A DNA stretch of 64,000 bases from Nitrospirota bacterium. GTDB lineage: Bacteria; Nitrospirota; Thermodesulfovibrionia; Thermodesulfovibrionales; Dissulfurispiraceae. Every line of letters begins with the position of its first letter. Within the stretch, counting starts at the first letter, position 1. The translations under genes and the position numbers were made by a program. The stretch lies in assembly GCA_040754455.1 (NCBI GenBank), contig JBFMCP010000002.1, positions 96,001-160,000 of the forward strand, in the 5' to 3' direction. This document shows positions 1 to 64,000 of this stretch, piece after piece. Under the pieces are notes generated by a model. The model did not search any database and had not been told where the DNA came from. It was given only the letters and a program-made list of their open reading frames with translations.

Positions 1-4
1 TAGA

Positions 5-433
5 ATGGCAAAGGTAACGAATCAGGAAATCATAGATTTCGGCTTCACGAAAGATATGTTTCGTCAGAGCGACGAGAATGCTTTCAAGTCATATGTCGAT
101 AGTATTATCGCCGAGATAGCGGCAATCCTCTCAGGGAGAATAGGCGAAGCACTCTATTCCTCTGCGATATCGCCCACGGCCGAGTATGTCAAGCGCGCTG
201 AGAAGTGCCTTGTCGCCGCCGAGATGCTTCAGCGGAGGATCAATTTTTACCTGGGGAGCGTCGACGGCACCGAGGGTCTGGATCTCTTTAAGGTCAGACG
301 GCAGAGGGAGGAGTATGTCACCGAAGCTGAAACCCTCATCGCGAAGATCGTCGCCGGGGTGACTACCGACAGCAGCAGCTTTTCATTCGGCACGGTTACC
401 ACGAGCCATTTTGTGGAGGACTCCGATGCTTAG
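5..433 (+). CDS. Putative head-tail connector/adaptor protein
   Basis: 142 aa helical ORF at the head-tail junction; call mostly positional. Confidence 0.5.
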   Translation: MAKVTNQEIIDFGFTKDMFRQSDENAFKSYVDSIIAEIAAILSGRIGEALYSSAISPTAEYVKRAEKCLVAAEMLQRRINFYLGSVDGTEGLDLFKVRRQREEYVTEAETLIAKIVAGVTTDSSSFSFGTVTTSHFVEDSDA

Positions 434-995
434 TCTGCAGGCAAACGTACAGGGCGATAAGCTGGTCATCACCGGATTCCGGCAGCTGGCCGCTGAGACG
501 CCCAAGGCGATCGACAGAGGTCTTGTACGCATTGCGATTGGAGTGCACCGCAATGCTTTTGAATGGCTATCAGGTCCTGGCCGCACAGCGGTCAGGTTGA
601 ACAATAAACGGACTGTCAAGATGCAGGACGGCAATTTCGATGTTAAGGTGCAGCACAAGACGCAAAAGAGAGGCCAGTTCGATATGCTCGGCGGTCGTCC
701 GGGCAGCTACCCGGTGCCTGTTTTAATGGGCAATCTGCGGAACAAGCTCAACTGGCTCAGGCCCGGCGCGTCAAAGACCGCTGACGGAGTCACCTTCCGT
801 GCGGGCCAGCACGAGGTTATCAATTACAACTCAGCCGAGTACGCGGATACCATCCATGAGGGTAAGGGATCATCAGAGAAATACGGCAAACGTCAGTACC
901 TGACCGATGCCCTGGCAAAGTTCAACAGCAGCGATGGCGTCGAAAAGACCATGGACAATGAGGTGCAGAATGAGATCAAAAAATCTGGGCTCTAG
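426..995 (+). CDS. HK97 gp10-like tail completion / virion morphogenesis protein
   Basis: GGAGG at 415-419 before ATG 426; motifs PVxMGNLR, YAxxIHEG, RQYLTDA typical of gp10-like proteins. Confidence 0.65.
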   Translation: MLSLQANVQGDKLVITGFRQLAAETPKAIDRGLVRIAIGVHRNAFEWLSGPGRTAVRLNNKRTVKMQDGNFDVKVQHKTQKRGQFDMLGGRPGSYPVPVLMGNLRNKLNWLRPGASKTADGVTFRAGQHEVINYNSAEYADTIHEGKGSSEKYGKRQYLTDALAKFNSSDGVEKTMDNEVQNEIKKSGL

Positions 996-1024
996 GCACT
1001 GGGCAATAGGAAAGGCAGAGGATA

Positions 1025-1261
1025 ATGTCTCCTGAATGTGAATTCTATCCGAAGTGTCAAGAGGAACGCACTGAGAATAGCGAATTCAAGGGGTATGTGA
1101 AAGCTACCCTTGAGGATATTGATACAGGAGTAAAAAACATTTGGACGGCTATTGATGTGAGCCGGAACGATATTAAGAGCCTCTATTTTAAAGTGGGGTT
1201 GATCAGCGGAGGGACATCCTTGATCGTAAGTCTAGTTGTTTCTTTCATTTTTAAAAAGTGA
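1025..1261 (+). CDS. Small coiled-coil protein with C-terminal TM helix (holin/XhlA-like)
   Basis: C-terminal hydrophobic stretch VGLISGGTSLIVSLVVSFIF; precedes the putative lysin. Confidence 0.5.
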   Translation: MSPECEFYPKCQEERTENSEFKGYVKATLEDIDTGVKNIWTAIDVSRNDIKSLYFKVGLISGGTSLIVSLVVSFIFKK

Positions 1262-1272
1262 GGGAGGAATAG

Positions 1273-1692
1273 ATGAAAACAGTCATCTTAAAACGTATCT
1301 CTATGTTGCGCAATGCAACCTTCGGCGTATTGCTCGACTGCGGAGTTACGCCGCATATGGGCGGCATTCCTTTTGCCGTCACCGTCGAGCGGCCCTGGCT
1401 GAATAATCAAAAGAGCGTATCCTGCATCCCCGCAGGCAAGTACATCTGCAAGCGCGTGAACTCGCCGAAGTTCGGCAACACTTTCGAAGTAACGGCAGTG
1501 CCGGGGCGTGATCATATCCTGTTTCATAAGGGCAACCTCTCTGACGACTCACACGGCTGTATCATTGTCGCTGAGATGTTCGACGCTGTAGGCGGTCAGG
1601 ATGGCATAGCACAGAGTGCGAAAGGTTTCGGGGAATTTCTCTTCAGGCTCAACGGTGAAAATGCTTTTGAGTTAGAGATCATTGAGGTATAG
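1273..1692 (+). CDS. DUF5675-like protein, candidate endolysin
   Basis: Motifs TFGVL, TVERPWLNN, SCIPAGKY, ILFHKGN, DSHGCII; SD GGAGG; lysis-cassette context. Confidence 0.7.
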   Translation: MKTVILKRISMLRNATFGVLLDCGVTPHMGGIPFAVTVERPWLNNQKSVSCIPAGKYICKRVNSPKFGNTFEVTAVPGRDHILFHKGNLSDDSHGCIIVAEMFDAVGGQDGIAQSAKGFGEFLFRLNGENAFELEIIEV

Positions 1693-1875
1693 GTGACGAC
1701 AGATCCCGTGAGAATTCTGACCTTCAAAGAGTGGCTCCAGCAGGCCCCTGAGAAGGGAAAGAAATGTCATCACGATGGACAGCACTGTATCAGGCGCAAC
1801 GAACCGGCCTGTTTTCAGTGCTATGAGCACTATCGTATCGGCTGTATGCCGGGAAGGAAAGGAAAACAGTGTTAA
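1693..1875 (+). CDS. Small Cys-rich hypothetical protein
   Basis: GTG start directly after the upstream stop; 60 aa with several Cys/His. Confidence 0.45.
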   Translation: MTTDPVRILTFKEWLQQAPEKGKKCHHDGQHCIRRNEPACFQCYEHYRIGCMPGRKGKQC

Positions 1876-2270
1876 GCAAGAAATGGAATCCCTGCTGGTG
1901 GTTTGGGAACGAAAACGACCCTGTGGATGGAAGGGATGAGAGTGGGGCTTTAAGACACCCTGAGTTCCCTGTTCTTGTTCTTAAGGTGCGGGGATGGACG
2001 TTGCTGAATCTCTACGTCAAGGAAAGCTCACCGAACTGGTGGCGCCGACTCGGCTGGGCAATACGCAACCCTCTGCACAACTTCACCTTCTTTGTTGTGG
2101 GCATGGCCGACCGACTCGACAATAGACACCCTGACAGGGTGTTCAATCCGCAATCGGGATGGAATATCATTCTGCCCTTTGTCTCCTATAAGGGCAAAAG
2201 ATGGGAGTGGTATTTCGGATGGAGAAACAGGGGCAACTTTGGCATCACGCTAAGGAGAGTGAAATCATGA
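1869..2270 (+). CDS. Trp-rich hypothetical phage protein
   Basis: Overlaps both neighbours; WWFGN and WAIRNP motifs. Confidence 0.55.
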   Translation: MLSKKWNPCWWFGNENDPVDGRDESGALRHPEFPVLVLKVRGWTLLNLYVKESSPNWWRRLGWAIRNPLHNFTFFVVGMADRLDNRHPDRVFNPQSGWNIILPFVSYKGKRWEWYFGWRNRGNFGITLRRVKS

Positions 2271-2491
2271 AGCGATGTCTTGAGCTCATTACTGATGATT
2301 CAGGGAAGCTGTCATTCAGCAGGGTGATGATTATTGTTGTCGTCGTAGTCTATCTCGTCTACGCCGGCGTGGTCGTCATCAAAAAAGGGGAATTGCCTGA
2401 TATCCCTATGGGTGTTGTAGGACTCTTGACGGCCTTGTACGGCTTCAATAAGTTCAGCCCTACCATTCCGTTTACAGGGGGAGGGCAGTAA
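2267..2491 (+). CDS. Putative holin (2 TM helices)
   Basis: TAAGGAG SD before ATG 2267; DDSGKLSFSR followed by two hydrophobic segments. Confidence 0.7.
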   Translation: MKRCLELITDDSGKLSFSRVMIIVVVVVYLVYAGVVVIKKGELPDIPMGVVGLLTALYGFNKFSPTIPFTGGGQ

Positions 2492-3069
2492 TGCCATACC
2501 TTCAGATATTTCGCTTTCTCCTGCCCTACCTTATCGGGGCGATGATTGCAGGCGCAGCGGTGTGGAAAATCCAGGGAGCGCGGATCGACACTCGGGATGC
2601 CGATATCAAGGTTCTCAAGGTGAACAATGAGGCTCTGACGAAAGCAAACCAGAAAAGTCAGGAGAGCATCACAGCGCTCCGGGATGACATTAAAAAGGCA
2701 AAAAGCACCTGTGTCCGGCAGATTGCCATAGAGCAAGAGAAGTGTGACCGCATTGCACACATTGACGCTTTGAAAGGTGGAGGATATGAGAACGATAGCA
2801 TTGTTTTTGGTATTGATGCTGTTCATGCTGAGCTCTTCGGGCTGTTCTACGGTACAGCCGCAGGCAGTGGAAACGCAGTACATAAAGCAGGAGATTCCGC
2901 CGACTCCTTCGGAGCCGCAGCACTATCCTGTGAAGTGGAAGGTGATCGATATAAAGCCGAAAGACTCTACTGTCTCGACGAAGTGAATGCAAAGAACCTG
3001 CTCAAGAACCAGACGCTCGATGCAGCATATCGGGCGCAGCTAATAACCGTCATTGAGGGCATGAGATAA
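2491..3069 (+). CDS. i-spanin (Rz-like)
   Basis: N-terminal TM anchor, coiled coil, embedded lipoprotein ORF in the +1 frame. Confidence 0.75.
   Translation: MPYLQIFRFLLPYLIGAMIAGAAVWKIQGARIDTRDADIKVLKVNNEALTKANQKSQESITALRDDIKKAKSTCVRQIAIEQEKCDRIAHIDALKGGGYENDSIVFGIDAVHAELFGLFYGTAAGSGNAVHKAGDSADSFGAAALSCEVEGDRYKAERLYCLDEVNAKNLLKNQTLDAAYRAQLITVIEGMR
2786..2986 (+). CDS. o-spanin lipoprotein (Rz1-like), nested inside the i-spanin gene
   Basis: Signal peptide MRTIALFLVLMLFMLSSSG-C, Pro-rich mature part, AGGTGGAGG upstream. Confidence 0.75.
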   Translation: MRTIALFLVLMLFMLSSSGCSTVQPQAVETQYIKQEIPPTPSEPQHYPVKWKVIDIKPKDSTVSTK

Positions 3070-3525
3070 ATGGGCTTTCTTCCCGTATTCGACGGCTTCA
3101 AAACGCTCCTCGAAACTGATGCGGATATTATCGCCTTTGTATCCGGCAAGTGGAACGCGACGCTGACGGTCAAGCAGGTGTTTAAAAAGAAGCCGGAAAT
3201 CGGAAATGAGGAAATGCCGATTGTCCTGATAACTGCGCCGAGGACAAAGAAGGAGCAGGAAACCGGGATATCCCACGAGCGGAAGCGGATAGTACGGCTC
3301 TATTGCGGATTTAAACAACACAATAAAGAGCTGGGGGCTCGCGAGATCATAGAGTTTGAGGAGGTGCTCGATAAGGCCATCCTTAAGTCGGACAGTCTGT
3401 TAAGAAGTATTCCTGGCGTCGATAGCATTGAGGCTGGTGACGAGGAGAATGACGAAGGCGCTAACCATCCGGATTACTTTTTGGTCATGGAATATTCGGT
3501 TTTGATGGAAGAAGTTTACGGATAA
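3070..3525 (+). CDS. Putative tail terminator/completion protein
   Basis: 151 aa, sits upstream of the tail tube; positional call. Confidence 0.55.
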   Translation: MGFLPVFDGFKTLLETDADIIAFVSGKWNATLTVKQVFKKKPEIGNEEMPIVLITAPRTKKEQETGISHERKRIVRLYCGFKQHNKELGAREIIEFEEVLDKAILKSDSLLRSIPGVDSIEAGDEENDEGANHPDYFLVMEYSVLMEEVYG

Positions 3526-3546
3526 CTTTAAAGGAGGATCACAGCA

Positions 3547-3810
3547 ATGGCAACAACTCTTAAGGTAACGGCTAAGATCGGGGACACCACGCACCCGAAA
3601 TACGGGTCTCTCAAAAAAGGAGAGTCTTATGAGATCGAACCCGCAGATTTCGGCAGCGAAATATTCGAACCCGTGGAGCTCAAGGTGGGGAACGAACGGT
3701 TCAAAGTCAGCAAGTCAGAGCCGGTCGGCATCATGCTTGCCGGGGCTTTTTTCCGGCTCGATAAGGTTGTGGATCCTCCGGCCTCAAAGAAAACGGAAAA
3801 GGAGGGCTAA
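3547..3810 (+). CDS. Hypothetical phage protein
   Basis: Strong SD AAGGAGG, 87 aa, immediately before the tail tube gene. Confidence 0.6.
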   Translation: MATTLKVTAKIGDTTHPKYGSLKKGESYEIEPADFGSEIFEPVELKVGNERFKVSKSEPVGIMLAGAFFRLDKVVDPPASKKTEKEG

Positions 3811-3813
3811 GCC

Positions 3814-4851
3814 ATGGGAGGCGTAGCGGGCATAGAAGTCAAAGCGGCAATCAAGAAGGCGGCAACATGGGGAACGGCCGTGGCCTGCGGGGCGAACAAC
3901 GGCATTTTGATCCTACCTGATTCGATACGCAAAGACAGGCCGAACAATATAGACGATTCACTGGGACTGTATTTCCCTCAGGACTCTGATCCCGGCGAGA
4001 TTGCGGTAGCGGGCGATCTGCCGGCGTATCTCAGGTATGACGGGCATGACTTGCTCATAGCCCTAGGTGCAGGCAGCACCGGCGGCGCTCCGGTGCAGCA
4101 GGGAGCTACTACAGCGTATCAGCAGACCTTTCCCTTGGCCGACAACAACGACGGCAAGTTTGCGACGCTTGTCCTTAACAAGAAGATCAACATCGAGGAA
4201 TGCACTTCTTCGAAGATCATCGGGTTCACTATAAAAGGTGAAGTAGGTAAGCCGGTCCAGATCATCTATCACACGATCATCGACAACAAGATCACCGATT
4301 CTGTGGTGAACACCCTGGTCACGTTCGCAAACGTCACCTACTTCGAGACGAAGAACCGTGTAATGTTCAACCATGGCATCTTCCGGATGAACGCCCAGGA
4401 CGGCGGCGCGCTCGGTGCCGGAGACAAGATATGGCCGAACAGCTTCGAGCTGAAGTTCATGCGCAAGATGTCCGGCGTGTACGGTGCGGGCGGTACCTTC
4501 AACACGATCGACGAGCCGATGAACGACGGACTGCCGGAAGTGTCGCTCAAGCTCCAGTTCCCGCGGTACACCTCGGCAGCCTACTTCACCGATTGGGAAG
4601 CGGGCAACGCCAAGAAACTGGACATAACGTTTACGGGGGCGATGATTGCCAATCCCTACTACCGCACAGTCAAGATCGAGTTGCCGAACCTGAAGTTCGC
4701 CAATGTCGATGCCCCTACAGAGACAGGGACGATCAAGCACCCGGTGGAGTTCAACTGCCTGGGCTGCGCTGCAGCGCCCACGGGCATGACCACCACAAAG
4801 CCGTTCTTGATAACGGCTATCAACAGACAGTCGGCCGACGTGCTGGCATAA
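3814..4851 (+). CDS. Major tail tube protein
   Basis: 345 aa beta-rich; N-terminal TWGTA and C-terminal ITAINRQSA motifs; followed by chaperones and TMP. Confidence 0.8.
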   Translation: MGGVAGIEVKAAIKKAATWGTAVACGANNGILILPDSIRKDRPNNIDDSLGLYFPQDSDPGEIAVAGDLPAYLRYDGHDLLIALGAGSTGGAPVQQGATTAYQQTFPLADNNDGKFATLVLNKKINIEECTSSKIIGFTIKGEVGKPVQIIYHTIIDNKITDSVVNTLVTFANVTYFETKNRVMFNHGIFRMNAQDGGALGAGDKIWPNSFELKFMRKMSGVYGAGGTFNTIDEPMNDGLPEVSLKLQFPRYTSAAYFTDWEAGNAKKLDITFTGAMIANPYYRTVKIELPNLKFANVDAPTETGTIKHPVEFNCLGCAAAPTGMTTTKPFLITAINRQSADVLA

Positions 4852-4864
4852 AACGGAGGAATAG

Positions 4865-5251
4865 ATGGGAGAGATAGCAGTCTTTGAAAAGGACAAGAAG
4901 CCGAACAAATGGATTCAGTACGATGTGGATACAGAGGTCCTCATCTTTTACCAGGACAGGGAAGACCTGAATGCGATCAGGATAAAGGCTGAGAAAAATG
5001 CACGGCTCACCGGCGCGAACTCAAGCAAGCTTATGGATATCTATCTCGGCAGAAAGGCCGTGGGCGGATGGAGGAAGATCGAGGACCATAAACATCCGGG
5101 CTTGACTATCGGTGGCAAACCGATCGAGTTTAACGAGAGGAACCTCGATATGTTCATGACCAAGAGTAACGAGTTCGCCCGTTTCGTCAATGAAAAGTGT
5201 GTTGACTCCCTGGAGTTTCTGGAGGAGGGCGTGCTCCCAAACGGACAATAG
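4865..5251 (+). CDS. Tail assembly chaperone (G-like)
   Basis: Between tail tube and TMP; ends with slippery heptamer C CCA AAC (5236-5242). Confidence 0.8.
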   Translation: MGEIAVFEKDKKPNKWIQYDVDTEVLIFYQDREDLNAIRIKAEKNARLTGANSSKLMDIYLGRKAVGGWRKIEDHKHPGLTIGGKPIEFNERNLDMFMTKSNEFARFVNEKCVDSLEFLEEGVLPNGQ

Positions 5252-5694
5252 CTTATCCCTTTGATGGGGTAAGCTGCGAGGTCTGTAAGGAGAGGTTGCA
5301 GGAGGAAGGCTCTGAGCCGGCTTGTTTCGAAGGGCAGTGCGCCCAGGAGACCAGGAACCTTATCAGGGCCTTTATCCTTGCGAAGGAGGATTTCCCTGGC
5401 GTCTCTTGTGACGCCTGCCGGGATGCTCTGGAAAAGGACGGCTACGATCCGGAGTGCATCGAGGGAGAGTGCAAGCTTCCTCCTCTCGATCCCCTCGGCG
5501 CAAGGATTCTGGAAATCAGGCAGAGATTGCTCTCGCTTAATGAGCTTGTCGATGCGGGAACAATTTTAAGGCTTTACGATGTTGATCTCGTAGATCTGGA
5601 GTTGCTGGCTGCAGTAGAGGAAGAGTTAAAGGAGCTTCGAGATGAGGAGAACAAGGACAAGAATAATGATCCCGGAAGCAGGCGCGGCAAGTAA
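5236..5694 (+). CDS. Tail assembly chaperone GT extension reached by -1 frameshift
   Basis: The -1 frame is open from CCCAAAC through ORF 5296-5694 and carries a duplicated CxxC motif. Confidence 0.75.
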   Translation, partial: PKRTIAYPFDGVSCEVCKERLQEEGSEPACFEGQCAQETRNLIRAFILAKEDFPGVSCDACRDALEKDGYDPECIEGECKLPPLDPLGARILEIRQRLLSLNELVDAGTILRLYDVDLVDLELLAAVEEELKELRDEENKDKNNDPGSRRGK

Positions 5695-5772
5695 CGCAAA
5701 GAACCCGACGATTCCGCCATATACGACGGCAGCGGATCCGCAGAGCCAGAGTAATGTTTTAAGAAGTCCCAT
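5626..5772 (-). CDS. 48-aa hydrophobic membrane protein (moron, candidate superinfection exclusion)
   Basis: MGLLKTLLWLCGSAAVVYGGIVGFFALLAAPASGIIILVLVLLISKLL*; extended -10 lies 6 nt upstream of the ATG. Confidence 0.6.
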   Translation of the reverse strand: MGLLKTLLWLCGSAAVVYGGIVGFFALLAAPASGIIILVLVLLISKLL

Positions 5773-5778
5773 AAAGGA

Positions 5779-5787
5779 ATTATATCA
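5779..5787 (-). promoter_or_regulatory. Extended -10 promoter TGATATAAT (leaderless transcript)
   Basis: Perfect TGnTATAAT 6 nt before ATG 5772 on the minus strand. Confidence 0.6.
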
Positions 5788-8423
5788 TGGCTGAAATTGC
5801 AATTCATATCCGTGCCAATGACGATGCAACACGAATTTTCAAGAACGTTGCCGACAGTGTGGGTGCTTTCGGTGAAGCCTGCAAGCGTGCCGAGAGCAAG
5901 GTCTGGGATTTCGTCAAGGGACTCGGGGCTTTCGAAATCATCAAGAGTGCCGCCGGCAGGCTGCGGGAGCTCGCTGCCGGCACCCTGGGCGTCGCCTCGT
6001 CGAACGAGCTGTATATAACCACCCTTACTACGCTGCTCGGCTCTCAGGAAGCGGCCAATCAGAAATTTAAGGAGCTTAATGATTTCGCCCGTGCTACGCC
6101 TTTCCAGATTGACGGCTTGATCAAGTCGTTTATCAATATGAAATCCATGGGCCTCGACCCTACCATTGAGACTATGCGCATTCTCGGAGATACCACCGCG
6201 GCCCTCGGAGGGGGCGAGGAAAAGTTTATGGGTATCTCCCGCGCCCTGGGACAGATCCAGACGAAAGGGAAGGTTAGCGCCGAGGAGCTGATGCAGCTTG
6301 CCGAGCAGGGCGTGCCTGCCTACGAGATCCTGAAGCAAAAGCTGGGACTCACGGCGCAAGAGGTGGCCAACATCGGCAACGCGGGGCTTTCCTCTGAAAA
6401 GGCGATACAAGCTCTCCTGTCGGGTATGGGCGATCGATTCGGCGGGCAGATGAGCAGTATGCAAACGACGTGGAAAGGTTTGATAGAGGAAATAAAGAGC
6501 TTCTGGCGTGACTTTGTTTCTTTAGTGGCTGATGCAGGGGCCTTCGACAAACTGAAAGGCTATATCTCAGATCTCCGCGATGCGGTGAACGAGGCCTTTG
6601 ACAGCGGCAAAGCACAGGAGTGGGCGCGGTCAATCTCGTCGGCGGTTGAAACGGCCGTAGGGACCGTGAGAGCCGTAGGCAGTGCAATAGATACGCTTAC
6701 GAGCCAGTTCGATGAGCTCTTTATCATGCTTTCAGCTGGCACGTTGACAGCCATTGCAGTCAATTTCGATGCGATAGTAGCAGCACTCGGACGTTTAACA
6801 GCCGCGTCGTCGATAGCCGGCGCAACCATAGCGCAAGTGATGCTGCCGGCATTGGCCGCGCTCATAGGCTACAAGATCGGGGAGATCGTTGATTATGTTA
6901 CTGACCTGTCCGGAGCCGGCACGCAGCAGATTGATCAAATAATGAGCGATGTTGCTGAAGAACAGAAGTTCCTTGATGAGCGGGCATCGAAGTATAACGA
7001 TACGATCAAAGAGCTGGGGATGAAGTCATATAAGGAGCTGAACGCCGCCATTAAATCGGGTTCTGTTGTAATGGATGAGGCGAGTGGAAAGTGGAAGCGT
7101 TATGTCGAAGAAACGAAAAGCTCAGCGACGGAAAGCGAGGCAGTGAAAAAAGTTATTTCCGGTGCGTCTGAGTCCGTCGAGAGCTTTAAGGTGAAGATCG
7201 ATAACCTCAACCCCTCGGTTGATAAGCTTGCAAAAGAGGAGGCTGAGCTCTACAGGACCGCGGAAAAGCTGTTTAAGGAAATGGATAAACAAAAAGGGTT
7301 GCCGTTCGAAGAGCGCCTGAGAATGCAGCAGCAGATCAATGAGGAGCTGAGGCGCGGCCTTGAATATCTGCGCGAATCGGATGCACGGGAGAAATATATT
7401 CAGCTCGCTGAAAAGGCGAGGGGAGTTATTGAAGAGGAGATCAAGGGGTATGATCGGCTGCGCGACAGCATGGTGAAAGCCTATGACGATGCCATGCAGA
7501 AAGCCCAGGGGTATTACGAGCTGGCGGACAAGCTCAAACAGGCGGCTGATGATTCCCGGTCGAGACGGGCGGCGAGAGAGGCGAGGCCGCTAACACCGGA
7601 TGAGGAATTCGATGCGAACTACAAAAAAATTAAAGACATCTTCAGCAAGGAGAGTCTCAATTTTATTGATCCTGAACGCACGCAGGAGGCTCTGGGCGTC
7701 CTGAATGATTTTGCGGATAAGTATCAGAACTTCCACAACAGCTTCGGTTCCAGCATGGCCTTTGAAATGGGCAGGGCGAATAACATGATCAAAGAGCTGG
7801 AGTCAAAGCTTGATAACATGGCAGTGGACGCAGAGACTTCAGGCCAGGCATGGGAGCGGTTTGCCAATAAACAGATACAGGCGATCCAGTCGGTGGACCA
7901 GTGGGTTGTTTATCTGCACGAGGGAGTGAGCAACCTTAATGCCGATATCACCGCAGTGAAGGAATTCAAGCTCGATGTTTCCTCTGCTCAGGCGAAGCTT
8001 GAGGCGCTTGCTATGCAGATATCTTCGGTGTATCAGATGATGAACAGCGTTTCGCAGCCGCGCGGCTCTGGCGCTGTGGTGACTTCTACCACCTACAGCC
8101 TTGCCGATACCTACAGCCAGCTCCAGGTAAATTCCAACTCGCAGGCATGGGCCGATTACGCCAGTTCGCTGGATTGGAATACTCCTTACCACGGCGGCAC
8201 GCGGTATGTCTCCGAAACAGGGCCTCGCTGGCTGCTTCGCGGTGAAGAGGTCCGCAATCCTCGGGAGGCCAGCAGAGGCAACCAGAACACGACGCAGGTC
8301 GTGTTTTCAGAAGGGAGCATCCAGATCATCTCCCAGGGCAATGGCATATCGGAGCAGGATCTGGATAAAGCGGCCAGGCAGCTGGTGGCAAAAGTCGAAG
8401 AGTATTCCAATAGGAGGTTATAG
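5787..8423 (+). CDS. Tape measure protein
   Basis: 878 aa; tape-measure domain (FARATPF, GQIQTKGKVSAEEL.QLAEQGVP), long helical region. Confidence 0.93.
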   Translation: MAEIAIHIRANDDATRIFKNVADSVGAFGEACKRAESKVWDFVKGLGAFEIIKSAAGRLRELAAGTLGVASSNELYITTLTTLLGSQEAANQKFKELNDFARATPFQIDGLIKSFINMKSMGLDPTIETMRILGDTTAALGGGEEKFMGISRALGQIQTKGKVSAEELMQLAEQGVPAYEILKQKLGLTAQEVANIGNAGLSSEKAIQALLSGMGDRFGGQMSSMQTTWKGLIEEIKSFWRDFVSLVADAGAFDKLKGYISDLRDAVNEAFDSGKAQEWARSISSAVETAVGTVRAVGSAIDTLTSQFDELFIMLSAGTLTAIAVNFDAIVAALGRLTAASSIAGATIAQVMLPALAALIGYKIGEIVDYVTDLSGAGTQQIDQIMSDVAEEQKFLDERASKYNDTIKELGMKSYKELNAAIKSGSVVMDEASGKWKRYVEETKSSATESEAVKKVISGASESVESFKVKIDNLNPSVDKLAKEEAELYRTAEKLFKEMDKQKGLPFEERLRMQQQINEELRRGLEYLRESDAREKYIQLAEKARGVIEEEIKGYDRLRDSMVKAYDDAMQKAQGYYELADKLKQAADDSRSRRAAREARPLTPDEEFDANYKKIKDIFSKESLNFIDPERTQEALGVLNDFADKYQNFHNSFGSSMAFEMGRANNMIKELESKLDNMAVDAETSGQAWERFANKQIQAIQSVDQWVVYLHEGVSNLNADITAVKEFKLDVSSAQAKLEALAMQISSVYQMMNSVSQPRGSGAVVTSTTYSLADTYSQLQVNSNSQAWADYASSLDWNTPYHGGTRYVSETGPRWLLRGEEVRNPREASRGNQNTTQVVFSEGSIQIISQGNGISEQDLDKAARQLVAKVEEYSNRRL

Positions 8424-8425
8424 AT

Positions 8426-8608
8426 ATGGCAAAGAAATCGATGTGGACCATCAGCATGACCCGGTGTACTACCTGTCCGCTCAAAGATGATTGTCCGGAC
8501 AGAGCAGAGATACTCAGAACGCTCTCAGTGCTTACCAATAAGATGCATCTGGACCGTACCACCGAGGGCGGCGCTGCGGGTACGATCATTGTCAACTGCG
8601 GGGCGTAA
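8426..8608 (+). CDS. Small Cys-containing hypothetical protein
   Basis: SD AGGAGG; CxxC-x5-C...C. Confidence 0.55.
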   Translation: MAKKSMWTISMTRCTTCPLKDDCPDRAEILRTLSVLTNKMHLDRTTEGGAAGTIIVNCGA

Positions 8609-8971
8609 GTGAACGTCCGGTTCGATCATGCAAACGGCTCCCTGGTGTTTACCAGGAACCCGGAGCTGCCCCATCCTCAGAGCCTCGAGCTGCTGCAGGC
8701 CGACGAGCGGAGCACCGGAGGAGAGCCGCTTCCGTGTGACTACCTTGCCGAGGAGGGCATTATCGAACGCTACTGGCCGGGCATGCCGAAGATCGATTTC
8801 GACGGCCTGCTTAACTTTTTCAGCAACGTCGTCGACGGCATCAGCAAGATCTTTATTTTTACCGATGCCGACAGCAGCGCGAAGAGCGTAAGATTTGCTT
8901 TTCCTAGGATTGAATGGCAAGAGGTGGCATTTGAAATGTACGCAGTAAAAATACAGCTCAGGGAGGCTTAG
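8609..8971 (+). CDS. Putative distal-tail (Dit/gpM-like) protein
   Basis: 120 aa after the TMP; paralogous to the C-terminus of 10294-11271. Confidence 0.55.
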   Translation: MNVRFDHANGSLVFTRNPELPHPQSLELLQADERSTGGEPLPCDYLAEEGIIERYWPGMPKIDFDGLLNFFSNVVDGISKIFIFTDADSSAKSVRFAFPRIEWQEVAFEMYAVKIQLREA

Positions 8972-8974
8972 ACA

Positions 8975-9727
8975 ATGGCGATACAGGCGAGTGATATCAA
9001 GGTATACGGTTCGGCGAGCATGCCGGATGACGATGCGGCAACGAATATAGGCGGGGCGATCAACACAGGCATCAAGGTGGAGTTCACCGATATCGCCCCT
9101 GCGGGCCAGGTCGAGATGTTCTCGAGCAGCGCTGCGGATACTACGCAGCAGGTGACGATCACCGGGCGCAATGCCGCCGGTGAGATTGTGACCGAGACCA
9201 AGAATCTGAACGGCACCACAGTGGTGGCTTTTACCACTACCTTCGAACGAATACTGAAGATCGTCATGTCAGCCGTGGCCGTAGGGACCATCACCGTGCG
9301 CGAGAGCGTGGGCGCCGAGGTGCTCATTACCATTGAGCCCGGTATCACCCAGGTGCGAAAAGTGTTCTACAACGCCGTTGCCCCTTCAGAAGGATCGATC
9401 GACTTCTATGAGAAGATCTTCTTCAAAAACACCCATGCCTCACTGACGCTCACCGAGGCAAAGATATCGGAATACGCGGACCCCTCCGGCAAGATCACCT
9501 TTGCCCTGGAGAACGCACTCGACGGCACTGATACGAACGGTGTCGGCAATAACCGTTACGTCGCTCCTGCGGGATACACGTTCAACAATACAGAGAAGAA
9601 CGTTGCCAACAGCGGCAATCATACCGCTGAGAAGGCCCAGGGTGTCTGGCTCAAGCTCACGCTTACGAGCACGGATGAGCCGACGAAGACCACGTACACC
9701 CTCAGAGAGTCGGGAGTGACCATTTAA
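8975..9727 (+). CDS. Virion structural protein (beta-rich)
   Basis: 250 aa Thr/Gly-rich ORF in the tail-tip module; SD GGAGG. Confidence 0.6.
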   Translation: MAIQASDIKVYGSASMPDDDAATNIGGAINTGIKVEFTDIAPAGQVEMFSSSAADTTQQVTITGRNAAGEIVTETKNLNGTTVVAFTTTFERILKIVMSAVAVGTITVRESVGAEVLITIEPGITQVRKVFYNAVAPSEGSIDFYEKIFFKNTHASLTLTEAKISEYADPSGKITFALENALDGTDTNGVGNNRYVAPAGYTFNNTEKNVANSGNHTAEKAQGVWLKLTLTSTDEPTKTTYTLRESGVTI

Positions 9728-9728
9728 T

Positions 9729-10292
9729 ATGCCGAATGCAAAGAAGATCACCCTGGACTATAACGAGACCGGCAAGACCGTCTATGCGATCGTACGGCGT
9801 GAGACTGACAGCTATCGCCTGAATGATGCTGACGGTTCTTTCGCTGAAGCGCCTGCGGACCCTTACCTTGCGCTGGCAGAAGACTCGGTGATCAAAGGCC
9901 GCTACGAGGTGAGCGAGTCGCGGGCGGCATGGAACGACGGCAAGTACACCGTGGCGATCTATAAGCAGACGGGAGGAAGCCCTGCCCCTGCAAGCGATAC
10001 CCTGATCGGCTCCGGAGAGATATATATCATCTCTGACACCGAGATCGATCTCCAATATCTGCATGACAAGGTCCTGGAGCTGAGGACCGGCAACATGCGC
10101 ATCCTCTTCACTGTTGCAACCGTCCCTGTCCCTGCGCGTAACGTCGAGGTCGGCAGGATCAACTATCAGACCATCCAGATCAAGCGCGATGCCGATGTCG
10201 ATTGGGCCAGCCCGGTAAGCTCGAAGACGCTCTATTTCTGGTACGACGCGATGGGCGATATCAACCCCTCCAAGGTGGGAGAATCGGGGTAA
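9729..10292 (+). CDS. Hypothetical tail protein
   Basis: Tightly coupled 187 aa ORF in the tail operon. Confidence 0.6.
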   Translation: MPNAKKITLDYNETGKTVYAIVRRETDSYRLNDADGSFAEAPADPYLALAEDSVIKGRYEVSESRAAWNDGKYTVAIYKQTGGSPAPASDTLIGSGEIYIISDTEIDLQYLHDKVLELRTGNMRILFTVATVPVPARNVEVGRINYQTIQIKRDADVDWASPVSSKTLYFWYDAMGDINPSKVGESG

Positions 10293-10293
10293 G

Positions 10294-11271
10294 ATGCTTG
10301 CGCTGTCAATTGCGACAAAGGGATACTGGGCTGACAACAATACGCTCAGTATCGCTACGGGTGGCTATCGTCGACGGCTGAGCCAGGTCTCCAGTGACCG
10401 CACCGTTTCCACTGCCTGGACACGGTGCGTATGCATTGATCGGACATTCTCCGGAGACCGGCGCAAGGCTGTAGTCGGATACGGATCGCTCCATGTCGAT
10501 TTCCTGCAGAACAACAATCTGATACTGAGAAATGTGGTGCTCTCCTATGATTTCGTCAAGGCTTTTTACGATGCTGCCGTGATGCCTGTCGAATACCGTC
10601 TCGGGGTGCAGCGTGATGCATCACTCCAGCTCGATCGCTACGCTCCGCTGCATGCCGATGCGATGATGCGGACGGACTTCCTGAAAGCCGTCCGGCCCGA
10701 GAGGACATTTCCTGCGGCGTATGAAAAAGCGCGCCTGATGAGCGTCGTAATCCCCTGCGATGCCCGTGCGTCTCGTTCTGCAACAGTGATTTTACCTTTT
10801 GATGGACTCAAGCGTCCGGTTATAGACCATCTATTACTCTTTGACATAATTACAAAGCTGGACAAGGATGTGCAACTGCCGATCGGTATTACCGGCAGTT
10901 GGGGAAAGGTTGTCTTCCTGCATCCTGCCGGCGCCGTGCATTTTTATAGACGGCCGTTGAAGCAGCAGCCGCAGGGATTTCAGATGTTCCAGCCCTCGGG
11001 CAGAGACAGCAATGGAGATTTCTACAGCACTACAAAAAGCACGCTCAGGATCAGGGATGAACAGCTTGCATTCCGCAATATCAGCGACTATACCATAGAA
11101 TCTCTGCGCTATTTTATTCTGAATGCGGCCCGGGGGACCAAGAATAAGTTCACCTATTTTGATGTCTACAATGTACCGCATACGGCGAAGTTTACTGAAC
11201 GTAAATTCTCCTGGCGGCGGACCGGCTACAACAAAAACGACCTGGTGATCTATCTGGAGGTCTATTTATGA
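10294..11271 (+). CDS. Tail protein with 14-aa repeats and a C-terminal Dit-like domain
   Basis: Exact 14-aa periodicity at 10540-10875; C-terminus aligns with 8609-8971. Confidence 0.6.
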   Translation: MLALSIATKGYWADNNTLSIATGGYRRRLSQVSSDRTVSTAWTRCVCIDRTFSGDRRKAVVGYGSLHVDFLQNNNLILRNVVLSYDFVKAFYDAAVMPVEYRLGVQRDASLQLDRYAPLHADAMMRTDFLKAVRPERTFPAAYEKARLMSVVIPCDARASRSATVILPFDGLKRPVIDHLLLFDIITKLDKDVQLPIGITGSWGKVVFLHPAGAVHFYRRPLKQQPQGFQMFQPSGRDSNGDFYSTTKSTLRIRDEQLAFRNISDYTIESLRYFILNAARGTKNKFTYFDVYNVPHTAKFTERKFSWRRTGYNKNDLVIYLEVYL

Positions 11272-13760
11272 GTAGGACCCTCACCCCGGGATTTGCCGCC
11301 GAGCTCGCCAAGAAAACCGGTACAAAGCCGGTATGGTTTTTAGGTGCACAACTCGGCACCACAACGCTCTATATCGGCGACAATGAGCTTACTATTCCCT
11401 CCTGGCAAGGCGGCATCACCGTAAAACCGTGGGTCAAGGACTGGGGAGAGGTCCGTGAAGGAATCGATAACAGCCTTGGAGAATTCAAGGTTTCGGAGTA
11501 CTCCATCTCGTGCCTGAACGATACGAGTATCACGGAGAATCTTGTCTATTACCTGACCAATTTCCGTCCGGAAAAGAACACGGTCAGCCTGTATCTATGG
11601 TTCCTCGACCTTGACCCGGTTACAGACCCGCCGCTGGAGATCTCCAGGGGCTATATCAAGAACTATCCCTGTCCTGATGACTACAACGTTACCCTGCAGA
11701 TCCAGGATGAGACGCTGAAGCTCGAGCGCCACTATGTGGGTGCCAAAGTGAGCCTGGCCGATTACCCCGGCGCGGACCCCGACGACGTGGGGCGCGTGAT
11801 CCCGATCCCCTTCGGCACGGTGAAGAAGCTCAGAGCCCTCGCGCTCGATGCCGGGTACAAGACGAGTCTGCCTGCGATCCTGCAGCCGGGCGTGACGAAT
11901 TTCAACGTGAGCGACGGAGAACGTTTGAGCGCGGGCAAGGTTATCACCATTGATGAAGAGGACATCTATATCATCAATATCTCGGAAGACAACATCACCA
12001 ACTGCACCAGGGGCTACAACGGCACCCTCGAGGCCAAGCACCTGCGAGGCGCCGTCGTATGGGAAAAGAAGGACATCTTTGTCTATGTCGTTTCCGATAA
12101 GCCCCTCGACAGCATGGGCAAGGTGTATGGCAGGGTCGGCGATGCCGAGGTAGATATCACCAGCATTGTCACCAGGTACACCGGCCAGCCGGGCAGTGTG
12201 CTCACCGGTTATGAAGGGAAAGCGGTTGTTACCGTTCCCGGGTATATCACCGTGCAGCAGGCGGTGGACCTGCTCGTTAGCGACGGCATAGGCGTGAATG
12301 ATGCGATCGCCATAGTGGACGGCATTGCGGTCAATGACACCATCTCGGTCTACGACACGATAGCGGTGAGCGATACGATCGGCGTCTCGCAGGGATACCA
12401 TGGCCATGCAGTGAGTTCGCCTTCGGCAGCTTATTACGGTAATGGGGCAAGCCATAGTGGCTCTAATGCTTCGTTTTCCGGATCGGATGCAAATTTGCGC
12501 GATCAGAATACAGGAACAGGGTTGACTGCAAATTTCAATGGTTCGCAGACAATCCAAAGCTTCTCTGCCACTATGACAGTTACCTTTCCTGCTTATAGCG
12601 GGCCGACGCCGCAGTCGGTCTATCTCTGTGTCAATTATCGAGGCGGCTTTAACTCAGGCGGGTATATTAGGCTGAATGGAGTCGATATCGGTGCCGAAGG
12701 AAGTAATGTAACCAAAAAAATCAATGTCGGCACGTCAGTGCCGAGCTCAATCGCTTTGTCATGTTATTCGCCGGGAGCCCAGTATGTGCAAGGCGGTTAT
12801 TTAGTGGGCACTGAAATCTGGTATGAGGTGCAATCGAATGCCACATCCTCAGATCCCGCTGCGGGCGTGGCGAAGACCGGCTCGGCGAGCAAGAGCGGCT
12901 CGGCAAGCAAGAGCGGCTCGGCATCGAAATCAGGCACCACATCCCGCTCCGGAGCTGCGACCAAGACCGGCACTGTAGCGCTCTACGGCAACTCCGTGGC
13001 CAATACGCTGGTAGGCGACGCTATCCTGGTCGACGTGACGCGCAGCTTTGCGGACTGTGATGCGGCCATGCAGAGCATTGCGAGCGACGCCGGTGTTGCG
13101 AGCTTCCAGGGTATCGGCAGCCTGCCGGGATACTACGCATTCAACGGCGCGATCACCGAATACAAGCCCGCGCTCTATTGGCTGAATTATCTCGCCTTCC
13201 AGTGCCGGAGCCGCTTCCGTATGCACCTGGGTACCGCGCAGCGCATCTACCGCCCTGACACGATCACGCCGGTGGAGACGTTACCTACGGTCGTCTTGAG
13301 GCAAGACGGCAAGAGGGCGCTCTACAGAGACCAGACGCCCTACAGCGATATTATTAACAAAATGAATCTCCTCTATGACAGGGATTACTCTCAGCAGACA
13401 CGGGACGAGGGCTCGTATAGGGGCAACTCCAAGGACAGTTCAGTGAACGGAACACTGAGGCAGCTGCTGGATGCCTCGATCGCCGACTACGGCCTTTGCG
13501 AGCGCCCTGAACTTTTCAGGTTCGACTTCGTGAGCGATCCGACAATGGCGGACCATTTGCGGGACTTTTACCTTTCGTATTATCACTACCGGCATTGGAC
13601 AGATGTCTTCGAGGAGTACTGGATATATGCCGATCTCGAGTTCGCCGATGGGGTGACGCTCGGATTTTTGGGCAACCGGGCTGCCGAGATCCTTGAGACG
13701 AGGTACCGCCCCGGTAATAGGGACAACCTGGATATAATCGGCTTCGTGGCCGTGGAATAA
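11268..13760 (+). CDS. Tail tip / baseplate hub protein with an inserted putative binding domain
   Basis: 830 aa; IPIPFG and CTRGYNGT motifs, C-terminal SIADYG; hexapeptide repeats flank an insert. Confidence 0.7.
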   Translation: MSRTLTPGFAAELAKKTGTKPVWFLGAQLGTTTLYIGDNELTIPSWQGGITVKPWVKDWGEVREGIDNSLGEFKVSEYSISCLNDTSITENLVYYLTNFRPEKNTVSLYLWFLDLDPVTDPPLEISRGYIKNYPCPDDYNVTLQIQDETLKLERHYVGAKVSLADYPGADPDDVGRVIPIPFGTVKKLRALALDAGYKTSLPAILQPGVTNFNVSDGERLSAGKVITIDEEDIYIINISEDNITNCTRGYNGTLEAKHLRGAVVWEKKDIFVYVVSDKPLDSMGKVYGRVGDAEVDITSIVTRYTGQPGSVLTGYEGKAVVTVPGYITVQQAVDLLVSDGIGVNDAIAIVDGIAVNDTISVYDTIAVSDTIGVSQGYHGHAVSSPSAAYYGNGASHSGSNASFSGSDANLRDQNTGTGLTANFNGSQTIQSFSATMTVTFPAYSGPTPQSVYLCVNYRGGFNSGGYIRLNGVDIGAEGSNVTKKINVGTSVPSSIALSCYSPGAQYVQGGYLVGTEIWYEVQSNATSSDPAAGVAKTGSASKSGSASKSGSASKSGTTSRSGAATKTGTVALYGNSVANTLVGDAILVDVTRSFADCDAAMQSIASDAGVASFQGIGSLPGYYAFNGAITEYKPALYWLNYLAFQCRSRFRMHLGTAQRIYRPDTITPVETLPTVVLRQDGKRALYRDQTPYSDIINKMNLLYDRDYSQQTRDEGSYRGNSKDSSVNGTLRQLLDASIADYGLCERPELFRFDFVSDPTMADHLRDFYLSYYHYRHWTDVFEEYWIYADLEFADGVTLGFLGNRAAEILETRYRPGNRDNLDIIGFVAVE

Positions 13761-13771
13761 AGGAGGTTACC

Positions 13772-14074
13772 ATGTTAGCCAGGACAGTAGCAGCAGGAGG
13801 ATCGGTCTCGTATGGGCACACCCAGGCCGTAGCCGCGCAGGTCTGGACGATTGCCCACAATCTCAACAAAGATTTGATTGCTTCTGTTTGGGCGTATAGT
13901 GAGTACCCCAAGTTTTGTGGGGACGGGGCCTATTGCGGAGACGGCTCTTACTGCGGTCAACCGGGAAACACTTATGCGGATATCCCGTACTCATGGATTA
14001 CGAAAGTGGATGCAAACACGATCAGGATCGGCTTTGCCTCACCCGTCTCTGGCAAGGCGACCATTCTATTTTAA
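13772..14074 (+). CDS. Small tail-fibre-associated protein
   Basis: SD AAGGAGG; WTIAHNL and DANTIRIGF...SGKA motifs; CGDG repeat. Confidence 0.6.
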   Translation: MLARTVAAGGSVSYGHTQAVAAQVWTIAHNLNKDLIASVWAYSEYPKFCGDGAYCGDGSYCGQPGNTYADIPYSWITKVDANTIRIGFASPVSGKATILF

Positions 14075-14086
14075 AAGGAGGACACA

Positions 14087-14401
14087 ATGAGAGGAATACC
14101 GGCACACCTCAATACCCGGCATGATGTAGAGCAATGCGTTGAGCTTGCATTGGCCGGGGAGCTGGACAGGGCAGAGCTAAAGAAGAGGATTGAAAGGCTG
14201 CTCAGCGACGACATGGTATGGAACTTCAAGACCGAAGTCGACGACACCTATCAGCCCGCGCAGAATGAAAAGGTTATCACCGAAGATGTAGGTGGTATTA
14301 CAAAGCACTTTTGCTTTGAATTGGTAAGCAACCCGGCTGCCGTCTATCTGCGCATGGGATTCGCGAAGGCAGAGCTGCAGGCATTCATCAATCAGCTATA
14401 G
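14087..14401 (+). CDS. Hypothetical protein (possible fibre adaptor/chaperone)
   Basis: SD AAGGAGG; 104 aa, directly upstream of the DGR target. Confidence 0.6.
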   Translation: MRGIPAHLNTRHDVEQCVELALAGELDRAELKKRIERLLSDDMVWNFKTEVDDTYQPAQNEKVITEDVGGITKHFCFELVSNPAAVYLRMGFAKAELQAFINQL

Positions 14402-14410
14402 GAGGACTAC

Positions 14411-15496
14411 ATGGGACAGAGCATTATATGGAAAGATGATCCGGCATATTCGACGAATGCCGCTAACTTTCACAAGAGCATGGACATCAGGCCGGGCCTG
14501 TTCAACAATTACCTGCAGGTTAATGCTACAAAGACCGGCATCATCGTCAAGGCCGATACCATCATCCCCCTGAAAAGCGGGTCCACGTGGAAGGCGTACC
14601 TGTTCACCTCTGACAGCGAGGTGACGACGCTCGACACCGGCGCGCTTACCCTGGGGACGCATTACTACGTCTATCTCTGCGATAACGGTACGGACAACGG
14701 GCTGCTGCTCCTCTCTGCGAACTCCACCGCGCCGCAGGGCTACACCGCATCGGACTCCAGGAAGATCGGCGGCTTCCACTACGGCAGAGTGCGCAATAGC
14801 ATCACCGTGGCCGACGTCACCAGCGGCGCCGTGGTCCCCAACTCGGTGTGGGACCTCTACAACCGTCCCAAGTGCTCTCCGGAGGGCATGGTGAAGATCC
14901 ACGAGAACCTCTGGTGCGATATCTACCTCGCCTCGGTCAACGAGGCGATCACCTTTGCTGCGGGCAATGGCTCCCCCACTAAGGCAGGCTCCTGCAAGAG
15001 CGCCTACAATGCAGCGCCTCTGACGGGCACAGAGGGCCTCAGCGGCTACAACTTCCTCGAGCTGGCCAGAAGGTCCGGCAAGAGACTTTTGACCCTTGCA
15101 GAATGGCTGCAGGCAGCGCACGGGAGTCCACAAGGAAATAACGGGGATAATAACAACGCCTGGTCAGCTACCACCAATTCAGCAAGGACAAATACGGGCT
15201 CTGTGGCCAATGCAATCAGCCTTTTAAATGTGGTAGACTGTGTGGGAAATGTCTTGGAATGGCTTGATGAATTTTCGAATCGACAGGATACCACGAGCTG
15301 GAACTGGTACGACGTTATGACAGGCATGAGTGTGGGTCAGCTTTATCTGGCGAACAACACGGGATTGATACAGTATTTAGCCGGTGGCCATTGGAGCCCT
15401 GGCGTCTACGCTGGCTCGCGGTGCGTTAATGCCAATAGCTCTCCGTGGAGTGTCTCTCCGGATATCGGCTCCCGGCTGGCCTGTGACGCTCTGTAA
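14411..15496 (+). CDS. DGR target: major tropism determinant (Mtd)-like receptor-binding protein, C-type lectin fold
   Basis: Motifs shared with Bordetella BPP-1 Mtd (AP.GYT....RKIGGFHY, SVWD...RP, W.DIYL, GKRL, GG.W...GSR); VR at the 3' end. Confidence 0.92.
   Translation: MGQSIIWKDDPAYSTNAANFHKSMDIRPGLFNNYLQVNATKTGIIVKADTIIPLKSGSTWKAYLFTSDSEVTTLDTGALTLGTHYYVYLCDNGTDNGLLLLSANSTAPQGYTASDSRKIGGFHYGRVRNSITVADVTSGAVVPNSVWDLYNRPKCSPEGMVKIHENLWCDIYLASVNEAITFAAGNGSPTKAGSCKSAYNAAPLTGTEGLSGYNFLELARRSGKRLLTLAEWLQAAHGSPQGNNGDNNNAWSATTNSARTNTGSVANAISLLNVVDCVGNVLEWLDEFSNRQDTTSWNWYDVMTGMSVGQLYLANNTGLIQYLAGGHWSPGVYAGSRCVNANSSPWSVSPDIGSRLACDAL
15380..15486 (+). repeat. DGR variable repeat (VR)
   Basis: 107-bp ungapped match to 15931-16037 with 13 mismatches, all opposite TR adenines. 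Confidence 0.97.
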
Positions 15497-15537
15497 TCTG
15501 AAATCTGATAATCTGTTTTGTTTTTTGTCGTTGTATC

Positions 15538-15557
15538 AGGCGGGCGAAAGCCCGCCT
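15538..15557 (+). promoter_or_regulatory. DGR target-recognition hairpin/cruciform
   Basis: AGGCGGGC-GAAA-GCCCGCCT, a perfect 8-bp stem downstream of the VR. Confidence 0.8.
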
Positions 15558-15590
15558 CTGTCGAAAAAATTTTTTAGGGGTTAGGTACAG

Positions 15591-15923
15591 ATGAACGATC
15601 TCGTGATTTACCAGAAGGTGTACGATTTCACGCTGTACCTTTTCCCGATTGTAGAGAAGTTTCCGAAGCATGAGAAGTTTGTCCTCTGTACGCACGTCAA
15701 ATCATGCGTGCTCGATATTGCCCGGCTGATCATCAGGGCCAATAAGAGCCGGACGAAAAAGGCGATCCTCTACGACATCGATGTGAGGATCGAGGAGCTG
15801 AAGTTTCTGCTCCGGCTTGCTCATGACAGGAAATACCTCTCCAACAAAAGCTACGAGCACAGCAGCAAACTGCTGCTCGAAATAGGAAGGCTGTTAGGAG
15901 GATGGATCAAAAGTGTGGGTTAA
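15591..15923 (+). CDS. avd: DGR accessory variability determinant (four-helix bundle)
   Basis: LVIYQKVYDF, FPKHEKFVL, LKFLLRLA, EIGRLLGGWIK; lies between target and TR. Confidence 0.93.
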   Translation: MNDLVIYQKVYDFTLYLFPIVEKFPKHEKFVLCTHVKSCVLDIARLIIRANKSRTKKAILYDIDVRIEELKFLLRLAHDRKYLSNKSYEHSSKLLLEIGRLLGGWIKSVG

Positions 15924-15930
15924 GGGCGAT

Positions 15931-16037
15931 ACCGGTGGCAATTGGAGCAATGGCGTAAACGCTGGCTCGCGGTGCGTTAATGCCAATAACTATCCGTGGA
16001 ATGTCAATACGAATATCGGCTCCCGGCTGGCCTGTGA
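15931..16037 (+). repeat. DGR template repeat (TR)
   Basis: A-rich copy of the VR (25 A; 9 AAY codons in the VR frame), starts 8 nt after the avd stop. Confidence 0.97.
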
Positions 16038-16230
16038 GTGTATAGGGCTTACAGAGATGATGTCTCTCTACGGAGCATCACCAGTGACATATACAGTCAG
16101 GCCCTTGATCCCTGCCGCAAGGCAAAAATTGGAGAGGCTCTGTGCAGTGAGTACGGACAGCAGTCCTTAAAATTGTGCAGGCCGCATAATTTCGGTCGGT
16201 TAATAGCTCCGCTTCAGCCGGAGAACTGTT

Positions 16231-16340
16231 AAACCCGAAATCTCAGAATCGTAAAAACGGTCGGTTAGTTGGCAACTCCTCCGGGAGAGCTGCCAAGCCC
16301 ATCAAAAACCGTTTTACGGTTTTCAGATTTCGGGTTTTTT
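16231..16340 (+). other. Long imperfect inverted repeat in the TR-RT spacer, ending in a T-run
   Basis: AAACCCGAAATCT...CGTAAAAACGGT pairs with ACCGTTTTACG...AGATTTCGGGTTT; inner TTGGCA/TGCCAA stem. Confidence 0.75.
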
Positions 16341-16359
16341 GGTTTCAGGAGGCTGACCG

Positions 16360-16545
16360 ATGGGCGGGAAGAAAGACGACAAGGAATGGAAGCGAGTATT
16401 GGTGAAGTGCCTGGAGGATCTGGGCAAGGAGGGGATTGTCCCTCCGGATGTGAAGAATCTGACCGGCAGGCTTGTCCTCGATCTTAATATGAGCCAGGGC
16501 GGGGTAACGGATCTGGATGTCTCGGTGAAGAGGAAATTTAAATAA
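16360..16545 (+). CDS. 61-aa hypothetical protein between TR and RT
   Basis: SD AGGAGG; the stop lies 1 nt before the RT ATG. Confidence 0.65.
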   Translation: MGGKKDDKEWKRVLVKCLEDLGKEGIVPPDVKNLTGRLVLDLNMSQGGVTDLDVSVKRKFK

Positions 16546-16546
16546 G

Positions 16547-17581
16547 ATGCCTAAGACCTATAACGGCCTGTTTGAGAAGATCTGCGATTTCGAGAACATC
16601 TATGGCGCATACCTCAAGGCGAGAAAATGCAGGCGGTACCGGGAGGAAATACTCAGGTTCAGCCGCAATGTGGAAGAGGAACTGTTGACGCTCCAGGATG
16701 AGCTGGTGCTGGGCACCTACAGGACCGGCCAGTACAAGCGGTTCTTTGTGTTCGAGCCAAAGAAACGAGAGATATTCGCGCTTCCCTTCAGGGACAGAGT
16801 GGTGCACCATGCAATCTGTACGATTATCGAGCCGCTCTTTGAGCGGAAGTTTATCTTCGACTCCTACGGGTGCAGGACCGGCAAAGGGCAGCATGCCGGG
16901 TCGTCCCGGCTGGTCTCCTTCCTGAGACGGGCGCAGAGAGTATGGGATGAGGTCTATTGCCTGAAGGCCGACGTGTCGAAATTCTTCCCCTCGGTGGACC
17001 ATGAGGCATTGAAGGGCATCATACGGCGGACCATACGCTGCAAAAGGACCCTGCAGCTTATCGATTGCATCATCGACAGCGCGCCTGAAGAGAAGGGGAT
17101 ACCGATCGGGAATCTTACCAGCCAGCTCTTTGCGAATATCTACCTGAATGAGCTTGATTACTTCGTAAAGAACGAGCTGCAGGCGAAGTTCTATCTGCGC
17201 TATATGGATGATTTTGTGATCCTCCATAACGATAAGAAAGTGCTGCATCAGTGGATGGCGCAGGTCGGCGAATTCCTGAGAGAAAGGCTTAAGCTTGAGC
17301 TCCATGCAAAGACCTCTGTCTTCCCCATCTCCAGGGGCGTCGACTTCCTCGGCTATCGCACCTGGCCGACGCACAAGCTCCTCAGGAAGCGCAATATCAT
17401 CGGCATGAAACGGAAGCTCAAAAAGCTTTCTGCATTATACAGGGACGGCAGGATTACCCTTCAGGTCGTGAGGCCGGTCATAGCCTCATGGCTCGGCCAC
17501 GCGAAGCACGCGAGCAGCTATAACGTCGTGAGGAGGATGCTCGGGAACGCTGTGTTTAGTAGGAGTTCATTATCGGGATGA
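16547..17581 (+). CDS. brt: DGR reverse transcriptase
   Basis: 344 aa; FRDRVVH, KADVSKFF, GIPIGNLTSQLFAN, RYMDD, VDFLGY; no maturase/endonuclease extension. Confidence 0.95.
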   Translation: MPKTYNGLFEKICDFENIYGAYLKARKCRRYREEILRFSRNVEEELLTLQDELVLGTYRTGQYKRFFVFEPKKREIFALPFRDRVVHHAICTIIEPLFERKFIFDSYGCRTGKGQHAGSSRLVSFLRRAQRVWDEVYCLKADVSKFFPSVDHEALKGIIRRTIRCKRTLQLIDCIIDSAPEEKGIPIGNLTSQLFANIYLNELDYFVKNELQAKFYLRYMDDFVILHNDKKVLHQWMAQVGEFLRERLKLELHAKTSVFPISRGVDFLGYRTWPTHKLLRKRNIIGMKRKLKKLSALYRDGRITLQVVRPVIASWLGHAKHASSYNVVRRMLGNAVFSRSSLSG

Positions 17582-17707
17582 TGTTATAATCATTATTGAT
17601 AAATTTCAAAACTATAAGCCTAAGCAGTGCAGTAAATGAAAAAGCCGCCGATAATAAGAAAAGGGACAATCAATAACTCCGCCTGTCGGAGAGCTATTAG
17701 AGACCCT

Positions 17708-18142
17708 ATGAGAAGAAAGAGAAAAATACTTATCGTTGATGATGAAGAGTTTGTACGTGCCGCTGTTCGCAGAATCCTTGAATTTAATAATTATTCGATT
17801 ATCGAGGCGCTCTCCGGGCCTGAGGCTTTAAAAAAATTGTCTGAAAAACCCGACTTGATCATTGCTGATTACCATTTAGGCGGCATGTCTGGGTTATGCC
17901 TCTTGATTGAGATCCGAAAGGCCAGTGATATCCCTATTATCATGTTGACCGCGGACTCCTCACAGAAAATAGCGGTGCAGTGGTTTCGTGAGGGAGGAAA
18001 TGATTTTATCCATAAACCTTTTGACAGCGATTTTCTTTTAGTCGTCGTTGAGCGCACACTGCGTTATGCTGCTGCCATGAGGGCAATGATGTCACAGCCC
18101 ACGAAAACCCGTAAGCCTCGCTCGAAGAGATCCTCGAAATAG
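17708..18142 (+). CDS. Stand-alone response regulator receiver protein (cargo gene; alternative start 17636)
   Basis: ILIVDDE, PDLIIADY, IIMLTA, FIHKPF; AT-rich; TGTTATAAT at 17582-17590. Confidence 0.85.
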   Translation: MRRKRKILIVDDEEFVRAAVRRILEFNNYSIIEALSGPEALKKLSEKPDLIIADYHLGGMSGLCLLIEIRKASDIPIIMLTADSSQKIAVQWFREGGNDFIHKPFDSDFLLVVVERTLRYAAAMRAMMSQPTKTRKPRSKRSSK

Positions 18143-18592
18143 GGGCATGATCGCTTTAAGTACGTCCGCTTTTGACGATGACGGGGCTATGGATGAGGTG
18201 CAAGTTTCTTTTATTGGTTCAGTTGTTTGCAAATAGGGATCGACCTGTGAATAAACATTCAGGGCAATGATGATATGAGCAAGCAAGGGGATGCCTACCA
18301 ACTCACCCACCTCGATCAGCCTCTTTGTTATCTCTATATCTTTCTTGCTTGGCGAGGGGTCTCCGCTTGGATGGTTATGAACTAAGATGACAGCATAGGC
18401 GCTATTTCTGATTGCCTTCCGGAAGACCTCTCGGGGATGGATCAATGAATTGGTGAGCGTCCCCCTCGATATGAGTTCTTTCTCAATAAGATCCTTTTTT
18501 GCATTCAGATGCAGCAGATACACATTCTCCCGATCCTCCAGTTCGAGAAATTGCATTGTTTGATAGACATCGGCAGCGTTCCTGATCTTCAT
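18092..18592 (-). CDS. radC: RadC-like JAB domain protein (short form)
   Basis: E...IHPREVFR...HNHPSGDPSPS..D JAMM motif. Confidence 0.88.
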   Translation of the reverse strand: MKIRNAADVYQTMQFLELEDRENVYLLHLNAKKDLIEKELISRGTLTNSLIHPREVFRKAIRNSAYAVILVHNHPSGDPSPSKKDIEITKRLIEVGELVGIPLLAHIIIALNVYSQVDPYLQTTEPIKETCTSSIAPSSSKADVLKAIMPLFRGSLRARLTGFRGL

Positions 18593-18628
18593 GACATACT
18601 CCTTATTTTTTTTGTAAAGATTCTACCG

Positions 18629-18644
18629 AGCAATGATTGTGCCA
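18629..18644 (-). promoter_or_regulatory. sigma54 (-24/-12) promoter upstream of radC
   Basis: TGGCAC-AATCA-TTGCT, consensus match. Confidence 0.7.
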
Positions 18645-18806
18645 AAACAAAATAAGAGTTATGAAACTGTTTTTCAATGATTTGGGGGAAGCTTCGGCGT
18701 GATGGTTATACAGAAAATGGATAACACTATTCATTTTTTGTATAACTACAGGGAAGCGGAGGTCGAGAGATATCCCCCCTCTCCTTTTGCACAATCTGGG
18801 TTTGCA

Positions 18807-18828
18807 AAAAGTACCCTAAAAGTACCCT
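18807..18828. repeat. Tandem 11-bp direct repeat, candidate integrase arm-type sites
   Basis: AAAAGTACCCT x2, about 110 bp from the tRNA-Glu 3' end. Confidence 0.55.
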
Positions 18829-18937
18829 TTGAAGAGCAGAAAAGATACCGAAAATAGCGGGTAGTTACCGATTGAAGCTGTTATGTCTGGACGGTGAAAA
18901 AGGTTATAAATCAGAGGATCTTGCTGATAAAAAAGAG

Positions 18938-19013
18938 TGGTGGTCCCAACGGGAGTCGAACCCGTGTTTTAGCCTTGAGAGGGCCACGTCCTAGGCCACT
19001 AGACGATGGGACC
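18938..19013 (-). tRNA. tRNA-Glu(CTC), probable prophage att site
   Basis: GGTCCCA...CT-CTC-AA...GTTCGACTC...TGGGACCACCA cloverleaf. Confidence 0.96.
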
Positions 19014-19108
19014 AATTAAGATAGTGTTTAGCTATCAGCATTCAGCAATCAACAACAAACTTAAAACAATCCGGATAAAGCGGATTGCTAAAAGCTCACA
19101 GCCGAAAA

Positions 19109-19182
19109 TGGCTGGGGAGAGAGGATTCGAACCCCTATAAGCAGATCCAGAGTCTGCCGTCCTGCCATTGGACGACTCCCCA
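19109..19182 (-). tRNA. tRNA-Gln(CTG)
   Basis: TGGGGAG...GCAGA-CT-CTG-GA-TCTGC...GTTCGAATC...CTCCCCAGCCA. Confidence 0.96.
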
Positions 19183-19305
19183 AAAGTCTCGGTAAAGTGT
19201 AACTTATTACAATATATAAAATTCAGCAATTAAGTCAATACACACCCGGCACTTCCGCCCCGTTCACGGGGTCCGTACGAGCGCTCCTCTGTGCTATAAT
19301 CACCT

Positions 19306-21441
19306 ATGCCTACACCGCGCGGGGATACAAAGAACATCATCCTTCTTGCCGTTCTGTCCTTCGGCATCTCTCTTCTCGTCTTTTTATCCGATGTGCTCGG
19401 CACTCTTGAACTCAAGGCATACGATCTCTACTCACAGCTCCTGAACCCTTCCCGTACTTCCGAAGACATCGTCGTCGTGCAGGTCGACCAGCGCAGCATC
19501 GATGCCCTGGCCTGGGGGGGCGTTAATTGGCCCTGGCCCCGGCAGATCTATGCACAGGTCATTGAGTATCTTTCTGAAGCGGAAGCGGTCTTCATTGATA
19601 TTCCCTTTACCGAGCCTTCCCCCTATGGTGCTGAGGACGACAGGATGCTGGCGGAAGCATGCAAAAAATCGCTCAATGTCTTTCTCCCGGTGGTCCTTTT
19701 GAAGCAGCAGAGGGCGCTGTCTGCAGCAGATGAGGAGTTCCTAAGAAATATTGCATTCCGGGAAAAGGTTGCCACAGGCGCAGCTTTCAGCGCCGCCATT
19801 ACTCCTATCGATGTATTGAAGGATGCTGTCGTCGGTGCGGGAAATATCACGATTACCGCTGATAGGGATGGCGTGTACCGCAGGATTCCCCTCGTCGCCA
19901 GAATAAAGCAGCAGACTGTCCCTCACTTTGCGCTCGGCAGTTTCCTCCGCAAGGGGACACTGGCGGTGCGGCAGAATGCACTGTATGCACGGAATACGAG
20001 GATACCGCTTACGGAAGGGAAGTTCATGCTGCAGTACCCTGGAAAAGGTAGTGCCTTCACCACGCTTTCGGCGATTGATATATTGAAATCGGCGATTTCG
20101 GGCACCGCCTCGGGCGAATCCGTCGTTACAAGAGACTTCTTCAAAGGGAAGACGGTGCTGATCGGCGTGACGGCAGCAGGTTTGTACGATGCCAAACCGA
20201 CCCCGGTTGTCCCGGCAGCAAGCGATGTGTTTATCCATGCCGCGCTTCTCGATAATATTGCTGGTGGGAACTTCATGCGGCAGGCCGACAGCGTGTTTGT
20301 AGTCGCCTTCATACTGCTCATTGTCGCCGCCGTCTGTCTTCTGGCACTGCAGCGTTACTCCTGTGGGGTAACCTTGGCGTTTTTTCCGGCGTGTCTGCTC
20401 ATCGTCCTCGGCGTCACTGTCCTCTCTTTTATGAATGCATGGTATCTGAATATCGTCGCTCCGGTGGCGGCGCTGCTGCTGAGCTTTTCCATTACTGCCG
20501 CCTACCGCTCTGCTGCGGAAGGGAGAGAGCGGCTTTTCATGAGGAAGACGCTTTCCCCGTATATGGATAAGCAGCTGGTGGAGTATGTGCTGCAGCATCC
20601 CTCACTCCTCAACCCTGGAGGCAGGCGGAAGAGGATCACTGTTCTTTTTACCGATGTCACCGGATTTGCCTCGTACACCGAAAACGTCTCTGCCGAACGG
20701 GCCGCAATGGTGCTCCATACACTCCTGAACGCCTTTACCGAGGTGATCATACGGAACAGCGGCGTTATCGGTAAATACATCAGCGACAGCATCATGGCCT
20801 TTTGGGGTGCCCCGCTCCGGGCAGAGAGCGATGAAAGCAACGCCTGCCGCGCTGCCCTCGAATGTATGGATGCGCTGAAGGAGGTAAATGTAAAGCTTAA
20901 ACAGCAGGGACTTCCCGAGATCGCTGTCAGGATCGGTGTCCACACAGGAGATGCGATCGTCGGAAACATCGGGAGAGACGGCCTCTTCGAGTATACGGCG
21001 ATCGGCGATGCGGTGAACCTCGCCTCACGGCTCGAATCGATCAACAAGGTGTTCAAGACAGGGATCATCGTCAGCGAGGAGACGCTGCAGAGGACGGGAG
21101 ATGACTTCTTCGTCAGGGAGCTTGGTATGATCGAAGTGAAGGGCAAGACCCTTCCGGTCAAGCTTTTCGAGCTGGTCGGGGAATCGGGCGCGGTGCGTTT
21201 CGAAAAGAGGGAGCTGGTCAGGGAGTATCTCTATGGATTGACACTCTACAAGGAGCAGAAGTGGTATGCGGCGATCCAGACGTTTCAGAAACTACTCGAT
21301 GCCACTCCACAGGACGGGCCTTCCGAGTTTTATAAACGGCGATGCGAGTATCTGATCGAGCATCCCAAGCTCGCCGGCGACTGGGACATCGTCAATATCG
21401 TCGAGAAGGAACGCAAGAATTTCTTCACCGGCCCTGCCTAG
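19306..21441 (+). CDS. CHASE2-domain class III adenylate/guanylate cyclase
   Basis: WPWPR CHASE2 motif, 3 TM helices, LFTDVTGF, RIGVHTG, GDAVNLASRLE. Confidence 0.92.
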   Translation: MPTPRGDTKNIILLAVLSFGISLLVFLSDVLGTLELKAYDLYSQLLNPSRTSEDIVVVQVDQRSIDALAWGGVNWPWPRQIYAQVIEYLSEAEAVFIDIPFTEPSPYGAEDDRMLAEACKKSLNVFLPVVLLKQQRALSAADEEFLRNIAFREKVATGAAFSAAITPIDVLKDAVVGAGNITITADRDGVYRRIPLVARIKQQTVPHFALGSFLRKGTLAVRQNALYARNTRIPLTEGKFMLQYPGKGSAFTTLSAIDILKSAISGTASGESVVTRDFFKGKTVLIGVTAAGLYDAKPTPVVPAASDVFIHAALLDNIAGGNFMRQADSVFVVAFILLIVAAVCLLALQRYSCGVTLAFFPACLLIVLGVTVLSFMNAWYLNIVAPVAALLLSFSITAAYRSAAEGRERLFMRKTLSPYMDKQLVEYVLQHPSLLNPGGRRKRITVLFTDVTGFASYTENVSAERAAMVLHTLLNAFTEVIIRNSGVIGKYISDSIMAFWGAPLRAESDESNACRAALECMDALKEVNVKLKQQGLPEIAVRIGVHTGDAIVGNIGRDGLFEYTAIGDAVNLASRLESINKVFKTGIIVSEETLQRTGDDFFVRELGMIEVKGKTLPVKLFELVGESGAVRFEKRELVREYLYGLTLYKEQKWYAAIQTFQKLLDATPQDGPSEFYKRRCEYLIEHPKLAGDWDIVNIVEKERKNFFTGPA

Positions 21442-22211
21442 AACAGCAGATTGTAATCGTTCAGAATTTCTTTGGCCAAAGCAATATAGCCCTGGGCACC
21501 CGTCGAGTTCGGCGAATAGAGCACGGCGGGCTTGCCGTGGCTGGGAGATTCCGCGAGGATGATATTCCGCGGGATGACGGTATCGTAGACCTTTGATTTG
21601 AACACCCTCCGCACCTCATCGGCCACCTGCCGTGAGAGCGCGATATGACGATTGTACATGGTGAGCAATATTCCTTCGAGATCGAGCGTTTCATTGAAGC
21701 TACCGCGCACTCTCCAGAGGAGCTTTATGAGGAGGCTGAGCCCCTCCACTGCAAAGTACTCGCACTGCACCGGGACAATCACCGACTCTGCTGCCACGAG
21801 GGCATTCAGGGTCAGGAGGCCAAAGGAGGGGGGGCAGTCGATGAAGATAAAGCGGTATTTCGGTTTCAGCGGTTTTAGGAGGTCACACAAGGTCGTCTCG
21901 CGGCGGGGTTTTTCGAGGAGCTCTATCTCGGCGGCAAAGAGGTCCATTGATGTGGGCAGCACGTGGAGATTGGGAATGAGCGTCTGCATGATGGCATCAT
22001 CTACCGTGGCCTTGCCGCAGTAGATATCGTAGAGGTCCGCTTTTATCTGCTCTTTCTTGATACCGAATCCGCTGGTCAGATTGCCCTGGGGATCAGAGTC
22101 GATGATGAGGATATTTTCGTTTGCGAGGGCGAGGGATGCGGAGAGATTGAGGGCGGTGGTGGTCTTGCCGACCCCGCCTTTCTGGTTCGTTATTGCAATG
22201 ATCCTGCTCAA
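21438..22211 (-). CDS. ParA/Soj family ATPase
   Basis: NQKGGVGKTT, DSDPQGN, IDCPP, PVQCEY, LAESPSHG. Confidence 0.93.
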   Translation of the reverse strand: MSRIIAITNQKGGVGKTTTALNLSASLALANENILIIDSDPQGNLTSGFGIKKEQIKADLYDIYCGKATVDDAIMQTLIPNLHVLPTSMDLFAAEIELLEKPRRETTLCDLLKPLKPKYRFIFIDCPPSFGLLTLNALVAAESVIVPVQCEYFAVEGLSLLIKLLWRVRGSFNETLDLEGILLTMYNRHIALSRQVADEVRRVFKSKVYDTVIPRNIILAESPSHGKPAVLYSPNSTGAQGYIALAKEILNDYNLLF

Positions 22212-22254
22212 ATCGACTCTTTAAGCACAAAAAGTATTCTGCAGGGAACAACGA

Positions 22255-23811
22255 TCAGTCCCACCTATGCACTCCCGATGCGGGGCTCATCTCCTGGATG
22301 TTGTACTTCTTCATCTTATAACCGATCTGCCGTGGGGTAAGGCCGAGCAGACGGGCTGCCCTTGCCTGAACCCAGCCGGACCGTTTCAGAGCTTCGATGA
22401 TTTTTGTTTTCTCGATGTCCTCTATGGTGGAGGGCAGCGCATCTTTGAGCTGTGTCGCATACCGAGCCTTGATCAGCTGATCCTTGATATTGAGCGGCAG
22501 GTCGGATTGGGTAATCGTATTTCCCCCGGCCATGACGACCAGCCGTTCGATGGTGTTTTCGAGCTCCCGCACATTGCCGGGCCAGTCATAATTGAGAAAA
22601 GTATTCATAACGTCGGGGGTGATGGTAACGGATTTATGATTGTCATGGTTGAACCTCTTGAGGAAATGTTCGACGAGAGGAGGAATGTCCTCCTTCCTCT
22701 CCCGCAGCGCAGGCAGAAAGAGAGGGACGACATTGAGGCGATAATAGAGATCTTCCCTGAATCTGCCGCCAGCAACGAGCTCTTCGAGATTCCTGCTCGT
22801 TGCGGCAATGAGCCGAACATCGACCTTGATGGTCTTTTCGCCGCCGACCCGCTCGAATTCTTTCTCTTGCAGCACCCGCAGTATCTTGGGCTGGAGGGCA
22901 ATCGGCAGGTCGCCGATCTCATCGAGAAAGATAGTGCCGCCGTTCGCCAGCTCGAAGCGGCCCTTTCGCATGGTCATCGCTCCGGTAAAGGCGCCCTTCT
23001 CGTGACCGAAGAGCTCCGACTCGAGCAGTCCTTCGGGAATGGAGGCGCAATTGAATTTGACAAAGGGTCCCTTTGCCCTTGGGCTCATATAGTGAATCGC
23101 TTTTGCGACCAGTTCCTTGCCGGTTCCGCTCTCGCCGCGAAGCAGCACATTGGCCTTTGACGGCGCCACCCTATGGATCGATTCGAAGACCTCCTGCATC
23201 CTCTCGGAGTAGCCGATGATGTTTTCGACTTTGTACTTTCCCCTCAACTGCTGCTTGAGCTGCTCCCTCTCCGCGAGAAAGGCCTCGCGCTCCTTTTCGA
23301 GCTCTCGGTGCAGCTTTACCGACTGTGCGATCAGGGATGCCATGATCTTCAGTAGCCGCAGGTCCTCCTCGAAAGACACCCTCTTGGAGCCGAAAAGCCG
23401 GTCGACGCTCAGGACGCCCACTATCTCGTTTTTGAACTTTATGGGGACGCAGAGAAAGGCGATGTTCTCTTTTTTGATCATCTGCCGGGCGCCGGTCTTG
23501 TTGAGGAAGAGCGGCTCTTCACCGATATTCGGAATGACGATGGGAGAGCCGTGTTTCGCCACCTGGCCGATAATGCCCTCTCCCAGCTTGTATCTGCCCC
23601 TTTTGATCTCTTCTTCGGACATGCCGTGTGCGGCGATGATGGAGACTTCATTGTTGTTCCTGAGCGCGACGGTCCCCCGCTTCATGTCGAGGTATTCGGA
23701 GAGCACTCGCATGACGCCCCGGAGGTTTGCCCTGAGGTTCAGCGATGAGCCGAGGAGCTTGCTGATCTCGTAGAGCGCGGTGATTTCGAAGGTCTTATCG
23801 TTATTACGCAT
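22255..23811 (-). CDS. nifA: NifA-like sigma54 activator (GAF-AAA+-HTH)
   Basis: GAF domain (GEGIIG, FLNKTG), [15 protein letters not shown]-terminal [17 protein letters not shown]. Confidence 0.7.
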
Positions 23812-23964
23812 AGGTATACAGTTTAATAAAATGCTACAAAAATGTAAAGTTTTAATACTTTATTGTATGACCTCGGATCAACCGTCGATTGCGGGGAGGG
23901 ACGGGAAATCGAGTATAATAAGCCCATCAAACGGTCTGTTCCGTCTGACAAGGAGGAGTTCGGA

Positions 23965-24495
23965 ATGAAACGACAGAAAGCCCTTCCCTCAATGATTGTG
24001 GTGTTCGCCGTAGTGGGGACCCTCTGCATTGCCCCTGCTGCCGAAGGCACTGGCTGGAAGCCCTATGCCGAAACAGCCTTCTTTACATTCCATTACGATG
24101 CCGATGATATCAGCTATCCCTCGAAGCGTCTTGATCTCAACCGCGTGAAAGTGGTCAAAGGCTACATTCTCGGCGTCTGGACAAAGCGGGTTCCCAGAGG
24201 GGAGGAAGGAAGGGAGCGGCAGATCGAGGAATACAAGAAATCAGGGCTCTCCACGAAAGGGTATGAGCGCTATGCGCATACTGTTGCCATGGAGGAGATA
24301 AACTGCAGGGAAAAGACCTTCCGCGTCATCTCTGAGACCGATTTCGATAAAGAGGGCAACAAGCTGGGCGCTTTCGTCCAGGAGCCGTCCCGTGTGCGCT
24401 GGAAGCCCATCCTGCCGGAATCGGACCACGATGCGCTCTTCACGGTGCTTTGTAAGGAGCTGCCGTCGAAGATGGTTGAGGTGCAGGAGAAGTAG
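23965..24495 (+). CDS. Secreted protein, surface-adhesin-E-like
   Basis: SD AAGGAGG, signal peptide, VWTK...EINC...W.PILPES...LC. Confidence 0.6.
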   Translation: MKRQKALPSMIVVFAVVGTLCIAPAAEGTGWKPYAETAFFTFHYDADDISYPSKRLDLNRVKVVKGYILGVWTKRVPRGEEGRERQIEEYKKSGLSTKGYERYAHTVAMEEINCREKTFRVISETDFDKEGNKLGAFVQEPSRVRWKPILPESDHDALFTVLCKELPSKMVEVQEK

Positions 24496-24503
24496 AGAGT
24501 AGC

Positions 24504-24764
24504 ATGGATAACGGTTATATCACTCTTATCGGCTTGCTCGCCGCCACTCTTACGACAGCATCCTTCATCCCCCAGGTCGTGAAGACCTGGAAGCTCAAGG
24601 AGACAAAAGATCTCTCCTTCTGGATGCTGCTGCTCTTCAGTGTCGGTATTTTCCTGTGGCTGCTCTATGGCGTGTTCATTAAGGACTTGCCGGTCATCCT
24701 TGCCAACCTCGTCACCTTTGTCCTCGTCATGATTATTCTATTTTTCAAGCTCAAATATAGATAG
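24504..24764 (+). CDS. SemiSWEET / PQ-loop transporter
   Basis: LTTASFIPQVVK, TKDLS, WLLYG, PVILAN. Confidence 0.9.
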   Translation: MDNGYITLIGLLAATLTTASFIPQVVKTWKLKETKDLSFWMLLLFSVGIFLWLLYGVFIKDLPVILANLVTFVLVMIILFFKLKYR

Positions 24765-24843
24765 TGACAAAGGCAGGGATAAACACTTCAAGGAGCCATA
24801 AAGCTCTTCACCGGCGGCGTAGCGGTTTGTCGTTGCGATGCTG

Positions 24844-25188
24844 CTATGAAGGCAGGATATACTTATTCAAAAACACGAACGAGATCAGGATGAAGAGCGA
24901 TACGCCGATCAGAAGCGAGAGGAAGAGGTTCAGCCTGGGGGTGAGGAGGATAACCGTAAGGATATAGGCGACCCAGGGCAAGAGCATGACGATGAGACCT
25001 CTGGCGTACGAGAGAACGGCATCCTGGCCTGTATTGAAATAGATAATCAGGAACGTGCACAGCGTTGAAATGGGCAAGGTGCCGACAAAGGCAGCCAGAG
25101 AGCCCCGGGAATTGCTGGCAAGATACGTAACGGTGCTGGTGACAGTGCCACCAAGGAGAAAATACATCAGATACTTCATAGTCAACAA
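24844..25188 (-). CDS. Small membrane protein (DUF3147-like)
   Basis: 4 TM segments, FLLGG, LPIST. Confidence 0.6.
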   Translation of the reverse strand: MLTMKYLMYFLLGGTVTSTVTYLASNSRGSLAAFVGTLPISTLCTFLIIYFNTGQDAVLSYARGLIVMLLPWVAYILTVILLTPRLNLFLSLLIGVSLFILISFVFLNKYILPS

Positions 25189-25345
25189 CCTCAGAACTTA
25201 TAGTATACTACATTTGGCAACAACGCCGCAAAGAGCTCTCCTTAGTTATCGGTGCTTTGAGGGGGAAACTTGATCATCATGCCTTTTGAGAGCAGGGGAT
25301 AAGGCGCGCTCCTGCTTGCGTGATATGCGATACTGAAAGGGGCTG

Positions 25346-26020
25346 CTATATGAATTGAACGCCGAGACGGTAGGTGCCGCTGCTGTCGAGTCGTATACTC
25401 CACCGTACAATCCCCGCCTGATGCGCTATGCCGTTGAACCTGAGGACACGGCCGGGCTCGAGCGGGTAGCGGGCCTGGATCCCGACCCCTCCCTCGCTGA
25501 TATCGATGATATCGGCGGGCAAGGTGATCCTGCTCGGGTTCTCAAGATCAAGGATGGTTATCGAGCAATCCTTCAACTTTGTACAGGTGGTGCGTTCGAA
25601 CTGCCGCTTTTCACCGGCGTGCGGCTCTTTGTGAAAGCCCTCGGCGGTGGTCCTGTGGATGCCGTCCTCAAATGCCTGCTTTGCAATTGCCTTGATCTGC
25701 GAGAGATCGAAAGGTTTGGCGATAAAGCAATAGGCGTTTTTTTCGATCTCTCTTTTTGCAGTATCATCGAGCTGTCTTCCGGTCATTATGGCGATTTTGG
25801 TGCGAGGAGAGATCTCTTTGATCTGTCTCATGAGGTCGACACCGTTTGCGTCGGGGAGGTGGATGTCGAGAAAGCAGAGGTCATAAGGGTGGGAGCTGAC
25901 CTCGTGCAGGGCAGCCTCGCCGGAAGCTGCAGTGGCAACAGTAGTGAGGCCGTCGTGCAGCGATTTCGCCAGCCCGTATAAGATCAAAGACTCATCATCG
26001 ACGATCAAGATTGATTTCAT
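25346..26020 (-). CDS. Response regulator with C-terminal PilZ domain
   Basis: ILIVDDE receiver; RxxxR (RQFER) and DISEGG PilZ motifs. Confidence 0.88.
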   Translation of the reverse strand: MKSILIVDDESLILYGLAKSLHDGLTTVATAASGEAALHEVSSHPYDLCFLDIHLPDANGVDLMRQIKEISPRTKIAIMTGRQLDDTAKREIEKNAYCFIAKPFDLSQIKAIAKQAFEDGIHRTTAEGFHKEPHAGEKRQFERTTCTKLKDCSITILDLENPSRITLPADIIDISEGGVGIQARYPLEPGRVLRFNGIAHQAGIVRWSIRLDSSGTYRLGVQFI

Positions 26021-26318
26021 TGCAGCCTGCTTGTGATTAATTTCCCTCTCAAGTGGAGTGCGAAACCGTTCACCGTGTAACAATGGCAAAATAGTAGCAT
26101 TCCTGCAAAATTATAGCAACTCTTATACCACTATAGATGGTGGTTGTAATGTTATAACCGTAATGTCCGAGTTGCGGGTGCTCACGGTACTGCTAAGATG
26201 CCCCTCCAATAATGTGTCGATAGAATACCGGCAATGTTTACGTGTTGATTTTGTTGGCATATCGGTGGTAATCTCTTGCCGGCAGGAATACAGGCTGCCT
26301 TACATGGATGGTGGACGA

Positions 26319-26394
26319 TGGTGGACGGTAGGGGATTCGAACCCCCGGCCCCCACGTTGCGAACGTGATGCTCTCCCAGCTGAGCTAACCGCCC
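26319..26394 (-). tRNA. tRNA-Ala(CGC)
   Basis: GGGCGGT...TT-CGC-AA...ACCGTCCACCA with G3:U70 pair. Confidence 0.95.
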
Positions 26395-26470
26395 AAAACC
26401 ATGTAGTGCGCCAAAAGTGCCAATAAGGTGGGTGTTATGACTATTCTTTTGCGTCATAACACGCTGTGCT

Positions 26471-27013
26471 CTACTGCTTCATGCCCTTTTTCATTTTAAC
26501 AAATCTGGTGAATAAATGGTGCCGTGCGGACTTTCTCTCAAACCCCGCAGCCTCGAAAAGACGCACGGTCTTTTCCATAGCCGCCTTCCCCACCTCTATG
26601 GTCGGTTCGTAAATGACAAGAATGCCCCCCGGTCTGACAGCGTTCCCTATAATTTTTGCGGCGTCTGCCTGGTTGCTTATTTCATGGAAGCTATAGTAGA
26701 GCAGCGCCACATCGGCGATCGCCATGCCGGGATCATACTGTGCAATATCGGCCTGGATGATCTCTATTTTGGGCCCGAAGTGTTGCACCCGACGCTTCAG
26801 CTTTCGCACCATGCCTTCCTGCAGCTCGACAGCGTAGACCTTTTTCGCCCTCCGGGCAAGCGCTTCGGTAAAGAACCCGTTGCCTGCGCCGATTTCGAGG
26901 ACAGCGGACTGTTCATTGATCCCTGACTCATCCATGACCTGTTCCCTGTCGGTCAGGATCTTGCGTATCGGGTTGTAGAGGATAAAAGAGAGAGAGGAGG
27001 GGCAGACATGCAT
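26471..27013 (-). CDS. Class I SAM-dependent methyltransferase
   Basis: VLEIGAGNG motif I, RPGG. Confidence 0.88.
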   Translation of the reverse strand: MHVCPSSLSFILYNPIRKILTDREQVMDESGINEQSAVLEIGAGNGFFTEALARRAKKVYAVELQEGMVRKLKRRVQHFGPKIEIIQADIAQYDPGMAIADVALLYYSFHEISNQADAAKIIGNAVRPGGILVIYEPTIEVGKAAMEKTVRLFEAAGFERKSARHHLFTRFVKMKKGMKQ

Positions 27014-27178
27014 GGTCGTACGTTCTCCTTGGGAACACAGGATTATGATGCTATTAAAGTATAACGTTTTCGGATTTCTCCCCGCAAATGACCGAAAGGG
27101 CGAGAGCAGATGGTGATTGTCAACAGGGAGAAAGAAAACATATAATATCTGGCAACTCTACTGAAAGGTCCCTCTGCT

Positions 27179-27880
27179 ATGGAACGATGCATCGGCACTC
27201 TCCCGCTCGGTACCATGCCCCTTATTGCGGGGGCATTGACGGACAGCGATGTGGTTAATCTGGATCGTGAGGCGGTGGATGCTGCGGATATCCTCGAACT
27301 CCGCGTCGATATGTTCGATACCCTCTCGCCTGACCATATCGAGGCCGTGTTCAAAGAAGCGAGAGATAAATTCCGGAAGCCTCTCCTCGCAACCATCAGA
27401 GCGGTGAGGGAAGGAGGGCAGAAGGATATCGAGGACAGGACAGCTCTCTACCAGGTGGCTCTTCCACTTTCAGATGCCGCAGATGTGGAGATATACTCGG
27501 ATGAGCCCTTTGCTGCAGTAAAGGCCCTTTGTGTTGCCTACAAGAAACCGCTCATCGGGTCATACCATAATTTCGAGCATACCCCTGACGACTGTTTTCT
27601 GGATGAGGTGGTGGCAAAAGGAAAAGAGGCGGATATCGTAAAAATTGCGGCAATGGCGAATGAACAGGAGGACATGGTGCGGCTTGCGCTTTTTACCTTC
27701 CGCCATCGCGAGAGGGGAATGATTACCATGTCCATGGGAGACAGGGGGCTGCCGTCGCGGGTATTCAATCCCCTCTTCGGGTCGCTCATGACCTACGGCT
27801 ATGTTACGCGGCCATCAGCACCGGGGCAACTTTCGATTGCAGAATTAGCGGATATTCTGAGGCGACTTAAGCTGCGGTAG
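27179..27880 (+). CDS. aroD: Type I 3-dehydroquinate dehydratase
   Basis: LELRVD, TIR...EGG, SYHNF, DIVKIA, SAPGQ. Confidence 0.92.
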   Translation: MERCIGTLPLGTMPLIAGALTDSDVVNLDREAVDAADILELRVDMFDTLSPDHIEAVFKEARDKFRKPLLATIRAVREGGQKDIEDRTALYQVALPLSDAADVEIYSDEPFAAVKALCVAYKKPLIGSYHNFEHTPDDCFLDEVVAKGKEADIVKIAAMANEQEDMVRLALFTFRHRERGMITMSMGDRGLPSRVFNPLFGSLMTYGYVTRPSAPGQLSIAELADILRRLKLR

Positions 27881-29230
27881 GTCGATTATCTTCTGGTTGC
27901 CCACCAGAACGAGCACATAGGCATCGGGACGGAGATACTTCTTGGCGACCCTCAGCACATCCTCTTTTGTAACACTATTGATATAATCAGGATACTTTTG
28001 GATATAGTCGTCCCCCAGGTTGTAGAACTGCGCGACAGGCATAAAATCGGCGATCTTTCTACTCGTTTCAAACCGTCTCGGGAAGCTTCCGGTAAGATAG
28101 GCCTTTGCATCACTGAGTTCCTGATCTGAAACCGGCTCGGTCCTCATCTTCTCCATCTGTTTCACGATTTCATCGATCACGGTCCGTGCCGATTCGTTTT
28201 TTGTCTGGACCTCCACCTCGAACTGCCCCCCCTCCTTATTGCCGATAAAGGCGCTGCTGATGCCGTAGGTGAGCCCCCTTTCATCCCTGATGACCTGCAT
28301 CAGCCGTGAGGCAAAACCGCCGCCGCCCAGTATGTAGTTCATGACCTGGACTGCATAATAGTCGGGGTTGCTCCGGGCAATGCCGATATGGCCGAGAATA
28401 ATATTCGCCTGGGTAATATCCCTGTCGATGGGAACCAGCTTTATCACTGAGGGAGTAAGGAGCGCGGGTGCCGGCCTTTCCCCTCTGCTGCCGGCAGGAG
28501 CTCTCTCGGACCGTTCGGCACCTTTCTCCCAGCCGGCGAGGTATTTTTTGACGAGCGCATCCAGTTCTCCGGGGGTAAGGTCGCCGACAACGGAGAGCAC
28601 AGCATTGTTCGGTGCATAGTAGGTGCGGTAAAAGTCCAGGACGTCATTTCGCTGTATACGCTCGACGCTCTCAATACTGCCCTCCACCAGCCTCCCGTAT
28701 GCGTGGTCGCCGAAAACCTCCCTTATGAAAGCCCTGTTGGCGATGAAGGCGGGATCCTCTTCGCGCTGGCGCAGGGCGCCTTTGATCAATTCCTTTTTTC
28801 TCTTGAGCTCATCTTCCTGGAACACGGGATGCAGAAGTACATCGGAGAATATCTCGAACCCTTTCTCTACATCCTTTTTCATTACCGAAAGGGAGACAGT
28901 GGTAAAATCGCTGGTAGTGGTCGCATCGATCGAGGCGCCCAGGAATTCGATATCCTCACTGATTTTTGACGCACTCCTCGTGGTGGTCCCCTCAGTCAGC
29001 ATCTTTGAGGTCAGATAGGCGACCCCGGCCCTATCAGGAGACTCATCAAGAGGAGATGCCTTTACCAGGAGCGTGACCATGACGATGGGGAGATTATGTC
29101 GTTCCACCTGCATGACGGGGAGACCGTTCGGCATTACACGCTTTTTGATATCAAGGGCGTAAGCGCCAAAATTAAGGAGTAAGAGTAGAAGATTGAAAAG
29201 AAGGAAGGGTAATACTATTTTTCTTCTCAT
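27845..29230 (-). CDS. M16 peptidase-like subunit (non-catalytic)
   Basis: M16 fold lacking HxxEH; LGGGGFASRL, RDERGLTY. Confidence 0.88.
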   Translation of the reverse strand: MRRKIVLPFLLFNLLLLLLNFGAYALDIKKRVMPNGLPVMQVERHNLPIVMVTLLVKASPLDESPDRAGVAYLTSKMLTEGTTTRSASKISEDIEFLGASIDATTTSDFTTVSLSVMKKDVEKGFEIFSDVLLHPVFQEDELKRKKELIKGALRQREEDPAFIANRAFIREVFGDHAYGRLVEGSIESVERIQRNDVLDFYRTYYAPNNAVLSVVGDLTPGELDALVKKYLAGWEKGAERSERAPAGSRGERPAPALLTPSVIKLVPIDRDITQANIILGHIGIARSNPDYYAVQVMNYILGGGGFASRLMQVIRDERGLTYGISSAFIGNKEGGQFEVEVQTKNESARTVIDEIVKQMEKMRTEPVSDQELSDAKAYLTGSFPRRFETSRKIADFMPVAQFYNLGDDYIQKYPDYINSVTKEDVLRVAKKYLRPDAYVLVLVGNQKIIDLPQLKSPQNIR

Positions 29231-30558
29231 TGCGCACCCTTTTTCGGGAGCAGGACGCCCACGGTCTTATTGGTGTTACTGAAATATTTCTTTGCCACTG
29301 CCTGCACATCTTCAGCCTTTACCTTTCTGATTCCTTCGAGATACGTGTCCATGAGCTTCCAGCCGCCGATCATTTCGAACATGCCAGTATGCATGGCTTT
29401 TGAATAGTTTGAGTCCTGGGCGAAGATGAAGGCTGCCTCAACCTGGTTCTTTGCCTTTTGCACCTCTTCTGGTGAAGGCGGTTCTTTGATGACCCTTTCC
29501 ATTTCCTCATAGAGCGCCTGCTCTATGTCCTCAATGCTCTTGCCTGGAGCGGCGTTGGCGCCGAGGACGAAGAGGAAGGGATCCCGGTAGAGATTGTTGT
29601 AGTCTGCAAAGGCGCTGATGGCAATCCTCTTTTCGTACACCAGGCTCCGGTAGAGACGCGAGCTCCTGCCGCCGGAAAGTATAGTGGATAATACATCAAG
29701 GGCATAGTTGTCCTCATGAGGAAACGTGGGGACATGATAGGCAATCAAAATATAGGGGAGCTCAGCGGTTTCCTTTCTGATGGTGATCCGTTTCTCGCCC
29801 TGCTGGGGCGGCTCGATGGTCGCAACTTCCTGCCTGCCGTTCTCAACAGGAGGGATGCTGCCGAACTCTTTTTCTATGTGGGGCACTATCTTGTCGGGAT
29901 AGACATCTCCCGCGATCACAATAAAGGCATTATTGGGAGCATAATATTTCCGGTAATAGTGATAAAGATCATCCCGCTCAATCGATGCGATATCGGACAT
30001 CCATCCGATGACCGGCCACCGATAGGGGTGCGCATTAAAGGCGGTGACGACCATCTCTTCGTAGAGGAGATTCTGTGGGTCGTCAACATAACGCATGCGC
30101 CGCTCCTCCATTACTACGTTTCTTTCGGCAATCACCTCTTGAGGGTCGAGCAGGAGATTGCGCATCCGGTCTGCCTCAAGTTCTATCGAAATGCCGATCC
30201 GGTCCGACGCGAGGGACTGGAAATAGGTGGTGTATTCCTTTGTGGTAAAAGCGTTGTCGGTGCCGCCGTTGCGCTGGATGATATTGGAGAACTGCTTTGA
30301 ACCGTACTTCGGCGTCCCCTTGAACATCATATGCTCAAGGAGATGGCTCATCCCTGTCTTGCCGAGCGGCTCATTCCGAGAGCCAACCCGGTACCACACC
30401 TCAAAGACCGCCAGCGGCGCCTTGTGATCCTCGACAATGATGACCTTCATACCGTTTTTGAGGGTATACGCCGTTGTCGATGCGGTGATTGAGGCGGCGT
30501 GAGCAAAGACAGGAACAAGGAGGAAAATAACAAATAAAATCGGGAATAAACGTCGCAT
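29227..30558 (-). CDS. M16 zinc peptidase (catalytic subunit, signal peptide)
   Basis: HLLEHMMFKGT, NAFT. Confidence 0.92.
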   Translation of the reverse strand: MRRLFPILFVIFLLVPVFAHAASITASTTAYTLKNGMKVIIVEDHKAPLAVFEVWYRVGSRNEPLGKTGMSHLLEHMMFKGTPKYGSKQFSNIIQRNGGTDNAFTTKEYTTYFQSLASDRIGISIELEADRMRNLLLDPQEVIAERNVVMEERRMRYVDDPQNLLYEEMVVTAFNAHPYRWPVIGWMSDIASIERDDLYHYYRKYYAPNNAFIVIAGDVYPDKIVPHIEKEFGSIPPVENGRQEVATIEPPQQGEKRITIRKETAELPYILIAYHVPTFPHEDNYALDVLSTILSGGRSSRLYRSLVYEKRIAISAFADYNNLYRDPFLFVLGANAAPGKSIEDIEQALYEEMERVIKEPPSPEEVQKAKNQVEAAFIFAQDSNYSKAMHTGMFEMIGGWKLMDTYLEGIRKVKAEDVQAVAKKYFSNTNKTVGVLLPKKGAQ

Positions 30559-30669
30559 ACCTCCTACTATATCAGAATCATCGGCGCTGGGGCAAATTGT
30601 ACGGAGGAGCGGGTGAGGACAGCTTCTGTTCCCGATGAAGGATTTCTCATTCCGGCCACCTGCCGGAGA

Positions 30670-30882
30670 TCAAACTCTTCAGGAACCTCCATAGCCGATG
30701 GTCACCTTGCCCTCTTCGACAATGACCGGCACCTGCCTGACACCGTTCGAATGCCTCAGCATTTCCTCCATGCTTGTGTTATCCGCCTTCACATCAACGT
30801 ACTGTGCCTTATCACCGTAAGCCGACAGGGCTTTTGCGGTGAAGGGTCAACCGGCCTTTCCATAGATGATGATCTTCACCAT
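30670..30882 (-). CDS. Uxx-star-type glutaredoxin-like selenoprotein with two Sec residues
   Basis: MVKIIIYGKAG-U-PFT...RQVPVIV...IGYGGS-U-RV*; SD AAGGAGG; a hairpin follows each UGA. Confidence 0.88.
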
Positions 30883-30969
30883 AACTACCCCCTCCTTCGA
30901 AATTCTAATTTTCAAAACACGTTTTGAGTTTTGATCATTTGGATTTGTTTGGGATGTATATATTCGAAT

Positions 30970-31248
30970 TTAGGATTTGTCTTCTCTCCAGACTTCTATC
31001 GCAACTTCAGGACACATCGTAGCGCACATGGCGCAGCCGGTGCATCGTTCGGGGTGCGCAAAATGAGCGGGAAAGCAGCCGATGCTATTGAATTCCCGTT
31101 CGATAGTGATGGAACCCTTAGGGCATGTACTGATGCAGTAGCCGCAGCCCTTGCAGAGTTCACGGTCGATTACAATAGTGCCTTTGATTTTTCTTGGTGC
31201 GCCTTTTTTCGCCTTTATCATCGTCTTCATTAAGGTGTAAGTAGTCAT
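30970..31248 (-). CDS. 2x[4Fe-4S] ferredoxin (2-oxoacid:ferredoxin oxidoreductase delta-like)
   Basis: CKGCGYCISTCP and CTGCAMCATMCP. Confidence 0.88.
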   Translation of the reverse strand: MTTYTLMKTMIKAKKGAPRKIKGTIVIDRELCKGCGYCISTCPKGSITIEREFNSIGCFPAHFAHPERCTGCAMCATMCPEVAIEVWREDKS

Positions 31249-31298
31249 GAGTAGAGAAAACGCACTCAGAAACGTGATGATTTTAATTCCCGTTCTCC

Positions 31299-33011
31299 TT
31301 ACTTGTCAATACCGAGCAGCTCTCCGGCATGTTTCAGGGAGCCTTCGGTAATGCGGCCGCTGAGCATGCGGGCGATCTCGTTGCGCCGCTCCATACCGGT
31401 GATCGGGGTGACGCTGACCGTCGCCTTGTTACCCGTAAGGGCCTTCTCGATCTTCAGGTGGTAGTCGGCAAGTGCGGCGATCTGCGGGAGGTGGGTGATA
31501 CAGAGGACCTGGTACCGCTCTGCAATATCTTTCAGCCTCTTTCCCACATGCCGGGCAGTGACCCCGCCGATCCCCGCATCCACCTCATCAAAGATCAAAG
31601 TGATGGGCGATGGATGAGGGGTGACGCGTGGGGACTTTTTATTTCTTTTTTTCGACTCATCACTCATTACTCCTGACTCATTACTGATTTCAATGCACTT
31701 CAATGCAAGCATAATCCGCGACAGCTCTCCTCCCGACGCTACTTTTATCAGGGGTTTGGGGGGCTCTCCCGGATTGGCCGACAAGAGGAACTCGACATCA
31801 TCACTACCGGTCGACGTAACGGCATCCCTCTTTTTCATATCTACCCTGAATTCGGCCTTTTGGAACCCAAGCTCTTTAAGTTCGTTCATCACCAGTTTTT
31901 CGAGCTTTCCGGCAGCTATTCGTCTCTTTCCGGACAACTCTTCCGCCATTGCCCGGAGCTGTTCTTCCTTGATGTTCAGCTCATGTTCGGAAGTTTCGAG
32001 CTGCTCATCAATATGTTCCAGGCTTCTCAATTCCTCTTCAGCCGCATTCCTGTAGCTGAGAATTGCATCGATATCCTCACCGTACTTTCTCTCGAGCCGC
32101 TTGATCAGCTCAAGGCGTTCATCGAGTTCGGTGAGCCGCTGGGGATCGATGTCGTATTTATCTTTGAATTTCCGTAGGAGAATCGCAGAATCCTCGAGCA
32201 GCGGAAGCGCCGATTCAAGGATTGTCAGAAGTTCCTGGGCGCCCTGGTCGATGTGCGCCATATCCCGCACCTTTGCAAGTACCGTTGAGAGATGTTCGAT
32301 CGATGAGCCTTCAGACTCATAGAGCAACATATAGGCGGTTTCGGAAGATTCCTTCAGTTTGTTGAGATTGAGCAGTATGGCCCTTTCTTCCTCGAGGACG
32401 GCTTTTTCACCCGCTCTCAGTTGCGCAGTGTCGATCTCGTTGACCTGGAAACGCAGGAAATCGATTCTCTGCCCCCGTTCGCGGACGCGCGTCCGCATCT
32501 CGGCAATCCGGCTCCTCATATCCGCTATCTCACGGTAGAGCGATTGCAGGGAGAGGGACGGTGCCTCAAGCCCGCCGTAGGAATCGAGAAACGACAAATG
32601 GGCCTCTTTCCTCAGAAGGCTCTGGTGCTCGTGCTGGCCGTGGATATCGACGAGGCTGCTGCCTATTGCGGAGAGCGTCTGCATGCTTACCGGCGAGTCG
32701 TTAACATAGGCCCTCCCTTTCCCCTGTGAAGAGATGCTTCTCCTCAGGATGATCCCTTCTTCGCTCGCTATGGAGAGATCCTCAAGGACCGGGTGGGTGG
32801 TCGTATCGAAAAATGCTTCGACGAGGGCCTCTTTCCTTCCGGTCTTGATCATGTCCTGGGAAGCCTTGCTGCCGAGGAGAAGGCCGATGGCGTCGACGAT
32901 GATTGATTTGCCGGCCCCGGTTTCGCCGGTGAGGATAGTGAGACCGGGCTCGAATTCGATGGTCAGGTCATCAATAATAGTAAAGTTGCTGATGCGTAAT
33001 TCCTTGAGCAT
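31299..33011 (-). CDS. recN: DNA repair protein RecN
   Basis: TGETGAGKS, IHGQHEHQ, ASGGELSR, IFDEVDAG. Confidence 0.96.
   Translation of the reverse strand: MLKELRISNFTIIDDLTIEFEPGLTILTGETGAGKSIIVDAIGLLLGSKASQDMIKTGRKEALVEAFFDTTTHPVLEDLSIASEEGIILRRSISSQGKGRAYVNDSPVSMQTLSAIGSSLVDIHGQHEHQSLLRKEAHLSFLDSYGGLEAPSLSLQSLYREIADMRSRIAEMRTRVRERGQRIDFLRFQVNEIDTAQLRAGEKAVLEEERAILLNLNKLKESSETAYMLLYESEGSSIEHLSTVLAKVRDMAHIDQGAQELLTILESALPLLEDSAILLRKFKDKYDIDPQRLTELDERLELIKRLERKYGEDIDAILSYRNAAEEELRSLEHIDEQLETSEHELNIKEEQLRAMAEELSGKRRIAAGKLEKLVMNELKELGFQKAEFRVDMKKRDAVTSTGSDDVEFLLSANPGEPPKPLIKVASGGELSRIMLALKCIEISNESGVMSDESKKRNKKSPRVTPHPSPITLIFDEVDAGIGGVTARHVGKRLKDIAERYQVLCITHLPQIAALADYHLKIEKALTGNKATVSVTPITGMERRNEIARMLSGRITEGSLKHAGELLGIDK
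31600..31685. repeat. Inverted heptamer arrays inserted in-frame in recN
   Basis: GTGATGG-type units facing CTCATCA/CTCATTA units. Confidence 0.7.
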
Positions 33012-33111
33012 CCCCTCATACTCGATTGATGATTTCAGATTTGTGATCTATGATTATAATGTGATGCCGTTGAAAATCACAAATTGCATTCATCGATCAT
33101 CAAGCGACAAT

Positions 33112-34356
33112 CTAAAATATGCTTTTAAAATCTTCCTCTTTTACGGGACCAAGGACGGTGAGGCTCATTTTGCCCTCGTTGATGAGGCGACGGGCGAGGT
33201 CTTGCACCTGCTTGAGGGATACAGCTTCGATCTCTTTCATAATCTCATTCTGTGTAAAGTATCTTCCGTAATATATTTCTTGTCGGGCAATGCTCTGCAT
33301 CCTGTTGCTGGTCGATTCAAGACCGAGGACGATATTGCCTTTGAGCTGGTCCTTTGCCCTCCTGAGCTCGATGTCGGTCAGCGTTTCATGAAGCTCTTTC
33401 ATTTCCTTGATGATCAGCTCCGTCACCGTCTTTGCCCGCTTCTTTCCGGTGCCGGCATACACCGACCAGAAACCGGTGTCCAGATATGAAGAGGCAAAGG
33501 AGTAAATGGAGTAGGCGTATCCTTTCCTTTCACGTATTTCCTGAAAGAGCCGTGAGCTGACGCTCGACCCGAGAATGGAATTCAGTACCCCGATGGCATA
33601 CCGCTCGTCGCTCCCGAAGGGAAGGCCCTCGACGCCGAGACAAATATGGGTCTCTGAAAGATCCTTTGGAAATACGGCAATAGCGCTGTTAAACGACGGG
33701 GGTGAAAAAAGCTCGGGCTCGGAGCCCCTCCTGAGCGCCCCGAGGTAGTGGTTGAGCAGGTTCAGGACGAACTCCGGATCGAAGTTCCCTGCACAGGCCA
33801 CGACGGTATCGGCAGTGCCGTAATACTTTCTGACGTGGCTGGTGAGGTCGTCGCGGGTGAAGGTCTTGATCGTCTCCCGCCGCCCCAACACCGGCTGGCC
33901 GAGACCAGTATTGCCCCAGACGGTCTGGCTGAAGAGGTCATGGATGTAGTCGTCCGGCGTGTCCTCGACCAGCATGATCTCCTCTTTTATGACGCCCTTC
34001 TCTTTCTCGATTTCCTCTTCGGGAAAGGTTGAGTGCAAAAAGAGGTCGGAGAGCAACTCGATGCCCTTGTCGATGTATTCATCGAGCACTTTTATGTAGA
34101 AGGCGGTGTTCTCGCGCGAGGTAAAGGCGTTCAGGTCGCCGCCGAGCGAATCTATGGCAATGGCGATATCGGTGGCGGAACGCTTTTTGGTCCCCTTGAA
34201 GAACATATGTTCAAGGAAGTGGGAAATGCCGTTTTTTTCGGGCACCTCATTGCGGGAGCCCACTTTTACCCATATGCCGATGATGACGGAGCGAAAATTT
34301 TTCAGCTGCTCCATGACCACCGGCATGCCGTTGTCGAGATATTTTTTTGTAAACAT
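33112..34356 (-). CDS. M16 zinc peptidase (pnp-associated)
   Basis: HFLEHMFFKGT, SSRLFQEIRE. Confidence 0.92.
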   Translation of the reverse strand: MFTKKYLDNGMPVVMEQLKNFRSVIIGIWVKVGSRNEVPEKNGISHFLEHMFFKGTKKRSATDIAIAIDSLGGDLNAFTSRENTAFYIKVLDEYIDKGIELLSDLFLHSTFPEEEIEKEKGVIKEEIMLVEDTPDDYIHDLFSQTVWGNTGLGQPVLGRRETIKTFTRDDLTSHVRKYYGTADTVVACAGNFDPEFVLNLLNHYLGALRRGSEPELFSPPSFNSAIAVFPKDLSETHICLGVEGLPFGSDERYAIGVLNSILGSSVSSRLFQEIRERKGYAYSIYSFASSYLDTGFWSVYAGTGKKRAKTVTELIIKEMKELHETLTDIELRRAKDQLKGNIVLGLESTSNRMQSIARQEIYYGRYFTQNEIMKEIEAVSLKQVQDLARRLINEGKMSLTVLGPVKEEDFKSIF

Positions 34357-34452
34357 AGTTGTGTTATGGCGTTGTAATGAACAGCGTTCGGCGTCAGGAT
34401 AAAAATAATACTGCGCCATAAGTTTGCACCTTATAGCGCAGTACGCTGAACG

Positions 34453-36570
34453 CTATGAACGGCTTTGCTCGCGCAGCACTTCTTTCCTGCTGAGCCTGAC
34501 TCTCCCCTGATTGTCGATTTCGATGACTTTGACCATTACTTCATCGCCGACATTCAACTCATCGGTGACTTTGGCGATTCTTTTCTCCGAAATCTGTGAT
34601 ATGTGGAGGAGCCCGTCGACTCCGGGAAGTATCTCGACAAAGGCGCCGAAATCGGTGATCCTCACCACTTTCCCTTTGTATATCTTGTGCAGCTCCGCTT
34701 CGGCAACGATGCCGTTGATAATCTCAATCGCCTTCTTCGCCGATTCTTCATCGGAGGAAGCGATATTGATCAACCCCGAATCATCGATGTCGATCTTGAC
34801 ACCGGTCTGCTCGATGATGCCCCGGATGACCTTTCCTCCGGTCCCGATGACGTCGCGTATCTTATCCTGCTTGATCTGCATGGTGAAGATGCGCGGTGCA
34901 TGGGGAGAGAGTGTTGCTCTCGGTCCGGGCAGCGCCTCCTTCATCTTTCCAAGGATATGGAGCCTGCCGATCCGCGCCTGCTCAAGGGCATCCTGGAGGA
35001 TCCGGCGGCTTACGCCGCTGATCTTCACGTCCATCTGGAAGGCGGTGATGCCCTTTTCGGTGCCGGCAACCTTGAAATCCATATCGCCGAGGTGGTCCTC
35101 AAGCCCGAGGATATCGGTGAGTACAACGACCTTTTCCTCCTCTTTGATAAGGCCCATGGCGATACCCGCCACCGGCGCAGTGATCGGGACGCCCGCATCC
35201 ATCAAAGAGAGCGTCGCACCGCAGACCGTCGCCATTGATGACGAGCCGTTGGACTCGAGGACATCGGAGACAACGCGGATCGTGTAGGGGAACTGCTCTT
35301 TTGTCGGAAGCACGTATTTCAAGGCGCGCTCGGCGAGCGCTCCATGTCCGATCTCCCGCCGCCCCGGAGAGCGCAGCGGCTTTACCTCGCCGACACTGAA
35401 GGGGGGGAAGTTGTAGTGGAGCATAAACGTTTTGTAGGTTTCACCTTCAAGGGAATCTATTTTCTGTTCATCGTCGGCAGTGCCGAGGGTCGCTGCAACC
35501 AATGCCTGGGTTTCGCCCCTGGTGAAGAGCGCCGAACCGTGGACCCGCGGCAGGAAGCCGAGGAGACAGCTGATATGTCGAATCTCGTTGGGTTTCCGGT
35601 TGTCCACCCGTACTCCCTCGTTGAGGATCATATTCCGTACGATTTCTTTCTCGTAGTCGTCGTAGATGTTGGCGATATCCCGCGTGAGGTCCTTTTCAGC
35701 GTTGCCGAAGAAGCGCTCCGCGCGATCGGGGGTGTTGAGGTGCTTGATAGCATCTTCGAGGATAAGGTCCAGCGCTTCCTGGCGCTGCTGCTTTCCCGCA
35801 ATACGTATTGCCTCTTGTATCCGCTCCGCCACATACGCCCGTACTTCGTTCTTGAGCTCGGCCTTTTCTTCGACCGGCGCAACGGGCCGTTTTTCTTTAC
35901 CGACGAGTTTTCTCAAGTCATTCTGAAGCGCTACGATTCTCTTTATTTCAGCATGGGCGAAGTCGATTGCCTCGAGGAGCTGTCCCTCTGAAACTTCCGA
36001 TCCTCCGCCTTCAACCATAATTACTGCTTCATCTGTTCCGGCAACGACGAGGTTGAGCGTGAGCCGGTCGATTTCGGACAGGTCGGGATTGATCACGAGG
36101 GCACCCTCGATCATGCCGACACGTACCGCTCCTACAGGGCCGCCGAAGGGAATGTCCGATATATGGACGGCAGCGGACATACCGATGACACCAAGGATGT
36201 CCGACACATTCTCGTCACCGTAGGAAAGCACCGATGCGATTCCCTGGGTCTCCGAATAGAACCCTTTCGGGAACAACGGTCTCAGGGGGCGATCGATGAG
36301 ACGTGAGGTAAGGACTTCCTTCTCCGAGGGCTTTCCCTCCCGCTTGAAGAAGCCGCCGGGAATCTTTCCCGCTGAATAGGTCTTTTCCTGGTAATCGATG
36401 GTAAGAGGGAAGAAATCCAATCCCTCCTTTACTCTCTTGTCTGCTACTGCAGTGGCAAGGACGACCGTATCGCCGTACCGTACCACAACGGCGCCGCCTG
36501 ACTGCCGCGCCATCTGCCCAGTCTCTAGGATCAGGCGTTTTCCTCTTAGTTCAAGTTCTACTTTTGTCAT
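34453..36570 (-). CDS. pnp: Polyribonucleotide nucleotidyltransferase
   Basis: FFPLT, RREIGHG, ESNGSSSMA, KH and S1 domains. Confidence 0.98.
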   Translation of the reverse strand: MTKVELELRGKRLILETGQMARQSGGAVVVRYGDTVVLATAVADKRVKEGLDFFPLTIDYQEKTYSAGKIPGGFFKREGKPSEKEVLTSRLIDRPLRPLFPKGFYSETQGIASVLSYGDENVSDILGVIGMSAAVHISDIPFGGPVGAVRVGMIEGALVINPDLSEIDRLTLNLVVAGTDEAVIMVEGGGSEVSEGQLLEAIDFAHAEIKRIVALQNDLRKLVGKEKRPVAPVEEKAELKNEVRAYVAERIQEAIRIAGKQQRQEALDLILEDAIKHLNTPDRAERFFGNAEKDLTRDIANIYDDYEKEIVRNMILNEGVRVDNRKPNEIRHISCLLGFLPRVHGSALFTRGETQALVAATLGTADDEQKIDSLEGETYKTFMLHYNFPPFSVGEVKPLRSPGRREIGHGALAERALKYVLPTKEQFPYTIRVVSDVLESNGSSSMATVCGATLSLMDAGVPITAPVAGIAMGLIKEEEKVVVLTDILGLEDHLGDMDFKVAGTEKGITAFQMDVKISGVSRRILQDALEQARIGRLHILGKMKEALPGPRATLSPHAPRIFTMQIKQDKIRDVIGTGGKVIRGIIEQTGVKIDIDDSGLINIASSDEESAKKAIEIINGIVAEAELHKIYKGKVVRITDFGAFVEILPGVDGLLHISQISEKRIAKVTDELNVGDEVMVKVIEIDNQGRVRLSRKEVLREQSRS

Positions 36571-36624
36571 CAAACTCTCTTTCTATCTCTTTAGTGTGCT
36601 TTGTTCAGTGCCAGAAGGGTGTTC

Positions 36625-36894
36625 CTATTTTCTGAGCCCGAGCTTCTCAACGACCGTATCATAACGACCCTTGTCGGAGGTCTTGAGATAGTTGAGCAGC
36701 TTCCTACGCTGGGCAACAAGCTTCAAGAGCCCTCTCCGCGAGTGATGGTCTTTTGCATGGGTTTTAAAATGCTCGGTAAGATACGTTATTCTCTCGGTGA
36801 GGAGCGCTATCTGTACCTCAGGTGAACCTGTGTCATGATCATGAACTTTGTAGCTCTCGATGATCTTCTTCTTTTTTTCCGTGTCAAGTGACAT
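36625..36894 (-). CDS. rpsO: 30S ribosomal protein S15
   Basis: [22 protein letters not shown]; 89 aa. Confidence 0.98.
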
Positions 36895-37226
36895 TGTTAG
36901 TATCACCACCTTTCTTTACCTTTCTTTTCGTTGCTGTGTTCAAGACAAATGAGAGCACTCGCTCAGCAGTGCTCTTTCAGGATGTCAAAAAAATATTTTA
37001 TGTTAATAGGTTAGCATACATCAAGGCCTGCTGTAAAGATTTTTGAGCGTATCATCATGGTCATGTCTGGAGAATGATATTCCTTTCAACGAGGTAACGC
37101 GACCGACCGGTCATTATAAAAAATTTTAAGACGCTGATAAAAGCGTAGATTTGCGTGTTCCAAGATGGTATTTTTAACCATATATGTACCTGCGGGTCAG
37201 CGTAGGAAAGAGGGTTTTCAACGGGG

Positions 37227-37829
37227 ATGGACATTGTATTAGCTACAAGGAACAGAAAAAAGGCGGAAGAGCTCAGCAGGATTCTTGGTGACCTCGACGT
37301 GAGGATATTGACGCTCGATGATTTCCCCTCCTGTCCGGAAGTGATTGAGGACAGAGATACCTTTGAGGGGAATGCGGTCAAGAAGGCCGCAGCGATTGCG
37401 CAGTGTACCGGCACTATGGCGGTTGCCGATGATTCAGGGCTGGAGGTTGCCGTCCTGAACGGCGCTCCCGGGGTTCTGTCGGCGCGCTATGCGGGTGAAC
37501 ATGCAGATGACGCCGCCAACCTCGAAAAGCTGCTCGGCGAGATGCAGAACGTACCTGACGGGCAGCGGGGGGCGCGGTTTGTTTGCTGTATCGCCTTTGC
37601 CGCTCCGGCTTCAGGAGAGGAAGGGGTCAAAACATTTTTCGGCTTTGTTGAGGGGACCATCGGAAGGGAGCCGAAAGGGCAGAGGGGGTTTGGCTATGAC
37701 CCGGTCTTTTATCCTGAAGGGCACGACAGGACTTTTGCCGAGATGGGGCCGGAAGAAAAAGATACGTTAAGCCATCGGAGACGGGCGCTTGAGCAGCTTA
37801 AAAGCTATTTAAAAGAATTCGTTAGATAA
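37227..37829 (+). CDS. rdgB: XTP/dITP diphosphatase
   Basis: ADDSGL, APGVLSARYAG, GFGYDPVF, SHR. Confidence 0.95.
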   Translation: MDIVLATRNRKKAEELSRILGDLDVRILTLDDFPSCPEVIEDRDTFEGNAVKKAAAIAQCTGTMAVADDSGLEVAVLNGAPGVLSARYAGEHADDAANLEKLLGEMQNVPDGQRGARFVCCIAFAAPASGEEGVKTFFGFVEGTIGREPKGQRGFGYDPVFYPEGHDRTFAEMGPEEKDTLSHRRRALEQLKSYLKEFVR

Positions 37830-37940
37830 ATATAAAGAATTTTAATGTGCGAATTATAATTTTAAAATTGCTTTAACGCCGGACATCTATTATCTTTAAT
37901 AGTATTGTCCTTTTTTTAAAAAAATTTAGGGAGGTACTCT

Positions 37941-38588
37941 ATGAGAATCGTTCTTCTTGGTGCACCGGGAGCAGGAAAAGGTACCCAGGCAAAGAAAATT
38001 ATCGAAAAATACCCTATTCCGCAGATTTCGACCGGTGATTTGCTGAGAGCCGCCGTTGCTGCAGGAACAGCCCTCGGCAAAGAGGCCAAATCATATATGG
38101 ATAAAGGTGAATTGGTCCCCGACAGCGTGGTACTCGGCATGGTGCAGGAGCGGCTCAAGCAGGATGATTGCAAAAAAGGATATATCCTTGACGGTTTCCC
38201 GAGGAACACCAAGCAGGCGGAGGCCTTGGACGGTATGCTTGCTTCAATGAATATGCCGCTCACCGCAGCCCTCAGTGTCGATGTTCCGTTTGATGACCTT
38301 ATGAAACGCCTTACCGGCAGGAGGACCTGCAAGTCCTGCGGGCAGATGTACAATGTATACTTCAATGCCCCCAAAAAGGAGGGCGTCTGTGACAAGTGCG
38401 GCGGCGAGCTTTTCCAGAGGGATGACGATAAGGAAGCAACGATCAAGAAGAGGCTCGAAGTGTACAACGCGCAGACGGCGCCGCTCATCGATTACTACGG
38501 CAAGAAGGGTATTCTGAAATCCGTTTCAGGAACCGGCAGCATCGATGACATATTCGGCAAGGTGTGCAGCGCGCTCGGGCTTAAATAG
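37941..38588 (+). CDS. adk: Adenylate kinase (Zn-lid type)
   Basis: GAPGAGKGTQ, LDGFPR, CxxC...CxxC lid. Confidence 0.97.
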   Translation: MRIVLLGAPGAGKGTQAKKIIEKYPIPQISTGDLLRAAVAAGTALGKEAKSYMDKGELVPDSVVLGMVQERLKQDDCKKGYILDGFPRNTKQAEALDGMLASMNMPLTAALSVDVPFDDLMKRLTGRRTCKSCGQMYNVYFNAPKKEGVCDKCGGELFQRDDDKEATIKKRLEVYNAQTAPLIDYYGKKGILKSVSGTGSIDDIFGKVCSALGLK

Positions 38589-38642
38589 GACATTCAGGTT
38601 GGGTCTTGAAATAGAGCTAAAACCAAACAGGAGGAAATACGT

Positions 38643-39836
38643 ATGATTAAACCACATGGTTCAGACAAACTGAATCCGCTCTTTGTGTATGACACGGCTG
38701 AAAATGAAGCCCTGCAGAAAGAGGCTCAGGGTCTGAAGTCTATTGTTGTGAGCTCGGCTACTGCAGCGAATGCGGTTATGCTGGGCGGCGGCTACTTCAC
38801 CCCTTTAACAGGCTATATGAATAAAGCGGATGCCCTTTCTGTTGCGAAAAACATGAAAACGACATCCGGCTTGTTCTGGCCTGTTCCGATTTTGAACCTC
38901 GTTAAGGATGCGGGCTCGATCAAGGCGGGCGATCGTATTGCGCTGAAGGATCCGAACGTTGAAGGCAATCCTGTGCTGGCGGTTATGGATGTGAAGGCGG
39001 TTGAAGAATTCAGCGATGAGGAAATGGCGGTGATGTCGAAAGAGATCTTCCGTCCTCGTCCCGGGGAGGCACATCCCGGTGTTGAAGTGTTCAACGCTCA
39101 GGGGAAGGTGTGTCTGTCAGGTCCGATTAAAGTGTTGAACTTCTCATATTTCCAGGATGAGTTCCCCGACACCTTCCGTACCGCAGTCGAAATCCGCAAC
39201 GAAATCGCTGAGCGCGGCTGGAAGAAGGTTGTTGCGTTCCAGACCCGTAATCCGATGCATCTGGCGCACGAAGAGCTTTGCCATATGGCAATGGAGCGCC
39301 TGGGGTGCGACGGACTGGTTATTCACATGCTGCTCGGCAAATTGAAAAAGGGTGATATCCCGGCACCGGTTCGTGATGCGGCGATCCGTAAAATGGTTGA
39401 ACTCTACTTCCCTCAAAATAGTGTAATGGTCACCGGTTACGGTTTCGATATGTTGTATGCCGGCCCGAAAGAAGCGGTGCTGCACGCTGTGTTCCGTCAG
39501 AATATGGGTGCAACCCACTTCATTGTTGGGCGCGACCATGCCGGTGTCGGCGATCACTATGGTGCTTTCGATGCGCAGAAGATCTTCGACGAGGAAGTGC
39601 CTGCCGGCGCGCTGCAAATCGAAATCTTCAAGGCTGACCACACTGCATACTCGAAGAAGCTGAACAAAGTGGTGATGATGTGCGAGGCGCCTGATCATAA
39701 AAAGGAAGACTTTGTTCTTCTTTCCGGTACAAAGGTCCGCGAAATGTTAAGTCAGGGTATTGCACCGCCTAAAGAATTTTCGCGCCCCGAAGTGGCTGAA
39801 ATTCTGATCAAGTATTATCAGAGCCTTGGAAAATAA
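38643..39836 (+). CDS. sat: Sulfate adenylyltransferase
   Basis: AFQTRNPMH, GRDHAGVG, SGTKVR. Confidence 0.97.
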   Translation: MIKPHGSDKLNPLFVYDTAENEALQKEAQGLKSIVVSSATAANAVMLGGGYFTPLTGYMNKADALSVAKNMKTTSGLFWPVPILNLVKDAGSIKAGDRIALKDPNVEGNPVLAVMDVKAVEEFSDEEMAVMSKEIFRPRPGEAHPGVEVFNAQGKVCLSGPIKVLNFSYFQDEFPDTFRTAVEIRNEIAERGWKKVVAFQTRNPMHLAHEELCHMAMERLGCDGLVIHMLLGKLKKGDIPAPVRDAAIRKMVELYFPQNSVMVTGYGFDMLYAGPKEAVLHAVFRQNMGATHFIVGRDHAGVGDHYGAFDAQKIFDEEVPAGALQIEIFKADHTAYSKKLNKVVMMCEAPDHKKEDFVLLSGTKVREMLSQGIAPPKEFSRPEVAEILIKYYQSLGK

Positions 39837-40015
39837 ATCCTTCGTTTAGGGTACTTTGCAATGACGTGTTTCAGATTAAAAACTCCGACGATATGCATGA
39901 AAGGGGGTGCGAGTAAGTCTTACGGCAAAGGATAAGCAGTAAAGGTTGGGAATGCTTAAGAGGCAAAAGGTAATGAAGAGCTCACAAAACAAACCAAAAA
40001 AGGAGGTTGCATTTT

Positions 40016-40447
40016 ATGCCGAGCTATGTAATTACGGAAAAGTGTGACGGATGCAAGGCGCAGGACAAGACCGCCTGCCAGTACATCTGCCCGAACGACC
40101 TCATGACCCTCAACAGGGACATCATGAAGGCCTACAACCAGGAGCCTGATCAGTGCTGGGAGTGCTACAACTGCGTGAAGATCTGCCCTCAGCAGGCGAT
40201 CGAGGTAAGAGGCTACCAGGACTTCAACCCGCTTGGTGGTAACGTCATCCCTATGAGAGGCACCGACTCCATCATGTGGACGATCAAGTTCAGAAACGGG
40301 TCTCTCAAGAGATTCAAGTTCCCCATCAGGACGACCCCAGAAGGTTCTATCGATCCTTACAAAGGGAAGCCGGAGCCCGATTATTCGAAGTTGAAGTCGC
40401 CTGGCTACTTCAACTATGAAGCCAGAAAATCTGCGCAGATAAAATAA
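40016..40447 (+). CDS. aprB: Adenylylsulfate reductase beta subunit
   Basis: CDGC...CQYICP, CWECYNCVKICPQ, KRFKFPIRTTPEGS. Confidence 0.97.
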   Translation: MPSYVITEKCDGCKAQDKTACQYICPNDLMTLNRDIMKAYNQEPDQCWECYNCVKICPQQAIEVRGYQDFNPLGGNVIPMRGTDSIMWTIKFRNGSLKRFKFPIRTTPEGSIDPYKGKPEPDYSKLKSPGYFNYEARKSAQIK

Positions 40448-40465
40448 TAAAGGAGGGACGATAGA

Positions 40466-42445
40466 ATGGAAAAAGAAACCTGTAATTTTTCATACTGTGC
40501 GAAGCCCGAAATTGTTGAGATAGAGACCGATCTTCTTCTCATCGGCGGCGGCATGGCCTGCTGCGGCGCAGCATACGAGGCAGCCCGCTGGGCGACCCCG
40601 AAGGGCATAAGGGTCACCATGGTCGACAAGGCAGCTACCGACAGAAGCGGTGCGGTTGCGATGGGCCTTTCAGCTATCAATACCTACTGCGGTGAGAACG
40701 ATCCCGCAGATTACGTTAAATATGTACGCGCCGACCTGATGGGCATCATCAGGGAAGACCTTGTCTTCGACCTCGGCAGGCACGTCGACAATTCCGTCCA
40801 TCTCTTTGAGGAGTGGGGTCTCCCGATCTGGAAAAAGGCTGATGACGGCTTCTCCCTCGACGGCTTCCAGGCAAGAGACCAAGGAAAGGCTATGCTGAAG
40901 GACGGCGGAACGCCTGTCCGTTCCGGTAAGTGGCAGATTATGATCAACGGTGAGTCCTATAAGGTCATCGTTGCTGAGGCTGCCAAGAAGGCCCTTGAGT
41001 ACAACAGGCAGGCAACCGGCGTTCCACAGAACCACTTCGAGAGAGTCTTCATCGTGAAGCTCATTCACGATGCTAATGATCCGAAGAGGGTTGCAGCAGC
41101 AGCCGGCTTCAGCGTCAGGGAGAACAAGGTTTACATCTTCAAGGCGAAGGCGATGATCAATGCTTCCGGCGGCGCCGTCAACGTCTTCAGGCCGAGATCG
41201 ACCAAAGAAGGTCAGGGTAGGGCATGGTATCCGGTGTGGAACTCCGGTTCTGGATATGCTCTCGGCATGCAGGCCGGTGCTGAGCTCACAATGATGGAGA
41301 ACAGGTTCGTGCCCGCAAGATTTAAAGATGGTTATGGTCCGGTCGGCGCATGGTTCCTCTTCTTCAAGGCAAAGGCAACCAACTCCTATGGCGAGGACTA
41401 CTGCGCAACGCATCTCGAAGAGACCAAGAAGCTTTACAGCCCCTATGCCGAGAAGCTCGGCACCGCGATTAGAAACCACATGATGATGCTCGACATGAAG
41501 GCCGGCAAGGGCCCGATCCTCATGAATACACATACCGCCATGCAGGAGCTCGCAAAGACCATGGACGCCAAGAGGATCAAACACCTAGAGGCAGAGGCAT
41601 GGGAAGACTTCCTCGATATGTGTATCGGCCAGGCAGGCCTCTGGGCTTGTAAGAACGTTGAGCCCGACAAGGAGCCGTCAGAAATCATGCCGACCGAGCC
41701 GTATCTCCTCGGCTCGCACGCAGGCTGCGCAGGCTTCTGGTGCAGCGGCCCCGGCGATATACCGGGCACTCCTGAGCACTACTCCTGGGGCTACAACAGA
41801 ATGTCCACGGTACCGGGCCTCTTCATGGCTGGCGACATCTGCGGCGCATCAGGCCACAAATTCTCCTCGGGATCCCACGCCGAAGGCAGACTTGCTGCTA
41901 AAGGTGCAATCGCCTTCCTCCTTGACCATGCTGATTACAAGCCGACGATCAAGGAGACCCCTGACCAGATCGCTGCAGAGCTCTATCTGCCGTTTGAGGT
42001 CTACGAGAAGTACAAGACCTTCTCGACCGACCCGAGCATGAACCCGCACTATATCAGGCCGAACATGCTCCAGGCACGGCTCCAGAAGATCGCTGACGAG
42101 TACTTCGGCGGCATCTCGACTTGGTACATGACCTCAAAGACCATGCTCGAAGAAGGCTTGAAACAGCTCGAGCTGCTCAAGGAAGACGCTTCCAAGAGCG
42201 CGGCAAGCAATCTCCACGAACTCATGAGGGCGTGGGAGAACTTCCACAGAATCCTCTCGGTCGAGGCGCATGCACGCCACATCCTCTTCAGGGAAGAGTC
42301 CAGATACCCTGGCTACTACTACAGAGGCGACTTCCTCGCCATCAATGACAAGGACTGGAAGTGCTTCGTCAACTCCAAATATGATGCAGCAACCAACACC
42401 TGGGAGCTCAGGAAAGTTCCTTACGTCCAGATGTTTGCTGACTAA
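40466..42445 (+). CDS. aprA: Adenylylsulfate reductase alpha subunit
   Basis: RSGAVAMGLSAINTY, WQIMINGE, GHKFSSGS. Confidence 0.98.
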   Translation: MEKETCNFSYCAKPEIVEIETDLLLIGGGMACCGAAYEAARWATPKGIRVTMVDKAATDRSGAVAMGLSAINTYCGENDPADYVKYVRADLMGIIREDLVFDLGRHVDNSVHLFEEWGLPIWKKADDGFSLDGFQARDQGKAMLKDGGTPVRSGKWQIMINGESYKVIVAEAAKKALEYNRQATGVPQNHFERVFIVKLIHDANDPKRVAAAAGFSVRENKVYIFKAKAMINASGGAVNVFRPRSTKEGQGRAWYPVWNSGSGYALGMQAGAELTMMENRFVPARFKDGYGPVGAWFLFFKAKATNSYGEDYCATHLEETKKLYSPYAEKLGTAIRNHMMMLDMKAGKGPILMNTHTAMQELAKTMDAKRIKHLEAEAWEDFLDMCIGQAGLWACKNVEPDKEPSEIMPTEPYLLGSHAGCAGFWCSGPGDIPGTPEHYSWGYNRMSTVPGLFMAGDICGASGHKFSSGSHAEGRLAAKGAIAFLLDHADYKPTIKETPDQIAAELYLPFEVYEKYKTFSTDPSMNPHYIRPNMLQARLQKIADEYFGGISTWYMTSKTMLEEGLKQLELLKEDASKSAASNLHELMRAWENFHRILSVEAHARHILFREESRYPGYYYRGDFLAINDKDWKCFVNSKYDAATNTWELRKVPYVQMFAD

Positions 42446-42455
42446 TTAACCTCAT

Positions 42456-42483
42456 AAAGGGAGGGGCTCCAGCCCCTCCCTTT
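42456..42483. terminator. Intrinsic terminator after aprA
   Basis: AAAGGGAGGGGCT-CC-AGCCCCTCCCTTT. Confidence 0.75.
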
Positions 42484-42592
42484 AACCACTTATGTGCGAT
42501 AGTTTATAATGTACGGCGGGTAAGTTAGACTTGCCGGTCATACATTATAAACTACCTAACCGCGATGAACTCGCAATAAAGGAGGAAGCAGT

Positions 42593-43852
42593 ATGTCAGA
42601 ACAAAATACCAAACAGACCAATCGCATATTAGTGATTGGCGGCGGCTTCAGCGGTCTGACCACGGCAGTCGATGCAGCGGAGACGGGCGCCGAAGTGATC
42701 GTGATAGAAAAGAACCCTTATCTGGGCGGACGGGTTGCGCAGCTCAATAAATATTTCCCGAAGCTCTGTCCTCCGATCTGCGGGCTCGAGCTGAACTTCA
42801 GAAGACTTAAGACCAACCCGCTGATCAGTTTCTACACTATGGCTGAAGTAGAGAGCGTATCCGGCGGCCCTGGCGATTACACGGTGACGGTGAAGCTCAA
42901 TCCCCGCTATGTCAACGATAATTGTGTGGCCTGTAATGCCTGCGCAGAGGCATGCCCGGCCGAACGTCCGAACGAGTATAACTTTGGCATGGACACCACC
43001 AAGGCTGCATACCTTCCTTTCAACCAGGCATTCCCCCAGAAGTATGTGATTGACGGTGCTTACTGCAAGGGAGACTGTGGGAAGGCTTGTGAGGCAGCTT
43101 GTAAATACAACGCCATCGACTTAGGTATGAAGCCTGAAACCATGAATATCAAGGTGAATTCCATCGTGACCGCAACAGGCTGGAATCCATACGACGCGAA
43201 CAAGCTTGATATCCTCGGCTTCGGCACTGTGAAAAATGTGATTACCAACATGATGATGGAGCGGCTCGCTTCCCCGACCGGACCGACGGGCGGCAAGATC
43301 GTACGGCCTTCCGACGGAAAACCGGTACAGAATATCGTGTTCGTGCAGTGCGCAGGGAGCAGGGATGAGAACCATCTCCCCTTCTGTTCCTATATATGCT
43401 GCCTGGCCTCTCTGAAGCAGACAACCTATATAAGAGAGCAGAATCCTGAATCAAAGGCCCGCATCTTCTATATTGACATCAGGACCCCCGGCAAATACGA
43501 AAAGTTCTTCTGGAAGGTAAAGGACGACCCGAATGTCACCCTCACCAAAGGAAAGGTCGCCAAGATCACCCAGGCAGAAGGCTCTGATGACGTGGTCGTC
43601 GAGGCGGAAGACATGCAGACCGGCGACAAGATCAAGGTCCGGGCCGATCTGGTCGTTCTCGCTACTGGCATGGAGCCTGCGGGGGCACGCAAGCAGATCG
43701 GCGGATTGACTTATACGGACGAAGGCTTTTCAGTATCGACGCAGGGGGTTCACGCTGCTGGATGTTGCAAAAACCCCATGGATGTTGCCAGGTCGGCACA
43801 GGATGCGACGAGTGCGGTGCTGAAGGCAATCAATACAGGACAGGGGAGGTAA
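42593..43852 (+). CDS. qmoA: QmoA (HdrA-like flavoprotein)
   Basis: GGGFSG, YFPKLCPP.CG, QCAGSRD; follows aprBA. Confidence 0.93.
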   Translation: MSEQNTKQTNRILVIGGGFSGLTTAVDAAETGAEVIVIEKNPYLGGRVAQLNKYFPKLCPPICGLELNFRRLKTNPLISFYTMAEVESVSGGPGDYTVTVKLNPRYVNDNCVACNACAEACPAERPNEYNFGMDTTKAAYLPFNQAFPQKYVIDGAYCKGDCGKACEAACKYNAIDLGMKPETMNIKVNSIVTATGWNPYDANKLDILGFGTVKNVITNMMMERLASPTGPTGGKIVRPSDGKPVQNIVFVQCAGSRDENHLPFCSYICCLASLKQTTYIREQNPESKARIFYIDIRTPGKYEKFFWKVKDDPNVTLTKGKVAKITQAEGSDDVVVEAEDMQTGDKIKVRADLVVLATGMEPAGARKQIGGLTYTDEGFSVSTQGVHAAGCCKNPMDVARSAQDATSAVLKAINTGQGR

Positions 43853-43859
43853 CTAAACA

Positions 43860-46001
43860 ATGGATAAAAATATTGGATTATATATATGCACCGGCTGCTC
43901 CATCGGAGAGGCCGTCGATGTAGAGAAGTGCAGCAATATCGCGAAGAATGCCTTACGGCTTCCGGTGGTCAAGTCCCACTTTGCGCTCTGCGGCAAAGAG
44001 GGTCTCGATCTCATCAATAATGATATCAAGAACGAGGGCGTGAACACCGTCGTTATCGCCGCCTGCTCACCGAGAGTGAAATACGAGGAATTCGACTTTC
44101 CGGGCTGCATCGTCGAGCGCGCCCCGATCAGGGAGCTCGCGGTCTGGTCTCAGGAGCCGGAGCAGGCGCAGCTCGCTGCAGAAGACTATATCAAGATGTC
44201 GGTCATCAAGGCGCAGAAGGGAGATCTTCCCGAGCCGTATCTTATGGAGACCGATAAAACCATTCTTGTTATCGGCGGCGGTATCACCGGAATGACGTCG
44301 GCGCTCAAGGCGGCTGACGCCGGCTACAAGGTCGTGCTTGTCGAAAAAGAGGCCCAGCTCGGCGGCTTCTTGAATAAACTGTACAAGAAGGTGCCGACTG
44401 CAGCAGGTGAGTACAAACGGCCGCTCATCGTCGATGTCGACATCGCGCCGACTATAAAGGCGGTAGAGAGCCATCCAAATATCAAGGTCTATAAATCGGC
44501 AAAGGTCGAAAAGACCGACGGCCAGCCCGGCGCCTACGATGTCACCATTTCATCAAACGGGAGTTCAGAGGTGGTGAAGATCGGCTCGATCGTCCTGGCG
44601 GCGGGATGGAGGCCTTATGATGCGGCAAAGCTCGGGCACCTCGGCTACGGTGTATCGAAAGATGTTGTCACCAATATAGAGTTTGAGGAGATAGCCAGGA
44701 AAGGAAGGATCACGAGGCCCTCGGACGGCAAAGAGGCGAAGAGAGTCGCCTTCATCCAGTGCGCAGGGCAAAGGGATCCGAACCACCTGCCGTACTGCTC
44801 GGCAATGTGCTGCACTACTTCTTTGAAGCAGGCGCAGTATGTGCGGCAGAATCCCGATGCCACGGCAATGATTCTCTATAAAGATATCAGGACCCCGGGC
44901 AATCTTGAGTTCTACTATAAGGCAGCGCAGAATGATCCCGGCGTCATGCTCACCAAGGGCGATGTGACTGCCGTCACCGATGCCGGAAACGGCAATCTCC
45001 ATATTGAGATGGAAAACAGCCTGCTCGGTCCTAAGGTGAAACTCGAGGCTGACCTGGTCGTCCTCGCCACCGGCGTTGTCCCCGCGACCGTGGATGATCC
45101 GATACTGAATCTTCAATACCGTCAGGGACCGGGCCTGCCTGACCTCGATCTTTACGACGGATTCGCTGATTCCAACTTCATCTGTTTCCAATACGAGACC
45201 AGAAGGACCGGCGTCTACGCCGCAGGCTGCGTACGCCAGCCCATGAACATGGCTGAGGCGCAGGAAGACGCCACCGGCGCTGCGCTCAAGGCCATCCAGT
45301 CAGTCGAGCATGTGGCGAAGGGCATTGCGGTGCATCCGAGGGCATGGGATATGACCTATCCCGATCCCTTCATGCAGAGATGTACTGCGTGTAAGAGATG
45401 CACCGAGGAGTGTCCTTTCGGCGCTATCGATGAGGACGAGAAGGGAACACCGTTCTACAAGCCGGGCCGCTGTCGGCGGTGTGCGACCTGTATGGGCGCA
45501 TGTCCAGAAAGAATCGTCTCCTTCAAGGACTACCATGTGGATATGATCGGCTCCATGCTGAAGAACGTTTCGGTCCCTTCTGACGACGATAAACCGAGAA
45601 TCATCGTGCTCGCCTGTGAGAATGACGCTTACCCGGCGATCGACACCGCAGCCTTTAAGCGCGAAAAGATCGATACGGCGGTAAGAATCATACAGCTCAG
45701 ATGTCTGGGCTCGACCAACCTCGTCTGGATCGCCGACGCGCTCTCGAGAGGTGTTGACGGCATGCTGCTCCTCGGCTGCAAGTTCGGCGAGAACTATCAG
45801 TGCCACTTCGCCAAAGGCAGCGAGCTTGCGAACTACCGGCTCGGCAAGGTCCAGGAGACGCTCGGCAGACTGCAGCTTGAGTCGGAGAGGGTCCAGATGG
45901 TCCAGCTCGCGATCGACGAGTATGACAACATATCAAAGATCATCAGCGACTTTGTAGAACGAGTAAAAGAAATAGGCCCCAATCCGTTCAAGGGCTTCTA
46001 G
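43860..46001 (+). CDS. qmoB: QmoB (HdrA-MvhD fusion)
   Basis: ACSPR, FAD motif, ferredoxin motifs, C-terminal CENDAYP/GCKFG.NYQCHF. Confidence 0.94.
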   Translation: MDKNIGLYICTGCSIGEAVDVEKCSNIAKNALRLPVVKSHFALCGKEGLDLINNDIKNEGVNTVVIAACSPRVKYEEFDFPGCIVERAPIRELAVWSQEPEQAQLAAEDYIKMSVIKAQKGDLPEPYLMETDKTILVIGGGITGMTSALKAADAGYKVVLVEKEAQLGGFLNKLYKKVPTAAGEYKRPLIVDVDIAPTIKAVESHPNIKVYKSAKVEKTDGQPGAYDVTISSNGSSEVVKIGSIVLAAGWRPYDAAKLGHLGYGVSKDVVTNIEFEEIARKGRITRPSDGKEAKRVAFIQCAGQRDPNHLPYCSAMCCTTSLKQAQYVRQNPDATAMILYKDIRTPGNLEFYYKAAQNDPGVMLTKGDVTAVTDAGNGNLHIEMENSLLGPKVKLEADLVVLATGVVPATVDDPILNLQYRQGPGLPDLDLYDGFADSNFICFQYETRRTGVYAAGCVRQPMNMAEAQEDATGAALKAIQSVEHVAKGIAVHPRAWDMTYPDPFMQRCTACKRCTEECPFGAIDEDEKGTPFYKPGRCRRCATCMGACPERIVSFKDYHVDMIGSMLKNVSVPSDDDKPRIIVLACENDAYPAIDTAAFKREKIDTAVRIIQLRCLGSTNLVWIADALSRGVDGMLLLGCKFGENYQCHFAKGSELANYRLGKVQETLGRLQLESERVQMVQLAIDEYDNISKIISDFVERVKEIGPNPFKGF

Positions 46002-46013
46002 GAGGAAAGATAT

Positions 46014-47129
46014 ATGTCAGAACAGGTAATAAAGCCGGATTTAAATTTCGTCAAGGACATTATCGCTTCTGGCGGGGAATCGCTCAAGAAGTGCTATCAG
46101 TGCTCGACCTGCACCGTGGTGTGTAATGTCACCCCTGACAGCAAGCCGTTCCCGAGAAAAGAGATGATGTATGCGCAATGGGGACTGAAGGACAAACTCC
46201 TGAGCAACCCCGATGTGTGGCTCTGCCACCAGTGCAGCGACTGCACCGCCTACTGTCCGAGAGGGGCGAAGCCGGGTGAGGTGCTCGGTGCGATAAGAAA
46301 GATGACGATCAGAGAGAACTCTGCACCGGGCTTCCTTGCAACAATGGTCGGCGATCCCAAATTCCTGCTCGTCTTGCTCGCCGTGCCCGTGCTCATTTTC
46401 CTGGGCATCATTACTAAACTGGGGACGATCTCCGAGGTCCCGCGGGGCGAGCATGGCGGCATTGTCTATGCCAACTTCATTCCGGTCCCTTATGTTGATG
46501 CGGTCTTTATCGCTGCTGCCTCGTTTGCCGCAATTTCTTTTGCACTTGGGATAATGAAGTACTGGAAAGCAATGAGCGGTGGTGCGTCGATACAGGGTAA
46601 TCTGGTGGAGAGCATAAAGGCGACCATAGGGGAAATCCTCTCGCACAAACGCTTCGAGAAATGCAACGTTACCAGGGACAGGTCGGTGGCGCACATGCTC
46701 GTCTTTTACGCCTTTGTCGGTCTCGCCATAACCACGACCTGGGCTATTGTGTACCTCTATGGTTTCCATTGGGAATCTCCCTATCCTCTCTACGACCCGA
46801 TGAAGCTCCTCGGCAATGCGAGCGCCCTTGCCCTGCTGACGGGTATCGCCATGGTCACCTCCAACCGTCTGAAGAACGCTGAAAAGGCAGGCAAGGGGAG
46901 CTACTTCGACTGGCTCTTCATCATGGTGATCTTCGCGATCGTGCTTACCGGATTAGGCTCCGAGCTGTTCAGGCTCGCCGATATCCCCGTGCTTGCATAT
47001 CCGACCTACTTTACGCACCTTGTGTTCGTATTCTTCCTCTTTGCGTACGCACCGTTCTCCAAGATGGCGCATATGGTTTACAGAACAACAGCGATGGTTT
47101 TTGCACGTCACACCCAAAGGGAGGGCTAA
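46014..47129 (+). CDS. qmoC: QmoC membrane subunit
   Basis: CYQCSTC...PFPRKEM, WLCHQCSDC...CPRG, TM helices, SKMAH. Confidence 0.94.
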   Translation: MSEQVIKPDLNFVKDIIASGGESLKKCYQCSTCTVVCNVTPDSKPFPRKEMMYAQWGLKDKLLSNPDVWLCHQCSDCTAYCPRGAKPGEVLGAIRKMTIRENSAPGFLATMVGDPKFLLVLLAVPVLIFLGIITKLGTISEVPRGEHGGIVYANFIPVPYVDAVFIAAASFAAISFALGIMKYWKAMSGGASIQGNLVESIKATIGEILSHKRFEKCNVTRDRSVAHMLVFYAFVGLAITTTWAIVYLYGFHWESPYPLYDPMKLLGNASALALLTGIAMVTSNRLKNAEKAGKGSYFDWLFIMVIFAIVLTGLGSELFRLADIPVLAYPTYFTHLVFVFFLFAYAPFSKMAHMVYRTTAMVFARHTQREG

Positions 47130-47133
47130 TGCC

Positions 47134-47559
47134 ATGAAGGTCAAGGATGTACTGAAGGACAAAGGGCTCGAGGTGATTGCCATTGACAGCAGCGCAACCG
47201 TTGATTCGGCGATTAGAAAGATGGTCGAGAGGAACATAGGCGCTCTCCTTATTATGGAGGACGGAAAGCTCGTCGGCATGTTTACCGAGCGCGACGTGCT
47301 CAAGGGCCTGGCCGATCACGGCTCGATCAATAAGCTTGCGGTAAAGGATGTCATGATCAAGAATATCTGCGTTGTCGAGCCCGATGACGACCTCGAATAC
47401 GTCATGACGATTATGACCAAAAAGAGAATACGCCACCTTCCGGTCATTGAGCAGGGCAAGATGGTCGGACTGATCTCAATACGTGACGCCGTCAAATACC
47501 ATGTCGGGAACCTCGAAGCAGAGGTCCGTTATCTCAAAGATTACATGTTCAGTTCCTAG
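47134..47559 (+). CDS. CBS-domain protein
   Basis: GMFTERD, IRHLPV, GLISIRD. Confidence 0.9.
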   Translation: MKVKDVLKDKGLEVIAIDSSATVDSAIRKMVERNIGALLIMEDGKLVGMFTERDVLKGLADHGSINKLAVKDVMIKNICVVEPDDDLEYVMTIMTKKRIRHLPVIEQGKMVGLISIRDAVKYHVGNLEAEVRYLKDYMFSS

Positions 47560-47586
47560 TACATTCCTTTAACTGAGGTAAGTGGA

Positions 47587-47614
47587 GCGCCTCTCTTCTC
47601 CGGGAGAGGCGCTT
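47587..47614 (+). terminator. Hairpin after the CBS gene
   Basis: AGCGCCTCTC...GAGAGGCGCT; weak U-tract. Confidence 0.5.
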
Positions 47615-47767
47615 AAGTAAACACTGTGGCAAGGGAGGTGATCCAGGGGCAAGGTTGAGGCGTAGGCAGTTGATCGAAGTTGAAAGTTAAGAGGCTTTTA
47701 TCTGTGTGGGATGGTTTTTTGATAACGGAGAGGTCGTAGAAATTATATTATAAGGAGGAGAGAGTAG

Positions 47768-49834
47768 ATGAGTCCAATAATTCTCTTTGCCCTTGCGTGC
47801 GGTGGTCTGGGGGTGCTTTACGCCCTCTATACCGCAGCGTGGGTATCCAAGCAGGACGCTGGAACTCAGCGTATGCAGCAGATCTCTAATGCAGTAAAAG
47901 AGGGAGCAACTGCGTTTCTTGCCCGTGAGTACAAGACCGTTGCCATAGTGGCGATCGTTCTTTTCATCGTGATCTTTGCGCTCCTCGGTTCGTGGACGGC
48001 AATAGGCTTTTTGATCGGAACCGTCGGTTCTGCCCTTGCAGGATACATCGGCATGATGGTGACCGTCCGTGCAAATGTGCGTACAACCCAGGCTGCATCG
48101 AAGGGACTCCAGAACGCGCTCACCCTTTCCTTTAAGGGCGGCTCGGTGACCGGCCTTATGGTGGTCGGCCTCGGTATTCTCGGCATCGCGGGCTACTTTG
48201 CGGCGGCCAAAAGCATGGCTGGTGAGGAGGCATTCCATGCCCTCGTCGGTCTCGGTTTCGGCTGCTCTCTCATGTCTGTTTTTGCACGTATCGCCGGCGG
48301 TATTTACACCAAAGCGGCTGACGTCGGCGCAGACCTCGTCGGCAAGGTTGAGGCAGGCATTCCTGAAGACGACCCGAGAAACCCTGCTGTTATTGCCGAC
48401 AACGTTGGTGACAACGTCGGCGACTGCGCAGGAATGGCAGCAGACCTGTATGAAACCTACACGGTTACACTGGTTGCCGCGATGCTGCTGGCAAAGTCGG
48501 TGTTCGGCGCTGAAAGCCCGTGGGTCGAGTTCCCGCTCCTGCTGGGCGGCGTCTCGATTATCGCATCGGTTATCGGTACCTTTTTTGTCAAGCTCGGCGC
48601 GAAGCAGTACATTATGGGTGCGCTGTATAAAGGCCTCGCGGTCTCCGGTGTACTTGCCGCGATCGCATTCTATGGAGTAACACAGTGGTTTATGGGACAG
48701 CTCGGCGGCGATACGGGTGGATTCACTCCAATGAGCGTCTTCGGCACGGCCGTCATCGGCCTTGCCCTGACTGGCCTTATCGTCTGGATTACGGAATACT
48801 ATACTGCCAAGGAGTACAGACCCGTGAAGACGATCGCCAAGGCGAGCCTCACCGGCCATGGCACGAACGTTATTGCAGGTCTTGCGATGAGCATGGAGGC
48901 GACCGCGCTCCCGGCACTCGTGATCGTCGGTGCGATACTCGGCGCCTACTATCTGGGAGGAGGCTTCAGTGACAACGTCGGCGGAGGCCTTTTTGCGATC
49001 GCTCTTTCCGCTGTTTCGATGCTCTCGATGACCGGTATTGTCGTGGCTATCGACTCCTACGGTCCTATTACCGACAACGCAGGCGGTATCGCTGAGATGG
49101 CTGAGCTCCCCTCCGCTGTCAGAGATGTCACTGACCCGCTCGATGCAGTCGGCAACACCACTAAGGCCGTTACCAAGGGCTATGCTATCGGCTCTGCCGG
49201 TCTCGCAGCGCTGGTTCTCTTTGCGGAGTACTCTCGAGAGCTTGTGAAAAAAATGGGCGGCGTTACCTTCGATCTCTCCGACCCCTATGTCATCGCCGGC
49301 CTCTTTATCGGCGGTCTTATTCCGTACTACTTCGGCGGCAGGCTCATGCTTGCGGTCGGTAAGGCTGCGGGAGGCGTCGTACAGGAGGTCCGCAGACAGT
49401 TCCGCGAGATCAAGGGAATCATGGAAGGCACCGGCAAGCCGGAATACGGTAAGTGCGTTGATATCGTCACCAAGTCTGCCATCAGGGAGATGATGGTGCC
49501 TGCCCTCATTCCTGTCGCAGCTCCTATTCTTGTCGGTTTTGTCCTTGGGCCTAAGGCGCTCGGCGGCGTGCTTATCGGAAGCATTCTGACCGGCCTTTTC
49601 CAGGCGATCGCCATGACCAGCGGCGGCGGCGCCTGGGACAACGCCAAGAAATCCTTTGAGGATGGCGTTACTGATGAGAAGGGCGTCATGCATAAGAAGG
49701 GAAGCGATGGACACAAAGCCTCTGTTACCGGTGATACCGTCGGCGACCCCTACAAGGACACCGCAGGTCCGGCGATCAACCCGATGATCAAGGTCATCAA
49801 CATCGTGGCCCTGCTGATCGTTCCGTTACTATAG
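47768..49834 (+). CDS. hppA: Membrane H+-translocating pyrophosphatase (K+-independent signature)
   Basis: [26 protein letters not shown] (Lys variant). Confidence 0.95.
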
Positions 49835-49844
49835 TAGTTGGTAT

Positions 49845-49889
49845 AAAGGCAAAAGGCTGGCAGGGTATCTTGCCGGCCTTTTGTCTTTT
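49845..49889 (+). terminator. Intrinsic terminator after hppA
   Basis: AAAAGGCTGGCA...TGCCGGCCTTTTGTCTTTT. Confidence 0.75.
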
Positions 49890-50066
49890 CCGGTAAGAGT
49901 AGATATTCCTTTGTTCTCGGCTACTCGACCTCTGTAAGCTGCACCGGTTGGCAAAGGGTATTTGATTTCATAAAGATTTCCGCTACACCGCCCTCAAGAT
50001 TGATCTTGCCAAAGCACTTTTATATTTAGTAAAATATAGTTTAATTCTAAAGCAGGAGGTTGTGCC

Positions 50067-50267
50067 GTGAAAGAGGGTATTCATCCGAAATATAAAGAGG
50101 CGAAGGTCGTTTGCGCATGCGGCGAGTCGTTTACCACGAGATCAACGCAGGATGTCATCCGTGTCGATATCTGTTCGAAGTGCCACCCCTTCTTCACCGG
50201 TAAGCAGAAGCTGGTAGACGCAGAGGGAAGGGTTGAGAAATTCAGGAAGAAATACGCAAAGAAATAG
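50067..50267 (+). CDS. rpmE: 50S ribosomal protein L31 (Zn-binding type)
   Basis: [18 protein letters not shown]. Confidence 0.97.
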
Positions 50268-50346
50268 CGTACCATAGATCAGGGTTAGCAGCGTTGGCAG
50301 TATATCGCTCTAACCCTTTTTTATTGAATAAAAGGGCTGGTAACGA

Positions 50347-51240
50347 ATGAAGAATATAGGTGGCCAGGCGGTTATCGAAGGGGTCATGATGAAGGCCCCC
50401 GGCGGGTGGAGCGTTGCGGTCAGGGGACCTCGGGGGGATATCGCGCTTAAAACCGTCCGGACGAAAGCCCCTGCTGGATTTTTGAAGCTGCCCCTTGTCA
50501 GAGGGGTGATTGCCCTTGGGCAGGCCCTCTCTATCGGGATCAAGGCAATCGAGTTCTCCGGCGCTATTGCCTATCAGGAGGAGAAGGGCGAGAAGCCCCT
50601 CAGTCCGCTGAGCATGGGGCTATCAATCGGCACGGCGATCCTTCTTGCCGCTGCATTGTTTGTTGTCCTCCCGCTCTTTTTGACAAAACTGACGGCTAAT
50701 GTCGTACAGAGTGTTTCGACCAACTCGCTGCTCTTCAACCTCGTCGACGGCGTGATCCGGGTTGCCGTATTCCTGCTCTATGTCTTTAGCATCGGCCTCT
50801 GGAAGGAAATGAGAAGAATTTACGAATACCACGGTGCCGAGCACAAGGTCATTTATGCCTATGAGGCCGGCGAGGAGCTCACTGTCGAGAATGCGAAAAA
50901 GTACAAGCCGTATCATCCCCGCTGCGGGACGAGCTTCCTTCTGATCGTCATGGTGATAAGTATCCTCGTATTTTCATTTATTCCGCAATCATGGTCGTTT
51001 CTTGCAAAGGCACTTTCCCGGCTTGTCTTGATACCCGCCATAGCAGGCATCTCTTACGAAATACTGAGGCTCTCGGCACGGCTGAAGGATAATCCGATCA
51101 TGGGAGTGATGGTGCTTCCCGGTCTGCTGCTGCAGCGGCTGACGGTACGAGAGCCCGATAACGCGCAGATCGAGGTGGCGCTCACCGCCATGAGTGAAGT
51201 CTTGAAATTGGAGTCCGGAGAGGGTTGCAGGCAATGTTAG
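50347..51240 (+). CDS. DUF1385 (YqhQ-like) membrane protein
   Basis: [26 protein letters not shown]. Confidence 0.9.
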
Positions 51241-52295
51241 AGAAGTTGTTGGCAATAGAGGAAAAGTACGACGAGATCACCAATGCGTTGGCGAATCCTG
51301 ATGTGCTCTCCAATGCGCAGGCCTACCAGAAGTATTCGAGAGAGCAGGCAGAGCTGATGCCGATCGTCGAAAAGATCAAGGAGTATAAAAAGCTGCTTTT
51401 GGATATGGAAGGCGCTGAGGAGCTGATCAGGAGCGGGGACGGCGACTTCAGGGAGCTTGCGCAGGAAGAGCTCGATGAGCTGAAGAAAAGAAAGCCGCTT
51501 CTCGAAGAAGAGCTCAAGATCATGCTGCTGCCGAAGGACCCGCGCGACGAAAGGAACGTCATCCTCGAGATCAGGGCAGGCACCGGAGGGGAGGAGGCTG
51601 CACTCTTCGGGGCGAGTCTCTTCAGGATGTACTCAAAATATGCGGAAGCGCACCGATGGAAGATCGAGGTGATCGACTCGAATCCGACCGGGCTCGGCGG
51701 GTTGAAAGAGATCATCGCCAGTATCACCGGGAAAGGTGCCTACAGCAGGTTGAAATACGAAAGCGGCGTGCACCGCGTGCAGCGTGTTCCTGTTACTGAA
51801 GCATCGGGACGAATTCATACCTCGGCTGCCACCGTGGCGGTCCTTCCCGAGGCAGAAGAGGTGGATATCAAAGTGGAGGAGAAGGATCTGAGAATCGACA
51901 CCTTCTGCTCTTCGGGTGCCGGCGGCCAGAGCGTCAATACGACCTACTCCGCGGTGAGGATCACGCATATACCGACAGGCCTGGTCGTGCAGTGCCAGGA
52001 CGAGCGCTCCCAGCTGAAGAACCGTGAGAAGGCCATGAAGGTGCTCCGCTCGCGACTTCTGGAGCTGGAGATCGAAAAGAAGGAGAAAGAGCGTGCTGCG
52101 GACAGGAAGACGCAGGTTGGTTCCGGTGACCGGAGCGAGCGGATAAGGACCTACAACTATCCCCAGAACCGTGTTACCGACCATAGGATAGGACTCACCC
52201 TCCATAAGCTGGAACAGGTCCTGGAAGGTGATCTGGATGATATCATCGATGGGCTGATCACCCACTACCAGGCCGAGCGGCTCAAAGAACTGTAA
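51234..52295 (+). CDS. prfA: Peptide chain release factor 1
   Basis: PVT tripeptide, [14 protein letters not shown]. Confidence 0.97.
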
Positions 52296-52302
52296 GACGT
52301 CG

Positions 52303-52425
52303 CAAATTCCAAATACGAAGCACTAAATCCTCAACAATATCAAAATTCAAATGATCAAATAATTCTGGTTTTGGACATTGGAGTTTCGTAATTGTTTAGA
52401 ATTTAGATATTAGAATTTAGAGTTT
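52303..52425. repeat. Inverted pair of ~55-nt heptamer-based elements
   Basis: 52303-52359 and 52369-52425 are imperfect reverse complements; related copies at 30922-30979 and 53936-53976. Confidence 0.7.
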
Positions 52426-52429
52426 ACCC

Positions 52430-53281
52430 ATGAATGCCCTTCAGAAAATGAGACATATCTCGGCCATCCTTGAAAAGAACGGGATTGAGGATGCAGCGGC
52501 GGAAGCGGAAATGCTCCTGGCTGAGGCGCTCCATATCAGCAAGGCGCGGCTGTATGCCGATACACCGGATATCCCTGAAGGCGCCGCTGTGCTGATCGAC
52601 GACTGTGTTTCTCGGCGAGTTCGGGGAGAGCCGCTTCAGTACATCATCGGTTATGTCGAATTTTTTGGATTGAGAATCAATGTGGGCAGAGGCGCTCTTA
52701 TTCCGAGGCCCGAAACAGAGCTGCTCGTCGAGGAAGCGATAAAACTCCTGAAGCGATTCACGATTCACGATTCACGGCTCACGGTTCTTGATTTGTGTAC
52801 CGGCAGCGGATGCATCGCCCTTGCCCTTGCACAGCATTTCCCCGATGCCGATGTGTATGGGGTCGACCAGTCTGAAGCAGCGTTGGTGTACGCGACGCAA
52901 AATGCACTCGAGAATAATATCAGGAACGTTCATTTCAAACTGGGCGACCTCTTTGAGCCTGTCCGCTCCCTGCACGTTGATTGCATTGTTTCCAATCCCC
53001 CCTATATCAGAAGAGATGAGATAACAACGCTGCAGCGTGAGGTAAAGGAGTATGAGCCGCTTGAAGCCCTCGACGGAGGTCCGGACGGGCTCGACTTCTA
53101 CCGGAGAATACTTGGGCAAGCACCCAAGCACCTTAGGAAAAATGGCATAATTATACTTGAGATGGGATTTGGTCAGGCACGAGATATCGAAGCGATAGCA
53201 ATAAAAGCGGGAATGGGCGATATCGAAATAATAAGAGACTATGCGGGAATCGAGAGAATATTTGTGGGAAGACGCCTGTAA
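52430..53281 (+). CDS. prmC: Release factor glutamine methyltransferase
   Basis: LIPRPETE, DLCTGSG, NPPY. Confidence 0.96.
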   Translation: MNALQKMRHISAILEKNGIEDAAAEAEMLLAEALHISKARLYADTPDIPEGAAVLIDDCVSRRVRGEPLQYIIGYVEFFGLRINVGRGALIPRPETELLVEEAIKLLKRFTIHDSRLTVLDLCTGSGCIALALAQHFPDADVYGVDQSEAALVYATQNALENNIRNVHFKLGDLFEPVRSLHVDCIVSNPPYIRRDEITTLQREVKEYEPLEALDGGPDGLDFYRRILGQAPKHLRKNGIIILEMGFGQARDIEAIAIKAGMGDIEIIRDYAGIERIFVGRRL

Positions 53282-53287
53282 GGAGAG

Positions 53288-53944
53288 ATGATGGAATTCA
53301 TTGCCACCTTTATTGATATTTTCACGCACCTGGACAAACACCTGAGCATGGTGATACAGCAGTACGGCACTTTGACCTACGTCATCCTTTTCCTCATCAT
53401 TTATTGTGAAACGGGATTGGTCGTTACACCATTTCTGCCCGGAGATTCGCTGCTTTTCGCCGCGGGCACCTTTGCCGCCCTCGGCGCACTGGATGTCAGC
53501 TGGCTCTTCGGTCTCCTCGTTGTTGCCGCCTTGGCGGGGAATACGACGAACTACTGGATCGGCCATTTTATCGGACCGAAGATATTCCGCAAAGAGGACG
53601 TGCGCTTTCTGAATAGGAAACATCTCGAACGCACGCATCACTTCTATGAGAAGTACGGCGGAAAGACGATCATCATCGCCCGCTTTGTTCCGATCGTCCG
53701 TACCTTTGCTCCTTTTGTCGCCGGTATCGGCAGGATGACCTACACCCGGTTTATCAGCTACGATGTCTTTGGAAGCACCGCGTGGATCGGTGTGTGCGTT
53801 TTTGCAGGATATTTTTTCGGCAACATTCCCGTGATCAAGCAGAACTTTTCTCTCGCGATCCTCGGTGTTATTTTTATCTCGATCATGCCCGGTCTCATTG
53901 AGTTGCTGCGACATCGCTTCCATACCGCACATCCGAAATCCTAA
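53288..53944 (+). CDS. DedA family protein
   Basis: ETGLVVTPFLPGDSLLF, RFVPIVRTFAPF. Confidence 0.93.
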   Translation: MMEFIATFIDIFTHLDKHLSMVIQQYGTLTYVILFLIIYCETGLVVTPFLPGDSLLFAAGTFAALGALDVSWLFGLLVVAALAGNTTNYWIGHFIGPKIFRKEDVRFLNRKHLERTHHFYEKYGGKTIIIARFVPIVRTFAPFVAGIGRMTYTRFISYDVFGSTAWIGVCVFAGYFFGNIPVIKQNFSLAILGVIFISIMPGLIELLRHRFHTAHPKS

Positions 53945-53994
53945 GCACCGAGTCCTCAACAAATCCAAAATCCGAACTGATATAATACAGAGCT

Positions 53995-55593
53995 ATGAGC
54001 GCGAAAGGCAGAATTGCACGAGCAGCAGGGCTGATGTCCATTGCCACGTTCATCAGCCGCATACTCGGCTACGTCAAAGACATGATCCTCGCCGGAATTT
54101 TCGGTGCCACCGGCATTGCCGATGCCTTCTTCGTCGCTTTCAGGATTCCTAATCTTCTGCGCGAGCTCTTTGCCGAAGGCTCGATGTCCTCGGCGTTTAT
54201 CCCCGTCCTGACGGAATACCAGACAAAGCAGGGTCACGAGGCGGCGAACAGACTTGTCAGCTCTGTGTTCCTTTTTATCGTCCTCTTTGTCGGACTTCTG
54301 TGTGTACTCGGAATTACTTTTGCCCCTGCAATTGTTACGGCTATTGCGCCGGGGTTCCTGGATGATCCGGGCAAATTTTCGGTCGCCGTCATGCTGACCA
54401 GAATTATGTTCCCCTTTCTCCTGTTTATCAGCCTTGCTGCCCTCACCATGGGGGCTCTTAATACGAGGAAGGTATTCTTTATCCCCGCGTTGGCTCCGGC
54501 CGCGCTCAATGTTGTTATTATCGTTTGTGTACTAGTGCTGACGGGGTATTTTGCAAATCCGATTGTTGCGGTTGCTGTCGGCGTTGCCGCGGGGGGTCTT
54601 GTGCAGTTTCTCTTTCAGGTGCCTTCCTTTTTAAGACAGGGATATTCTTTTCTCCCACACGATCGATCAGTAAAGACCCTTGTTGCACTTCTGCAACATC
54701 CGGGATTGAAACGCATCGGCGTACTCGTCATCCCGGCAACTGCGGGTCTTGCCGTCAACCAGATCAATATATTCATAAGCACTGTTCTCGCATCGTATCT
54801 TCCGGAAGGGAGTATTACCTATCTTTATTATTCGATGCGGCTCGTCCAGTTTCCGATCGGTATCTTCGGTGTTGCCATGGGAATGGCGGTGCTGCCCGCC
54901 CTCTCGGAGCATTCGGTCCGCGGGGAAATGGACAAGCTGAAGGAGGATTTCTCCTTCGCTCTCCGCCTCCTGTTCTTCATTACCGTTCCGGCCATGGCCG
55001 GCCTCATCGCCCTCAAGGTTCCTATTGTTGCCACGCTCTTCCAGCGGGGGAAGTTCGGACCTGCAGCGACAGAGGCCACTGCCGATGCGCTCATGTTCTA
55101 TGCCCTCGGCATCTGGGCCATTGTCGGGGTCAGGACGATTGCGGCGACCTTCTATTCCGTACAGGACACGCGGACACCGGTAAAGATCGCTGCAGCGGCG
55201 ATGCTTGTCAATATAGGATTGAGCCTTTTGCTCATGGGGCCGATGCGGCACAGCGGACTTGCCCTTGCAAATGCTCTTGCCGCAGGAGTTAACTTTTCAT
55301 TGCTCTTTGTTTTGCTGCGCAGGAAGCTTGGCGGCGTAGGGACAAGGAGAATAGCGATATCCTTTGCAAAAACGCTGCTTGCCTCGCTGCTCATGGGGGG
55401 AGCGGGGTGGGTTGCCTCGCAGGGCGGAATATGGATGTCGAGCGGCAACGGACTCGATAAAGCTGCATATCTTGGCGGCCTCATGGCGCTCTGTGCGGTG
55501 CTGTATTTTGCCGTCACCTATTTGCTAAAAAGCGAAGAAATGGGGTATATCATAGAGAGGTGGAAAGGCAGAAAGAGAAAGGAGCATCGATGA
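53995..55593 (+). CDS. murJ: Lipid II flippase MurJ
   Basis: SRILG, AFRIPNLLRELFAEG, DTRTPVK. Confidence 0.95.
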   Translation: MSAKGRIARAAGLMSIATFISRILGYVKDMILAGIFGATGIADAFFVAFRIPNLLRELFAEGSMSSAFIPVLTEYQTKQGHEAANRLVSSVFLFIVLFVGLLCVLGITFAPAIVTAIAPGFLDDPGKFSVAVMLTRIMFPFLLFISLAALTMGALNTRKVFFIPALAPAALNVVIIVCVLVLTGYFANPIVAVAVGVAAGGLVQFLFQVPSFLRQGYSFLPHDRSVKTLVALLQHPGLKRIGVLVIPATAGLAVNQINIFISTVLASYLPEGSITYLYYSMRLVQFPIGIFGVAMGMAVLPALSEHSVRGEMDKLKEDFSFALRLLFFITVPAMAGLIALKVPIVATLFQRGKFGPAATEATADALMFYALGIWAIVGVRTIAATFYSVQDTRTPVKIAAAAMLVNIGLSLLLMGPMRHSGLALANALAAGVNFSLLFVLLRRKLGGVGTRRIAISFAKTLLASLLMGGAGWVASQGGIWMSSGNGLDKAAYLGGLMALCAVLYFAVTYLLKSEEMGYIIERWKGRKRKEHR

Positions 55594-56219
55594 TCATCAA
55601 GACTGTGGTGGTGGGACCCCTTCAGGCGAACTGCATCATCATTGCGGATAAGGAATCCGGGAAGGCTATGGTGGTCGATCCCGGTGATGAGCCTGATAGA
55701 ATTCTGGATAGTATTAAAGAAAACAATTTAACCGTTGAATATATTGTCTGCACCCACGGCCACTTTGATCATGTGGGAGCGGTCCCCGAGCTTAAAAAAG
55801 AGACAGGAGCACCGGTGGTGATCCACAAGGATGAGTTGGTGATCTACAACGGTGCCAAAGATATGGCTGCCTTCTGGGGAGCTGAAATCGATCCCTTGCC
55901 GGAGCCGGATATCCTTGCAAAAGAGGGCGATATCCTTACCATCGGCACACTGCGCTTTGAGGTCTTTCATTCCCCCGGCCACAGCCCTGGCGGCATCTGT
56001 CTCTATCGGGAGGGGACGGTTATGACGGGAGATACCCTGTTTGCCGGGTCCATAGGGAGGACCGACTTCTACGGCGGCGATATCATAAAAATCAAAAAGT
56101 CTTTCCAGCGATTAATGGCGCTGCCCGATGCTACCAGAGTCTTCCCCGGCCACGGCCCTGCGACCACTATTGGCCGAGAGAAAAGGGAGAACATGTTTTC
56201 AGCAGAATTCCTTACATGA
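55590..56219 (+). CDS. MBL-fold metallo-hydrolase
   Basis: THGHFDH, PGHSPG, GDTLF, PGHG. Confidence 0.92.
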   Translation: MIIKTVVVGPLQANCIIIADKESGKAMVVDPGDEPDRILDSIKENNLTVEYIVCTHGHFDHVGAVPELKKETGAPVVIHKDELVIYNGAKDMAAFWGAEIDPLPEPDILAKEGDILTIGTLRFEVFHSPGHSPGGICLYREGTVMTGDTLFAGSIGRTDFYGGDIIKIKKSFQRLMALPDATRVFPGHGPATTIGREKRENMFSAEFLT

Positions 56220-57943
56220 GACGTCGGATTACAAAAGTAAGAATCCAGGATACAGAATCCAGAATCCAGAATAAAAAACAGAGACAACAGAATCGCTGGC
56301 TTTACATCTTTCTCTTCTGGCTCCTGGCTCCCGGCATCTGGCTCCTGGCCTGTTCCGGCCAAAACACCTCTACTGATAACGCCCCCGGTAAAGGCACTGC
56401 TCCTCGGCCCGCTCTGAATGCCGCTCCGATTATTCTTTCCATCCTGCCGGTGGAGAGCGCGGGCGCTATGTATAAGCGATTCCTGCCGTTGAAGTATTAT
56501 CTTGAGCGGTCATTGAATGTGCCTGTTGTTATACGAATCGCCAAGGATTATGAGTCCGCCATCAACGAGCTGGGAAGCGGACAGGTCCATATGGCCTATC
56601 TTGACCCGGCTGCATACTGCGAAGTCAGAGCGCGCTATCGCGGCAAGGTCACTCCATTGGTAAGAGCGGTTGCAAAGGAGAACACATCATCGCGCAGCGT
56701 GCTTGTTGCAAAAAGCGGGACGGCGATCGAGAAGATCGTTGACGTGAGGGAAAAGCGACTTGCCTTCGGGAGCCGTCAGTCCTCATTCAGTTATCTTATA
56801 CCGCTCGCCATGCTGAATGATGTTGGTATCGGCATTGAGGACCTTGCTTCTGTCGACTATCTTGAGCAGGAGGACAGGGTTGCCCTGTCCGTCCTTGTCG
56901 GAAATCATGAGGTAGGGGCCATGAGCGAGCTGGTAGCGGCAAAGTATATCGACGACGGGTTGAGGATTATCAAACGGTCGGAGATTGTCCCTCAGTTTGT
57001 CCTCTGTTCCTCGATCGGCCTTTCACCGGAGCAGAGGAACGGGATTGTCAAGAACCTTACTTCGGCGCACGGCAGAGAAACCCTCTCGGCGATTGATAAA
57101 GATATGGAGTTTGTCGCTGCTGAGGACAGGGACTTTGATGTCATAAGGGTCATGATAAAGAATCTCACCGGAAAAAACTATATAGAGTATGGGCCGAAGA
57201 CGATCAAGGTTGCCGTGCTGCCTCTCTACTCGGCGGTAACGATATACAACAAGTATGATCCCCTCATGCGTTATCTTTCTCAGTTGACGGGCTATGAGTT
57301 CAAGCTGGTAATCCCGAAGGACTTTGATGACTTTGTCGGGACCGTCAAACGAAGGGCTGTTGACTTCTCCTATCAGAACCCCTATATTTTTGCGCTCATT
57401 GACCGCGAGGTCGATATAACCCCGCTCGTCACTACGGTCGATGAATACATGGAGGCGGGAGACCGGTTCAGGGGAGTGATTATAACCCGGAGTGATAGTC
57501 CTGTAAAGGATGTGAAAGAACTGAGAAACAAGAAAGTGCTCATTACCTCACCGAAGTCGGCGGGAGGTTATCTCTCGCAGCGGCTGTTTCTCCAGCAGAT
57601 GGGCATCGATACGGAACGCGATATGAAAATCATCGATGCAAAACGTCAGGAGAAGGTTATCCTGGGAGTCTACAAGGGTGAGGCCGACGCGGGCTTTGTT
57701 CGGGAATCCGCGTTGGATGTAGTAAAAGAGGAGTTCGATATGAAGAAGATTCGGGTACTGGCCAGGACCGAGCCGCTGCCTAACTGGCCCTTTGCACTCT
57801 GCAGAGAGCTCAATCCCGCCGTGGTGCAACAGGTGAAGCGTATCCTGACCGGTCTTGACAACCCGGAGATACTCGGGCCTGCGGGAATCAAGAGGTTCAA
57901 AGTTGCTAACGAGGCTGAATTCAACGTGCTCAAGAAATATTGA
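56216..57943 (+). CDS. Lipoprotein with two tandem PhnD-like (phosphonate-binding) domains
   Basis: Lipobox LLAC; two repeats with S.S.YL.P / SAGGYL motifs. Confidence 0.8.
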   Translation: MRRRITKVRIQDTESRIQNKKQRQQNRWLYIFLFWLLAPGIWLLACSGQNTSTDNAPGKGTAPRPALNAAPIILSILPVESAGAMYKRFLPLKYYLERSLNVPVVIRIAKDYESAINELGSGQVHMAYLDPAAYCEVRARYRGKVTPLVRAVAKENTSSRSVLVAKSGTAIEKIVDVREKRLAFGSRQSSFSYLIPLAMLNDVGIGIEDLASVDYLEQEDRVALSVLVGNHEVGAMSELVAAKYIDDGLRIIKRSEIVPQFVLCSSIGLSPEQRNGIVKNLTSAHGRETLSAIDKDMEFVAAEDRDFDVIRVMIKNLTGKNYIEYGPKTIKVAVLPLYSAVTIYNKYDPLMRYLSQLTGYEFKLVIPKDFDDFVGTVKRRAVDFSYQNPYIFALIDREVDITPLVTTVDEYMEAGDRFRGVIITRSDSPVKDVKELRNKKVLITSPKSAGGYLSQRLFLQQMGIDTERDMKIIDAKRQEKVILGVYKGEADAGFVRESALDVVKEEFDMKKIRVLARTEPLPNWPFALCRELNPAVVQQVKRILTGLDNPEILGPAGIKRFKVANEAEFNVLKKY

Positions 57944-59592
57944 TGATGCGGTGCTCCGGATCAATACGATTGCGAAAAACAGTCAGGAATCTTTTCAGGA
58001 GGATGAGCCTTGTCAAAAAGTTCGCCACGGCGGTGGTCTTTCTCATCCTCGTTATCATGTTCATCTTCAGCTCTCTTATAATTACTCACCAGAGGGCAGC
58101 GCTGAAATCCGAGATGGACAGCAACGCCCTCGTCCTTGCCAAGAAACTTTCCAATGATGTGCTCGAACCGCTTATGATCATGGATCTGCTGAGGCTTGAT
58201 GAGCTCGTAAGGACGACCGCTCAGACACCCGCCTGTGTATATGCCGGCATTATCGCCAGAGACATGAGAATCGTTGCCCATACGAACCGCAAGCTGCTCG
58301 GACAGACGGTAAGCGGGATATCGTCGCAACAGCTCGCCGGCGCTTTTGAGCGCGGGAATGAATATACGCGGGATATTTCCGGTGAGGATGTGCGGGAAAT
58401 CATTATTCCGGTAAAGGTCGGGTATGAGGTTATGGGGGCAGTCGTTATCGGCTTTTCGAAGGATGCCATCAGAACGGTTATTGAAAACAACCTGAGCGGA
58501 CTGAAGAACTACCTGATCCTGATTTCCTTTGCCGTCACGATTGCGGGAATAGGCGGCGCCTACTGGCTTGCGCGGTTTCTTGCGATCCCGGTAAAAAAGC
58601 TCAAGGAGCAGATGGGACGTGTACAGGCGGGCGATCTGGATGTAGAGATTTATTCAGAGCACATTGTCGACTGCGCCGAGGTCCTCCGATGTGATACCAG
58701 GGAGTGTCCTGCCTATGGAAAAAAGCGGTGCTGGACTGTACCGGGAACGCTGTGCTTCGGATTGGTGCAGGGAGATGTGTCTGAAAAGATATGTGATTGC
58801 AGGAGATGTGTTGTCTATCGGAGTTCCTGCGGTGATGAAATCGGGGAACTCGTCGAGGTGTTCAACCAGATGGTTGAGCGGCTCAAGGATAATATCAAGG
58901 AACTGGAAGAGAGCAATAAGGAGAAGACCAGGATGGAGAAGCTTTCCGCCCTCGGTGAAATGGCGATGACCGTGGCCCATGAGATAAAGAATCCCCTGAA
59001 CGCCATTCGGGGGTCAGCCTCCTATCTTAAGGATAATTTTGAAGGGGAGATACTCAGGGAATTCCTCACGGTCATCGAGGAGGAAACGAAGCGGCTGAAT
59101 GAGATCGTCACCAGCATCCTCAGGTTCTCCAGGCCGACCCCTTTGAACCTGCAGGTCTCCGATCTGAACAAGGTGATCAGAGAGACCGTGGAGCTCATCA
59201 GGCAGGAGGCGGTGGAGAACAATGTCGAAGTGGTCGTGAATCTCGATGAGAGGATCCCGCTTTTCAGGTTCGATGCGCAGCAGTTTAAGCAGGCACTCCT
59301 CAATATTCTCGTCAACGCCCTTGAGACAACGAAGGCAGGAGATACGATAGGAATTGCCACCCAGCCCTTTGACTCCAGCGTACGCATTATGATAAAAGAT
59401 ACGGGAGCGGGTATTGCGAAGGAAATCATCTCCGAAATTTTCAAACCTTTCTTTACCACTAAAACCCGCGGCTCGGGTCTCGGCCTTGCCTGTGTCGAGC
59501 GGATTATCAAAGACCATAAAGGGGACATTACAGTCGTGAGTGAGGAGGGAAAGGGCACGGAGTTTACCATAACGCTGCCGCTTGGAAAATGA
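57940..59592 (+). CDS. Sensor histidine kinase, HAMP with Cys-rich insert (start uncertain, possibly 58003)
   Basis: 2 TM helices, AHEIKNPL, N/G1/F/G2 boxes. Confidence 0.92.
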   Translation: MMMRCSGSIRLRKTVRNLFRRMSLVKKFATAVVFLILVIMFIFSSLIITHQRAALKSEMDSNALVLAKKLSNDVLEPLMIMDLLRLDELVRTTAQTPACVYAGIIARDMRIVAHTNRKLLGQTVSGISSQQLAGAFERGNEYTRDISGEDVREIIIPVKVGYEVMGAVVIGFSKDAIRTVIENNLSGLKNYLILISFAVTIAGIGGAYWLARFLAIPVKKLKEQMGRVQAGDLDVEIYSEHIVDCAEVLRCDTRECPAYGKKRCWTVPGTLCFGLVQGDVSEKICDCRRCVVYRSSCGDEIGELVEVFNQMVERLKDNIKELEESNKEKTRMEKLSALGEMAMTVAHEIKNPLNAIRGSASYLKDNFEGEILREFLTVIEEETKRLNEIVTSILRFSRPTPLNLQVSDLNKVIRETVELIRQEAVENNVEVVVNLDERIPLFRFDAQQFKQALLNILVNALETTKAGDTIGIATQPFDSSVRIMIKDTGAGIAKEIISEIFKPFFTTKTRGSGLGLACVERIIKDHKGDITVVSEEGKGTEFTITLPLGK

Positions 59593-60974
59593 ATATGGAT
59601 AAAGCTCAGGGGAACATATTGATCGTCGATGACGAGGCGAACATCCTCAAGGTGCTTTCGGCCATCCTCAAGAAAAACGGTTATGAGGTTGTGACCGCGC
59701 GTACCGCAGAAGAGGCGATGGAGAGGATTGCCAAGGCCGACTTTGATGCGATCATCACCGATTATAAGATGCCCGGAATGAGCGGCATGGAACTTCTGGA
59801 TCGTCTGAAGGAGAGGGATTACAAGACCCCCGTCATACTGCTCACCGCCTTCGGCACCATTGAGCGTGCAGTGGACGCCATGAGAAAAGGAGCCTTCAGT
59901 TACCTCGCGAAGCCGGTAAATCCCGATGAGCTGCTTACGGTTACCAGAGAGGCGGTTGAAAAGCATCGGTTGCTTGTTGAGAATATATCGCTCAAATCAC
60001 AGCTCAAAGAGCGCCACAGTTTCAAGAACATCATCGGCAAAAGCCATAGTATGCAGGATGTGTTCAATCTCATCGAGACGGTAGCCGGAAGTACTTCAAA
60101 TGTATTGATCACCGGCGAGAGCGGCACCGGGAAAGAGCTCGTGGCAAAGGCTATTCATTACGGGTCGCCGCGCGCGAACAACCCCTTCATTCCTATCGAT
60201 TGTGCGGCACTGCCCGAAGAGCTCCTCGAGAGTGAGCTCTTCGGACATGAACGGGGCTCCTTTACCGGAGCGTATGACCGGAAAGCGGGACAGATCGAGC
60301 TTGCCCACGGCGGCACCATCTTTCTCGATGAAATCGGCGAGCTGTCGTTGAATACGCAGAAGAAGTTTCTGCGTTTTCTCCAGGAGCGGGAGATTCTGAG
60401 GATCGGCGGAAAGAGCAGGATAAAGGTGGACGTGAGGATTATTGCTGCAACGAACCGGGACCTTGAGAAAGAGGTCGAGAAGGGCACCTTCAGGGGAGAT
60501 CTCTTCTACCGGCTCAATGTGGTGACGGTCGCCATACCCCCGCTCCGCGAACGCAGGGAGGACATTCCTCTCCTTGCCGGTCATTTTCTGAACAAGTTCA
60601 ACCAGACCAATAACAAAGCTATCGCCGCCATTGACAGTGAGGCGATGAGGGTCCTGATGGATTATGACTGGCCTGGCAATGTGCGGGAACTCGAGAATGT
60701 TATTGAGCGGGCAGTTGTCCTCTGTTCCACCGATGCCATTACCCTTAATTATCTGCCGAAATCGATTCGCGGTGACAGCCGTGCAATTGATCGGGGGAAC
60801 GGTGATGGATTGAACCTGCTCGAAACCGAAAAGAGGCTCATTGTCAGGGCGCTCGAGAAGACCTCATGGAACCAAACGAAGGCCGCGGGGGTCTTGGGAA
60901 TTTCGCGGAAACAGCTGAGAACAAAGATGAAACACCACGGGCTTCTTCTGGAAAATGGCGCTGATGATGAATAA
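59589..60974 (+). CDS. sigma54-dependent response regulator (NtrC family)
   Basis: Receiver domain, [14 protein letters not shown], Fis-type HTH. Confidence 0.94.
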   Translation: MNMDKAQGNILIVDDEANILKVLSAILKKNGYEVVTARTAEEAMERIAKADFDAIITDYKMPGMSGMELLDRLKERDYKTPVILLTAFGTIERAVDAMRKGAFSYLAKPVNPDELLTVTREAVEKHRLLVENISLKSQLKERHSFKNIIGKSHSMQDVFNLIETVAGSTSNVLITGESGTGKELVAKAIHYGSPRANNPFIPIDCAALPEELLESELFGHERGSFTGAYDRKAGQIELAHGGTIFLDEIGELSLNTQKKFLRFLQEREILRIGGKSRIKVDVRIIAATNRDLEKEVEKGTFRGDLFYRLNVVTVAIPPLRERREDIPLLAGHFLNKFNQTNNKAIAAIDSEAMRVLMDYDWPGNVRELENVIERAVVLCSTDAITLNYLPKSIRGDSRAIDRGNGDGLNLLETEKRLIVRALEKTSWNQTKAAGVLGISRKQLRTKMKHHGLLLENGADDE

Positions 60975-61001
60975 TTTCAGAATACTCTTCGCTGCCGATA
61001 T

Positions 61002-61047
61002 TGTCCCAAATGGAACAGTTGCTCCTGTTGTTGTCCCGTTTGGGACA
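61002..61047. promoter_or_regulatory. Two palindromic enhancer (UAS) sites
   Basis: TGTCCCAAATGGAACA (61002-61017) and TGTCCCGTTTGGGACA (61032-61047), 30 bp apart. Confidence 0.7.
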
Positions 61048-61131
61048 GAGTCGATGTAGGGCCTGACCGCTCTCCCACCAAATTATCCTTTATTTACAAA
61101 GAACTATACGTGTATTAACGAGTGCCTGTAG

Positions 61132-61147
61132 TGGCATGTTTATTGCT
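61132..61147 (+). promoter_or_regulatory. sigma54 (-24/-12) promoter
   Basis: TGGCAT-GTTTA-TTGCT, GG-N10-GC, downstream of the UAS pair. Confidence 0.8.
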
Positions 61148-61308
61148 TTTTCTTATAGGCTGATAAGATTATCTGTGGATTGCGCCATTCCGCAAAAGGG
61201 GGGTGTTAAAAGGGCACATACGCGAAAGGACAATCCGTAAAGGTAGAGTGGAGGAGAGCGGCAGGGGGTCGCTCTCTAAAAGTGAAACGTAAAAAGGGAG
61301 GAGACAGT

Positions 61309-62616
61309 ATGAAACGTTTCTGGGTATCACTGGCCATCGCCCTGATGGCAACAGTCTTTATGATGTATCAAAATGGTGCTCTTGCCGAGAAACCGAAGGA
61401 TGCAAAGGCTCCTGCGGTTCAGGACATGAAGACGTCTGAAGCAAAGTCTGAAGCGAAACCTGAGGAAAAGAAAGACGAGCTGTCCGGCACCGTAACCGCT
61501 CAGATCGACAAGACGACGCTCAACAACGGCGGTACGATTACGGTTACCGGAACCGCCCCGGCAGGCAAGCCCGTGTATATTGAAGTATGGTCCGATAAAA
61601 AGGTACGTGCCTCCCGCTTCGACTCAGAAGTAGATAAGGATACGGGAAAGCGGCCGTATATCCTCTATATGACCTATGATATGCCCGCGTACTACAAAAT
61701 ATTTGTTCCGAAAGACCAGAAGGACACCCTCGTGAAGGTGAAAAAAGAGGGGAAAAAGTGGAGCTTTTCAAAAGCCCTCAAGGATGTGGGTGCTGATGCC
61801 GTTTATTCCGTACCGGCAAAAGCTAAAATCGACCGTTACCAGGCGACCCTGATGGGCAGCATCATCGGTTCCAGAGGGGAGCTGCTTCCTGCAATGGACG
61901 ATAAGGAAGGCAAGAAACGTTCCATGCAGCTCGTGAAGGCACGCTTCAGAGACGTGAACAAAGTGATGAGCCCTGATGTCGAGGTCAATCCCGACGGCAC
62001 GTTCAAGGCGGAGATAAAGATCCGCGAAGGCCTTGCACCGGGCAAATACACTCTGGTCGCTGCCGTCGATAAGAATACCAAGAGCCAGCCGATCACGTTC
62101 GAGAACAATATCGCGTTCCCGAACGTTTATCTCAGCAATGCGGGCACAAGCCTGAACCTCTTCGGCCCCTTCTTCCTGACGCTCGCCATCGCGATCTTCG
62201 GCGTGCTCATGGGGGCAGGCGGCGGGTTTATTATGAACCCCTTGCTGGTTTCCATCTGGCCCTTGCCCCACACCATCGTTGCAGGAACCGTTATGCCGAC
62301 CGTGCTCTTCTCCCAGGCGAGCGGTATCTATAATTATTCGAAGATCAAGTTCATCAGCTGGAAGCTCGGCGTTGCCATTGGCCTCGCCATGGTGGTGGGC
62401 GGTTTTATCGGCCCCAAGCTCACGGAGATGATCACCCTCGAGCAGTTCAAGTTTGTCTTCGGCTGGATACTGATTATCCTTGCAGGCTTGATGTTCTGGC
62501 AGACCACACCAGGGTATCTTGCCAAGAACAAGAAGGAGCAGGCGATTCTCAAAGAGTTCAAGAAAAAGGCCGAAGAAGCTGCGAAGGGCAAGACTGCCCC
62601 TGCTGAAGCGAAATAA
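61309..62616 (+). CDS. TauE/SafE family protein, N-terminal half, fused to a large exported domain
   Basis: Signal peptide, ~260 aa soluble domain, then GAGGGFIMNP and about 4 TM helices. Confidence 0.85.
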   Translation: MKRFWVSLAIALMATVFMMYQNGALAEKPKDAKAPAVQDMKTSEAKSEAKPEEKKDELSGTVTAQIDKTTLNNGGTITVTGTAPAGKPVYIEVWSDKKVRASRFDSEVDKDTGKRPYILYMTYDMPAYYKIFVPKDQKDTLVKVKKEGKKWSFSKALKDVGADAVYSVPAKAKIDRYQATLMGSIIGSRGELLPAMDDKEGKKRSMQLVKARFRDVNKVMSPDVEVNPDGTFKAEIKIREGLAPGKYTLVAAVDKNTKSQPITFENNIAFPNVYLSNAGTSLNLFGPFFLTLAIAIFGVLMGAGGGFIMNPLLVSIWPLPHTIVAGTVMPTVLFSQASGIYNYSKIKFISWKLGVAIGLAMVVGGFIGPKLTEMITLEQFKFVFGWILIILAGLMFWQTTPGYLAKNKKEQAILKEFKKKAEEAAKGKTAPAEAK

Positions 62617-62628
62617 AGGAGGGCTACC

Positions 62629-63018
62629 ATGACAGTAGAATTCTGGGGACACGAATTTAAAGTAAATATAGTGCTGGGATGCATCGGAGGATTTCTGATC
62701 GCGGTCGTTTCATCGATGTTCGGCTTCGGCGGCGGGCCGTTCATGGTACCGCTGATGACCGTCGGCCTCGGGCTTCCGATGTATGTTGTTGTAGGCAGCT
62801 CGTTGCTTGCCATTTTCTTCAACACGCTGATGGGCACCATGCGTCATTATCAGTTCGGGAACTTCGATCTGATCTTCTTCCTCATTATGTTCCCCGCAGC
62901 AATTCTGGGCGGTTTTATCGCACCGCAGATCGCAAAACGCGTCAGCCCGCTTGTGGTAAAGAGAGTTGCAGTTGCGGGATTGCTTCTCCTGGCACTAAAC
63001 CTGCTGGGAGTATATTAA
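62629..63018 (+). CDS. TauE/SafE family protein, C-terminal half
   Basis: Own SD AGGAGGG; GFGGGPFMVP, VGSSL. Confidence 0.85.
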   Translation: MTVEFWGHEFKVNIVLGCIGGFLIAVVSSMFGFGGGPFMVPLMTVGLGLPMYVVVGSSLLAIFFNTLMGTMRHYQFGNFDLIFFLIMFPAAILGGFIAPQIAKRVSPLVVKRVAVAGLLLLALNLLGVY

Positions 63019-63196
63019 TTAAATTTAAGCGAATGGTTTTCAGGATTATCCTCGTGACTGTTTGAGGATAACACCTCAGGAGTACGGGAGAGGAGGAATC
63101 CCCCCTCCTCTCTCCCATACCCTAAGGAATGGGCGTCATCAACTTCGAAAGCAATATTCATTTACAATAAAGAAACGTTGTTTGTGGAGGGTGAAC

Positions 63197-64000
63197 ATGG
63201 GAGAAATTTCATCAGTATACAGCATGTGTGGCATGTGCGCAGTGCGCTGTCCCATCAGAGTTGAAGTAGAGAACGGGATCGTCAAGTGGATAGAGGGGAA
63301 CCCCCACGCAGCGGGGATAGAGGGCGCTCTTTGCGCCAAAGGCAGCGCGGGAATCGCTTTTGAGTATGATAGTGAGCGGCCTCAGTCGCCGATGATCAGA
63401 ATCGGCCCGAGGGGGTCGGGACAGTGGAAACGGGCGACCTGGGACGAGGCCCTTGAGTATATAGCTGAAAAGCTGAAAGCAGTAGTGGAAAAATACGGCG
63501 CGAGGGCTATTGCGCTCGCCGACAGGGGCGGTCCCTTTACGGACCTTACCAAGAGCTTCATCAAGGCGCTGGGCTCTCCCAACTACCTCGACCATGATGA
63601 TACGTGCGCCAAGAATGTGAATATGGCGGCCCAGACCCTTTTCGGCTACGGCCGCGGCGATCTCGGCTACGACATCGCCAACACGAAGCACCTCGTCCTG
63701 TTCGGCAGAAACATCTTCGAATCCCTCCAGGTAAAAGAGGTAAATAATGCTCTCGACGCCATGGAGAAAGGGGCGAAGATAACCTATATCGATGTCCGGG
63801 CCACCACCACCGCCTCCAAGGCGGACAAGTTCCTCATGATCAGGCCTGGCACCGACTATGCCTTTTGCCTCGGGCTCATCCATGTCATCCTCAAGGAAAA
63901 GCTCTACGATGCCGATTTCGTCAACAAGTATGTGGTGGGGCTCCAGGAGTTGGAGGCCTTTGTCGCCCCGTACACGCCCGAATGGGCGGAGCAGGAGACC
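63197..64000 (+). CDS. Molybdopterin oxidoreductase catalytic subunit, Psr/Phs-like (partial, runs off the window)
   Basis: MGEISSVYSMCGMCAVRC...LCAKG, PMIR, TWDEAL, HDDTC, IRPGTD; no Tat signal. Confidence 0.9.
   Translation, partial: MGEISSVYSMCGMCAVRCPIRVEVENGIVKWIEGNPHAAGIEGALCAKGSAGIAFEYDSERPQSPMIRIGPRGSGQWKRATWDEALEYIAEKLKAVVEKYGARAIALADRGGPFTDLTKSFIKALGSPNYLDHDDTCAKNVNMAAQTLFGYGRGDLGYDIANTKHLVLFGRNIFESLQVKEVNNALDAMEKGAKITYIDVRATTTASKADKFLMIRPGTDYAFCLGLIHVILKEKLYDADFVNKYVVGLQELEAFVAPYTPEWAEQET

Follow-up and report, generated by a model that had tools for sequence, protein, structure and literature searches.

An apparently intact BPP-1-type diversity-generating retroelement with an Mtd-like target in a prophage of an uncultivated Nitrospirota bacterium

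Results

Organization of the locus

The DNA analyzed here, hereafter the window, is a stretch of 64,000 nucleotides from the genome of a Nitrospirota bacterium. It opens inside a prophage of about 57.9 kb that ends in a tRNA-Glu gene (Table 1). An exact 45-bp direct repeat bounds the prophage (C2:57056-57100 and C2:114938-114982), and its left copy adjoins an integrase gene (phrog_1, E = 2.5e-51). PHROG matches within the element include repressor-like and CII-like regulators, a primase, ParB, a methyltransferase and the large terminase, together with structural proteins (portal, head decoration, tape measure and minor tail). These features bear out the prophage setting given in the original prediction, and indicate that a diversity-generating retroelement (DGR) occupies the right end of a temperate phage integrated at tRNA-Glu. 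Two further genes (17636..18592), for a response regulator and a RadC-like protein, lie between the reverse transcriptase (RT) and attR, inside the att repeats. A genome of the same genus (G001) contains no match to the RT.

The window also encodes ATP sulfurylase, the APS reductase beta subunit, a 659-aa FAD-binding protein in the AprA position and Qmo-like genes, which makes the proposed sulfur-cycling anaerobic host a reasonable reading. The host is an uncultivated groundwater bacterium with a gene set for sulfate activation and APS reduction.

Table 1. Features of the DGR and of its prophage context (positions are those of the window)
Feature	Position	Strand	Remarks
Right-hand part of ~57.9 kb prophage	1..18982	+	Whole element G000:C2:57056-114982; left 38.9 kb upstream of window
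Tape measure gene	5787..8423	+	phrog_973, E = 5.6e-43; tail module upstream of DGR
DGR target gene, Mtd-like receptor-binding tail protein (by homology)	14411..15496	+	361 aa; Pfam, PHROG and PDB matches
Variable repeat (VR)	15380..15486	+	Ungapped TR match; ends 10 nt before target-gene stop codon
Invariant GC-rich VR 3' end (IMH-like)	15462..15486	+	Same as TR end; VR and TR diverge right after
GC-rich inverted repeat	15538..15557	+	GAAA loop, 8-bp stem; 51 bp after VR
avd (accessory variability determinant)	15591..15923	+	110 aa; Pfam bAvd, E = 6.4e-34; NCBIfam NF033474
avd-side strand GGATCAA of putative avd:spacer duplex	15904..15910	+	Complementary to 16105-16111
Template repeat (TR)	15931..16037	+	107 bp ungapped VR match; starts 7 nt after avd stop
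Spacer RNA proper	16038..16197	+	Elements ordered as in BPP-1 Sp
Spacer stem-loop	16047-16076	+	Predicted element of spacer RNA
Spacer strand complementary to TR 16029-16034	16098-16103	+	Predicted
Spacer strand complementary to avd	16105-16111	+	Predicted
Spacer stem-loop, GCAA loop	16113-16124	+	Followed by A-run 16125-16128
Spacer long interrupted stem-loop	~16134-16184	+	Predicted
Extra conserved RNA	16201..16342	+	Hairpins 16201-16231 and 16232-16336 (105 nt), then U-run, terminator-like
Nested 61-aa ORF	16360..16545	+	AGGAGG ribosome-binding site; stop 1 nt before RT start codon
DGR reverse transcriptase (RT)	16547..17581	+	344 aa; RVT_1, E = 5.7e-21; phrog_1423, E = 2.8e-147; 8ub7
Response-regulator receiver, stand-alone	17636-18142	+	Prophage cargo; Pfam Response_reg, E = 1e-24
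RadC-like JAB protein	18092-18592	-	Prophage cargo; Pfam RadC, E = 6.1e-39
attR core	18938..18982	-	3' 45 nt of tRNA-Glu(CTC), gene 18938-19013; ARAGORN, Rfam

A repeat pair that differs only at template adenines

The VR and TR align without gaps over 107 bp at an offset of 551, with 13 mismatches. The TR base is A at every one of them, while the VR carries C at seven, G at four and T at two. With 25 adenines among the 107 nt of the TR, the probability that 13 randomly placed mismatches would all fall on a TR adenine is about 3e-10. The edge of the pair is set by its first mismatch (15380 G / 15931 A), before which the bases differ, so the repeat may be 106 bp long with 12 mismatches. Read in the frame of the VR, the TR holds nine AAY codons, and changes confined to its adenines reach no stop codon. 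Eleven codons differ between the two copies; ten of these differences change the amino acid and one (GTA>GTC) is silent. The theoretical repertoire is 4^25 = 1.1e15 DNA variants and 3.9e13 protein variants. Recomputation thus reproduced the earlier description of this pair in full: its gapless 107 bp, its 13 adenine mismatches, its ten amino-acid-changing codons, its AAY codons, its freedom from adenine-reachable stops, and an upper bound of some 10^13-10^15 DNA variants from 23-25 adenines.

A search for remote VRs, suggested at the time as a check, was run with the TR against the whole 3.27 Mb assembly and found none. Only the TR itself (E = 1.4e-50) and the present VR (E = 1e-33) gave meaningful matches, and five further matches had E of 1.98 or more.

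avd and the reverse transcriptase

DGR reverse transcriptases carry a signature made of an (I/L/V)GxxxSQ motif in the palm and YMDD. In the RT of the window, IGNLTSQ and YMDD align with IGSLTSQ and YMDD of the BPP-1 enzyme Brt, and D142, D221 and D222 are invariant among 15 aligned RTs; catalytic and template-contacting residues are kept. Its closest solved relative is Brt itself (chain 8ub7; E = 6.4e-72, 245.9 bits, over the full length); the top-scoring group II intron RT structure has E = 2e-19, and group II and retron-type RTs all score 73.3 bits or less. This comparison places the enzyme in the DGR clade and not with group II intron, retron or defense RTs. The avd and RT reading frames are both free of interruption, as had been claimed together with the SQ motif and YMDD, and Avd passes the NCBIfam equivalog model NF033474 (E = 3.5e-36; 123.7 bits against a cut-off of 80). 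Beyond this locus, an adenine-biased repeat pair lies near 25 of 31 loci recovered by RT similarity (11 of 13 viral and 14 of 18 genome loci).

Other identities for the RT were tried and rejected. The group II intron RT/maturase equivalog TIGR04416 gave 134.5 bits, below its cut-off of 300, and the NCBIfam models of retron and Drt RTs remain far short of theirs. Rfam gave no group II intron RNA anywhere in the 64-kb window.

The target is a distant homologue of Mtd

The target protein matches the Pfam domain mtd_2nd (PF21916; E = 2.5e-26, 92.6 bits against a cut-off of 24.6), a Pfam FGE-sulfatase/C-type-lectin family (E = 5.3e-9, residues 216-357) and the tail protein family phrog_11262 (E = 6.9e-59). 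Residues 45-360 align over 316 residues with the Mtd chains of the PDB (1yu4, residues 76-377; E = 4.4e-26) at 29-30% identity; the first 44 residues show no alignment with Mtd. In this alignment the VR falls on the VR of the Mtd crystal-structure chains. The Mtd-like target of the original prediction therefore stands, and these matches identify the protein as a true Mtd homologue, with the Mtd second domain and a C-terminal C-type-lectin domain that bears the VR; the VR lies at the 3' end of the reading frame, within the predicted lectin fold. On the same strand, the gene comes immediately after the block of tape-measure and tail genes. A location at the tail tip, binding to a host receptor and tropism switching are suggested by this homology and gene position.

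Signals at the target site

The final 25 bp of the VR are the same as the final 25 bp of the TR, and by analogy with BPP-1 this GC-rich end may act as the IMH. The inverted repeat further downstream is a candidate target-recognition hairpin or cruciform. Its stem GGCGGGC/GCCCGCC is kept in four of four related elements, while the loop of two of them (L023 and L024) is not GRNA. Hairpins described after VRs have GC stems of 7-10 bp and GRNA loops (Guo et al., 2011), and the 51 bp that separate the present hairpin from the VR exceed the 4-34 bp seen in those examples.

An extended gap between TR and RT

Between TR and RT lie 509 nt, a distance that is 144 nt in BPP-1 and ranges from 51 to 257 nt among 19 relatives. 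Besides a BPP-1-like spacer, this gap contains a pair of additional conserved hairpins that end in a U-run, and a 61-aa ORF. Neither its unusual length nor the small gene was pointed out in the original prediction.

The predicted spacer resembles the Sp RNA of BPP-1 (Handa et al.) in the order and shape of its elements rather than by sequence homology. When the structure derived from the window's own sequence is laid on four sequences, 94.9% of cells pair, against 32-50% with the partners slid, a result equalled by 31 to 39 of 500 shuffles; four of the pairs show compensatory changes across the same four sequences. The GGATCAA strand near the 3' end of avd is a putative counterpart of the BPP-1 'cPRT Stop', and may share its function. 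In L023 and L024 both strands of the proposed avd:spacer duplex have changed at one position so that pairing is kept, and at that position L025 has an A.C mismatch.

An additional structured RNA at 16201-16342 was not expected from BPP-1. Its consensus structure shows compensatory changes and its sequence is kept in four of four elements; the folding z-score of 16038-16360 is -6.6. The small ORF that follows encodes a protein with 79-87% amino-acid identity in L025, L023, L024, P0001 and P0002 and no family match in Pfam, PHROGs or NCBIfam. Its pN/pS of 0.08-0.19 (pS 0.55-0.76) argues for purifying selection. The long-gap module as a whole (extra hairpins, U-run and ORF) is common to three other elements. 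It is thus kept in at least four, even where target and TR have been swapped. Tentatively, the extra RNA and the small gene might separate an abundant avd-TR-spacer RNA from a lower, coupled expression of the RT. They offer a tractable side question on how the levels of DGR RNA and RT are set.

It is conceivable, albeit rather unlikely, that the RNA extension of about 140 nt and the 61-aa protein form a previously undescribed DGR accessory module. The terminator would then define a discrete avd-TR-spacer RNA, and the protein, translationally coupled to the RT, would join or throttle the assembly of RT, Avd and RNA.

Natural alleles of the variable repeat

VR variation was read from assembled contigs of four public runs from two studies. 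Runs X1 and X2 may derive from the source sample of the window, and allele frequencies and rare variants lie outside the view of such contigs. These assemblies contain at least three VR alleles, whose differences fall almost exclusively on TR-adenine positions. In run X2 the VR forms a bubble of two 133-nt contigs whose depths together approximate the flank depth of 43.8. The major contig (depth 34) is identical to the window and the minor one (depth 12.5) has 15 differences, 14 of them at TR-adenine positions. A third allele, in run X4 at a depth of only 2.1, shows six changes in its loose end and two listed changes, all at TR-adenine positions, for at least eight of nine differences overall. 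In the 969 bp of target gene upstream and the 439 bp downstream of the VR, a single substitution is listed (14982, in X3 and X4). The adenine-specific polymorphism proposed as a test is therefore present at contig level and, since the alleles differ almost only at TR adenines between near-identical flanks, the element is probably active in nature. In each of X2, X3 and X4, the TR piece set on the VR differs at 12 sites, as many as a TR like that of the window should give.

The one remaining difference of the minor X2 allele, 15448 G>A, falls on a guanine of the TR and converts a Trp codon to TGA. The allele would truncate the target protein, which fits relaxed selection in lysogens. The same change indicates that some changes in the VR are not directed by adenines.

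Discussion

All the parts of a DGR lie here intact and in BPP-1 order (target, avd, TR, RT), in agreement with the complete, apparently intact BPP-1-type element of the original prediction, and we regard it as very probable that this right end of a tRNA-Glu-integrated temperate phage carries such an element, rewriting its VR as BPP-1 does. By the BPP-1 model, the RT-Avd complex would bind an RNA that extends from the 3' end of avd across TR and spacer. Cis-priming from the spacer would start reverse transcription, with random misincorporation opposite template adenines, and the resulting cDNA would take the place of the VR in the 3' end of the Mtd-like gene, with the GC-rich invariant end of the VR and the GC hairpin downstream as guides. 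This could recode as many as 14 codons for the ligand-binding face of the C-type lectin, at the tip of the tail protein, giving about 4e13 possible proteins, and phage progeny might bind altered host receptors. The parts, the adenine-specific pattern and the natural alleles are direct observations; how priming works, what the hairpin and spacer elements do, and that tropism switching is the function under selection are carried over from the BPP-1 model.

The element could also be a recently inactivated relic, in which the VR/TR differences and the metagenomic alleles would record past diversification that now persists as ordinary strain variation. Contigs cannot tell new events from standing alleles, and in one allele a nonsense change lies outside the TR-adenine positions. 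However, all the reading frames are intact, the RT keeps its catalytic and template-contacting residues, and in three runs the TR piece and the VR are separated by the same number of differences. Two alleles coexist inside one run, and the 107 bp of the VR show up to 15 differences among the three alleles, as opposed to one position in about 1.4 kb of flanks. We therefore consider a relic improbable.

Less probable still, and in our view very unlikely, is that the DGR serves the lysogen, its diversified protein being a host-surface or defense-related binding cargo rather than a tail receptor-binding protein. Its place at the extreme right arm, beside the cargo-like response regulator and RadC genes, would suit such a role, and most surveyed DGR targets are not phage tail proteins (Wu et al.). 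These points are set against the Mtd-specific second domain of the target, its alignment to Mtd over more than 300 residues, its match to a PHROG tail family and its position directly after the tape-measure and tail block on the same strand. That the repeats arose by chance or by a recombinational duplication unrelated to reverse transcription, for which their bare existence speaks and no more, is next to impossible given that every mismatch falls on the adenines of one copy, that avd and a Brt-like RT flank the pair and that the same pattern recurs at most of the loci found by RT similarity.

BPP-1-type DGRs are well understood and surveys list large numbers of them. The present element is ordinary in kind, a fresh example of a well-known system that changes no concept. 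Its value is that of a clean natural example, an intact Mtd-type DGR in the prophage of a groundwater bacterium, with VR alleles that coexist in field samples. The Mtd domain occurs in only 12 of 372 DGR targets (Wu et al.); since Mtd-type targets are such a small minority, a distant homologue enlarges the material for work on how the C-type-lectin scaffold accommodates variation.

Comparison with known systems

The locus has the gene order and strand of the annotated BPP-1 record (mtd, avd/bbp7, TR, brt). The RT is 41% identical to Brt over its full length and Avd is 31% identical to Bbp7. As in BPP-1, an Mtd-homologous target carries the VR at the same C-terminal place, the TR begins just past the avd stop, a GC hairpin with a GAAA loop follows the VR and the candidate spacer elements come in the order of the solved Sp RNA. 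The theoretical repertoire is also similar, with 25 adenines here and 23 in BPP-1 (Wu et al.). Unlike in BPP-1, the repeats measure 107 bp rather than 134 bp, the gap before the RT is more than three times as long and contains the two extra hairpins, the U-run and the nested gene, the proposed avd:spacer duplex has 7 bp instead of 11, 51 bp separate the VR and the hairpin, and the start of the target is unaligned with Mtd. The host is an environmental sulfate-metabolizing bacterium and not Bordetella.

Among 50,697 deposited phage records, the closest homologue of the target is found in Chromohalobacter phage YPCBV-1 (43% identity over 76% of the protein), alongside an annotated DGR protein; this similarity does not extend to the N-terminal 85 residues. 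A nearer relative of the whole element is a prophage DGR (L025, on G005:C9) in a metagenome-assembled genome titled 'Nitrospirae bacterium', which GTDB places in one family with the genome of the window. The two share 82% DNA identity from target to RT (86% identity for the RT itself), the Mtd-like target, the long spacer and the 61-aa ORF, and all ten mismatches of the relative's own TR/VR pair fall at adenines. After its RT, L025 carries a D12 adenine methyltransferase where the window has the response regulator and RadC. Locus L045, whose alignment figures are identical to those of L025, was taken as the same DNA.

Two IMG/VR contigs, L023 and L024, match the backbone of avd, spacer, 61-aa ORF and RT from just past the target stop, with a DNA identity of about 72%, and share the spacer structure and the stem of the post-VR hairpin. 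They differ in having another TR/VR sequence and a C-type-lectin target that lacks the Mtd second domain, which indicates that the target and TR have been exchanged as a module on a conserved backbone.

A complete retroelement of the Bordetella phage type

The element is a diversity-generating retroelement (DGR) of the kind described in the Bordetella phage BPP-1, and the original prediction to this effect proves real and correctly interpreted: all parts are present and intact, the substitutions are adenine-specific and natural alleles exist. The variable repeat (VR) and the template repeat (TR) align without gaps over 107 bp at an offset of 551 nt, and the TR base is an adenine at all 13 mismatches, as had been claimed. 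Since the TR has 25 adenines in its 107 nt, random placement of 13 mismatches would hit adenines only with p ~3e-10. The mismatch at 15380/15931 lies at the edge of the repeat and may fall outside it, which gives an alternative count of 12 mismatches over 106 bp.

The predicted coding properties were borne out by the codon count. Read in frame with the target gene, the TR contains 9 AAY codons; 11 codons differ from the VR, 10 of them changing the amino acid, and adenine changes alone cannot produce a stop from any TR codon. The proposed upper bound of 10^13-10^15 DNA variants compares with computed ceilings of 4^25 = 1.1e15 DNA variants and 3.9e13 protein variants. Remote VRs elsewhere in the genome had also been considered, and a TR search of the 3.27 Mb, 92-contig assembly yielded the TR itself and the VR already described, with five other matches at E values of at least 1.98 and no remote VR. 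A protein search of the same assembly with the reverse transcriptase (RT) matched the RT of the window alone.

Features of the cassette and its surroundings (positions in the window; spacer elements are putative, with the BPP-1 Sp RNA element they resemble)
Feature	Position	Evidence or description
Large proteins between tape measure and DGR	9729-11271; 11268-13760	
Target gene, 361 aa	14411-15496	Pfam mtd_2nd, E 2.5e-26; FGE-sulfatase/C-type-lectin domain, E 5.3e-9; PHROG 11262 'tail protein', E 6.9e-59
VR	15380-15486	
Short motif	15497-15520	
Candidate hairpin after VR	15538-15557	
avd	15591-15923	Pfam bAvd, E 6.4e-34; NCBIfam equivalog NF033474, 123.7 bits (cut-off 80)
TR	15931-16037	
Stem-loop just past TR	16047-16076	Avd-binding stem-loop
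Strand complementary to TR 3' end (16029-16034)	16098-16103	Priming duplex
Strand one nt on, complementary to avd (15904-15910)	16105-16111	cPRT Stop duplex
4-bp stem with GCAA loop, then four adenosines	16113-16128	Stem-loop and A-minor adenosines
Single-stranded stretch, then long interrupted stem-loop	~16134-16184	Thumb Ring and RT-binding stem-loop
31-nt hairpin	16201-16231	
105-nt hairpin, then U-run	16232-16336	
61-aa ORF	16360-16545	AGGAGG site; stop one nt ahead of RT start codon
RT	16547-17581	RVT_1; PHROG 1423, E 2.8e-147
Cargo between RT and attR	17636-18592	Stand-alone response-regulator receiver and opposite-strand RadC-like JAB protein, ~50 nt overlap
Second copy of 45-bp repeat	18938-18982	3' end of tRNA-Glu(CTC)
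tRNA-Glu(CTC) and tRNA-Gln(CTG)	18938-19182	
Host sulfur genes	38643-49834	
TauE sulfite-exporter-like genes	61282-63018	

The best matches of the target among solved structures are five crystal forms of the major tropism determinant (Mtd) of the Bordetella phage. The top one, 1yu4 (E 4.4e-26), places residues 45-360 on 76-377 and the VR-encoded tail over the VR of Mtd. Avd is 31% identical to Bbp7 of BPP-1, and the RT 41% identical to the BPP-1 enzyme Brt (E 3e-82). Among solved structures the RT matches 8ub7_A best (E 6.4e-72, full length), and group II intron and retron-type RTs are all at 2e-19 or worse. Comparing it directly with the annotated record of BPP-1 shows that the printed 8ub7 sequence is Brt. 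Its IGNLTSQ and YMDD motifs align on the corresponding residues of Brt, which contact the template base and incoming nucleotide according to the Handa et al. preprint. On the RT, the NCBIfam models for the group II, retron, Drt and Abi types all score far under their cut-offs.

RT-based scans retrieved 13 loci from viruses and 18 from genomes, and a scripted search found an adenine-biased repeat pair at 11 and 14 of these, respectively, several of the misses being truncated loci. Because such pairs accompany most RT-related loci, the RT belongs with the DGR RTs, the placement on which the original prediction hinged. The cassette matches no Rfam family, the sole Rfam matches of the window being three tRNAs, and its DNA similarity to deposited phages is confined to RT fragments of 120-180 nt and a single 71-nt fragment of the target.

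Natural alleles of the variable repeat

The stretch is present, as contigs only, in five public runs of groundwater and biofilm metagenomes that come from two studies; the window itself may originate from two of these runs. Four runs were compared over 14411-15925, an end chosen to keep the TR out. TR-bearing contigs placed on the VR (three records with 12 differences each) were the source of most VR differences and were excluded before alleles were counted; their equal count in runs X2, X3 and X4 is the expectation for a window-like TR.

In X2, the VR appears as a bubble of two 133-nt contigs over 15359-15491, with a summed depth of 46.5 against a flank depth of 43.8. One contig, of depth 34, matches the window exactly. 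The minor allele, of depth 12.5, has 15 differences, 14 of them at TR-adenine positions, and is also changed at 15428, 15434 and 15437, where the VR of the window retains an adenine. It carries 15448 G>A as well, at a TR guanine site, turning a conserved Trp codon (TGG) into TGA, and a sizeable subpopulation of lysogens may thus have a truncated target gene. A third allele comes from a contig of depth 2.1 in X4 that runs from the VR into avd, with six changes in a 17-nt loose end plus those at 15456 and 15461, all at TR-adenine sites; its ninth difference is missing from the listed ones.

Contig ends fall at the VR or close to it in X2 and X4, and in X3 both upstream (~15071, ~15167) and within it (15450). 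The remaining ~1.4 kb compared holds a single substitution, 14982 A>C, shared by X3 and X4. An active DGR would be expected to leave such a pattern, which is seen here at contig level and from events that cannot be dated. The adenine-position polymorphism that read mapping had been proposed to reveal is present among these contigs, the alleles varying mostly at TR-adenine sites.

A long spacer shared by a narrow lineage

The gap between TR and RT is 509 nt, compared with 144 nt between TR and brt in the annotated BPP-1 record and 51-257 nt, from coordinates, in 19 relatives whose TR precedes an RT of the same strand. Three elements share the long-gap form: L025, the prophage DGR of a genome of the same family (82% identity over the whole cassette), and two IMG/VR contigs, L023 and L024 (~72% identity, from just past the target stop codon to the RT). 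A metagenome locus, L045, gave the alignment figures of L025 and was taken as the same DNA and left uncounted. The region 16038-16360 is unique in the genome, folds much more stably than shuffled sequences (z = -6.6) and is more conserved than the TR when the window or L025 is compared with L023 or L024.

Set against the Sp RNA in the solved RNP of BPP-1 (Handa et al. preprint), the first 160 nt of the spacer can be read as the elements of that RNA in the same order (table). The pairings were located by eye and then counted, RNA duplex prediction between the spacer and the upstream or TR 3' segments having given long, loop-riddled solutions. Over the four sequences, 94.9% of cells are paired, a share that drops to 32-50% on sliding the partners, and 31-39 of 500 shuffles perform equally well; the count is weakly consistent with the proposed structure. 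Four proposed pairs show compensatory changes among these sequences, from one of which the structure was derived. One of these pairs is in the avd:spacer duplex, in which L023 and L024 combine a synonymous C>T in avd with a spacer G>A and L025 is an uncompensated intermediate. L023 has a 15-nt hairpin inserted into the GCAA loop, the stem being kept.

Beyond the BPP-1-like part lie two further hairpins, which are conserved and show a few compensatory changes. The longer one is terminator-like by its fold and U-run; a simple terminator scan did not flag it, owing to the 8-nt loop limit of that scan.

Candidate signals are also found on the target side. VR and TR share an identical, GC-rich 3' end of 25 bp and diverge immediately beyond it, and a candidate hairpin with an 8-bp GC stem and a GAAA loop lies 51 bp past the VR. 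In the work of Guo et al. (2011), the phage hairpins or cruciforms after the VR have GC-rich stems of 7-10 bp and 4-nt GRNA loops, lie 4-34 bp from the VR and are required in BPP-1. The stem is kept in all four members of the lineage, and the loop is not GRNA in L023 and L024.

Directly past the target stop there is also a short motif, TCTGAAATCTGNTAATCTGTTTT, conserved in all four related elements despite differing target genes.

A nested gene and an apparently exchanged target module

The 61-aa ORF has a pN/pS of 0.08-0.19 at a pS of 0.55-0.76 across the four elements, which marks it as a real gene. Neither Pfam, PHROG nor NCBIfam has a family for it, and a search of 5.8 billion proteins gave only 2 homologous clusters; its Atlas feature matches (0.81-0.83) fall under the meaningful level, and AlphaFold models it with low confidence (mean pLDDT 62.1).

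In L023 and L024 the same avd-spacer-ORF-RT backbone is combined with another TR/VR pair and with a C-type-lectin target that is not of the Mtd kind, and DNA similarity to them begins exactly past the target stop codon. The backbone has therefore been kept together as a unit while the target module was apparently exchanged.

Prophage and host

The window corresponds to G000:C2:96001-160000. A 45-bp exact direct repeat (contig positions C2:57056-57100 and C2:114938-114982) bounds a prophage of ~57.9 kb, in which the DGR target is the final gene of the tail block. From the integrase side, the prophage encodes a tyrosine integrase (phrog_1, E 2.5e-51), repressor-like and CII-like regulators, primases, ParB-like proteins and a methyltransferase, followed by large terminase, portal, head and head-decoration genes and, inside the window, by a minor tail protein, tail assembly chaperone, tape measure, several unassigned large proteins and the DGR. 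Two of these large proteins (table) have no Pfam, PHROG or NCBIfam match and presumably belong to the distal tail or baseplate of phages from an unsampled group; one of the two, of 830 aa, contains a short GSASKS-type repeat. After the RT, L024 and L025 have a D12 adenine methyltransferase where the window has its response regulator and RadC-like gene.

Several other features of the prophage were observed. An intact tRNA-Glu(CTC) stands at its integrase-distal end with tRNA-Gln(CTG) just beyond, and a partial tRNA copy adjoins the integrase. A second tyrosine-recombinase-like gene (G000:C2:77510-78523; phrog_1, E 5.9e-26) lies mid-prophage but outside the window, beside amidoligase-like and ParB/methyltransferase genes.

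An RT search of related genomes gave no match in a genome of the same genus (G001) and matches in 4 of 40 others; in that of the same family (G005), the RT is 86% identical. The description of the host as a sulfur-cycling anaerobe is supported by a dissimilatory sulfur gene set outside the prophage, with ATP sulfurylase, APS reductase beta, three Qmo/Hdr-like proteins and H+-pyrophosphatase, in which a 659-aa FAD protein occupies the AprA position. TauE sulfite-exporter-like genes lie elsewhere in the window.

Mechanism and relation to known systems

The reading with the best support is that the element performs standard mutagenic retrohoming of the BPP-1 type. An RNP of RT and Avd would assemble on an RNA comprising avd, TR and spacer, cDNA synthesis would be cis-primed with misincorporation at adenines, and the cDNA would replace the VR. 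From the likeness to BPP-1 we infer where priming takes place, what the hairpins do and that tropism is switched. As to the extra RNA and the small gene, we conjecture that they are, most simply, a lineage-specific expression module, in which the terminator would delimit the RNA, and read-through with coupled translation would supply the RT.

According to Wu et al., ORFs nested among DGR components are found in all architectures; the 61-aa ORF is conserved, though within a narrow lineage only. The DGR of the window belongs to a thoroughly characterised kind, of which it is a minor architectural variant; ordinary in concept, it is of use as an example from nature.

Follow-up and report, generated by a model that had tools for sequence, protein, structure and literature searches.

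Does the long stretch between the TR and the reverse transcriptase (RT) gene of the DGR analysed here hold an additional part of the machinery, or only ordinary spacer RNA? To our knowledge, DGRs are the only natural targeted protein hypermutation machines known in bacteria and phages. They are being re-engineered as evolution tools, and we know of a worked-out mechanism for the Avd-RT-RNA core alone, the other accessory genes being without one. The window, by which we mean the whole 64-kb stretch of DNA analysed (64,000 nt), contains a complete BPP-1-type DGR that closes a prophage tail module, with tail tube (3814-4851) and tape measure (5787-8423) genes upstream of the target. The cassette runs from an Mtd-like target bearing VR through avd, TR and a 509-nt spacer to RT. 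Its parts outside the spacer are as follows, L001 being a relative from a Nitrospirae MAG.

14411..15496, plus strand: DGR target gene, 361 aa (Pfam mtd_2nd, 2.5e-26; FGE-sulfatase, 5.3e-09)
15381..15486, plus strand: VR, a 106-nt direct repeat of TR, 89% identical
15538..15557, plus strand: GC-rich hairpin 3' of VR, stem GGCGGGC/GCCCGCC with a GAAA loop (predicted fold)
15591..15923, plus strand: avd, 110 aa (Pfam bAvd, 6.4e-34; dN/dS 0.026 against L001)
15932..16037, plus strand: TR (repeat search and VR/TR alignment)
16547..17581, plus strand: DGR reverse transcriptase, 344 aa (Pfam RVT_1, 5.7e-21; 86% identical to the L001 RT)

The locus is identified as a DGR because its VR/TR mismatches are restricted to A (TR has A at 12 of 12, read from the alignment) and because bAvd, RVT_1 and an Mtd-like target accompany them. 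The target protein combines an Mtd second domain with a C-terminal FGE-sulfatase/C-type-lectin-like domain that bears the VR, a DGR-type RT lies by the TR, and an A-biased TR/VR pair was present in 14 of the 18 relatives fetched with the window RT. The hallmark motif of DGR RTs is I/LGxxxSQ, and the window RT contains IGNLTSQ. Downstream of VRs, GC stems of 7-10 bp with 4-nt GRNA loops have been described at a distance of 4-34 bp (PMC3240598); the GC-rich hairpin of the window, which is found in L001 too, fits this pattern but lies 51 nt after VR, beyond that range.

The initial annotation had described a TR-RT spacer of about 510 nt, measured here at 509 nt (16038-16546), and had read it as carrying an extra module between TR and RT. 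Every sequence feature that it listed could be located in the window, and the reading holds for the last ~360 nt (hairpin, SD and a 61-codon gene, here ORF61), whereas the first 146 nt are ordinary spacer (Sp). The elements of this first part, together with the strand upstream of TR with which it is predicted to pair, are:

15917..15927, plus strand: upstream duplex strand GGGUUAAGGGC, 4 nt before TR (RNAduplex core, 11 bp with Sp)
16038..16183, plus strand: DGR Sp RNA, Rfam RT-14-like (full-length match to RF02921, model 1-144, 22.8 bits)
16058..16080, plus strand: stem-loop with a UACG (UNCG) tetraloop (16069-16072) at its tip, likely to bind Avd (predicted fold)
16101..16128, plus strand: Sp duplex strand (16101-16111), GCAA-capped stem-loop (16113-16124) and A run (16125-16128) (predicted fold, RNAduplex)
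16136..16183, plus strand: long, interrupted stem of Sp, likely to bind RT (predicted fold; aligns to the RT-14 3' hairpin)

Judged from its sequence, 16038-16183 is an ordinary DGR spacer RNA, 94% identical to that of L001. The Rfam RT-14 model aligns over its full length (1-144) just upstream of RT, with the three-hairpin layout, shared conserved stretches and the same position as in L003, a bona fide member whose match scores 60.6 bits, above gathering, and begins at the last TR base; in the window, L001 and L003 alike, the full-length alignments begin at about the first base after TR. Since the scores of the window (22.8 bits) and L001 (30.8 bits) lie under the gathering score of 48.1, we withhold certification and describe the segment as a divergent relative or analogue of RT-14. 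The motifs RT-1 to RT-19 adjoin RT genes, and RT-10 is the TR-RT spacer of BPP-1 (PMC5737381). RT-14 can now be tied to the DGR spacer position, which its discoverers only suspected for motifs other than RT-10.

Between the Sp of the window and that of BPP-1 there is zero sequence similarity, and RT-10 is unmatched; the likeness is one of structure. Four shapes of the BPP-1 type are predicted at the expected places: a tetraloop stem, a TR-flanking duplex, a stem-loop with adenosines and a long stem. The UACG stem-loop matches in position and type the stem-loop that opens the BPP-1 Sp and binds Avd (10.1101/2023.10.23.563531) and, by this analogy, is likely to bind Avd. The duplex between the end of avd and Sp has its analogue in the avd:Sp duplex that forms part of the 'cPRT Stop' in BPP-1, and 16101-16128 resembles that element in its succession of duplex, short stem-loop and unpaired adenosines (10.1101/2023.10.23.563531). 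L003 has a 12-bp duplex in the equivalent relative place with the same order of duplex, stem-loop and A run, and both substitutions in the L001 Sp strand (2 of 2) keep the pairing; the energy of the whole-segment duplex has a modest edge over shuffles, 10 of 200 being equally good. The long stem at 16136-16183 is likely, again by analogy, to be the RT-binding element corresponding to BPP-1 Sp95-139. The small tetraloop hairpins that had been counted as parts of a new module do exist (CTC-TACG-GAG, 16066-16075; TGCC-GCAA-GGCA, 16113-16124), but both fall within this canonical ~146-nt Sp RNA, with its RT-14-like layout and BPP-1-like elements, and so do not belong to the module.

What follows the Sp is a different matter. 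The TR-RT distance is 509 nt in the window and 517 nt in L001, against 40-257 nt in 10 other TR-upstream loci, and the L003 cassette (target-avd-TR-RT-14-RT) has 31 nt between its RNA and RT; on these distances the segment is extra. We best read 16184-16546 as an accessory module limited to one RT subclade. It consists of:

16184..16230, plus strand: linker with a small CTCCG...CGGAG hairpin, 90% identical to L001
16231..16340, plus strand: oversized 107-nt hairpin ending in T6, terminator-like (repeat search and fold)
16347..16352, plus strand: SD of ORF61, AGGAGG, 7 nt before the ATG at 16360, conserved in L001
16360..16545, plus strand: ORF61, 61 aa, unnamed family (dN/dS 0.068, dS 0.97 against L001)

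L001 carries an ORF61 homologue directly upstream of RT, as in the window, and the two cassettes allow a direct comparison of nucleotide identity: 89.8% in avd, 83.3% in ORF61 and 80.5% in RT, against 94% in Sp and 96.4% in the hairpin. Synonymous sites of the flanking genes differ by 42-56%, and the non-coding spacer is extremely conserved relative to its surroundings. Past RT the flanks of the two elements differ: the window has a response regulator there, and L001 a Dam-like methyltransferase.

The fold of the whole spacer is far more stable than expected (z = -6.6; 0 of 100 shuffles as stable), and the hairpin stands out within it, the linker folding no better than shuffles (z = -0.27). 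The ~110-nt imperfect inverted repeat with T6 reported in the initial annotation is borne out: arms of 26 nt (16231-16256 and 16312-16337), 88% complementary and 55 nt apart, form with the inner pairs a structure of -51.1 kcal/mol (shuffle mean -26.9, z = -7.1, 0 of 200 as stable), and the T6 run lies at 16335-16340. Its lower stem comprises ~26 bp with one mismatch, and the 55-nt interior folds as a sub-hairpin of its own. The hairpin is conserved in L001, the one related element seen as DNA. The differences between the two comprise a compensatory pair (16233 A>G with 16335 U>C), a change at the internal mismatch 16324 and changes in the apical loop; none breaks a pair, and internal loops and bulges are kept as well. 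The compensatory pair is a single event in a comparison of DNA from two closely related elements. At up to 3 mismatches, the arm sequence occurs in the 64-kb window only as the two arms themselves (0 expected by chance), and no copy of the hairpin was found in 17 other loci, so that it is not a repeat element. An inverted match of the 3' arm to 15495-15519, just past VR (76%), ranks with obvious chance pairs and was set aside, as were Rfam miRNA matches, which reflect hairpin shape only.

Inverted arms of this kind, 26 nt long, 88% complementary and 55 nt apart, could also belong to an invertible DNA switch that flips a short segment to gate RT, as had been suggested. This is scarcely credible here: neither the cassette nor its neighbours include a recombinase or invertase gene, the orientation is identical in the window and L001, the substitutions preserve an RNA-type stem, no plus-strand promoter-like site lies inside, and flipping would alter almost nothing, since the interior is itself a sub-hairpin.

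The hairpin has the signature of an intrinsic terminator, with a CCCG/CGGG stem base followed by T6 after CGGG in the window and by T5 after CGGGC in L001; on the minus strand, only TTT follows it. It thus resembles known terminators in its GC-rich stem base, its 5-6 U on the transcribed strand and its place between an abundant RNA and a gene whose expression should be low, and differs from them in size, a 107-nt, -51 kcal/mol hairpin being several times the usual, and in a sequence conserved well past structural need. A simple terminator scan passed over it, the limits set for loop and stem being too narrow for so long and interrupted a stem. Terminator-like sites in 17001-37000 are no more frequent than in shuffles (20 against 20.6) and so give no guide to transcription termination in this organism. 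A consensus scan of the stretch from the hairpin to ORF61 gave no promoter-like site.

Conservation of loops and bulges beyond the needs of termination hints at a sequence-specific role. One possible, if tentative, reading is that the hairpin is a sequence-specific RNA element, either a processing site, where for example a double-strand-specific RNase would separate the DGR RNA from the ORF61-RT message, or a binding site for ORF61 or RT-Avd that would extend the DGR ribonucleoprotein. In its favour are the 96.4% identity where synonymous sites differ by 42-56%, the preserved internal loops and bulges, the ~26-bp lower stem with its one mismatch, and the appearance of hairpin and ORF61 as a joint insertion relative to L003-type cassettes; in BPP-1, moreover, the RNA around TR wraps both Avd and the RT, its bases being recognised one by one (10.1101/2023.10.23.563531). 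The N-terminal extension of the ORF61 homologues P0170/P0167 also resembles an in-frame translation of the 33 nt upstream of L001 ORF61 (12 of 2000 shuffles as good), a hint that a lineage with a 65%-identical RT has preserved the 3' base of the hairpin, although this similarity is indirect and modest. Against such a role, both elements retain a U run directly behind a GC-rich stem base, the textbook mark of a terminator, and the homologue P0172 has no room upstream for a hairpin, being read through from a VTT/DedA membrane-protein gene, which makes a TR, Sp or hairpin directly upstream impossible there.

Turning to ORF61, the AGGAGG SD, the 61-aa frame, its stop (TAA, 16543-16545) 1 nt before the RT ATG at 16547, and a weak SD-like GAGG of RT itself (16530-16533, 13 nt upstream of the ATG) all lie where they had been reported. 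In comparison with L001, 21 of 31 differences fall at third codon positions. Because dN/dS is 0.068 in this frame, against 1.2 and 4.5 in the other two frames of the region, ORF61 is, on this pattern of substitution, a real gene under purifying selection, with a dN/dS as low as that of RT. Nine residues are invariant across 24 sequences reaching down to 44% identity.

The 1-nt gap and the weak RT SD in the window had suggested translational coupling to RT. As a conserved feature this does not hold, since in L001 10 nt separate the two genes and RT is preceded by an SD of its own, GGGGGAGG. The same geometry could make ORF61 a mere upstream frame that delivers ribosomes to the RT start, its protein being irrelevant, but we consider this very improbable given the selection on its amino acids (dN/dS 0.068), the invariant residues in so divergent a set, and the gap and strong RT SD of L001.

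Profile searches gave no name to the protein: nothing fell below E = 0.01 in Pfam, NCBIfam, PHROGs or PADLOC, with 0 Pfam families at E ≤ 1, and the best E-values among PDB sequence profiles were 0.26 and 0.38. The initial view that ORF61 is not Avd, HRDC, MSL or CH1 is upheld for Avd and HRDC by profile searches, in which none of the 24 family members matched bAvd or HRDC; for MSL and CH1 the comparison is one of described size and charge, ORF61 having 61 aa against 112-283 aa for MSL and 160-169 aa for CH1, which is acidic (PMC5758913). AlphaFold2 models reached a mean pLDDT of 54.5 with 3 sequences and 67.4 with 7, and predict a helix and a beta-hairpin with basic ends. A known fold for the 61-aa protein did not emerge, Foldseek with the best model (mean pLDDT only 67) returning 0 hits at E ≤ 0.001 in PDB and BFVD. 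The best ESM Atlas scores, 0.83 for unnamed viral clusters and 0.77 for a DUF2292-named cluster, are of a size that shuffled proteins reach as well. A complex prediction for RT and ORF61 gave no answer, its scores of 0.00 and 0.00 speaking neither for nor against binding. Weak profile hits include winged-helix and HTH entries (MarR, eWH_GTF3C1, DpnI_C, HTH_Crp_2, WH_GDS1 and a MYST helix-turn-helix stretch), which we record as a lead only.

First searches, with 2 hits and 2 representatives, suggested a tiny family and RT relatives at 66-79% identity without ORF61, a reading overturned by a profile search that recovered 22 clusters. This family follows the RT. Judged by longest contigs of identical size, among the matches listed, 9 of the 20 RT clusters with at least 62% identity share a same-length contig with an ORF61-family member, against 0 of 99 below 62%; two further same-size matches appear at the level of cluster members (2688 nt and 40823 nt), while, again among the matches listed, 11 of the 20 close RT clusters and 22 of 34 ORF61-family entries have no same-length partner. 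In three MAG records, RT and the ORF61 homologue have consecutive accessions. The distance matrices of RT and ORF61 agree (Mantel r = 0.80; 0 of 5000 permutations as high), although the Spearman correlation of their identities is only 0.06. ORF61 accompanies RTs ranging in identity from 100% to 65%, and this RT subclade is found in MAGs of Nitrospirota, Nitrospinota and Pseudomonadota. ORF61 is thus co-inherited with the RT of one subclade, and the expected co-occurrence of its homologues with DGR RTs is confirmed for DGR-type RTs of that subclade. Of the outcomes that the initial annotation had named as refuting it, homologues confined to non-DGR contexts and a hairpin not conserved in related DGRs are both answered in its favour. 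DNA context was examined for two family members, those of the window and L001.

ORF61 is absent from 17 of 18 RT relatives among genome contigs, all 17 at RT identity ≤ 50%, and deposited phages and plasmids yielded no ORF61 homologue and no similar spacer DNA, the RTs of the deposited phages all being less than 50% identical to that of the window. Such absences, the missing functional annotation, the host-type membrane gene next to the P0172 homologue, and the remark of Wu et al. (PMC5758913) that a gene common to few DGRs may be a phage gene which related phages conserve, would all suit a passenger, a small gene of phage or mobile origin that landed in the spacer, travels with the cassette and has no role in diversification, the hairpin then being the terminator of the upstream unit. 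We regard this as decidedly unlikely: ORF61 lies within the cassette, shares its strand, lacks a promoter of its own and abuts RT, it is retained with RTs 100% to 65% identical although the flanks differ, and its dN/dS is as low as that of RT. A further member, P0003, has a 12-codon N-terminal extension which, we infer, cannot encode a run of at least 5 T within 36 nt of the conserved Met.

The reading we prefer, with a probability of roughly 45%, is a clade-specific DGR accessory module in which the hairpin ends or stabilises the avd-TR-Sp RNA and ORF61 acts with RT or its RNA. In this model, Sp (16038-16183) would be transcribed with avd and TR, be bound by Avd and RT, and supply the priming and stop elements of cDNA synthesis. 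The 107-nt hairpin would most likely form the 3' end of the avd-TR-Sp RNA through intrinsic termination, 3' protection or both; ORF61 and RT would be reached by read-through transcripts alone, and RT dosage would thereby stay low relative to template RNA and Avd. Made from the same message just ahead of RT, ORF61 would most likely act with RT or its RNA. Termination or attenuation is inferred here from hairpin shape alone, and a binding partner for ORF61 and an effect on retrohoming are put forward in the same conditional sense. A strong terminator with no promoter after it would silence RT, which we count against this model, together with the unusual size of the hairpin and its conserved loops and bulges, the tight stop-start spacing that L001 does not share, the context of P0172, the T-run limit of P0003, the unpartnered clusters, the Spearman value of 0.06 and the lack of a recognisable ORF61 fold.

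ORF61 is a candidate new helper of the mutagenesis machine. A small protein inherited with a single branch of the RTs and a hairpin that exceeds the nearby genes in conservation make a compact, testable candidate for a regulatory or structural add-on. The module could reveal how levels of template RNA and enzyme are uncoupled. A bolder proposal, which we consider unlikely as a whole, is that ORF61 adds to Avd, HRDC, MSL and CH1 a fifth, subclade-specific kind of DGR accessory protein, one that binds the near-invariant 107-nt hairpin, this binding either extending the DGR ribonucleoprotein or setting the amount of RT per template RNA by termination and antitermination. If true, it would amount to a built-in dosage control of hypermutation, undescribed for any DGR.

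Several known systems offer comparison. Like CH1 and PAG1-4, ORF61 is a small, function-unknown gene that is flanked by DGR components and limited to one RT-tree clade (PMC5758913), the comparison with PAG1-4 being one of type of evidence and not of sequence alignment; it differs from CH1 in occurring with avd, CH1 being found only without avd (PMC5758913). In the portion of the PMC5758913 supplement text that was searched, the motif QGGITD is absent and LTGRL appears once, in an unrelated target protein, and we found no description of a small TR-RT gene or of the ORF61 family in the available portions of the literature, including PMC5758913, PMC6642488 and 10.1101/2020.04.01.020958. The DGR of Trichodesmium erythraeum produces a discrete, highly expressed TR RNA of 265 nt (PMC4143802), a template RNA apart from the RT message, and the hairpin of the window would achieve the same; the difference is that the Trichodesmium TR has its own promoter, apart from RT, whereas here the putative separation would be made by a hairpin inside a row running from avd through TR to RT. 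BPP-1 shares the order of target-VR, avd, TR, spacer and RT in a cassette that closes a phage tail module, and the first 146 nt after TR in the window are predicted to hold the four Sp elements in the order of BPP-1 (10.1101/2023.10.23.563531), whose DGR has been reconstituted in E. coli (PMC12875486; 10.1101/2025.08.18.670894). In BPP-1 the RT gene follows its 140-nt Sp, whereas the window adds ~360 nt comprising a hairpin with a U run and ORF61.

The window holds a complete diversity-generating retroelement (DGR), located where a prophage tail module ends. We place it at one prophage end because the RT gene is followed by a response-regulator gene, a RadC-like gene and two tRNA genes. As read from the alignment, all 12 VR/TR mismatches have an A on the TR side.

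Features of the DGR cassette and its prophage surroundings (window coordinates)
3814-4851: tail tube gene, prophage tail module
5787-8423: tape measure gene, prophage tail module
14411-15496: DGR target gene, 361 aa; Mtd second domain and FGE-sulfatase/C-type-lectin-like C-terminus
15381-15486: variable repeat (VR), 106 nt, 89% identical to TR
15591-15923: accessory gene avd (bAvd, 6.4e-34)
15932-16037: template repeat (TR), 106 nt
16038-16546: spacer from TR to RT, 509 nt
16547-17581: RT gene, 344 aa (RVT_1)

Several further elements lie around this cassette. A GC-rich hairpin, GGCGGGC/GAAA/GCCCGCC, stands at 15538-15557 (counterpart at ~2985-3004 of L001, a closely related locus); it fits the type of stem and loop required for BPP-1 target recognition, a 7–10 bp GC stem with a 4-nt GRNA loop located 4–34 bp from VR in the available text of PMC3240598, but lies farther from VR, at 51 nt. 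The 34 nt directly past VR (15487-15520) are identical in L001, the whole VR-avd intergenic region being 84.8% identical, and a promoter-like site (GTGACG-18-GATAAT, 15483-15512) that could drive avd-TR-Sp overlaps this invariant stretch. Upstream of the DGR, an 830-aa tail-fibre-like ORF (11268-13760) carries a short Ser/Gly/Lys-rich tandem stretch and yielded no Pfam match. A 278-aa ORF antisense to RT (16538-17374, minus strand) is most likely a shadow ORF rather than a gene.

The elements named in the initial annotation (the spacer, inverted repeat, T6, Shine-Dalgarno (SD) sequence, ORF and RT start) all lie where it had placed them. The TR-to-RT distance is 509 nt in the window; among 18 loci retrieved from genome contigs with the window's RT as query, it is 517 nt in L001, compared with 40–257 nt in the 10 other loci with an upstream TR; TR lies downstream in three of the remaining loci and was not found in four. 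One of these 18 loci, L011, has a single TR (3813-3894, within 2752-3894) that pairs with two VR-like copies, one per strand orientation of the mismatch bias, which suggests two DGR targets. Relative to the other TR-upstream loci, the ~360 nt past the spacer RNA segment directly 3' of TR (Sp) are extra, and comprise a 47-nt linker (its small hairpin is no more stable than in shuffled sequence), a big hairpin with a U run, and a 61-aa ORF (ORF61).

The first 146 nt of the spacer are of a known kind. The Rfam motif RT-14 (RF02921) aligns over its full length (model positions 1–144) to 16038-16183, but its 22.8 bits fall short of the family gathering score of 48.1; the matching relative place in L001 scores 30.8 bits. 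A bona fide RT-14 hit (60.6 bits) occurs in L003, a Desulfosporosinus acididurans locus with an RT 47–48% identical to the window's and the order target-avd-TR-RNA-RT, where the RNA (3812-3954) begins on the last base of TR (3700-3812) and stops 31 nt before the RT start. This L003 match gives RT-14 a role as DGR spacer. Those who first described RT-1 to RT-19 located RT-10 between TR and RT of BPP-1, and supposed that further RT motifs belong to other DGRs (PMC5737381, available text). The 140-nt BPP-1 spacer, as described in the accessible part of 10.1101/2023.10.23.563531, opens with a UNCG-capped Avd-binding stem and further holds a priming adenosine, a stop element and a long stem that binds RT; the stop element combines a duplex formed with the 3' end of avd, a short stem with a tetraloop, and adenosines that stay unpaired. 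The window shows a like series of stem, duplex, stem-loop with As and long stem.

Predicted elements of the window Sp
Loop 16069-16072: stem with UACG cap (predicted fold)
15917-15927 with 16101-16111: 11-bp duplex; its 5' strand runs across the stop codon of avd and ends 4 nt short of TR
16113-16128: TGCC-GCAA-GGCA stem-loop, then four As (predicted fold)
16136-16183: long interrupted stem (predicted fold)

The equivalent place in L003 holds a 12-bp duplex, and the two Sp-strand substitutions in the L001 duplex change G-C to G-U and U-G to U-A. We conclude that 16038-16183 is an ordinary DGR spacer RNA, with a function suggested by analogy. Both small tetraloop hairpins had been counted as parts of a new module; since the BPP-1-like series is also seen in the window alongside the RT-14 alignment, they are instead DGR RNA parts of a known kind.

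The arms of the big hairpin (16231-16256 and 16312-16337; 26 nt each, 88% complementary) have no further copy in the 64-kb window. With its inner pairs, the hairpin folds at -51.1 kcal/mol (z = -7.1; equalled by none of 200 shuffles) and ends 3' in T6 (16335-16340). L001, a Nitrospirae MAG contig with an RT 85–86% identical, repeats the layout of target, avd, TR, Sp, hairpin, SD, 61-aa ORF and RT. Between the two loci, the non-coding spacer is better conserved than the genes: identity is 94.0% for Sp, 90% for the linker and 96.4% for the big hairpin, compared with 89.8% for avd, 86.8% for TR, 83.3% for ORF61, 80.5% for RT and 76.8% for the target outside VR, and flanking genes differ at 42–56% of synonymous sites. 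A recombination tract covering exactly the non-coding part would also explain the high spacer identity, but is less economical than purifying selection. The hairpin proposed initially is thus retained in a related DGR, where, in this single independent comparison, no pair is broken: 16233 A>G and 16335 U>C form one compensatory pair at the stem base, position 16324 changes within an internal mismatch, and the apical loop carries an indel that leaves the apical stem intact. Its apical part contains CUCCUCC (window 16279-16283), complementary to the ORF61 SD, with which it might form an alternative pairing, and retained in L001.

A more distant trace comes from P0167 and P0170, miscalled long forms of ORF61-family proteins from a lineage with an RT 65% identical. 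Their N-terminal extension reads DFGLLFEKGGL and the in-frame translation of the 33 nt 5' of ORF61 in L001 reads DFGLFGSGGL, a similarity equalled by 12 of 2000 shuffles. This is an indirect hint that the hairpin 3' base, U-rich stretch and SD are kept in that lineage; in contrast, the 12-codon extension of another family entry, P0003, is apparently incompatible with five consecutive T.

The U run follows the GC-rich stem base on the coding strand only (T6 in the window, T5 in L001). Because of this arrangement, the complete Sp just 5' and the lack of a promoter-like site between the hairpin and ORF61, the likeliest reading of the hairpin is an intrinsic terminator or a stabiliser of the 3' end, which would yield a discrete avd-TR-Sp RNA, so that only read-through transcription would reach ORF61-RT. 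In Trichodesmium, TR RNA is discrete and abundant (PMC4143802, available text). A serious rival is that the hairpin has a second, sequence-specific role as well, as a candidate processing site or a binding site of ORF61 or RT-Avd; its size and loop conservation exceed the needs of termination.

ORF61 (16360-16545, plus strand) has an AGGAGG SD at 16347-16352, an ATG at 16360 and a stop ending 1 nt before the RT ATG. Window and L001 differ at 31 of its 186 nucleotides, 21 of these in third codon positions, giving a dN/dS of 0.068 (dS 0.97), compared with 0.026 for avd, 0.094 for RT and 0.10 for the target; the other two frames give 1.2 and 4.5. On these sequence grounds, we take ORF61 to be a real gene. 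Initial searches returned few relatives, and a larger family emerged only with a seven-sequence profile: 22 clusters at 90% identity, 43–87% identical to the window protein, mostly 59–62 aa long, single members occurring on up to 64 contigs. Where present, source names read "hypothetical protein" and MAGs of Nitrospirae/Nitrospirota, Nitrospinae and Pseudomonadota. The 24 aligned sequences share nine invariant residues (W10, K11, T35, G36, N43, G47, G48, D51 and K59), and both termini are rich in lysine/arginine. Searches for protein-family and for solved or predicted structure matches gave none; several matches below threshold point to winged-helix or HTH domains, no more than a lead. Of the AlphaFold2 models, the better one (built from 7 sequences, mean pLDDT 67) shows a helix (4–23) and a beta-hairpin (34–43/48–58).

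Translational coupling to RT, suggested initially, does not hold as a conserved feature: in L001, 10 nt separate ORF61 from RT, and RT has its own GGGGGAGG SD. What is retained, as far as sequence can tell, is the ORF61 protein and not the stop-start coupling, and we therefore read ORF61 as a putative clade-specific accessory protein, which would be made from RT's own message, immediately before RT, and act with RT or its RNA.

The link to RT was examined by matching contig sizes of ORF61-family members to those of the 120 best RT homologues, the DNA itself being compared for the window and L001. Among these homologues, 9 of 20 RT clusters at least 62% identical to the window RT, and none of 99 below 62%, have a longest contig equal in size to that of a family member; two additional member-level matches (2688 nt and 40823 nt) were found, and three MAG records give RT and ORF61 homologue consecutive accession numbers. 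Pairwise RT and ORF61 identities correlate across 12 pairs (Mantel r = 0.80, reached by none of 5000 permutations), a signal stemming from close pairs, as the rank correlation is only 0.06. Among the 18 genome-contig loci, ORF61 occurs in L001 alone, the other 17 having RTs at most 50% identical. The cassette is kept while its flanks change, since the RT 3' neighbour is a response regulator (17636-18142) in the window and a Dam-like methyltransferase in L001. The latter, a D12-class N6-adenine DNA methyltransferase gene (L001 5041-5850), abuts the RT stop. Against a strict link stands P0172 (234 aa, 1547-nt contig), in which a VTT/DedA-type membrane protein (Pfam 8e-18) shares one frame with an ORF61 homologue, an arrangement due to a read-through in ORF calling or to a true fusion; because the frame is open through from the membrane gene, TR, Sp or hairpin cannot lie directly 5' there. 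Size matching within the best 120 RTs, longest contig only, gave a partner for 12 of 34 family entries and none for 22, which may reflect that scope or real absence. The anticipated co-occurrence with DGR RTs is thus borne out among close RTs, with P0172 and the partnerless entries as possible exceptions.

In the text portions covered by our literature search, we found no account of ORF61, of any gene placed between TR and RT of an avd-TR-RT cassette, or of a hairpin resembling a terminator downstream of Sp. DGR accessory genes published so far fall into the classes Avd, HRDC, MSL and CH1, and there are four "potential accessory genes" (PAG1-4), each in 3–4 DGRs (PMC5758913, available text). 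ORF61 matches neither Avd nor HRDC, the published classes tested, so its initially noted dissimilarity to known accessory proteins holds for those two. The window locus itself belongs to the DGR kind, and its Sp would, by analogy, work like the BPP-1 Sp and Rfam RT-14.
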